NCBI GenBank assembly: GCA_002340515.1
Contig: DDMF01000117.1
Coordinates: 8,088-32,087, forward strand
DNA from: Rhodobacteraceae bacterium UBA2553
Lineage (GTDB): Bacteria > Pseudomonadota > Alphaproteobacteria > Rhodobacterales > Rhodobacteraceae
Direction: 5' to 3'
Length of the DNA: 24,000 nt
Shown here: in pieces, positions 1 through 24,000 of the stretch
Layout: each line of letters opens with the position of its first letter
Position numbering within the stretch: the stretch's first letter is position 1
The notes under the pieces: generated by a model
What the model saw: only the letters and a program-made list of their open reading frames with translations
Told to the model about the DNA's origin: nothing
Databases searched by the model: none
Made by a program: the position numbers and the translations under genes

Positions 1-84
1 GAATTCATCGGAATTGTTTTGCTCAACAGGTTTTTCTGTTGGGTATTCAAGTCCCAATGCTTCCGGAGACTCTCTGGTCTGTAA
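1..84 (+). CDS. 3' end of a CDS cut by the window edge (unknown product)
   Basis: Frame 1 is open from base 1 (EFIGIVLLNRFFCWVFKSQCFRRLSGL*) to TAA at 82-84, followed by a hairpin at 100-123. No other support. Confidence 0.2.
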   Translation, partial: EFIGIVLLNRFFCWVFKSQCFRRLSGL

Positions 85-99
85 ATTTTTTGGATAAAT

Positions 100-135
100 G
101 AGACCGCCGATATCGGCGGCCTCATTTCCTATTTC
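100..135 (+). terminator. Palindromic hairpin with T-rich tail (possible terminator)
   Basis: Perfect 16-nt palindrome CCGCCGATATCGGCGG at 104-119, extended by GAG/CTC at 100-102 and 121-123, then ATTTCCTATTTCC. Confidence 0.4.
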
Positions 136-146
136 CTTGTCATCAG

Positions 147-386
147 TCATCGCAAATGCAACTCCATAGGTGGTTTTTGTGGGCGCTCCACAACTATCCG
201 TGCACCGGCAGAAATTTGATCTAGGAGATAAATTTCAGTTCCAATTGCTTGCCGGATTAGTTCGTTTACGGACACTCCCTTTTCAGCAGCCTTTGCCTTA
301 ACCTCATTTGCTGCATCTGAGGATAAACGCAATGTAAGGCGCTCTACGGATGCATCAGACGAAGTCTCTTTCGCTACACTTGTCAT
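147..386 (-). CDS. Ribbon-helix-helix (CopG/Arc-like) DNA-binding protein
   Basis: RLTLRLSSDAANEVKAKAAEKGVSVNELIRQAI fits the RHH strand-helix-helix pattern. I prefer ATG at 386 (GGAG 10 nt upstream) over the TTG at 413 in the ORF track. No adjacent toxin gene. Confidence 0.65.
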   Translation of the reverse strand: MTSVAKETSSDASVERLTLRLSSDAANEVKAKAAEKGVSVNELIRQAIGTEIYLLDQISAGARIVVERPQKPPMELHLR

Positions 387-570
387 ATTAAACACTCCAG
401 ATGTTGCCGTCAATTTGACGTATTTCTGACGTCATTATGCACTAGGTTCATCAATACTTCAACTATTCACTACATGAGATGGCTACGTATTCACGGGGTG
501 GTAGAGTAATCTATTGACCAAGTCAGCAGGTCATTATATGAGACTCCGAAGACTTCTTCAGGGGTAGCCC

Positions 571-930
571 ATGTTTGATAACCGAGACAAATTGATTGAA
601 TTCGTTGACAGTCTTTCTGATGAGGCTCGGCTAAGCATAGCTGAAATAGCGGATCAACTTGGCGAGAAAAAAAATACGGTTAGTGGTTGGCTTAGCGATG
701 AGCGTAATTATCCCCCCTCTCATCGTGGGGCAAGAAACCAAAAGTTTTATGATAAGAATGTGATAACGCAACTCTTGCTCGTCTACTTTGCCAATAGGCA
801 ACCAGGTATTACTGTGCAGGTTAATCATGCTTATGATCGCATTTCTAGAAATGGTATCGGTGCTAGCCTAGAAGCATTGCGGAGCAGTTCAGGGGATTTC
901 TTCAATGTGCTCCAGAATCAGGACGCATAA
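571..930 (+). CDS. Hypothetical protein with probable helix-turn-helix
   Basis: 119-aa ORF with AGGGG upstream of the ATG. LSIAEIADQLGEKKNTVSGWL looks like an HTH. Possible TTGACC (514-519) -35 element upstream. Confidence 0.55.
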   Translation: MFDNRDKLIEFVDSLSDEARLSIAEIADQLGEKKNTVSGWLSDERNYPPSHRGARNQKFYDKNVITQLLLVYFANRQPGITVQVNHAYDRISRNGIGASLEALRSSSGDFFNVLQNQDA

Positions 931-1027
931 TTTTATTCAAGATTATGGGCTTGGTTTTTCCACGTGTTTAGAAAAGAGCTTGATAGTAAATAAAGTAGGT
1001 CTCTTGTTGATAAGATTAATTACCTAG

Positions 1028-2410
1028 TTAACGGTTTTTGCTTAATCCCAAAAGAACTCCCAATTTGTCAGTCACTGGTCGAAGCGGATCAACCATGCCC
1101 AAATCGTAAATAAGGGTGGTTTCGATATTGCCACGATGATCTGCGAGGTGTGACACAGCCTCACGCTGGACACCTTGTCCGGCCATCATCAAGGAAATGG
1201 CCATGCGCTTGAGGTCATAGAGCTGGAAGTAGTCAGGCACGCCTTCCAGAGCTTTGAAACGCTGTAGAGCGCGATGAAAATTGTCGCGTGGTTTGGATTG
1301 ATCAGAGTGGTTTGGAAATAGGAGATCACTTTCTGGCCAGCGAGTACGCTGCAACTGAACCAGCTCCGCAACCTTTGGATGAATGGGGATTGAGCGAAAC
1401 GCATATTCGTAGGTGCTGCGGGACAGCTTCTGACCTTTGGTGTTGTGCTTTTTCCAAATCAGATCCCCCAAGGAGAAGTGCTCAAATTGAGCATTTTTCA
1501 CATCACTTGGGCGTGCCATGGTCAGGATAAGAATGCCCATAAAATTGCAGTATTCCACCAACTGATCATATTCGGTTTTGGCGCGACCTGCTTTGAGGGC
1601 AGCAATGCGTTTTGTATTGCCCTCTAACCCTTCAAGATTGATCACCTCCTGCATAGGGGGATTGAAAATATGTTTGGCAATCACTCTGATTTGGTCAGGT
1701 GTATAATCTCGGCGGTGCTTGATAATCTTGCGCATTGAGAACGGGTCACATGGATTGCGCATGTCAACGATTTGCATTCGGATCGACCAGTTGAAAAGGG
1801 CGCGCAGTTGGCGCAACGCACTGTTGGCAACGCTGTTGGACTGAATGGATTGTAGGTAGGGGCCAATATGTTGCGGCGTGATATCGGTGGCAACAATTTC
1901 ACGAAGGGCTTCACCGATTGTCACCCGTTTCTTTCTTTTGCCGCCACGCTTGGGATTGGCGGGCTGTTCCCGTGTCCATGGTGCGATCAATCTTCCGAAC
2001 TCAGCGCGATGTGAGGCGCTGCGGGATGCAAGGTGCTGCGCAAAATAGGCACCAATGACCTCTCCGAGGGTTTCACCGTGCTTGGCTCGATAATCAATTG
2101 CTTTAACTAAGCTGGGATCATTTCCCTCATCAATTTCGAGATTGCGCTGCTGAACGATCATGCGCGCTGAGGCAACGTTCATGTTGGCGGGCGAACCAAT
2201 AACATGCCGCTTTGATTTACCATTGAATCTGAATGTGTGGATGAATGACTTTGCACCCTGAGCGGTAATCCTAAATCCAAGACCTTGAATGGAGCCGTTG
2301 CGCAATTTGCCGTCAATGCCACGCGCAGTGTCATGGATGATTTCTTGTGATTTTCCTTCTGGGCAGGTTGCTGCTTTGATCAGCGTATCGGTTAGAAATA
2401 GCTTTGCCAC
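1028..2410 (-). CDS. int: Tyrosine integrase, P4-like, with N-terminal DUF4102-type arm-binding domain
   Basis: The N-terminus LTDTLIKAATCPEGKSQEIIHDT...GLGFRITAQGAKSFIHTFRFNGKSKRHVIGS is typical of DUF4102. The C-terminus has ARPSD (Arg), YDLKR (box II, with Tyr where His is usual), ADHRG and TLIYD (catalytic Tyr). GTG start. It lies beside a tRNA-derived att core. Confidence 0.9.
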   Translation of the reverse strand: MAKLFLTDTLIKAATCPEGKSQEIIHDTARGIDGKLRNGSIQGLGFRITAQGAKSFIHTFRFNGKSKRHVIGSPANMNVASARMIVQQRNLEIDEGNDPSLVKAIDYRAKHGETLGEVIGAYFAQHLASRSASHRAEFGRLIAPWTREQPANPKRGGKRKKRVTIGEALREIVATDITPQHIGPYLQSIQSNSVANSALRQLRALFNWSIRMQIVDMRNPCDPFSMRKIIKHRRDYTPDQIRVIAKHIFNPPMQEVINLEGLEGNTKRIAALKAGRAKTEYDQLVEYCNFMGILILTMARPSDVKNAQFEHFSLGDLIWKKHNTKGQKLSRSTYEYAFRSIPIHPKVAELVQLQRTRWPESDLLFPNHSDQSKPRDNFHRALQRFKALEGVPDYFQLYDLKRMAISLMMAGQGVQREAVSHLADHRGNIETTLIYDLGMVDPLRPVTDKLGVLLGLSKNR

Positions 2411-2431
2411 TCATCGTGATTTCGTTGTTTT

Positions 2432-2450
2432 CATGTAAACCCCATGTAAA
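2432..2450. repeat. Paired CATGTAAA repeat, left of att core (candidate integrase arm-type sites)
   Basis: CATGTAAACCCCATGTAAA matches 2661-2679 (CATGTAAACGCCATGTAAA) at 18 of 19 positions. Confidence 0.6.
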
Positions 2451-2570
2451 AGAATGACACAATATATAGAATATTTCAAACATTTCTGATTATTGAAAAA
2501 TTATGATTAACCTAGCAAATACAACGCTTTTTGTTCTTTTTGGTGTTTTTCTAATATCTATATATTGCGT

Positions 2571-2615
2571 CTGTTAATCAGCTTGTCACAGGTTCGAGTC
2601 CTGTCACCGGAGCCA
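2571..2615 (+). other. tRNA-Asn(GTT) 3' fragment from anticodon loop to CCA; att core
   Basis: CTGTTAA (loop, anticodon GTT) TCAGC TTGTC ACAGG TTCGAGT CCTGT CACCGGA G CCA. The T-arm pairs perfectly. No matching 5' anticodon-stem strand or D-arm lies upstream, so this is not a functional tRNA. Confidence 0.8.
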
Positions 2616-2660
2616 TATATTTCAAACACTTATAGCACGCTCCCAAAAACGAAACGCTTC

Positions 2661-2679
2661 CATGTAAACGCCATGTAAA
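2661..2679. repeat. Paired CATGTAAA repeat, right of att core
   Basis: Second copy of the 19-nt unit. ATATTTCAAACA is also duplicated, at 2471-2482 and 2617-2628. Confidence 0.6.
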
Positions 2680-2770
2680 CATTTGAGCGAAGATGTGTGC
2701 TTGCTGATTGTGCAGATCGAGTGATTGGTTTTGACAGAATGGGCCATCTGTGGCCTACTTTTTATCAATG

Positions 2771-2826
2771 TCGCCATAGGGCGGCTTTTTTGTTTTGGCA
2801 CCCTTTGCGGGTGCCTTTTTTATTTC
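2771..2826 (+). terminator. Tandem Rho-independent terminators
   Basis: TCGCC-ATAG-GGCGG followed by CTTTTTTGTTTT. Then GGCACCC-TTTGC-GGGTGCC (2797-2815) followed by TTTTTTATTT. A weaker GGCCA-TCTG-TGGCC hairpin lies at 2742-2755. Confidence 0.7.
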
Positions 2827-2849
2827 AACACAATTTAGGGGGACGATAC

Positions 2850-3239
2850 ATGAACGGGCAACCGGCCATTGTACTTATGGAGCACGAGCTTCAACACATG
2901 CTGACCGAAACGGCAAAGCAAGCTGCTAAAGAGGTCATTTCAGAATTTAAATCTGAGCTTCAAACTGATCAGAAAGAAGTGATCACGCGGAAGCTGCGGG
3001 CTTATATCGAAGATCGCAGCACAATATCCGACCCACGCACAGAGTGGGCGAATGGTCTGCATATCCGCAGCATCAAACTGAATGGGCGGGACAAACCACG
3101 ATCTCAATCTTGGCTCCAACAGTTTAAAGTGAATAGTGGGCTGAGGGAATGCATTTTCCGAAAATCTAGAACGACTGGCGGTAATCAAGAATGGTGTTTT
3201 GAGGATATCGCCAATGCGTGGGAGGTCGTTCAGTTTTAA
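2850..3239 (+). CDS. Hypothetical protein (129 aa)
   Basis: ATG at 2850 is preceded by TAGGGGGA. The longer 2697 start would read through the terminators. I recognise no family. Confidence 0.5.
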   Translation: MNGQPAIVLMEHELQHMLTETAKQAAKEVISEFKSELQTDQKEVITRKLRAYIEDRSTISDPRTEWANGLHIRSIKLNGRDKPRSQSWLQQFKVNSGLRECIFRKSRTTGGNQEWCFEDIANAWEVVQF

Positions 3240-3551
3240 TTTATATGTTTGCAACCGAAATTTCGTATGAGGCGGAGGTAATCAACTTTTTTACTTTAAG
3301 AATTAATAACTTTGTCCACTTTGGGTTTTCAAAACGGAAGAACTCTAAAGAGCTTGCAGGCGGCGCGAAATGCATTTGCGGTCGTGATTGGAAGAGAGCA
3401 ACACGTCCAAGTCTTCAATTGAGGTGATTTAATCATAAGGCCGCATTTCAACCGAACTTCACACGTCGTTGGGGTGCCGAGCATCAAGCTCTTATTGACA
3501 ATTTACCAAAAAGAAACTCTATCTATGCGCGAAGTTTTTATTAGGTGACCC

Positions 3552-3932
3552 GTGCATTCCAATTCCAGCGTTTTGAACACTCCTGAACTTGAAAGCCCGC
3601 CAAGCAAACCGCTTTGCTTTCATGTGGTGTCTGATCGTGCTGACATCCCGAAAATCGTTGATCTTGCCCGCGAGGCCCATGCGGAAAGCCGGTTTGGCTA
3701 TATTCCGTTTAGCGCTGACAAAGTGCGCAAGATTGCGGAGCAGGCGATTGCGGATGAGAAACGCCATGCGGTGATGTTGGCCGAGAAAAATGACGTCCCG
3801 GTTGGCTTCGCCTATTGCTCGGTTGCGGAGTATCATATCGGGACGGATGTGTTGCTGACCACCATTCACAACATCAACGTGTCGCGCGACGTGCGTATGC
3901 TGGCTTCTGCATTAGCTTTTGAAGTATCCTGA
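3552..3932 (+). pseudogene. GNAT-family N-acetyltransferase, 3'-truncated remnant
   Basis: The N-terminal GNAT-like portion (VMLAEKNDVPVGFAYCSVAEYHIGTDVLLTTIHNINV) is present. The acetyl-CoA motif (R/Q-x-x-G-x-G/A) and the C-terminal half are absent. The ORF ends in an unrelated tail (MLASALAFEVS*) where GC drops. Confidence 0.6.
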
Positions 3933-3969
3933 GCAGGATACTCTGCGAACCAAAAGGAGAGTAGTTACA

Positions 3970-4527
3970 ATGAATGGCATAACAGATAGCAATCAAGATA
4001 TTGGTGAAAATATTGGTTCTGCCGAAAGTATGAAAGCAAAGCACAGTGCCCTAGTCTTAGGGGCTATTGCAAAGATTTCCATGATTGTAAGTGTTTGTGC
4101 AATCACTTCACTTTTCTCAAGTAAGGTACTAGCAGACGAAATCCCCATCAATCCAGCTCAGTGTATGTCGACGATACAAGAATTAGATTTGCGATACAGA
4201 TCTCGAATGCGACACACCTGCTTCGATGTGCCTGCCGCCTCATGTGAACGCTCAGATGATATATCTGCATGCATTTTGTCTTTTGTGGAGATGGTTGATA
4301 AAAAAGTGGAAGCAATTTTGGAATCCCTTCCAAACGAAATAGATGAAAGTGGATTGTCCGCCAGAAGGTACAATGTGGCAATTGAGAGGTTTGACGAATT
4401 GGGTTCAATTTCGGAATGTAATTCCGAAAACGATGATGAGAGAGCTTTATGTATCTATATATTGAGATCTGTAGCTCTCATCGAAGCTTTTAGAATGGCA
4501 AGACTAGCCGGCATCAAAGATTTTTAA
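3970..4527 (+). CDS. Secreted Cys-rich hypothetical protein
   Basis: AAGGAGA lies 7 nt upstream of ATG 3970. An internal M at 4030 starts a signal-peptide-like segment (MKAKHSALVLGAIAKISMIVSVCAITSLFSSKVLA/DE). The mature part has several Cys. The stop is 11 nt before the RTX gene. Confidence 0.6.
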   Translation: MNGITDSNQDIGENIGSAESMKAKHSALVLGAIAKISMIVSVCAITSLFSSKVLADEIPINPAQCMSTIQELDLRYRSRMRHTCFDVPAASCERSDDISACILSFVEMVDKKVEAILESLPNEIDESGLSARRYNVAIERFDELGSISECNSENDDERALCIYILRSVALIEAFRMARLAGIKDF

Positions 4528-4538
4528 GGAAAATAATA

Positions 4539-7500
4539 ATGGGAACAAGCGTTGTATTTTCGTCTGATGGCACTGCAAAAGTCGTAATCGATTCAACATT
4601 TGGAAAAGAAGGGGTAATGGGCAATGATGCTGTCAGAGAGCGTGCCGCCGAATACAATTCGATTGTTGAGCGTGCCCGGGAAGACCCGACGAATACTTCG
4701 CTTCAAGCCGAGCTCGCCAAGGAAAAAGTTTTCTTAGAGGCGGTAGTGGCTGCGGTCAAAGGCCCGCACGGTTTTGGTGCGGCTTTGGCCAGTGCACGTA
4801 GTGGGGAAATGGCTGCAATAGCGATTGATGAGCTGGAAGGCTATGCAGAAGAGGCTAATCTCACAGACATACAAACTGCTAAATTGGTAAACGACCTACT
4901 AGCTTACGCGCAACAAACTGGCAAGGGTTTGAACCCTGAAACATTGGGCGATTTTTTAAATGAAACCTCAACTCCTGAGGTTGAAATTTTAAATGGTTTG
5001 GGGGGCAACACTTCTTCTTCTGGTAATGATGGCGGTAGTGACAACGACGGTTCGGGTTGGGACCCAACGCCCAATGATACAACCCCTGGTCTCGGAACGG
5101 GTGGTGACAATGATAGTGATGGAAATGGGCACGAAGACTCGGATAATGACAATGATACTGGCGGCGGCACCTATCCAACCTATGACCCTGATGCGGATAA
5201 TCCGGGGTCTAGTGGGACGGATGCCGATAGTGGTGGAAGCGGTCTAGAAGACGCCCATAATGACGGGGTTGGGTCTGGGAACCTGATGCCGATTATTCTC
5301 GATATGGATGGTGATGGGATCGAGATCACGGTTGATGGCAATGTCAGCTTTGATGTGGATGGTGACGGCTTTCTCGAGCAAACGGCTTGGGTTCACAAAG
5401 ACGATGCATTTTTGGTGCTTGACCTGAATGCCGATGGTACGCGTGGGGCGGGTGACGGCAAGATCGACCAAACTGCCGAACTTGTGCTGACAGAATGGGT
5501 GAACGAAGAGGGCGCGACGGATCTGCAAGCGCTTGCCTCTTTTGACAAATTGACGCGCGGTGGGAACAATGATGGAATTCTGGATCATCGCGATAGCATC
5601 TGGTCTGAACTACGTGTTTGGCAGGACAGCAACTCCAACGGTGTGACTGATGCGGGTGAGTTAAAAACGCTGTCTGAGCTTGGGTTTGAGCAAATTAACC
5701 TAACCTATGATGATGGCACGCATTTTGCGGACACGACAAATGACGTCACGATTTTTAACAGCTCTCTGCTCGGCACCGCCTCCTATGTGCGCAATGGCCA
5801 GACTGTCACAGGTGGTGTTGGCGATGTTGCGCTGGCTTACGGGGCGGACGGGTGGAAAAAGGTAGCAACGTCTGCTGGCCACAATATCGCTTGGGAAAGT
5901 GGGATGGTGTGGAAGTTTCTTGAGCTTTCCAAATTTGCATCCTCAAACACGACAATTTCTGACGGAACCTATCATGGCGTATTCGGTGACACGCGCAACA
6001 ATGTGATTAATACTCGGTTTGCTACCAACGAACTGATCATTGATGGTGGTGCTGGGAATGACTACGTGGAGGCCTCTGGCCAGAACGATATCATTTTGGG
6101 CGGCACTGGCAATGACACATTATATGGCCTCGAAGGGAATGATACCCTTGATGGCGGCAGCGGTGCCAATCGGCTCTACGGTGGCTGGGGGGATGATCGT
6201 TATGTGATCAGCTCGCTGGCAGGAAGTTCCTGGATTTCACGCGGAGCAGAGCACAATGCGGATGGGCATGATGCGGTTACGTTCTCGCAACTTAACGCGT
6301 CTGAGGTGAATATTACAAAAAGGTCGGATGCCGATAACGGCGGCGGTGCAAATGGCACCTCACTGCGTTTTTATTGGAACAAGGGCGGCGCGGCAGGATC
6401 ACTTGAGGTTGCAGACGAAGGCTTGGATATCGAGCAGTATGTATTTGCTGACGGCCTGACTGCTAACAATTTCATCGTTGGGGATAGCGCTGGCCGATCA
6501 CATGACGGTACAGACAAGTTCGATCTTATTGATGCAAAAGAAGGGTCTGACACAGTCAACGGTCACGTAGGCAATGATATCCTGTTTGGACGAGGCGGAA
6601 ATGATGTGTTGTCTGGTGGTGCTGGCGACGACGCTTTGTACGGTGGGAATGGCAATGACACGCTTAACGGGGGGGCAGGCCGGGATTTGCTATCAGGTGG
6701 AACAGGCGACGATACCATTTACTTTGCCAATGGAGACAAGTTTTGGGATGCCGTTGGAAAAGCCAGAGATGTCGGCGGAGCAGGCCACGACACGCTCACC
6801 GTTGCAAATGGTTCATATTTTGCCACGACTGGCTTGAGTGCGTATGGTTTTGAGCGTTTCATTGGTGCTGATGGAAATGACCGTGTCAAAGGCGGCCTGT
6901 CCAGTGTCAACTACTATTTGTATGGTGGCTTAGGCGACGATACGCTCACCGGTCATGGCGGCAATGACACGCTACATGGTATGGACGGCGCTGATCATCT
7001 CCACGGTGGAAACGGGAACGACTATATTTCCGGTGGGGACCAAGCTGATTACGTTGAGGCTGGGGCCGGGAACGATACTCTTTTTGGCGGAGATGACCGG
7101 GATACGATCTATGCTGATGCTGGCGATGACACAGTATCGGCTGGCGCGGGGAATGACCTTGTGATCGGCGGAACAGGTGCTGATGTTCTGTCTGGTGGCA
7201 GTGGCACGGACTATCTGAGCTACTATCACAGCGCCCATGGCGTGGTAATTTACCTCGCCCATAACACCGCCTCTGGGGGAGACGCGCAAGGTGATAAGAT
7301 TGATGGTTTTGAAGGTGTTTCAGGATCAAATCATGCCGCTGATGAACTGTATGGGACCTCTTATGCCAATATCATTCGTGGCAATGGTGGGAAGGATACG
7401 ATTTATGGCTATTCCGGCGATGATGACATCAATGGCGGTTCAGGCAATGACCTGATTGTGGGCGGTATTGGTGCTGATACCCTTGTGGGTGGCAGCGGAT

Positions 7501-9416
7501 GGGACTTTCTTAGCTACTACCATAGCTCCCAAGGCGTAAATATTAACCTTTCCAAAAATATCTCCTCGGGAGGCGAAGCTCAGGGCGATGTGGTCAGTGG
7601 CTTTGAGGGCGTTTCAGGATCAAACACAGCAGCTGACACACTTATCGGCTCTGCGCATGATAACGCGATAAAAGGAAACGGCGGGAACGACAAACTTTAT
7701 GGCGGCGCTGGTGGCGATACCATCCATGGCGGAGCAGGAAACGATCTGATTGTCGGAGACCTCAGCGCCTCATTTGACGAAACAGGCTCTGATATCGTTC
7801 TGACATCGGAGGTTTGGATTTCATCTGGATCTTGGGGCTTTTGGGACAGTCAGGAATGGATGGCCGGAGATTTTGATGGGAATGGAGCGGATGACATACT
7901 TGCCTCCTACGCGGTGGGCGATGGGACGACGCTCAGATTTTACGCATCAGATGGCTCCTCTTTTGCCACACCAACGGCTTGGGCCAGCGGAGGCTGGGGA
8001 TTCTATACATCAGCTGAGTGGGACATCGGGGATTTCAACGGAGATGGTCGGGATGACGTTATTTCTGTTTACAAAAACAGTTCTGATGGCAGCTCGACGC
8101 TAAGGGTTTATACGTCCAACGGTAGCGGCTTTGATGCGCCGTCAGCATGGAGCGTGGGACAATGGGGGCATTATGATAGCGCCCAATGGATGACCGGGGA
8201 CTTCAACAATGATGGCCTTGAAGATGTTGCGGCAACCTATGCCAATTCTGCTGAAGGCGGCACCATCCTGCGCGTCTATTATTCCAACGGAACCGGGTTT
8301 GATGCCCCAACAGGACACAAAGTCAATTGGGGTCATTGGAGCAGCCAGAAATGGATGGCTGGCGATATCAATGGCGACGGACAAGACGATATCATAGCCG
8401 CTTACGAAGGCCACGAAGGGCGTACGGTTCTAAGGGTCTATGAAGCAACAGAGAATGGGTTTTCGGACCCGTCCAACTGGGCAAGTGGTTTTAACTTTAC
8501 GTTTGATGCTGATGCCGAATGGAAGATAGGGGATTTTAACGGCGACGGTGGTGCGGATATTGCGGTGATTTCTGGAAATGGCGACAATAAAACCATCCGA
8601 GTCATCTTGGCCGATGATGGTAAATTCCTGGCCCCCGTAACGGTTTCAGCCGAAAGTGATTTTAGCTATTTGATCGGTCAGGACTGGACAACAGGGGACT
8701 TTAACGCAGACACCCTTAACGATGTTGCTGTGTCAACGCAGGGCACCAATGGCGAAACTGAGATTTCGGTTTACGAGTCTCATTCCCGTGACGATGAGTT
8801 GTTTGGTGGTGAGGGACATGACACCCTTAACGGTGGTGAAGGCAACGACACCATCGAAGGGGGCGACGGCAATGATGTCGTTACAGGCGGCACGGGGTCA
8901 GATGTCCTATCCGGCGGTGCAGGCACGGATTATTTGAGCTACTATCACAGTCAAGAAGCTGTCCAAGTTCATTTGGCGTCCAACATTGCTACAAATGGGG
9001 ATGCCCAAGGCGACACCATCAGTAGCTTTGAGGGGGTGTCAGGCTCAAATCATGGCGATGACCACCTTCAAGGCACATCCTACGCCAATACAATCAGCGG
9101 AAATGGCGGCAATGATACGATTTTCGGATATTCTGGAAATGACGTTATTATCGGTGGTGTTGGCAATGACTTGCTGAGCGGCGGGAATGGCTCAGATACG
9201 TTTGTCTTTGGACAGGGTGATGGAAGTGACCGGATCTCTGATTTTCAGGTCGCAGAAGATCACATTCGCTTCACCTCTCAAGGCATCAACTATGCGGACC
9301 TGTCGATCACGCAAACCACAGCGGGCGCTCTCATCACATATGATGGCAGCAACACCATTGAGCTTGCAGGCGTAAGTGCCAGTGATATCAGTCAGGATCA
9401 GTTTATCTTTGCTTGA
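4539..9416 (+). CDS. Giant RTX (hemolysin-type calcium-binding) protein with embedded FG-GAP-like repeat array; probable T1SS substrate
   Basis: Dozens of GGxGxDxL/I nonapeptides (e.g. GGAGNDYVEASGQNDIILGGTGNDTLYGLEGNDTLDGG). A D/G/N/S low-complexity tract is encoded at ~5001-5275. Six ~50-aa W-x-x-GDFNGDGxDD...LRVY...G-F repeats are encoded at ~7811-8790. The C-terminus is RTX-like (DTFVFGQGDGSDRISDF...DQFIFA). Confidence 0.9.
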   Translation: MGTSVVFSSDGTAKVVIDSTFGKEGVMGNDAVRERAAEYNSIVERAREDPTNTSLQAELAKEKVFLEAVVAAVKGPHGFGAALASARSGEMAAIAIDELEGYAEEANLTDIQTAKLVNDLLAYAQQTGKGLNPETLGDFLNETSTPEVEILNGLGGNTSSSGNDGGSDNDGSGWDPTPNDTTPGLGTGGDNDSDGNGHEDSDNDNDTGGGTYPTYDPDADNPGSSGTDADSGGSGLEDAHNDGVGSGNLMPIILDMDGDGIEITVDGNVSFDVDGDGFLEQTAWVHKDDAFLVLDLNADGTRGAGDGKIDQTAELVLTEWVNEEGATDLQALASFDKLTRGGNNDGILDHRDSIWSELRVWQDSNSNGVTDAGELKTLSELGFEQINLTYDDGTHFADTTNDVTIFNSSLLGTASYVRNGQTVTGGVGDVALAYGADGWKKVATSAGHNIAWESGMVWKFLELSKFASSNTTISDGTYHGVFGDTRNNVINTRFATNELIIDGGAGNDYVEASGQNDIILGGTGNDTLYGLEGNDTLDGGSGANRLYGGWGDDRYVISSLAGSSWISRGAEHNADGHDAVTFSQLNASEVNITKRSDADNGGGANGTSLRFYWNKGGAAGSLEVADEGLDIEQYVFADGLTANNFIVGDSAGRSHDGTDKFDLIDAKEGSDTVNGHVGNDILFGRGGNDVLSGGAGDDALYGGNGNDTLNGGAGRDLLSGGTGDDTIYFANGDKFWDAVGKARDVGGAGHDTLTVANGSYFATTGLSAYGFERFIGADGNDRVKGGLSSVNYYLYGGLGDDTLTGHGGNDTLHGMDGADHLHGGNGNDYISGGDQADYVEAGAGNDTLFGGDDRDTIYADAGDDTVSAGAGNDLVIGGTGADVLSGGSGTDYLSYYHSAHGVVIYLAHNTASGGDAQGDKIDGFEGVSGSNHAADELYGTSYANIIRGNGGKDTIYGYSGDDDINGGSGNDLIVGGIGADTLVGGSGWDFLSYYHSSQGVNINLSKNISSGGEAQGDVVSGFEGVSGSNTAADTLIGSAHDNAIKGNGGNDKLYGGAGGDTIHGGAGNDLIVGDLSASFDETGSDIVLTSEVWISSGSWGFWDSQEWMAGDFDGNGADDILASYAVGDGTTLRFYASDGSSFATPTAWASGGWGFYTSAEWDIGDFNGDGRDDVISVYKNSSDGSSTLRVYTSNGSGFDAPSAWSVGQWGHYDSAQWMTGDFNNDGLEDVAATYANSAEGGTILRVYYSNGTGFDAPTGHKVNWGHWSSQKWMAGDINGDGQDDIIAAYEGHEGRTVLRVYEATENGFSDPSNWASGFNFTFDADAEWKIGDFNGDGGADIAVISGNGDNKTIRVILADDGKFLAPVTVSAESDFSYLIGQDWTTGDFNADTLNDVAVSTQGTNGETEISVYESHSRDDELFGGEGHDTLNGGEGNDTIEGGDGNDVVTGGTGSDVLSGGAGTDYLSYYHSQEAVQVHLASNIATNGDAQGDTISSFEGVSGSNHGDDHLQGTSYANTISGNGGNDTIFGYSGNDVIIGGVGNDLLSGGNGSDTFVFGQGDGSDRISDFQVAEDHIRFTSQGINYADLSITQTTAGALITYDGSNTIELAGVSASDISQDQFIFA
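7167..7754 (+). repeat. Tandem duplication of a 294-nt (98-aa) module inside the RTX gene
   Basis: GGTGADVLSGGSGTDYLSYYHSAHGVVIYL...GFEGVSGSNHAADELYG... (aa 877-974) is followed directly by GGIGADTLVGGSGWDFLSYYHSSQGVNINL...GFEGVSGSNTAADTLIG... (aa 975-1072). Confidence 0.8.
8886..9179 (+). repeat. Third copy of the 98-aa RTX module, downstream of the FG-GAP array
   Basis: GGTGSDVLSGGAGTDYLSYYHSQEAVQVHL...SFEGVSGSNHGDDHLQGTSYANTISGNGGNDTIFGYSGND aligns colinearly with the copies at 7167-7754. Confidence 0.75.
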
Positions 9417-9438
9417 TGGTATCTGAGCTCCATTTTGC

Positions 9439-9465
9439 CCGCTCAGAGATTCCAGATCTGAGCGG
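9439..9465. terminator. Hairpin between convergent genes (non-canonical terminator candidate)
   Basis: CCGCTCAGA-GATTCCAGA-TCTGAGCGG gives a 9-bp stem. There is no U-run on either strand. Confidence 0.3.
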
Positions 9466-9566
9466 CAATGCCTTCAAGCGTTAGGCTCGTGTGAAGTGTG
9501 AGCCATATAGTGCTAGGGGTGTGCAACTGGGTCGGATATTGCCAATGCTTGGGAGAGAGCGAAGTT

Positions 9567-10145
9567 CTAATCCCACATGCGTTTTGCAATACTTCGTTCC
9601 TCAGGTCCAAGCGCCTGTGAGTAGATCGCGGTTGTTTCCATCCGCGAATGGCCCAGCCAGCGTTGGATGAGATGCAAGGGGACACCGCTGGTGACGGCAT
9701 GAACGGCGAAGCTGTGGCGCAACCCGCGTGGGGTGGCTTGCGGGCCGGATATGTTGGCCTCACGCATCACGGATTTTACGACGGTCCATGCTTGCGTGCG
9801 CGCCCACGGAAATCTGGGGCCATTGGCAAGCTCAATAAGCAATGATTTTGGCACCGGCACCTGTCGATAAATCTGCTGACTTCTTTTCTTCAGTGTACGG
9901 AACACAACTACACCTTCATCGGGGGAGATATTTGCAGGTTGAAGTGCCAAAACTTCCGACAAACGCCCTCCAGTCCAGAGGAGTGTCAGGCATAACAGCC
10001 GTTCTTCGCGCCTTCGGTTTTCTGCGACTTTCAAGAACCGTTTCCGTTCAGATGCAGATAGGTATTTTCGGTGACCTGATGAAGTGAATAACGACGGGGC
10101 AGGTATCACAGAACACCTTCCCAACGGCTGATGTAAAGCGCCCAA
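9567..10145 (-). CDS. Short tyrosine recombinase (catalytic domain only)
   Basis: Catalytic motifs are TGGRLSEVLAL (Arg), PRGLRHSFAVH (H-x-x-R), WLGHSRMETTAIY (His and Tyr). The track start is TTG. A GTG at 10109 with GGAAGG upstream is an alternative start. Confidence 0.8.
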   Translation of the reverse strand: MGALHQPLGRCSVIPAPSLFTSSGHRKYLSASERKRFLKVAENRRREERLLCLTLLWTGGRLSEVLALQPANISPDEGVVVFRTLKKRSQQIYRQVPVPKSLLIELANGPRFPWARTQAWTVVKSVMREANISGPQATPRGLRHSFAVHAVTSGVPLHLIQRWLGHSRMETTAIYSQALGPEERSIAKRMWD

Positions 10146-10373
10146 GAGACCAGAACTTTCATGTTGATTGATCTGCGATTTTCAACCGAACAAAATTGCC
10201 CATTCTGTTCAGTGAAGAAAAATATCTTTGGTTTTCAAAGATATGGGCGTCAATGCAGCAACGCCTATCGGAATCCTACATGAAGAGAGTCACGCGGTTC
10301 AATCGTAAAATCAACTATTTGCCCATGGGTGAACAGTTTGGGCAATTCTGTTCGATCTTACAGGAGTAATCCG

Positions 10374-10835
10374 ATGCGCAAAATAGGGTGGATCATGGGG
10401 CTTTTGCTCATGTCTGGCTGCGTCACAACCGAACTGCAATATAAAACTGGGGTCACACCACAACAGCGCAATCGCGATGTTGCGGCCTGTGAACGTCAAG
10501 CTAAACGACAGGCCCCGGTGAGCAATAAATATGAGGTGGTGCCGCGTCGTTGGGTGCCGGGTGTGCGTCATTGCAATAGCAAAGGATGCTATTCGCGTGG
10601 GGGATATTGGACGGGCGGTAATGTGATTGCGACCGATCAGAACAAGACGACCCGCTCACACACATATGGGCGCTGTATGGCCAACAAAGGCTATCAGCCC
10701 ATCGCCACAACAGGATGCGCGGGTAAGATCCGTGAATCGGTCATGCGATCCTCTCAGGGGCGCTATCCACGCCTGACAGCAGAGAGCTGCACGGTTGGTA
10801 TGGCGGACGGCACACTCAAGGTTCACACTCCGTAA
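10374..10835 (+). CDS. Lipoprotein, unknown function
   Basis: AGGAG lies 8 nt upstream of the ATG. The signal MRKIGWIMGLLLMSGC carries a lipobox (LMSG/C). Confidence 0.7.
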   Translation: MRKIGWIMGLLLMSGCVTTELQYKTGVTPQQRNRDVAACERQAKRQAPVSNKYEVVPRRWVPGVRHCNSKGCYSRGGYWTGGNVIATDQNKTTRSHTYGRCMANKGYQPIATTGCAGKIRESVMRSSQGRYPRLTAESCTVGMADGTLKVHTP

Positions 10836-10850
10836 ATTGACAACGACAAG

Positions 10851-10881
10851 AGCGCCCTGAACGACGGGGCGCTTTCTTCTT
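10851..10881 (+). terminator. Rho-independent terminator
   Basis: AGCGCCC-loop-GGGCGCT followed by TTCTTCTTC, just after the lipoprotein stop. Confidence 0.6.
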
Positions 10882-10926
10882 CATCAAACAGAACGGTAAG
10901 TTCTGCACGCATTTCAGGAGTTCATT

Positions 10927-11169
10927 ATGCGTATCATAAGTGGGTTTTTCACAATCGGGATCGGTTGTCTTGTCATGATGTTTGGGATCGTGCTGGGGTT
11001 CACAATCATTGGATTGCTCTGGGCGTTTCCTGTGGCGATTTCGGGTTACGGTCTCATGCTCAAGGGCTTTGCCGATATTGGCATTGGGACATATCAGGCT
11101 GTTAAGAACACGGGCAGCGGGCAGGGCAAAAATGACAGCTCAACCCCGAAACAGTATCGAGATCTGTAG
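10927..11169 (+). CDS. Small membrane protein (2 predicted TM segments)
   Basis: CAGGAG lies upstream of the ATG. Hydrophobic stretches FFTIGIGCLVMMFGIVLGFTIIGLLWAFPVAISGYGLML. A GCACGA-TCA-TCGTGC hairpin follows at 11179-11193. Confidence 0.6.
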   Translation: MRIISGFFTIGIGCLVMMFGIVLGFTIIGLLWAFPVAISGYGLMLKGFADIGIGTYQAVKNTGSGQGKNDSSTPKQYRDL

Positions 11170-11178
11170 TCTTTTCCT

Positions 11179-11984
11179 GCACGATCATCGTGCGCGGGTT
11201 CCAAACCCCTTTGGAACCTTGCCACGTGGCGAACGCGGGGGAAACAAGGACATGGGCGGGGCGGAGATTATTTTGCCTCGCGAGGAATGTCGCCTGAATG
11301 AAAATTCAGGTGGCAGGGGACAATAATCTTTGGCACGGGCGCTTGCGCTTCTACCCCTTGGCCGCGCGAGGGGCAGCGCCCCTGAGGCTGCACAACTGTG
11401 TTGTGAGTGCGGGAACCGCACTTGGGGAGGAGCGTTCGCTCCGTGGGGTATCCCCGATGGTCGCAGACCATAAACGGCAACGCCACGAGTGGCAGAGCCG
11501 TCACTACATTAAAGTAGTGACGGCGCGCGCTTGACCACAGTCACCGCCATCTCTGAATGAAAGTGACAAGTGATGGGCAAGTGACGCCATATACCCACAT
11601 CATTTTTGATCATTTCGTGGCTGGATAAATTGCCTTTGTTTAGAATGAACCTCTTCACGGAAAGGACTGATTTATCGCTCCTTTCCTGAGACATCATCAC
11701 CATTTCACAAGGAGAAACTTCATGATCACTGATCATCTTAAGCCGCCCTGATGGCGGCGTTAGCGACACACTCTGACAAGATGTCAGACCTCGTCACATC
11801 ATCATTGTGGCACAACCTCTGAAATCCCGCCTCCGGGCGTATTTCTGCCCATTGGGGCAACAGACAGGAGCGCCAAGGGCGCTCGCCCGTCTGGGTCAAT
11901 TCCCGCATTGCGGACCGTCCAGCCTGAGGGCTGCCGGTTGACCAACAACACTTAGCAAACTGAAAACAATAGAAAGAAAAGGGG
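11179..11984 (+). other. About 0.8 kb noncoding, GC-rich, hairpin-dense region upstream of the recombinase gene (candidate att/oriT/regulatory RNA region)
   Basis: No credible ORF. Perfect stems at 11197-11218 (9 bp), 11293-11310 (7 bp, GAAA loop), 11369-11383, 11406-11422, 11457-11471, 11498-11523 (10 bp), 11742-11758, 11772-11788 and 11868-11884. AAGTGAY occurs three times, at 11561, 11568 and 11579. Confidence 0.55.
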
Positions 11985-12872
11985 ATGGATAATCTCTCAA
12001 TGGATTTGGTGCGTCTCACCAAGCGTAACCGTGATGGCTCTTTTGGCACGCAAAAGAACCGTCAGCGGGGATTAACGGCCATTGCGGCGGAACTAAAACA
12101 ACTTGGTTACACGTTGAAAACAGCGCGATCCGTGAAGCCTAAACATATCAATGCATTGGTGGATCATTGGCGTGATAGCGGGCTGAGCAAAGCGACAATG
12201 CGGAATAGAATGAGCTGGCTGCGGTGGTGGGCGCAGAAGGTGAACAAGGTGTCGATCCTGCACAAAGATAACGCCTGTTATGAGTTGAATGATGAGAGAA
12301 CCGAACGCAACAACATTGCGTTCAATCTGCACTCCGATCAATTGGATGCTCTAACAGATCGACATGTGCAGGCGGCGGTGATGCTGCAAGCCGCCTTTGG
12401 GCTGCGCCGGGAAGAGGCGATGAAAATCATCCCGAAGGAAACCATTCGAAAGGACTGCATCAAGCTCAAAGGGAGCTGGACCAAAGGTGGACGTCCACGC
12501 ACCGTGCCGATCACGTCGCAACATCAGCGCATTGTATTGTCAGCGGTCGCACAAGTCGCGAAACATGGCAGTTTGATCCCTGAAGATCGCAACTATGTGC
12601 AACATATGCGGGTCTATGAGCGGCAGGTTCAAAAGGCAGGTATCACCCGTGCGCATGGTCTTCGTCATAAATATGCACAGACCCGATATGAAAAACTCAC
12701 CGGCATGAAATGTCCCATCAACGGGGGGCCGGGGCGATCTTTGATGTCGGATGAGCAATATGAATTGGACCGTCAGGCGCGGGCGCGGATCTCAAAAGAA
12801 CTTGGCCACAACAGAATTGAGATTGTTGACGTCTACATTGGTCGGCTTTTGCAAGCGGGGGGATTGTCATGA
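11985..12872 (+). CDS. Tyrosine recombinase (resembles the Phage_int_SAM_2/Integrase_1 type, from memory)
   Basis: Catalytic motifs are FGLRREEAMKI (Arg), AHGLRHKYAQ (H-x-x-R), LGHNRIEIVDVYIG (His and Tyr). GGGG lies upstream of the ATG. Confidence 0.8.
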   Translation: MDNLSMDLVRLTKRNRDGSFGTQKNRQRGLTAIAAELKQLGYTLKTARSVKPKHINALVDHWRDSGLSKATMRNRMSWLRWWAQKVNKVSILHKDNACYELNDERTERNNIAFNLHSDQLDALTDRHVQAAVMLQAAFGLRREEAMKIIPKETIRKDCIKLKGSWTKGGRPRTVPITSQHQRIVLSAVAQVAKHGSLIPEDRNYVQHMRVYERQVQKAGITRAHGLRHKYAQTRYEKLTGMKCPINGGPGRSLMSDEQYELDRQARARISKELGHNRIEIVDVYIGRLLQAGGLS

Positions 12873-12979
12873 TCGTAAGCTTGGGCATTATACTTGGTGG
12901 GCTGGTTTGGTTGGTGGTAACGGCAGGGCGGATCGTGCTTCAGGTGATCGTCTGTCTCATGTTGAAGCTCTTCCGCTAA
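12869..12979 (+). CDS. 36-aa hydrophobic peptide, translationally coupled to the recombinase (absent from the ORF track)
   Basis: The ATG overlaps the recombinase TGA (ATGA at 12869-12872). My own translation is MIVSLGIILGGLVWLVVTAGRIVLQVIVCLMLKLFR*, one TM-length hydrophobic helix. Confidence 0.35.
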   Translation: MIVSLGIILGGLVWLVVTAGRIVLQVIVCLMLKLFR

Positions 12980-13077
12980 AGCATAGGTTACATCCATTGG
13001 TGGTGTTTGATATGAATTTGCCACCCTAGGGCTTTCCCCGGGGCATCGCGATGCTCCTCAACATGAGGAGTATTGTG

Positions 13078-13278
13078 ATGAAAATGTTGAGCAAACGGCA
13101 GGTGACGGAGAGGGTTTTGTACTCACCGCAGCACATCGCGCGTCTGGAAGCGGCAGGCAAATTCCCATTGCGGGTAAAGCTGGGCGGCAACCGCGTGGGG
13201 TGGGTGGAAAGTGAAGTGCAGGACTGGCTTCAACAACGCATCGACGCCAGAGATCAACACTCAGCCTCTCTTGTTTGA
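13078..13278 (+). CDS. alpA: AlpA-family excisionase/transcriptional regulator
   Basis: GAGGAG lies 7 nt upstream of ATG 13078. LSKRQVTERVLYSPQHIARLEAAGKFPLRVKLGGNRVGWVESEVQDWL matches the AlpA/MerR-like winged-helix pattern. Confidence 0.8.
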   Translation: MKMLSKRQVTERVLYSPQHIARLEAAGKFPLRVKLGGNRVGWVESEVQDWLQQRIDARDQHSASLV

Positions 13279-13285
13279 GAGCGGG

Positions 13286-13318
13286 AGGATCGCCAGTAAT
13301 GGCGGTCCTTCTCTTTAC
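13286..13318 (+). terminator. Terminator-like hairpin after alpA
   Basis: AGGATCGCC-AGTAAT-GGCGGTCCT (one G-U pair) followed by TCTCTTT. Confidence 0.45.
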
Positions 13319-13470
13319 ATAGGATTGACTTATATTTTTGGATGAACAGCACAGTTGTAACAACTCCTTGCACAGAAGCTTAAATTGGGAATACGGTAAT
13401 GCGCGAGTGTATTCAATTTAAGATGGATGTGCTACACAGCTTTACTCATTTCTAGGAAGCTCTTTTTATA

Positions 13471-14448
13471 ATGCCTGAAGACAGCTCTACTGAAACAAAA
13501 ACAAATGAAAACCCAAAAGCTCTTGGGAAAGATAGCGTGAGTGCCAAAGTTAAATCGGCGGCTGACATATTTAAGTCAGTTGGCGTGTTTCTTGCTTTTG
13601 GTTGGGCTTTGATATCTTTTGTGGCAATACTTTTTTGGGAGGCTAGAGGTGAGCCTTGGCTAACGGAAAGAATTAAAATTCAACTAGAGGAGGCTGAGCA
13701 TGAGGATTGGTTTCGGCAACAAGTACTTTTAGCTTTGTCAGATAACCGAATCTCACTTGCTCGCCAGATTGAACAAGAACATACAGGTAAGCCCATAGTT
13801 GAGAGCTTTCAAAGGAAAATCCGATCGGAAGATATGGAGGTATTGTTTTCGGAAAAGAAATTTCAGGATGTTTTCCTGCGTGAAATATTGTTATCCATAT
13901 CTGGTCGAGATAACTTGAGCGTTGATAAGGTACTGGCTTCCTACAAAAGCCGAGATTTTTTAGAAGTTTGGTCGAACCCTCCAGCGATATCTGCTCTAGC
14001 GGGAACCGTGACTGAGCAAGTCGATGCGCTGTATACTTTTGAGCTATTCTTTACACGAGAGGCGCGTTGGGAAAATGGGCGACCTGTTCGAGATGCCGAT
14101 GGTTTGCAAGAGTTCGAAACACGTCGGCAAGTAGCTGATCGTTTTTATGCGACGTCAGATCAACGAATTTCAATCGAGGTTGATCCTAATTTGACTGGAA
14201 GGTTTCGCGAGGCATTCAATTCGGGTGCCTCTCAGTTATATCTTGAAATTGGCTCAACTTACCGAGTGCCAATTCCGCGAAATGGCTTAGTGGAAGAAGT
14301 AACGTGCGTAATCAGGGAACAGCTTAGAGGAAAACCTTCAGGATTTGTTTCAATTCGAGCTATTACAAGCAGCGGTGACATCCCAGAAGGAGGGTATGAA
14401 CTTGATGTTATTATCACAGCCCGCAAGGGAGGATACAAATGCAGCTAA
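13471..14448 (+). CDS. Hypothetical membrane-anchored protein (N-terminal TM, large extracytoplasmic domain), cargo gene A
   Basis: 325-aa ORF in low-GC DNA with a single TM segment (VGVFLAFGWALISFVAILFW). I recognise no family. Confidence 0.65.
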   Translation: MPEDSSTETKTNENPKALGKDSVSAKVKSAADIFKSVGVFLAFGWALISFVAILFWEARGEPWLTERIKIQLEEAEHEDWFRQQVLLALSDNRISLARQIEQEHTGKPIVESFQRKIRSEDMEVLFSEKKFQDVFLREILLSISGRDNLSVDKVLASYKSRDFLEVWSNPPAISALAGTVTEQVDALYTFELFFTREARWENGRPVRDADGLQEFETRRQVADRFYATSDQRISIEVDPNLTGRFREAFNSGASQLYLEIGSTYRVPIPRNGLVEEVTCVIREQLRGKPSGFVSIRAITSSGDIPEGGYELDVIITARKGGYKCS

Positions 14449-15551
14449 CAAAATATGTTTGTATTTTTTGCCTAACACTCCTTCCTGCAAAGGCTATTGG
14501 AGACCGATGGGAACTTTTACCGCAAACAGAGAATTTTTGGATTAAAAGCAATGCTCACTATGAAGCAGATACCCAAAAGCGGAGTTTTTTCTATGACGCA
14601 TTTCGTTTTGACAGAATTGAGTATTCTTATGAGCTTCTCCATATGGATGAGTTACTGCAAGATTCTTACCCAGAAATTACAAGTGACTTTGTTGTTTACA
14701 ATGAAGAAAGCGATACTTCCCGTATAGTGCGCCCAAGCATGAAAGAAGCGTGGAATTATTTGTCCAACGATGAAACGATTGTTGCTCTGGTCCCTTTTGG
14801 TTTTTCTGAAGTGGCAGGCGAACCAAGCTTAGTAGGGTTTCGTAAGCAGGGAGGAGTGATTGTTAGTGGCGTCTATTCAGCGCCAAATCTAGATACCATA
14901 TTTTGCTTGGATGATGAAGATGAACATAACCGACGAGAGGACAAAGGGTTGTCAAAATATCGAGGACAAATCCCTGTGCTCTTCCCAATAGTGTTTTCTT
15001 CACGTGTTAATTATCAGTATCTAGATGATTTTGAAGACATTCACTTAGGAACAAGCTATGATTCTGATCGATTCCAAGAAACATTTGAATCATGTCCAGA
15101 TATGATTCAGATTGGATATCGCATTATTTCACCGCGAGATATTGATGTTGATGACGATTCAGATGGACGTATCTCTCATGGGAAAAGCTCCTTAGATAAA
15201 CTTCAATCGTTTGATCGTGTTGTTATGTCATATGACCGGTTCGGATATTTGAATTTTGTTAGAAGTAGGTCACCATCACATGTCCATGATTTTGGGCATC
15301 TGTTAAGTTCAAGTGCCTACTATGATGATCAAAAATGTAAGTATCGAGAAAATGGAAGCTATCCGAAAAGGTCGTTGAGTTGCGAGTTGTGGGCTGTAAG
15401 TGTTTCAGCGTTTGATGGCGCAGCTGTATTTTTACGAACACCGGGAAGTAACCAGCCAATTGTTTGGGGTGATGAGACGAGAACAAGTCCTGCGGTGCTT
15501 GTCGTTCGAGAACGAATGCCAAAGGTTACATTGCCCCTTTACTCTGACTAA
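14439..15551 (+). CDS. Hypothetical secreted protein, cargo gene B
   Basis: GGAGGA lies 6 nt upstream of the ATG. The start overlaps the gene A stop by 10 nt (ATGCAGCTAA). Signal-peptide-like MQLTKYVCIFCLTLLPAKA. I recognise no family. Confidence 0.65.
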   Translation: MQLTKYVCIFCLTLLPAKAIGDRWELLPQTENFWIKSNAHYEADTQKRSFFYDAFRFDRIEYSYELLHMDELLQDSYPEITSDFVVYNEESDTSRIVRPSMKEAWNYLSNDETIVALVPFGFSEVAGEPSLVGFRKQGGVIVSGVYSAPNLDTIFCLDDEDEHNRREDKGLSKYRGQIPVLFPIVFSSRVNYQYLDDFEDIHLGTSYDSDRFQETFESCPDMIQIGYRIISPRDIDVDDDSDGRISHGKSSLDKLQSFDRVVMSYDRFGYLNFVRSRSPSHVHDFGHLLSSSAYYDDQKCKYRENGSYPKRSLSCELWAVSVSAFDGAAVFLRTPGSNQPIVWGDETRTSPAVLVVRERMPKVTLPLYSD

Positions 15552-15600
15552 TAATGCAGAGGAGGATTTCAGATACTCCCGAACGAGCTAAGTGTGGCGT

Positions 15601-16572
15601 CTATTTTAGAATGACCGACCTTTGCTCAGGATTGTCGGGGAACACCCGCCCATTTTTCATACATTGGAAAATGTGATCGAAAACCAAGCCTGATTGACTG
15701 CTATCGTTCCCATGACGGAAGTAGTTGTGCCCTTTAGGCATATCATACTGAGTATTGATATCGTCACAATCAACTTGGAATACATTGCGTAGTGTCAGCT
15801 TAATGTTCTCAGGTCCCGTATGCCCTAACCGACGGGAAGCAATCTTGTTTTTCAGATTTGCAGCCTTGCTGGCTCTTAGCGCCAGATCGTCTGATGCGTA
15901 GTAGACTACAACATTGCGTGAAGCGTGAGCAATTAATTCACCAGTTTGACCTTCATGCAATGTTTCATTGACTACATCTGCTGCAACCATAAATGTATTG
16001 CGAAAGATTAGTGGTACACCTGAAGCTAGGTCGTATTGGTTCCAACTTCCTAGAGTTTGCCTGAGAACCCTGTTGCCCATGGAATGAGCTAATAGATTTA
16101 TACGTTTCAGGCACGGAGTAGATTCTGGTTCATTGGCGTCCGCATTTCTCCAAGCTAGGAATTTCTCTAACACGCGGGCAAATGAGTAGCCGCTTTGGTC
16201 TGCTGATTTCTGATCGTCCCAATAATCATCAACAATCCCTAAGTCGTTGTCGCAGGGCCAAATTAAAGGAACGACTAAAACCTCATTTCTTTCCTTCTTG
16301 TCACATAATTCTTGTAAATCAGAAGCCATTTCAAATACTTGAGTCGGTAAGTTGTTAAAGCCGTGCACAAATAACAAAATTTGCTTGCTCTGACATTCTT
16401 TCAAACGCTTTAAAAATTCCAGACTGCCAATTTCTGTATGATCCTCATTGCTTCCTTTTTCACAAAAGAAAACAGAATTACTTGGAGCGTTATTCTTCAA
16501 GTCGAAATTGAACTTACGCCCATTACGGGTACGAATGCTTTGTTTGGGAAATCGGTTGGTAACAAACAGCAT
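15601..16572 (-). CDS. Alpha/beta hydrolase, DUF900-like (Ser-Asp-His esterase/lipase fold), cargo gene C
   Basis: Start MLFVTNR with GGAGA upstream. Contains ILLFVHGFNN (oxyanion HG), LLAHSMGNRV (GxSxG nucleophile elbow), VVYYASDDLAL (Asp) and PKGHNYF (His). No signal peptide. Confidence 0.75.
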   Translation of the reverse strand: MLFVTNRFPKQSIRTRNGRKFNFDLKNNAPSNSVFFCEKGSNEDHTEIGSLEFLKRLKECQSKQILLFVHGFNNLPTQVFEMASDLQELCDKKERNEVLVVPLIWPCDNDLGIVDDYWDDQKSADQSGYSFARVLEKFLAWRNADANEPESTPCLKRINLLAHSMGNRVLRQTLGSWNQYDLASGVPLIFRNTFMVAADVVNETLHEGQTGELIAHASRNVVVYYASDDLALRASKAANLKNKIASRRLGHTGPENIKLTLRNVFQVDCDDINTQYDMPKGHNYFRHGNDSSQSGLVFDHIFQCMKNGRVFPDNPEQRSVILK

Positions 16573-16789
16573 AATATTTCTCCAAAATATGCAAAGGAAA
16601 ACACTCAAAATTTCCACCTAGAATAGTGCTGACTGTGGAAAATGTCATCAAAAAATCTGAATATGAGAGTGTCCAGAGGGGGATATCCATGGGGATACGG
16701 TATCCCTGAGGTAACCTATAGGTGGTGTTCAGGCATGTTTCCTTATGGGGTAGTGTGAGCAGCAGATAAACGCATTGATTGAGTCGTGA

Positions 16790-16806
16790 ATCACGGATGC
16801 CGTGAT
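16790..16806. promoter_or_regulatory. Palindrome upstream of the mobilization operon (operator candidate)
   Basis: ATCACGG-ATG-CCGTGAT, 22 nt upstream of ATG 16828. Confidence 0.3.
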
Positions 16807-16827
16807 ATTTTTGTTGGGAATTGTCTT

Positions 16828-17376
16828 ATGAAACTTGCTTTGAAGAGAGAGCAGTCCTCTGGGTCTGTGATGAGTTTGGTGCCTTTACGGATTGGGAGCG
16901 GGGTGGTGTTTAAGCTTAATGCCAGTTTGGAGCTGGATGAGGCTGAGCAGAAGCTTTTGGATAAGTACAATCTTTCTCGTGTGCCGTTGGTGACGGGCGA
17001 CTTTATTGCCGATCTGCGCAAGGGGTTTCGCCAAGCAATTGTGTTGGGGATCTTGAGCTTTGTGGCGGTTTGGTTCTTGGGCGCAGCCAATTTGGCTGTG
17101 TCCGTTGCCATGATTGTCACCATGGTGATGACGGTGATCTATTACCGCCATGAACGCGAACAGATTAACGTCAATGATCTGCTGGCCTTCGGCAGAATGT
17201 TCAAATGCGATAGCGTTGTGGCGCTGATCGAAAAAGAAGCTGCGATCACCAATATGGCCAGCTATCTGCGCCAAGTTTTGGAGAGCGCCAAATACTGGGA
17301 TGACCGGGAAGTCATCGACATTGAACCATTAGATCGTGAGCTTTTGAAACAGGCGATCCTGACCACCCGAACCTAG
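16828..17376 (+). CDS. Two-TM membrane protein, first gene of the mobilization operon
   Basis: Hydrophobic hairpin AIVLGILSFVAVWFLGAANLAVSVAMIVTMVMTVIYY. The stop is 7 nt before the next gene. The start is uncertain (GTG 16786 or ATG 16828). Confidence 0.6.
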   Translation: MKLALKREQSSGSVMSLVPLRIGSGVVFKLNASLELDEAEQKLLDKYNLSRVPLVTGDFIADLRKGFRQAIVLGILSFVAVWFLGAANLAVSVAMIVTMVMTVIYYRHEREQINVNDLLAFGRMFKCDSVVALIEKEAAITNMASYLRQVLESAKYWDDREVIDIEPLDRELLKQAILTTRT

Positions 17377-17383
17377 GGGGTAA

Positions 17384-19555
17384 GTGGTGGATAAGCGCTT
17401 TAAACTCGCCGTTGATCTGGGCCGTTTTGTCGGTGGCGGTTTTGCTTCCGCTTACAAAGGCTGGGGTGTTCGTGAGGGGATCTCGCGAGATCTTCGCCAG
17501 GGAATTGCCGATGCAAGGTTCTCTAAAGAACATGAAGCGGCTTTTGAGCTGGGCAAGCAGGTTCGCGCGCAACAGATTGCGGTGGGGATTAAAACGGACG
17601 ATGATCTCTGCGGTTGGGCTGTGCGGGTGGTGGATGCAGCCCTTAAGCTTAATGGTTGGGAGGGTGCTGCCTCGCCGTTCCGCGATCATCTGATCACCTT
17701 CATGGCAGACATGTGCGGTTATGAAGGGTGGCAGAGTATTCCGCCTCTTCCTGATCCCTCATCGCCGCAATCTGAGCTGTGGGCGTGGGAAGACAAGGCA
17801 CGCCAAATCGGGGCTTACTGCGCGGATCATGACAACGCCTCGATCCTGACTGTGCGTTATCTGGCGTCACTGATTGCGCCTTTGGTCAAAGCCTGCCCAA
17901 ACCTGATTGAACCGACTGACATGCAAGGTTCAGATCTCGCCTTTTCTGCCAATCTATCTGACATGATTGATGATATGCCTGCGCTGGTAGAACGGATAAT
18001 CCAGACGACATACGCGCCTGATCTGGAACCGCTTAAGATCTGTCACAACCTGCGCGACCATCTGCACAAGAGCACACTCATTGCCTCAGGGGGATTGCCC
18101 GGCAAAGCTAGCCGGGAACGGCAGCTTAAACTGCCTACCAAAAACAGATCGGTTGAGGCGTCTGAATGCGCGCGGGTCTATCTTGGCGGCACGCCGTTGC
18201 AGAAGCTGCTCAATCATCCGGTGCCGGTGTCTTTGCCCACAGCCACCCGATTTGAGCATATGCACATCGTGGCGGGCAGCGGTCATGGCAAAACCCAAAC
18301 GCTGCAAAGCCTGATCCTGCGGGATCTTGAGGCGGTGGCAAGCGGCGGTGCATCCATCGTGGTCATGGACAGCCAAAGTGATCTGATCAACACCATCGCG
18401 GGGCTTGATATCTTTGCGCCGGGGCAACCTCTAGCAGATCGTTTGGTGCTGATTGATCCAACAGATCTTGAATGGCCGGTTGCACTTAACCTCTTTGATG
18501 CGGGGTTAGAACGGCTAAATCAATATGCGCCCTTGGATCGCGAACGGCTGACCAATTCTATTTTAGAGCTGTATGATTTTGTGCTGGGGTCTTTGCTGGA
18601 TGCGGGCATGACGCAAAAGCAAAATGTGATCTTCCGCTATATCACCCGTTTGTTGCTGCATATTCCGGGGGCGACCATTCATACGCTGCGTGAGCTTTTA
18701 GAAGATGGTGGCGGCGACAAATACCAACCCTACATCAATCAGCTTGAAGGGTCAGCGCGGGCGTTTTTTGAAACGGAGTTCAACGGCAAAGAGTTTGTTG
18801 CCACCAAGCGCCAAGTGGTACGCCGTCTTTATGGGATTTTAGAAAACCAAACGATGGAGCGGATGTTCAGCCATCCCAAAAGCAAGCTGGATCTCTTTGC
18901 TGAGATGAATGCAGGTAAAGTGATCTTGATCAACACCGCCAAAGATCTGCTCAAAGAACAGGGAACTGAAATCTTTGGCCGCTTCTTCATTGCCCTCATT
19001 GCGCAGGCCGCACAGGAACGCGCTGTCCTGCCAAAGGAAGAGCGCACACCAACCTTTGTGTATGTGGATGAAGCCAGCGATTACTTTGACAAGAACGTCG
19101 GGATCATCCTGTCCCAAGCCCGTAAGTACAATGTCGGCATGGTGTTGGCGCATCAGTTTATGGGCCAGCTCGAACCCAGATTACAGGAAGCGATATCCGC
19201 CAATACAGCCATCAAATTTGCAGGTGGCGTGTCCGCCAAAGACGCCCGTGCGCTGGCCAATGATCTGCGCAGTGATGCGACATTCATTACTGAGCAAGCC
19301 AAGCTCAACTTCGCAGCTTTCATCAAAGGGCAAACCAAGCGGGCAATATCAATCAGCATTGCGCCGGGACAAATGGAAAGCTGCCCGCGTATGAGCAGTG
19401 AGGATCGGGCCACCCTGCAAGATGACATGCGTGCAAAATATGCGGTGCATCACTCAAAGCTGCGAGAAGATCCAAAAGGCGATGCCGAAGACGTGCAAGA
19501 CGAAGATCAATCAGAATGGCCGCAGGATGATGGCGCACCGATGCCATGGACTTAG
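17384..19555 (+). CDS. TraD/VirD4/TcpA-like P-loop ATPase (type IV coupling protein-like) lacking N-terminal TM segments
   Basis: Walker A HIVAGSGHGKTQ and Walker B TFVYVDEASDYF, then ARKYNVGMVLAHQFMGQL. The region between the Walker boxes is long and looks helical. GTG start with TAGGGGG upstream. Confidence 0.75.
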   Translation: MVDKRFKLAVDLGRFVGGGFASAYKGWGVREGISRDLRQGIADARFSKEHEAAFELGKQVRAQQIAVGIKTDDDLCGWAVRVVDAALKLNGWEGAASPFRDHLITFMADMCGYEGWQSIPPLPDPSSPQSELWAWEDKARQIGAYCADHDNASILTVRYLASLIAPLVKACPNLIEPTDMQGSDLAFSANLSDMIDDMPALVERIIQTTYAPDLEPLKICHNLRDHLHKSTLIASGGLPGKASRERQLKLPTKNRSVEASECARVYLGGTPLQKLLNHPVPVSLPTATRFEHMHIVAGSGHGKTQTLQSLILRDLEAVASGGASIVVMDSQSDLINTIAGLDIFAPGQPLADRLVLIDPTDLEWPVALNLFDAGLERLNQYAPLDRERLTNSILELYDFVLGSLLDAGMTQKQNVIFRYITRLLLHIPGATIHTLRELLEDGGGDKYQPYINQLEGSARAFFETEFNGKEFVATKRQVVRRLYGILENQTMERMFSHPKSKLDLFAEMNAGKVILINTAKDLLKEQGTEIFGRFFIALIAQAAQERAVLPKEERTPTFVYVDEASDYFDKNVGIILSQARKYNVGMVLAHQFMGQLEPRLQEAISANTAIKFAGGVSAKDARALANDLRSDATFITEQAKLNFAAFIKGQTKRAISISIAPGQMESCPRMSSEDRATLQDDMRAKYAVHHSKLREDPKGDAEDVQDEDQSEWPQDDGAPMPWT

Positions 19556-20334
19556 AGGCGGACAAGCTTGGGCGGCGGAACCGATTTAAACGCACACCGC
19601 GTGGCAAGCGGCTTAGCCTTACGCCCCGCGATCAAGAGATATTACGTTGGCTTTATCGCTATCGATATCTGCGCCAAGATCACCTGATGCGCATCCTCGC
19701 ACCAAGATCTGAAAAGCGCTTCAAAGAACGGCTGGGGGATCTGTTCCACGAAACGGGCCTGATCAATCGTCCCCTGATCCAAGCACCGCTCTTTGATGCC
19801 CGCGCCACGCCCATGCTCTATGAACTGAGCACCAAAGGGGCAGGGTATTTAGAAGCGCTGAATACTCTGCCATACCGTGCGGTCACCTTCTCCCGTCGCC
19901 AGAAAGAAGCTTACAGCCCACAGTTCCTGCACACGATGATGATCATTGAAGCGGTTCTTGAGGTGGAGCTGTCAGCGCAAGCCACAGATGGGCAAAGATT
20001 CGTATCGGTAGATGAGGTTCTATCCCGCGCCCCTGAAACAACCCAACACGCCAAGAATCCCTTGGCCGTGCCAATCAATCTCGATGGGCGTAACACCTAC
20101 ATTATCCCTGATGCACTCTACGGCGTTGAATCTGAACATGATGGCAAAAAGGTCTATCGCTTCTTTGCGCTAGAATGTGAACGCACCAGCCCCGTGTCAC
20201 GATCTAACAGCTTTGCTTCCAGTACCGCCCAAAAGGAAAAAGCATACGCAGCGCTGATTAAAGGCGGTGGGTTCAACAAACACTGGGGTATTCCAAATCT
20301 GGAACTGAACCTCATCCCCCGAAAAGGTCAGTGA
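19546..20334 (+). CDS. Replication-relaxation (Replic_Relax) family protein
   Basis: LTPRDQEILRWLYRYRYLRQDHLMRIL...LYELSTKGAGYLE...HTMMIIEAVLEVEL...IIPDALYGVE...FFALECERTS follows the Replic_Relax pattern. The start overlaps the ATPase stop by 10 nt. Confidence 0.75.
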   Translation: MDLEADKLGRRNRFKRTPRGKRLSLTPRDQEILRWLYRYRYLRQDHLMRILAPRSEKRFKERLGDLFHETGLINRPLIQAPLFDARATPMLYELSTKGAGYLEALNTLPYRAVTFSRRQKEAYSPQFLHTMMIIEAVLEVELSAQATDGQRFVSVDEVLSRAPETTQHAKNPLAVPINLDGRNTYIIPDALYGVESEHDGKKVYRFFALECERTSPVSRSNSFASSTAQKEKAYAALIKGGGFNKHWGIPNLELNLIPRKGQ

Positions 20335-20364
20335 CAGACCTTTTCCAGCGGTCTGCACCTTTTG
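20335..20364 (+). terminator. Terminator-like hairpin after the mobilization operon
   Basis: CAGACC-TTTTCCAGC-GGTCTG followed by CACCTTTTG. Confidence 0.45.
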
Positions 20365-20415
20365 AAATGCTCATAGATGAACATAGAAAATCACCTATGA
20401 ACCAACCGATTTATG

Positions 20416-20450
20416 AGACTAAAAAGAGACTAAACTCCCGCCGGGAGTTT
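20416..20450 (-). terminator. Terminator downstream of tRNA-Cys
   Basis: On the minus strand, AAACTCCCG-G-CGGGAGTTT is followed by AGTCTCTTTTTAGTCTC. It lies ~30 nt after the tRNA 3' end. Confidence 0.5.
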
Positions 20451-20480
20451 GTTCTATTCTTCTAAGTGTATGATTTTGTT

Positions 20481-20554
20481 TGGAGGCGAGTACCGGAATC
20501 GAACCGGTGTACACGGATTTGCAATCCGCTGCGTCACCACTCCGCCAACTCGCC
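20481..20554 (-). tRNA. tRNA-Cys (anticodon GCA), CCA encoded
   Basis: The reverse complement GGCGAGTTGGCGGAGTGGTGACGCAGCGGATTGCAAATCCGTGTACACCGGTTCGATTCCGGTACTCGCCTCCA folds as a cloverleaf. The acceptor GGCGAGT pairs with ACTCGCC, the T-arm is CCGGT-TCGATTC-CCGG-like, and the anticodon loop is TTGCAAA. Confidence 0.92.
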
Positions 20555-20776
20555 ATCCGTGGTGTTGGGTTTCTCTAGCGCCATTCCTAGGGGGTTGTCC
20601 AGAGGAGATCGGGTGAGAAAACAGAAAGTTTTGGTGCAAAAGTTTTGCGATTTGTGCCTGTGCGAAATGTTTAGTAAATAGTTGCTATCATGCCGCACCT
20701 AACCCCTTGTGGGATTGCCGCAAGCGGCTATCTATGGCAAAACAAGACAAATGTTTCTGACACGATAGGCTCAACT

Positions 20777-21430
20777 ATGACCGATTTTGCAGCGCGCCGC
20801 ACGATGATGGTGGACACACAAGTGCGCCCTTCCGATGTGACCAAATTCCCAATTATCGATGCGATGCTGTCTGTTCCGCGCGAAGATTTCGTACCGGACG
20901 CCAAGCGCGAAGCCGCCTATATGGGCGAAAATATTGACCTGGGCGCCGGACGTGTTGTGCTGGAACCCCGCACCTTGGCCAAGATGTTGGACGCGGTTGA
21001 CGTGCAACCCGATGAGATGGTGCTCGATCTGGGGTGTGGTCTTGGGTACAGTTCAGCCGTTTTGGCGCGGCTTGCGGATTTTGTGGTTGCGGTCGAAAGT
21101 GATGAGGCAATGGCTGGTGAAGCGCAGGCTGCATTGTCGGCCTTTGGTGCTGATAATGTCGCGGTCATTCACGGCGAACCTGCTGAAGGGAATGCCAAAA
21201 ACGGTCCTTATGATGTGATTGTGGTTGAGGGCGCCGTTGAACAGATCACTGGCGCTGTGGTGGACCAATTAAAAGACGGTGGGCGCATTGCGGCCATTTT
21301 CGCCGACGGAAAACTAGGCACCGTACGTGTAGGGTATAAGATTGATGGCCAAATGGCTTGGCGTCATTCTTTTCATGCGGGCGCTCCGGTCATGTCTGGG
21401 TTCGAAACATCGCGGACGTTTGTATTGTAA
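20777..21430 (+). CDS. pcm: Protein-L-isoaspartate O-methyltransferase
   Basis: MMVDTQVRPSDV...IIDAMLSVPREDFVP and SAM-binding VLDLGCGLGYSSAVLA. I prefer ATG 20777 over the upstream track start. Confidence 0.85.
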   Translation: MTDFAARRTMMVDTQVRPSDVTKFPIIDAMLSVPREDFVPDAKREAAYMGENIDLGAGRVVLEPRTLAKMLDAVDVQPDEMVLDLGCGLGYSSAVLARLADFVVAVESDEAMAGEAQAALSAFGADNVAVIHGEPAEGNAKNGPYDVIVVEGAVEQITGAVVDQLKDGGRIAAIFADGKLGTVRVGYKIDGQMAWRHSFHAGAPVMSGFETSRTFVL

Positions 21431-21496
21431 TACTGTTGAGGCCGCCCGCACGCGCGCAGGCATATATTGTCGAATGCAATAGGATTGGATGGAAAA

Positions 21497-22888
21497 ATGG
21501 GTATTAAATCAAAGCTGATCAGCGTTGCCGCTGTGGCCCTGATGTCGACGACCCCGATGGCCTGGGCTGAGAGCCTGTCAGATGCGATGGCATCGGCCTA
21601 TAAATCCAGTGGCCTATTGCAGCAAAATCAGGCAATTTTGCGCGCGGCGGATGAGGATGTGGCTATTTCCCTGTCTGCTCTGCGTCCGACAATCGAATAT
21701 TCCTTGAGCCATGGTTGGGCTGACACCGATGGGCGGGGACCGATCCCCGACGGGCGTCAGACAACCGCATCCTTGACCGCCAGCATGCTGCTTTACAATT
21801 TTGGTCGCGGTAAAATGGGGGTTCAGGCCTCAAAAGAGCTGGTTTTGGCCGCACGGGATACACTTGTTGGCGTCGAGCAGAATGTGCTTCTGCGATCTGT
21901 CCGGGCGTATTTGAATGTGCGTTCAGCGATTGAAAATGCGGCCCTTCAAGGCAATTCGGTACGTGTTTTGACCCAAGAATTGCGGGCCGCAAATGATCGG
22001 TTCGAGGTTGGCGAAGTGACCCAAACCGACGTGGCAATTGCGCGTGCGCGTCTTGCATCCGCGCGCTCTGGCGAAGTTTCTGCCCGTGGGCAATTGGAAA
22101 TCGCACGCGAAGAATATCGCGCGTCTGTTGGCCACTTGCCAAAAGGCCTTTCGACACCGCCGCGTTTGCCGGCAACAGCCAAGTCATTGGAGGCGGCAAA
22201 ATCTGTCGCCCGTCAGCGCCACCCGGACATTCAGGCTGCGCAGCACCAAGTTGCAGCCGCTGAAATTGGGATCAAAGTTGCCAAGACGGCCATGATGCCT
22301 TCAGTGGTCGGGCAGGCGCAGACAACCTATGGCGATACGGTTGGTGACAGCACGCCAGGCAACTTCAACAATAGCATCGGGATCACCGTGCGCGGCGAAA
22401 TTTATTCCGGTGGATTACGCTCTGCGCAATATCGAAAAGCGGTTGCTCAGGCAGAGCAGGCGCGCTCGGGCTTATACTTGTCGCGTTTGAACGTGGATCA
22501 GAATGTGGCCAATGCTTGGTCGCAGATGGCGATTGCCGCCGCACAGCTGGAAGCAACAGATCGACAGATTCGGGCCAGCCGCGTAGCATTGCGCGGTGCG
22601 CGTGAAGAAGCCACGCTTGGTTCGCGCACGACCTTGGATGTTTTGAATGCGGAGCAAGAGTTGCTGAACGCCGAAGCCGCTCGGATCTCTGCGCAGGCTG
22701 ATCGGTATTATGCTGCATATTCGCTTCTGTCAGCGATGGGGCTTTTGACGGCTGAGCATCTGAAGCTGGGCGTCGTAACCTATGATGCAGAGGCTTATTA
22801 CAACGCTGTGCGCAATGCCCCCGTGCGTCAGGTCAGCCCCCAAGGGCAAAAGCTGGACGCTATTATTGAGCTTCTCGGCAAGAATTGA
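21497..22888 (+). CDS. tolC: TolC-family outer membrane efflux / type I secretion protein
   Basis: Signal peptide MGIKSKLISVAAVALMSTTPMAWA/ES. SLSDAMASAYKSSGLLQQNQAILRAADEDV and duplicated coiled-coil halves are typical of TolC. Confidence 0.88.
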   Translation: MGIKSKLISVAAVALMSTTPMAWAESLSDAMASAYKSSGLLQQNQAILRAADEDVAISLSALRPTIEYSLSHGWADTDGRGPIPDGRQTTASLTASMLLYNFGRGKMGVQASKELVLAARDTLVGVEQNVLLRSVRAYLNVRSAIENAALQGNSVRVLTQELRAANDRFEVGEVTQTDVAIARARLASARSGEVSARGQLEIAREEYRASVGHLPKGLSTPPRLPATAKSLEAAKSVARQRHPDIQAAQHQVAAAEIGIKVAKTAMMPSVVGQAQTTYGDTVGDSTPGNFNNSIGITVRGEIYSGGLRSAQYRKAVAQAEQARSGLYLSRLNVDQNVANAWSQMAIAAAQLEATDRQIRASRVALRGAREEATLGSRTTLDVLNAEQELLNAEAARISAQADRYYAAYSLLSAMGLLTAEHLKLGVVTYDAEAYYNAVRNAPVRQVSPQGQKLDAIIELLGKN

Positions 22889-22966
22889 TCGCCGTGTTGT
22901 GAGAATCAGGTGCGGCCTGTAAACTGCTCATGTAAATCCCGTTAAATACGGGAAAAAGAACAGTTT

Positions 22967-23998
22967 ATGAGCAGGTATTCAGGCATGTCGGACCCCGTTA
23001 CAAATGCAGAGATCGAGGATGTTCTGTCCTCGATCCGTCGTCTCGTTTCCGAAAATGTCTTGCCTCAGCCGGCGGCGAAAGCGGTGGAAACGCAACGGGA
23101 TCAAGACCTGTCACCAAAGCCTGCGTTTGGGACCGTGAGAGCGGCGGACAAGCTTGTCCTCACACCGGATTTTCGCGTGCATGAGACCCGAGAAGCGAAG
23201 GATGAACCGCGTTCTGAGCCGGTTCCGCTTGAGACTTCGGAGTTGTTGGAAAACGAAGAGGAGCTTTCGGGAACGGTGGCGTCAGTTGAGCCGGTGCAGG
23301 ATCCCCAATCCGAACATCAAGATGCAACCGACGCGGATCCTTGGCAGGACCTGAAAGATGATGTTTCTGAGCATTTGGCATCATCCGAACACGTGGAGCC
23401 TGATGCGAAGGTTCACCATGATCAAGCGCCCAGCCACGCAAAACCTGAGGCTGCGTCAGATCTGGAAGAGCCCTTGCAACTTAACGCAAGCGAGCAGGAG
23501 CCGGAGACCCCAAATACGGCGTCTACGGCTTGGCCTGCTGACATTTCAGCTTCTTTCGAGGGGGGGGAAGAGGAGACCCATCTTGAAGATCGTGTTGCTG
23601 AGTTGGAAGCTGCCGTGAGCGATAGCAGTGTCGAATTTGAGCCAGATCTGGGCGATACTGTTGAAGATCTGGGACCGGGAATTTTTCTGCGCCAGCGTGC
23701 GGAGCGTGCGCCAAAGGCCGATGATGATACTTGGGAAAAGGTAGAGGCCGATGTTTCCGATTTTGTCGACGCTGCCCGCGCCGTTGATGGGGCCGCGGCC
23801 GATACTGACGCTGACGAAGAGGATTTGAGGCTCGGCGAAGACGATACTTTGATCGACGAAGATATGCTCCGTGATTTGGTGGTGCGCCTTGTGCGTGAAG
23901 AGCTTCAAGGGGCGGTCGGTGAAAAGATTACGCGAAATGTTCGACGCTTGGTGCGTCGCGAGATCGAGCGTGCCCTGACGCTTAAGAGCTTGGAATAA
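22967..23998 (+). CDS. DUF2497 / PopZ-like acidic pole-organizing protein
   Basis: The N-terminal EIEDVLSSIRRLVSEN resembles the PopZ N-terminal helix. It has a long acidic Pro/Glu/Asp-rich linker. The C-terminal LRDLVVRLVREELQGAVGEKITRNVRRLVRREIERAL is DUF2497-like. Confidence 0.7.
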   Translation: MSRYSGMSDPVTNAEIEDVLSSIRRLVSENVLPQPAAKAVETQRDQDLSPKPAFGTVRAADKLVLTPDFRVHETREAKDEPRSEPVPLETSELLENEEELSGTVASVEPVQDPQSEHQDATDADPWQDLKDDVSEHLASSEHVEPDAKVHHDQAPSHAKPEAASDLEEPLQLNASEQEPETPNTASTAWPADISASFEGGEEETHLEDRVAELEAAVSDSSVEFEPDLGDTVEDLGPGIFLRQRAERAPKADDDTWEKVEADVSDFVDAARAVDGAAADTDADEEDLRLGEDDTLIDEDMLRDLVVRLVREELQGAVGEKITRNVRRLVRREIERALTLKSLE

Positions 23999-24000
23999 TA

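Follow-up and report, generated by a model that had tools for sequence, protein, structure and literature searches.

A conserved, hairpin-rich non-coding region upstream of a candidate MOB_M relaxase gene in Rhodobacteraceae: a probable mobilization module with a putative single-strand priming signal

The window analyzed here, by which we mean the whole stretch of 24,000 nucleotides from Rhodobacteraceae bacterium UBA2553, contains between positions 11170 and 11984 a non-coding gap that is rich in hairpins and conserved jointly with the gene behind it. This gene encodes a protein with a tyrosine-recombinase fold. The gap is not one element but three juxtaposed parts, that we named A, B, and C, lying on the strand of the downstream gene. 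The features of the gap and of the island around it are listed below.

11196–11219, plus strand: variable hairpin of part A with a CCCC loop; its 10-bp stem includes the 9-bp pairing GGTTCCAAA/TTTGGAACC (11197–11218) and it directly abuts the invariant motif
11220–11241, plus strand: invariant single-stranded motif of part A, TGCCACGTGGCGAACGCGG(GGG), identical or with at most two differences elsewhere
11242–11495, plus strand: downstream folded domain of part A, with a long hairpin (11265–11329) enclosing 11288–11315 and small hairpins up to 11495
11293–11310: hairpin CCTGAAT-GAAA-ATTCAGG, within part A
11370–11382, plus strand: GGGGCAGCGCCCC hairpin, inside the downstream domain of part A
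11497–11524, no strand assigned: part B hairpin GCC-GTCAC-TAC / loop / GTA-GTGAC-GGC, including CCGTCACTAC-ATTAAA-GTAGTGACGG at 11498–11523; putative core of an oriT, or site bound by the recombinase-like enzyme
11540–11585, no strand assigned: extra half-sites of part B, an inverted GTCAC (11540–11544) and direct GTGAC, GTGAT, and GTGAC (11563–11585)
11709–11715, 11722–11751, and 11742–11758, plus strand: Shine-Dalgarno sequence AAGGAGA, upstream ORF (uORF) MITDHLKPP-stop, and a hairpin with the stop codon in its loop (part C)
11826–11965, plus strand: five small hairpins clustered immediately ahead of the ribosome-binding site, the best-conserved stretch between the window and Leisingera (near identity)
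11985–12872, plus strand: gene with a tyrosine-recombinase fold, MOB_M/MpsA-like candidate relaxase (Pfam PF12834, PF12835)
13051–13278, plus strand: gene of a small DNA-binding protein of the AlpA family (Pfam PF05930), the last gene of the conserved block
17384–19555, plus strand: coupling-protein-like ATPase, in the island of the enzyme gene
19546–20334, plus strand: Replic_Relax protein, in the same island
20481–20554, minus strand: tRNA-Cys, adjoining the ATPase and Replic_Relax genes

The first-pass annotation had drawn attention to the stem-loops of this gap, and the motifs that it listed (the 9-bp stem, the GAAA hairpin, the 10-bp stem, and the GTGAC repeats) were all found at the positions given. 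An inverted-repeat search of the gap listed seven inverted repeats. The structure also exceeds chance: the RNA fold of 11190–11590 has an energy of −194.9 kcal/mol, compared with −152.5 ± 6.2 kcal/mol for 100 shuffled sequences (z = −6.9), and the score is similar with DNA parameters (z = −6.6). The opposite strand of this segment folds less well (z = −5.8). Gap and downstream gene are kept together in two genomes of the Leisingera group, in a paralogous island of the same genome, and on a Pseudosulfitobacter plasmid. The block conserved with Leisingera spans 11211–13289 and comprises the gap, the recombinase-like gene, and alpA as one unit. As the alignable relatives of the full region number only four or five, two of them near-identical, covariation is thin for the downstream domain of part A and for part C. 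Hairpin statistics were computed directly.

Part A, which extends from 11196 to about 11495, opens with a variable perfect hairpin set against the invariant sequence TGCCRCGTGGCGAACGYGG. Among other elements, 21 non-identical instances show a perfect stem of 7–13 bp, unrelated in sequence, that ends 0–1 nt before the motif; stems of at least 10 bp are found at 1% of random positions. The stem covaries freely, the tail is invariant, and the G-T wobbles of the hairpin occur on this strand only. The base preceding TGCC is a C in 18 of the 21 instances, which places CTG at the foot of the hairpin. Farther downstream, the folded domain shares 72.6% identity with that of the Pseudosulfitobacter plasmid, compared with only 44% between the proteins. 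RNAalifold predicted 86 pairs in this domain, 11 of them with compensatory changes among the few relatives, and its GGGGCAGCGCCCC hairpin was found again in tiny plasmids and phages. Mini-hairpins with a GNA triloop, such as GGCCGCAGGCC and GCGAAGC, are frequent inside part A elements; such hairpins are typical of DNA. Readings of the invariant 19-mer as a sigma-54 site, a LexA box, or a DnaA box were rejected by inspection, and no report of this 19-mer was found in the searchable literature.

The part A unit, with its motif identical or at most two bases off, is present in about 110 plasmids. It was also identified in islands adjoining tRNA-Arg and in five phages, four inoviruses and one microvirus (Dulem virus 50; IMG/VR inoviruses and microvirus). 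When the whole region was used as a query against DNA of the family, matches of 23–34 nt only were obtained; three of them lead to the part A motif beside tRNA-Arg, and the remaining ones were judged to be due to chance. For the loci beside tRNA-Arg, tmRNA and other chromosomal RNAs were ruled out by Rfam and ARAGORN. A first pattern used on IMG/VR, GGGGTATCCCC..GATGG, gave chance matches only. None of the G4-group microviruses in the phage collection matched part A, and a G4-type origin by sequence was rejected on this ground. The carriers share no protein: they include tiny plasmids whose sole product is either MobV or RepA, a mobV-sul2 module, a MOBF conjugative plasmid, islands, and phages. 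In all five single-stranded DNA (ssDNA) phage genomes, part A lies on the gene-sense strand, which in such phages is the packaged strand. The motif occurs three times in Cereibacter plasmid a, in copies spread across 150 kb between genes of the opposite strand. All three copies are on the same strand, opposite both TrwC genes; according to the rule known from F and R388, the strand opposite the TrwC gene is the transferred one.

Part B (11497–11585) combines the GTCAC/GTGAC hairpin with additional half-sites, of which those at 11562–11585 read AAGTGAC, AAGTGAT, and AAGTGAC. Of 25 loci, from Rhodobacterales to Pasteurellaceae (Alpha- and Gammaproteobacteria), 21 have the hairpin 340–735 nt ahead of the homologous gene; it is present in none of 18 downstream regions and in 2 of 900 shuffled sequences. 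Across these loci the GTCAC and GTGAC boxes are conserved and the outer stem and loop are variable. The outer stem covaries, and on the gene strand it contains T-G wobbles. Behind the hairpin, GTGAY repeats are also present in the paralogue, in the Pseudosulfitobacter plasmid, in gammaproteobacterial metagenome-assembled genomes, and in a Psychrobacter plasmid. The GTGAC repeats that had been likened to iterons in the first-pass annotation are real and proved to be a hallmark of the whole protein family. We propose that the GTCAC...GTGAC hairpin, newly defined here, is a family-wide recognition hairpin.

Part C (11590–11984) appears to be a transcribed leader with a nine-codon uORF that is predicted to be translated. 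The conservation of this uORF lies in its peptide, which persists across synonymous changes (MITDHLKPP in Leisingera, MIMDHLKPP in G413, and MLYQLKPP in the paralogue). The peptide ends with Pro-Pro-stop inside a hairpin that is itself kept with different arms (GCCGCC/GGCGGC, ACCGC/GCGGT, and CGCC/GGCG). In the hairpin cluster that follows, pairs are kept between the window and the paralogue with several compensatory changes, in a comparison of few relatives. A promoter scan of part C revealed no good sigma-70 promoter. Part C probably sets the amount of enzyme, and it may also be the source of a trans-acting RNA like that of SGI1. The likeness of the cluster at 11826–11965 to the SGI1 sgm-sRNA core is one of position alone, between an oriT (proposed in our case) and the mpsA-like gene (PMC9299015).

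It might be argued that all or most of the 800 nt form one large structured RNA, cotranscribed with the recombinase-like gene and acting as a cis-regulatory leader or as the precursor of a trans-acting RNA similar to sgm-sRNA. In SGI1, a primary RNA of 650–700 nt extends through oriT and ends just upstream of mpsA, and its core of about 200 nt is essential (PMC9299015). The G-U-type wobbles on the gene strand and the better fold of the plus strand agree with such an RNA, the uORF indicates transcription of part C at least, and an RNA element too would be expected on the sense strand of the phages. However, part A is found alone, without the gene, in unrelated replicons whose common property is an ssDNA stage and not any gene, and its copies in the Cereibacter plasmid lie between genes of the opposite strand. 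The frequent GNA triloops are of the DNA type. As for part B, the GTCAC boxes are conserved in sequence and not merely in pairing, and direct repeats are present outside the hairpin, which points to protein binding on DNA. Finally, an Rfam scan of 11170–11984 returned no family at the gathering threshold and two chance-level matches at E ≤ 10, and no Rfam family covered the part A element at 12 other loci. A single large RNA is therefore unlikely.

The enzyme encoded directly downstream matches Pfam PF00589 in addition to PF12834 and PF12835. Residues R141, K167, H224, R227, H228, H275, and Y284 are invariant in 12 homologues and provide the full R-K-H-R-H-Y set. We regard this gene not as the integrase of the island but as the gene of a MOB_M/MpsA-like enzyme, which corrects the first-pass annotation. 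The PF12835 match scores 54.5 bits against a cut-off of 23. PF12835 is the "INT_DTR_like" signature for MpsA in AtollGen (PMC10484663). The MOB_M class is described in bioRxiv 10.64898/2026.01.13.699239, with a threshold score of at least 84 for the CONJscan MOB_M profile. From its sequence, the enzyme is a predicted relative of the MpsA protein of SGI1 and a candidate MOB_M relaxase.

The genes around the family point to conjugation. In pSIO1 and in the Psychrobacter plasmid, the enzyme gene is followed by a small ORF and then by a coupling-protein gene, which in a Pleionea plasmid comes directly after the enzyme gene; all three plasmids are typed "non-mobilizable." In the window, the enzyme gene is likewise linked to conjugation functions, including the Replic_Relax protein that had been predicted for this element, and it lies in the middle of the island and not at an end of the element. 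Other integrase genes are present in the same island. No att repeat of the tRNA-Cys was found within the window. The gene family is carried by 222 plasmids, 137 of which are typed "non-mobilizable," and the protein has about 15 close relatives with 63–98% identity. Genome searches yielded so few carriers that the gene must be considered rare: none among 400 genera of the family, one further genome in the Leisingera genus with none new among 400 relatives of that genome, and one of 400 genomes of the class. The lack of a Rep gene in pSIO1 prompted us to consider a ColE1-type RNA-primed origin; as most carriers possess Rep genes of their own, this idea was abandoned.

Part B is likely the oriT or the recognition site of this recombinase-like enzyme; in our model it is a recognition site, probably the oriT. 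If the protein were instead a true site-specific recombinase, either a multimer resolvase or an integrase, part B would be a res or attP site with arm-type GTGAC repeats, and AlpA a directionality factor. The catalytic set is indeed complete, the enzyme has its own core-binding-type domain, and the site consists of an inverted repeat and direct repeats of the same half-site. The alpA gene is conserved behind the enzyme gene, and AlpA proteins are common partners of true integrases. Furthermore, many hosts are small plasmids, which would gain from multimer resolution. However, classical recombinase core sites (attP, res, lox, and dif) have a fixed crossover spacer of 6–8 bp. Part B resembles a 10-6-10 arrangement in the window alone, and the distance from GTCAC to GTGAC ranges from 9 to 40 nt in its relatives, which is incompatible with such a spacer. 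The site is hundreds of nucleotides away from the gene and not at its promoter, and in the window it is intact in an island that is integrated and encodes other integrases. The repeated presence of a coupling-protein gene behind the enzyme gene and the use of PF12835 as a signature of MpsA-type relaxases also argue against a recombinase, which we consider quite improbable. Among the options of the first-pass annotation, an attP is unlikely because of the variable box spacing and a guide RNA is unsupported, whereas its "compound oriT" comes nearest to the composite described here.

Part A is most likely a signal for the priming of the complementary strand on ssDNA, as judged from its structure and its hosts. 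It combines a covarying structure restricted to one strand with a distribution among replicons that have an ssDNA stage and share no encoded protein. Known single-strand signals include the G4-type primase "G sites" of R1 and R100, the hairpin-plus-tail ssiA and ssiB of RSF1010, ssoA and ssoU of rolling-circle plasmids, the Ff minus-strand origin, and the Frpo promoters. Like these signals and origins, part A is strand-specific and folded, with a hairpin and a conserved single-stranded tail, and its hosts are replicons passing through ssDNA. Single-strand origins are located upstream of double-strand origins, and in Ff phages the plus origin is preceded by the minus origin; similarly, part A is found just upstream of the nick region proposed here. 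The presence of several copies on the same strand of a large conjugative plasmid is a further shared feature. In contrast to Frpo and ssoA, the stem of part A has no promoter-like hexamers. We propose that the host replication machinery recognizes part A on ssDNA and starts the complementary strand there. Located just 5' of the proposed nick region, part A would be the last part of the transferred strand to enter the recipient, so that one priming event could copy the whole strand.

The layout of part A might also suggest a nick region of the HUH type, that is, an oriT or a rolling-circle origin such as that of pBBR1-group MobV proteins, carried here as an orphan oriT that hitches on a helper. 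HUH nick sites classically consist of a hairpin and, behind it, a conserved single-stranded sequence. In the mobV-sul2 module, part A precedes mobV by 212 nt; it is also present on tiny plasmids of which mobV is the sole gene, and orphan oriTs are common on islands (bioRxiv 10.64898/2026.01.13.699239). However, it also accompanies different initiators or none, on RepA-only plasmids, on the MOBF plasmid with its three dispersed copies, and in the inoviruses and the microvirus. One MobV plasmid has it facing away from mobV, and another carries it in both orientations. The three same-strand copies spread over the Cereibacter plasmid suit priming sites more than transfer origins. These observations make a HUH nick region very unlikely. 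That the gap is a decayed protein-coding gene is hardly credible: its several overlapping frames of 78–103 aa gave no Pfam match even at E ≤ 1 and are not kept in the relatives, which show many indels with lengths that are not multiples of three, and hairpins and short motifs are conserved instead of codons, in agreement with the original view of an 800-bp gap devoid of credible ORFs.

Going beyond the priming function itself, the hairpin, TGCCRCGTGGCGAACGYGG, and the GGGGCAGCGCCCC hairpin together might represent an undescribed complementary-strand origin recognized by the host. It would be common to Microviridae, Inoviridae, tiny rolling-circle or mobilizable plasmids, large conjugative plasmids, and islands in Alpha-, Beta-, and Gammaproteobacteria, and would be placed here just 5' of a MOB_M oriT with the GTCAC...GTGAC hairpin. 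We put this forward tentatively, as a possibility with somewhat less than even chances. With better confidence, we consider it rather probable that the gap as a whole, with parts A to C as assigned, serves as the cis-acting region of a mobilization module carried by a small integrative mobilizable island.

Such a module would be a new member of the mobSGI1 kind, with the functions predicted by analogy. In mobSGI1, the promoter P5, oriT_SGI1, the sgm-sRNA core, mpsA, and mpsB follow one another (Kiss et al. 2019, PMC6414798; Nagy et al. 2021, PMC9299015), the oriT and an essential RNA being encoded upstream of mpsA (PMC6414798, PMC9299015). By description, both modules encode an enzyme with a tyrosine-recombinase fold and an R...HxxRH...Y pattern. 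In both, a GC-rich non-coding region of 0.5–0.9 kb, rich in inverted repeats, is located directly upstream on the same strand, and an oriT-type repeat cluster is separated from the gene by hundreds of bases containing conserved structured sequence. Both leaders contain a small ORF with a strong Shine-Dalgarno sequence, and both modules reside on a small integrative mobilizable island. They differ in that an N-terminal core-binding-type domain (PF12834) is part of the enzyme described here, while MpsB is encoded separately in SGI1. No mpsB-like gene follows in the window, the next genes being a 36-aa hydrophobic ORF and alpA. The ssDNA-type part A ahead of the repeats is an addition relative to SGI1, and the host is a Rhodobacteraceae genome.

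MobK of the Klebsiella plasmid pIGRK and TcpM of pCW3, both MOB_M relaxases, provide a second comparison. An oriT is located upstream of mobK (PMC8152469), and in these systems as in the present one (where the oriT is proposed) it is intergenic and just upstream of the gene of a recombinase-like enzyme (PMC8152469). Several inverted and direct repeats characterize the MobK and TcpM oriT regions as well as the gap (Nowak et al. 2021, PMC8152469). The pIGRK oriT needs a G-rich tract (PMC8152469), and runs of G follow the part A motif. However, MobK and TcpM have no core-binding domain, unlike the enzyme described here, and their oriTs, of 151–186 bp, are far shorter than the region upstream of it (PMC8152469). 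Neither protein shows significant sequence similarity to MpsA (PMC8152469).

If the enzyme is a relaxase and the GTCAC hairpin its oriT, many plasmids typed "non-mobilizable," as well as small islands, would in fact be mobilizable, and a simple sequence signature would locate their transfer origins. If one priming signal is shared by two unrelated families of ssDNA phages, by plasmids, and by islands, it would indicate one conserved host recognition step for the start of the second strand, a step that is poorly defined beyond a few Escherichia coli model systems. If this holds true, the part A signal would also provide a marker for the transferred or packaged strand of an element.

Part A, part B, and part C are the three portions of the hairpin-dense DNA preceding the gene at 11985–12872:

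10927–11169: small membrane-protein ORF
11170–11984: gap between this ORF and the 295-aa gene
11196 to about 11495: part A, starting with a hairpin directly followed by an almost invariant motif
11497–11585: part B, GTCAC/GTGAC hairpin
11590–11984: part C, leader with a short upstream ORF (uORF)
11826–11965: five small hairpins, the last 140 nt before the ribosome-binding site of the gene
11985–12872: 295-aa MpsA-like gene

The hairpins and repeats named by the first-pass annotation were all found in place by a sequence check and a repeat search. Its view that the gap holds no credible ORF was borne out: the overlapping 78- to 103-aa frames match no Pfam family and are lost in relatives, which also makes a decayed protein-coding gene very unlikely. 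The unusual structure is real, as the RNA fold of 11190–11590 reaches −194.9 kcal/mol versus −152.5 ± 6.2 in 100 dinucleotide shuffles (z = −6.9; −6.6 with DNA parameters, −5.8 for the opposite strand). The Rfam scan proposed with that annotation gave no family at the gathering threshold in the gap and, at E ≤ 10, nothing beyond chance. Full-length covariation analysis of the gap comprised four or five sequences.

A block including the gap, the MpsA-like gene, and an AlpA-family gene (11211–13289) is kept in two Leisingera-group genomes, whose MpsA-like proteins are 87% and 84% identical to that of the window. The homology begins exactly at the first hairpin of the gap. In a 17-kb Pseudosulfitobacter plasmid, an 870-nt gap lies 5' of an MpsA-like homologue. 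As 250 nt of this gap are 72.6% identical to 11210–11460, versus 44% identity for the protein, the gap DNA is, judging from these identities, under stronger constraint than the MpsA-like protein. Members of this gene family generally have a long gap on their 5' side: 361–1327 nt in four annotated plasmids, about 800 nt in a Francisella plasmid, and about 1.6 kb of unannotated DNA in a Gallibacterium plasmid. The genome of the window carries a paralogous island with the same layout on a second contig (C127 of G000; loci L002 and L035). Its lipoprotein and small-membrane-protein genes are 92% identical to the window copies and its recombinase-like gene 70%; it has its own GTCAC hairpin and uORF, and part A there has diverged or is missing. 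The Rfam family Trans44_sRNA (RF02649, Ruegeria) scores above its gathering score at 13044–13263 in the window and in two comparison loci (L016, 4058–4326; L054, 2558–2823). The match coincides with a 75-aa ORF matching Pfam Phage_AlpA (PF05930), and this RNA family may in fact represent alpA mRNA or coding sequence from this island type.

Pfam assigns PF12834 (N-terminal SAM-like domain) and PF12835 to the product of 11985–12872. Twelve aligned homologues show no variation at R141, K167, H224, R227, H228, H275, and Y284, so the product qualifies as a complete tyrosine-recombinase-fold enzyme. The AtollGen classification recognizes MpsA, an atypical relaxase encoded by Salmonella Genomic Island 1 (SGI1), by the PF12835 signature (PMC10484663). 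A 2026 preprint gives the class the name MOB_M and reports that it is the commonest chromosomal relaxase type and often mis-annotated as integrase (bioRxiv 10.64898/2026.01.13.699239). SGI1 MpsA is reported to carry R162, H247, R250, H251, and Y319 (PMC6414798); the HxxRH pattern is common to both enzymes and the R-to-H spacing is alike (R162–H247 vs. R141–H224). Pfam signature and residue pattern make the window enzyme a candidate MOB_M/MpsA member. Gene context supports a role in transfer, since coupling-protein genes adjoin the family gene on plasmids, after a small ORF in Vibrio pSIO1 and a Psychrobacter plasmid and directly 3' in a Pleionea plasmid, and since the window island encodes a coupling-protein-like ATPase next to tRNA-Cys together with the Replic_Relax protein already recognized in the first pass. 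The earlier designation as a recombinase holds for the fold and its catalytic set and probably not for the role, for which PF12835 and the coupling-protein genes point to transfer. Among 222 plasmids bearing the family gene, 137 are typed non-mobilizable. Few genomes carry the gene (0/400 genera of Rhodobacteraceae; 1/400 genomes sampled from the class). A 36-codon hydrophobic ORF (12869–12979) starts in overlap with the stop of the MpsA-like gene (ATGA); an ORF of 73–119 aa occupies its position in pSIO1, Psychrobacter, Rhizobium, Pseudosulfitobacter, and Gallibacterium.

In the window alone, the part B palindrome resembles a 10-6-10 recombinase core site. Comparison argues against this reading, as the GTCAC–GTGAC distance ranges from 9 to 40 nt across loci, which rules out a fixed crossover spacer. 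Of the 25 loci examined, 21 have the hairpin, 340–735 nt 5' of the homologous gene. These loci are spread over Rhodobacterales, Rhizobium, an alphaproteobacterial genome of another family, gammaproteobacterial MAGs, Vibrio pSIO1, Acinetobacter, Psychrobacter, Avibacterium, Salmonella, and Halioglobus. It consists of a variable GC-rich outer stem, the GTCAC/GTGAC boxes, some inner pairs that vary, and a loop whose length differs widely. With strict perfect pairing required, it was found in 13 of the first 18 loci, versus 0/18 downstream controls and 2/900 shuffles. Changes in the outer stem are compensated from locus to locus (e.g., GCC/GGC, CCCTC/GAGGG, CATGGC/GCCATG), and its T-G wobbles fall on the gene strand. 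Many loci have more GTGAY half-sites within about 150 nt after the hairpin; the GTGAC repeats reported earlier in the window are such sites, three direct copies and one inverted. The sequence-specific boxes in the stem and their recurrence as direct repeats indicate that part B is a putative protein-binding site, and the constant partner of the hairpin is the MpsA-like enzyme. Since the oriT lies upstream of the relaxase gene both in SGI1 (mpsA; PMC6414798) and in pIGRK (mobK; PMC8152469), an oriT is, by analogy, the most likely role of part B. Of the compound attP/oriT suggested initially, the position of the hairpin 5' of the gene favors the oriT component and the variable spacing makes a recombination site unlikely. 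In pSIO1 (L022, NC_006860), a 4.9-kb plasmid with no annotated Rep gene, a PAGEV RNA motif (RF03037, 122 bits) occupies 348–565; it precedes the GTCAC hairpin by about 0.8 kb and the MpsA-like gene by about 1.4 kb.

The part A unit, a hairpin immediately followed by TGCCACGTGGCGAACGCGG, came to light through a DNA search in which 30 nt of the gap matched sequences in three other Rhodobacteraceae genera. It occurs in about 110 alpha- and gammaproteobacterial plasmids, always within unannotated DNA. These include tiny 2.5- to 3-kb plasmids whose sole annotated genes are MobV, or RepA plus MliC, the mobV-sul2 module of large E. coli and Vibrio plasmids, and a 153-kb Cereibacter conjugative plasmid with three copies on one strand. 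The Leisingera genome has a second site bearing the unit. It is also present in tRNA-Arg-adjoining islands with differing cargo in three Rhodobacteraceae genera, in two copies in a Neisseria-type filamentous phage, and in IMG/VR contigs of three more inoviruses (Pfam: Zot, secretin, TspB) and one microvirus (Pfam: F capsid protein plus Rep). In five island loci (L006, L007, L008, L055, L056), the unit and a conserved folded segment, GC-rich and some 200 nt long, follow a conserved histidine-kinase gene, about 140 nt 3' of tRNA-Arg(ACG); as cargo, one genome then has a methylase, GHKL proteins, and a Tn7-like transposon, and another an epimerase. In the filamentous phage, Dulem virus 50 (L078, PP511607), the "ZOT protein" CDS (1–1512) crosses one folded copy (95–148 and beyond), and its annotated start is probably too far upstream; a second copy (1803–1856) lies about 400 nt upstream of an IS110-type transposase gene. 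The two opposed units of E. coli pRHB21-C06_3 (L059, 2719 bp; 731–785, plus strand, and 411–479, minus strand) recall the paired opposite ssiA/ssiB priming sites of IncQ origins.

The stem is perfect and 7–13 bp long in 21 non-identical instances, ending 0–1 nt before the motif; in 16 of them it has at least 10 bp, as does a stem at only 1% of random positions of the same loci. The stems are mutually unrelated in sequence, the 19-mer is almost invariant, and G-T pairs in the stems occur on the motif strand. A GGGGCAGCGCCCC hairpin follows the motif at a variable distance, and many GNA-triloop mini-hairpins (e.g., GGCCGCAGGCC, GCGAAGC), a type unusually stable in DNA, lie within part A elements. 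The motif is on the strand bearing nearly all genes in 5/5 phage genomes, which is the packaged strand in inoviruses and microviruses. The three Cereibacter copies are opposite in strand to both TrwC relaxase genes, that is, on the transferred strand according to the F/R388 rule. On this plasmid (C. sphaeroides plasmid a, NZ_CP015289), two identical-scoring TrwC genes (6.0 and 105.2 kb) are on the plus strand and the units (18.7, 75.6, and 119.4 kb) on the minus strand; two units are similarly distant from the two TrwC genes, which suggests a large internal duplication. Because the carriers have no protein in common, share a single-stranded DNA stage, and, in the phages and the Cereibacter plasmid, place the motif on the packaged or transferred strand, part A can be read as a complementary-strand start signal recognized by host machinery. 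In 18/21 instances TGCC is preceded by C, so that the hairpin foot carries CTG, the triplet at which E. coli primase prefers to start; this would fit a primase-type site. G4-group phages gave no match to the unit, although it is carried by the IMG/VR microvirus contig (L084, 4590 nt; F capsid protein, Rep ORF2/G2P), where it is intergenic at 3029–3076 (minus strand), on the gene-sense strand. We found no Rfam model for the unit, and a literature text search retrieved its motif only as unrelated primers.

Part C contains a nine-codon ORF (MITDHLKPP) preceded by a consensus Shine-Dalgarno sequence. The codons for its two prolines pair as one side, the 5' arm, of a hairpin whose loop contains the stop codon. 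The peptide is identical, with synonymous codon changes, in the Leisingera genome, and reads MIMDHLKPP in the second Leisingera-group genome and MLYQLKPP in the paralogue. Codon changes that leave the peptide intact, and a hairpin that persists with differing arms, make translation of the uORF very probable; ribosomes are known to pause at a Pro-Pro-stop ending. Between the window and Leisingera, no part of the whole block is better conserved than the five hairpins at 11826–11965, and several of their pairs are compensated in the paralogue. They occupy the same position as the essential sgm-sRNA core of SGI1, between oriT and mpsA (PMC9299015), a likeness of position only.

If the nick were on the gene strand, part A would lie just 5' of it and enter the recipient last, and one priming event there would copy the whole strand. 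This order mirrors that of rolling-circle plasmids, where the sso is upstream of the dso, and of Ff phages, where the minus origin is upstream of the plus origin. Taken as a whole, the module would be a new member of the mobSGI1 kind, a recombinase-like relaxase behind a folded leader; two features appear to be new, the GTCAC hairpin shared across the family and the very widely distributed part A unit.

Follow-up and report, generated by a model that had tools for sequence, protein, structure and literature searches.

Phosphodiester glycosidases cut the sugar off a sugar-1-phosphate diester, as does NAGPA, the lysosomal "uncovering enzyme". Their DGGGS motif, which serves in both substrate binding and catalysis, is invariant (PMC13474241). 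Bactericidal phospholipase activity has been reported for a secreted protein of an archaeon, most homologues of which have a domain of the alpha/beta hydrolase family DUF900 (bioRxiv 10.64898/2026.06.10.730825).

Here we describe three genes, called A, B and C, in a window of 24,000 nucleotides from Rhodobacteraceae bacterium UBA2553 (contig DDMF01000117.1, positions 8,088 to 32,087). The product of B is predicted to have the phosphodiester-glycosidase fold and that of C belongs to DUF900. All three lie in the cargo slot of a mobilizable island, and they appear to form two separate modules (A-B and C).

The Island and Its Cargo Slot

The features of the island are the following (positions in the window).

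11985..12872, + strand: integrase (Phage_int_SAM_2 / Integrase_1; Pfam)
13051..13278, + strand: regulator of the AlpA family, bounding the cargo slot on the left (Pfam E 7e-10; 97% DNA identity to the sister element L089)
13310..16678, no strand: variable cargo segment, 3,369 bp, 41.7% GC; its bounds are the ends of DNA homology with L089
13471..14448, + strand: gene A, predicted bitopic inner-membrane protein, 325 aa (ORF and hydropathy)
14439..15551, + strand: gene B, predicted secreted protein of 370 aa with a NAGPA/DUF2233-like fold (AF2 model, Foldseek, N-terminus)
15601..16572, − strand: gene C, alpha/beta hydrolase of the DUF900 family, cytoplasmic, 323 aa (Pfam, homologues)
16828..17376, + strand: gene D, backbone protein of 182 aa with two TMs, bounding the cargo slot on the right (hydropathy; beside the coupling protein gene in L089 too)
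17384..19555, + strand: VirD4/TraD-like type IV coupling protein, T4CP (weak Pfam/NCBIfam matches; homologues on plasmids carry the annotation T4SS coupling protein)
19546..20334, + strand: relaxase of the Replic_Relax (replication-relaxation) family (precomputed Pfam PF13814; a plasmid homologue is likewise annotated)
20481..20554, − strand: tRNA-Cys (GCA), its 3' end adjoining the island (ARAGORN and Rfam)

The gene order is thus int, alpA, cargo, D, T4CP, relaxase. With an integrase, a relaxase and a coupling protein, no mating-pore apparatus and an adjacent tRNA gene, the island has the make-up of an integrative mobilizable element (IME). No att repeats were found: between 10836–11990 and 20335–20700 the 3' end of the tRNA is unrepeated and no shared word is longer than expected by chance. 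The non-coding stretch at 11.2–11.9 kb matched no Rfam family.

The sister element L089 aligns to window positions 13028–13309 (97% DNA identity) and 16679–20396 (92%). Homology to L089 thus covers both flanks but none of the intervening DNA, which places the swapped segment at 13310–16678. In L089 the slot holds Gabija (GajA/GajB) and a Mokosh-like (MkoC-like) helicase where the window has A, B and C. The initial annotation had placed a cassette at 13387–16706, in the cargo slot of an IME between int/alpA and the mobilization operon; the comparison with L089 confirms this placement independently, with bounds close to those first given, and the mobilization backbone was found as well. This fixes the exact bounds of the exchangeable slot in a small mobilizable island of the roseobacter type, and since Gabija occupies it in L089, the slot should be useful for cargo mining. 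The segment is the variable cargo of an IME of about 9 kb located beside tRNA-Cys.

The cargo has the lowest GC content of 413 stretches of 3,369 nt in the 24 kb (mean GC in 100-nt bins 0.418, island backbone 0.525; Mann-Whitney p = 1e-11). The sharp anomaly noted initially is therefore real, but the values then given (33–38% against 58–63%) were wrong: the actual contrast is 42% against 52–55%, with 52–53% in the backbone, and 33% GC is reached only by the lowest decile of 60-nt lines.

A Coupled Pair of Envelope Proteins

Gene A encodes a protein with a short, Lys-rich cytoplasmic tail, one transmembrane segment (residues 30–57 approximately) and an exported region of about 270 residues. No further hydrophobic segment is present, so hydropathy agrees with the earlier description of a single N-terminal TM followed by an external domain of that size. 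The cytoplasmic part is only about 30 residues long and has no effector domain. In a family alignment (A8, 7 sequences), C279, R282 and the penultimate C324 are invariant. The N-terminus of B resembles a signal peptide and the protein has 370 residues, as first described. In the B family, Cys156 and Cys219 are invariant and D266, Q224, G226, W318 and G344 nearly so. Along with the TM of A and the signal peptide of B, the invariant Cys pairs of the two proteins speak for export. Neither A nor B has a match in Pfam, NCBIfam, PADLOC, PHROGs or PDB sequences, which upholds the original view that they fall outside known families.

The ORFs of A and B share 10 nt, and a GGGAGGA Shine-Dalgarno sequence is found inside A, 6 nt upstream of the ATG of B; both support the co-translation proposed at the outset. 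In every adequate context elsewhere, an A-like gene overlaps B by 4–23 nt. These loci are those of Pseudovibrio (L001–L004), L005, L006/L007, L090, L091, L094 and a contig of ERR4592245, the last counted from called genes only, with no DNA, the A-likeness of its upstream gene being assumed. The pair is usually a low-GC islet: in Pseudovibrio only A-B has a low GC content (0.44–0.46 vs 0.52–0.56), and in L094 the values are 0.48 for the pair vs 0.72. The coupled arrangement and the invariant residues are retained down to about 20–25% identity. The family is tiny, with a frameshifted A in one homologue (L005), and pattern scans of JGI metagenomes and IMG/VR gave no more loci of B or D. The majority of the contexts are ordinary chromosomal neighbourhoods, and in most of them no envelope-glycan gene lies alongside. 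The convergent alpha/beta hydrolase gene that follows A-B in Pseudovibrio was considered as an echo of C and rejected, since its product is an unrelated enzyme of the proline-iminopeptidase type (BLASTP E 0.014) and its GC content is native. Judged from their sequences, A and B appear to be a self-contained, translationally coupled and rare pair of exported envelope proteins that has not been described before.

The AlphaFold (AF2) model of B obtained with 35 sequences has a pLDDT of 90.5 and a pTM of 0.88; it replaces that of an earlier, poor run with 5 sequences (pLDDT 56). The top 13 Foldseek matches of this model in the PDB are all of the DUF2233/NAGPA type (E 1e-8 to 5e-7, probability 1.00) and include 3ohg (DUF2233), 5h3k, the NAGPA structures 6pky, 6pku, 6u11 and 6pki, and 6ozd; the TM-scores are moderate (0.41–0.49 query-normalised, 0.33–0.62 target-normalised; 0.40–0.62 for the top 13). 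Viral models matched in BFVD are annotated as phosphodiester glycosidases and endolysins. The model, which is confident, thus indicates that B has a phosphodiester-glycosidase fold (NAGPA/DUF2233, PF09992). The DGGGS motif is absent from all 35 members of the B family, for none of which is any Pfam family, PF09992 included, found at E ≤ 0.01, and the B profile retrieved nothing among PDB chains at E ≤ 10. The sole candidate counterpart of the motif in the sequence is D266-x-x-G269, whose Asp is present in 32 of the 35. Because DGGGS and any sequence similarity to PF09992 or PDB chains are lacking, B may be a non-catalytic binder or may use a different chemistry. This is the first structural assignment, a phosphodiester-glycosidase fold devoid of the motif, for proteins whose sole annotation is "hypothetical protein", and A is identified as the probable obligate membrane partner of this family.

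A full-length distant relative of B (hhalign 99.9%) is encoded by the last gene of a caspase/CHAT/trypsin operon, at locus L095. The gene immediately before it encodes a protein that combines a caspase domain on the cytoplasmic side, a single TM and an outside domain of some 245 residues. The trypsin-like protease of this operon matches a PADLOC NACHT-associated model (E 5e-37), and a CHAT protein is encoded there too. The outside domain of the caspase protein was compared with A and set aside as a homologue (hhalign probability <1%, not significant). The two proteins share only a pattern near the C-terminus, CxxR followed after 44 residues by C. The same operon also contains a gene for a distant DUF900-like hydrolase.

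The DUF900 Hydrolase

Gene C starts at the ATG at 16572, preceded by a GGAGAA Shine-Dalgarno sequence. A longer ORF of 338 residues starting with GTG was rejected, as all homologues begin at the ATG that gives 323 residues. The protein matches Pfam DUF900 (PF05990) with 63.9 bits (cut-off 20.5, E 2e-17). Ser164 in AHSMG, which conforms to the G-x-S-x-G type of nucleophile elbow, Asp228/229 in ASDD and the candidate His251 in LGHTG follow one another in the order Ser-Asp-His and are invariant in 18 diverse homologues. The family match and these motifs bear out the proposal that C is a hydrolase with an intact triad.

More than 2,000 relatives with 66–83% identity to C are found in many phyla, from Alphaproteobacteria to Verrucomicrobia, Planctomycetota and Acidobacteria. 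They form a subfamily of 323–330 residues with several invariant Cys and His residues, which is under very strong purifying selection, and the GC content of the homologues follows that of the host (r = 0.78). No neighbour of C is conserved in 80 sampled genomes, and clustering of the neighbourhoods reveals nothing shared beyond a Ruegeria clade. The nearest neighbours belong to heterogeneous housekeeping families, with no integrase or defence family among the commonest, which gives no sign that C resides in defence islands or mobile elements elsewhere. Plasmid copies are few (e.g., on Dinoroseobacter pDSHI05), and there is no match in phages or IMG/VR. Sequence searches found no relative of C in the PDB, and in PADLOC-DB v2 only a chance-level match to Csx1 (E 0.022). 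This subfamily of DUF900 deserves attention, being unusually conserved, devoid of conserved neighbours and of unassigned function.

One System or Two Modules

The initial annotation proposed that A, B and C form a single system, and named their failure to co-occur in other genomes as a result that would speak against it. Indeed, tblastn searches with A, B, int, alpA, D, T4CP and the relaxase gave no match in 80 C-bearing genome loci, and a C homologue lay beside none of the A-B loci elsewhere. At these loci A, B and C do not co-occur, and the single system does not hold up. The three-gene arrangement is best regarded as an accident of adjacency, so that no effort needs to be spent on testing A-B-C as a unit. 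We lean, with slightly more confidence than doubt, towards a cargo of two unrelated modules lying side by side, A-B and C, acting by the mechanism outlined below. A, B and C have a similarly low GC content within one slot, and for that reason they may have been acquired jointly and may have some functional link.

For the A-B module, we propose that the inner membrane anchors A, the bulk of which lies in the periplasm, and that B, exported by means of its signal peptide and probably disulfide-bonded, would be held by A at the outer (periplasmic) face of this membrane. There, B may cleave or bind a sugar in phosphodiester linkage within an envelope glycoconjugate, be it LPS, capsule or an intermediate linked to lipid. 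The cell surface would thereby be changed, and recognition by phages or competitors could be altered. C would act apart, in the cytoplasm and with no dedicated partner. Its probable role is that of an esterase or lipase whose substrate is a conserved lipid or small molecule. Of the three hypotheses put forward initially, an envelope-modifying function fits A-B best, because of the predicted phosphodiester-glycosidase fold of B.

A possible role of A-B in defence or exclusion deserves to be weighed against this background. In a stand-alone anti-phage or exclusion module, periplasmic B would sense or alter an envelope glycan, A would relay the signal or execute the response, and C would be a bystander. 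The occupation of the L089 slot by Gabija and a Mokosh-like helicase, the low-GC islets that suggest horizontal acquisition in several genomes and the protease operon of L095 are consistent with such a role. However, A and B match no PADLOC model, the short cytoplasmic part of A carries no effector domain, the contexts are mostly ordinary chromosomal ones, the slot comparison is with one sister element, the link to proteases comes from one locus, and the membrane protein encoded there has no detectable homology to A; we consider this module rather unlikely. The support is circumstantial; it concerns A-B by itself and does not extend to A-B-C as a unit. Still less likely, in our opinion, is the bolder version, in which A-B is a new type of mobile envelope module whose motif-less NAGPA-fold periplasmic protein and bitopic partner sense or remodel a phosphoglycan and so exclude phages or other invaders. 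As the caspase membrane protein of L095 stands in the position of the partner, the B family would be, if this were true, a sensor reaching across the envelope to which protease effectors can be connected.

The remaining explanations give C a part in the system or deny the cargo any function. A defence or abortive-infection system, with A-B as envelope sensor and C as hydrolase effector, would account for the adjacency of three genes of like GC content and has a parallel in the L095 operon, where a B-family gene and a DUF900-like hydrolase gene are found together. That hydrolase, however, shows no more than a marginal relationship to C (hhalign probability 9%) and is encoded five genes away, the orientation of C is convergent to A-B, so that they are not co-transcribed, C is usually surrounded by housekeeping genes, and co-occurrence is nil among the 80 C loci and at the A-B loci; such a system is very improbable. 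Even less credible is the idea that C is a lipase or esterase toxin to which A and/or B, both predicted to be periplasmic, provide immunity in the manner of T6SS Tle/Tli pairs. The intact triad and the bactericidal phospholipase activity reported for a DUF900-related archaeal protein (bioRxiv 10.64898/2026.06.10.730825) would suit a toxin, but in all the other genomes sampled C is found on its own and hence needs no immunity partner. The idea also fails on family, because C matches only DUF900; C has neither a signal peptide nor a T6SS marker domain and is convergent to A-B, and none of the window ORFs scanned was recognised as a T6SS gene. The matches obtained for them were to integrases, an RTX protein, PCMT and a TolC-like protein, several ORFs having no match. 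We regard this toxin reading as the least probable of all. Finally, the cargo could be hitch-hiking DNA, neutral or in decay, that serves no function at present, to judge by its atypical GC content, the tiny A-B family and the frameshifted A of L005. Yet A, B and C are all intact and preceded by Shine-Dalgarno sequences, the coupling and the invariant residues of A-B persist in distant homologues, and selection on C is very strong, which makes decay a highly improbable explanation.

Comparison with Known Systems

Compared with IMEs that have a slot for defence genes, such as L089 with Gabija, the island has the same kind of backbone and the same slot bounds, and its cargo is likewise AT-rich and swappable. 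It differs in that the cargo matches no PADLOC model and that C is normally found in ordinary chromosomal neighbourhoods.

The likeness to Tle/Tli pairs is limited to a hydrolase gene located beside genes for periplasmic proteins; co-occurrence, a Tle family domain and a recognised T6SS context (VgrG/PAAR) are lacking, and the genes are convergent. C shares the profile match and the Ser-Asp-His motifs with the DUF900 (PF05990)/COG4782 hydrolases, which include the archaeal secreted phospholipase "cinquedea". C belongs to a tight cytoplasmic subfamily. It lacks a signal peptide, which sets it apart from cinquedea and from the lipoprotein-like DUF900 proteins of rhizobia.

In the caspase/CHAT/trypsin "conflict" operons (L095; PADLOC caspase and NACHT-associated protease models), the B-family protein comes last, after a single-pass membrane protein, which echoes the order A-then-B, whereas in the window A has no cytoplasmic effector domain and protease genes are absent.

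With PF09992 proteins (NAGPA/DUF2233; 3ohg, 6pku/6pky), B shares the modelled fold and the predicted extracytoplasmic location and disulfide bonding. On a strand-turn it has an Asp, D266, that is nearly invariant, and it also has conserved Arg and Glu residues. It differs from them by the lack of a sequence-level match and of DGGGS, and by the moderate TM-scores. PF09992 proteins have a fused stalk or cell-wall-binding domain, whereas B is paired with a dedicated, translationally coupled membrane partner.

Cargo slot and island backbone

The island is a putative integrative mobilizable element. Its cargo consists of genes A, B and C, listed here first; the other entries are the genes around it:

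Gene A: 13471-14448, ORF call
Gene B: 14439-15551, ORF call, overlapping A by 10 nt
Gene C: 15601-16572, minus strand, 323 aa, with its own GGAGAA Shine-Dalgarno sequence
Integrase and AlpA: island genes around the cargo, by family match
D: island gene around the cargo, two-TM protein
VirD4-like coupling protein: island gene around the cargo, annotated as such in its plasmid homologues
Replic_Relax relaxase: island gene around the cargo
tRNA-Cys: borders the island

A, B and C are the three open reading frames of the initial annotation, including the overlap between A and B. A GGGAGGA motif inside A precedes the ATG of B, which fits translational coupling. The limits of C follow from the homologues, all of which start at the internal methionine. 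The GC contents of A, B and C are 0.44, 0.41 and 0.42, versus 0.50-0.54 for the island backbone (p = 1e-11 for cargo versus backbone), and the cargo segment has the lowest GC among windows of the same size across the 24 kb. The compositional anomaly is real, but the values first quoted (33-38% against 58-63%) approximately double its size.

L089, a sister element from a different sample, encodes a coupling protein at least 90% identical to that of the window. Its alignment covers 13028-13309 and 16679-20396, and nothing aligns in between. Since L089 has both flanks but another slot content, the cassette is interchangeable cargo, as initially proposed; it is real and precisely delimited, by positions 13310 and 16678. 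The slot of L089 spans 9 kb. Directly after alpA on the same backbone (L089 283-9291), it encodes the Gabija proteins GajA and GajB (PADLOC, E 1e-245 and 1e-223), a 1,165-aa MkoC-like helicase and a 319-aa protein which has no match in PADLOC, NCBIfam or PHROGs.

The repeat search found no att repeats for the island. The ~800 bp upstream of the integrase (11170-11980) contain neither a convincing ORF nor an Rfam match, and palindromic stretches occur in their GC-rich first half; the left junction of the island is expected within this region. Further upstream are a truncated integrase fragment (9567-10145, minus strand) and a P4-type integrase (1028-2410, minus strand; Arm-DNA-bind_3 and Phage_integrase). 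These additional integrase genes suggest a tandem array of islands at tRNA-Cys, stretching ~19 kb leftwards. The same region encodes a 1,625-aa calcium-binding RTX-repeat protein that includes a fucose-lectin-like segment (4539-9416, plus strand; NCBIfam RTX_toxin, E 2e-75). A match to Rfam RF02649, 'Ruegeria trans44 sRNA' (13044-13263, plus strand; 113 bits, gathering score 108), nearly coincides with the alpA ORF (13051-13278), and this family may in truth be the alpA mRNA of such islands.

Two independent modules

The initial annotation proposed that A, B and C form one system. The homologue search returned more than 2,000 relatives of C; it was confirmed at 254 genome loci, and 80 of these were retrieved for neighbourhood comparison. 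A, B and the island backbone proteins are missing from all 80. Conversely, no C homologue is found beside the A-B pairs in the contexts described below. Co-occurrence being absent on both sides, A-B and C are two independent modules in one cargo segment.

The C loci come from Alpha- and Gammaproteobacteria, Desulfobacterota, Campylobacterota, Verrucomicrobiota, Planctomycetota and Acidobacteriota, with 66-83% identity. Apart from a syntenic Ruegeria clade, the 80 loci share no neighbour family, and the closest neighbours are mixed metabolic and regulatory genes. One homologue lies amid metabolic genes on the Dinoroseobacter plasmid pDSHI05; none was found in the phage collections searched. The GC of C correlates with that of the host (r = 0.78), so in most genomes C has been resident for a long time. 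The window's own copy is a recent import.

B is much rarer: a word index of 5.8 billion proteins gave four homologues, and the exhaustive search of 1.84 billion proteins gave 38 representatives. Wherever enough sequence is available, an overlapping gene precedes B. This gene is A-like in all cases that allow a comparison, with the sole exception of L095. In Pseudovibrio, A-B alone forms a low-GC islet; the hydrolase downstream was considered as a counterpart of C and rejected, being unrelated and of native GC. In L094 (9199-11038), the pair has 48% GC in a 72% GC genome and adjoins carB; the A-like gene was overlooked by the gene caller, and small genes nearby match the BrnA-antitoxin, DUF2442 and cell-wall-hydrolase (Hydrolase_2) Pfam families. 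On the L005 contig, which has 2x coverage, a frameshift interrupts the A homologue (1050-2008), reflecting either pseudogenization or faulty assembly; the ornithine-lipid synthesis genes OlsA and OlsB lie downstream.

The A-B pair at the envelope

The predicted topologies agree with those first proposed. A single TM separates the Lys-rich tail of A from its exported region of ~270 aa, and the family alignment shows Cys279, Arg282 and the penultimate Cys324 to be invariant. B has a predicted signal peptide, and its Cys156-Cys219 pair is invariant. Its AlphaFold model, built from a 35-sequence alignment, is confident (pLDDT 90.5, pTM 0.88). Its Foldseek neighbours are the B. ovatus DUF2233 protein 3ohg, 5h3k, the catalytic domains of vertebrate NAGPA, and BPSS2145; among viral models, B matches phage 'phosphodiester glycosidase' and endolysin domains. 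In the most economical mechanism, A would hold B to the periplasmic side of the inner membrane, and B would there cut or bind a sugar-phosphate linkage of an envelope glycoconjugate.

In L095, the last operon gene encodes a full-length B relative (hhalign 99.9%). The seven genes (952-11206) encode a distant DUF900-like hydrolase, an unknown protein, a CHAT protein, a second unknown, a trypsin-like protease (PADLOC NACHT-associated model, E 5e-37), a caspase-TM protein and the secreted B-family protein; next come an IS and genes for polysaccharide synthesis. The 663-aa caspase protein takes the place of A ahead of the B relative. Its caspase domain is predicted to be cytoplasmic, and it also has one TM and a domain on the outside; comparison detected no homology to A. 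The operon may represent a trans-envelope conflict system that has not been described before. Along with the Gabija genes of the sister slot, it leaves room for a role of A-B in defence or sensing, a hint drawn from single examples.

Relation to known systems

The motifs around Ser164, Asp228/229 and His251 are invariant in the C family, and C is, as first read, a predicted cytoplasmic DUF900 hydrolase. Alignment A1 of its 323-aa subfamily (L009-L088) retains 66-83% identity over seven or more phyla, with GC3 varying between 0.28 and 0.90. Invariant positions make up about one third of its columns, among them unusually many Cys (four, and a fifth nearly so) and His (six). The function of the DUF900 family is unknown (PMC11878206); C adds a new copy to this known, uncharacterised family. 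Most homologues of an archaeal bactericidal phospholipase bear DUF900 (bioRxiv 10.64898/2026.06.10.730825), but that enzyme is secreted whereas C has no export signal.

B has the same predicted fold as NAGPA, which relies on an invariant DGGGS motif (PMC13474241). This motif is in none of the 35 aligned B-family members, where the nearest feature is D266-x-x-G269, and profile searches revealed no similarity to the phosphodiester-glycosidase family. Judging from the model, B therefore represents a new family with a phosphodiester-glycosidase fold, and not a demonstrable member of PF09992. A-B is a rare, undescribed envelope pair on a known fold.
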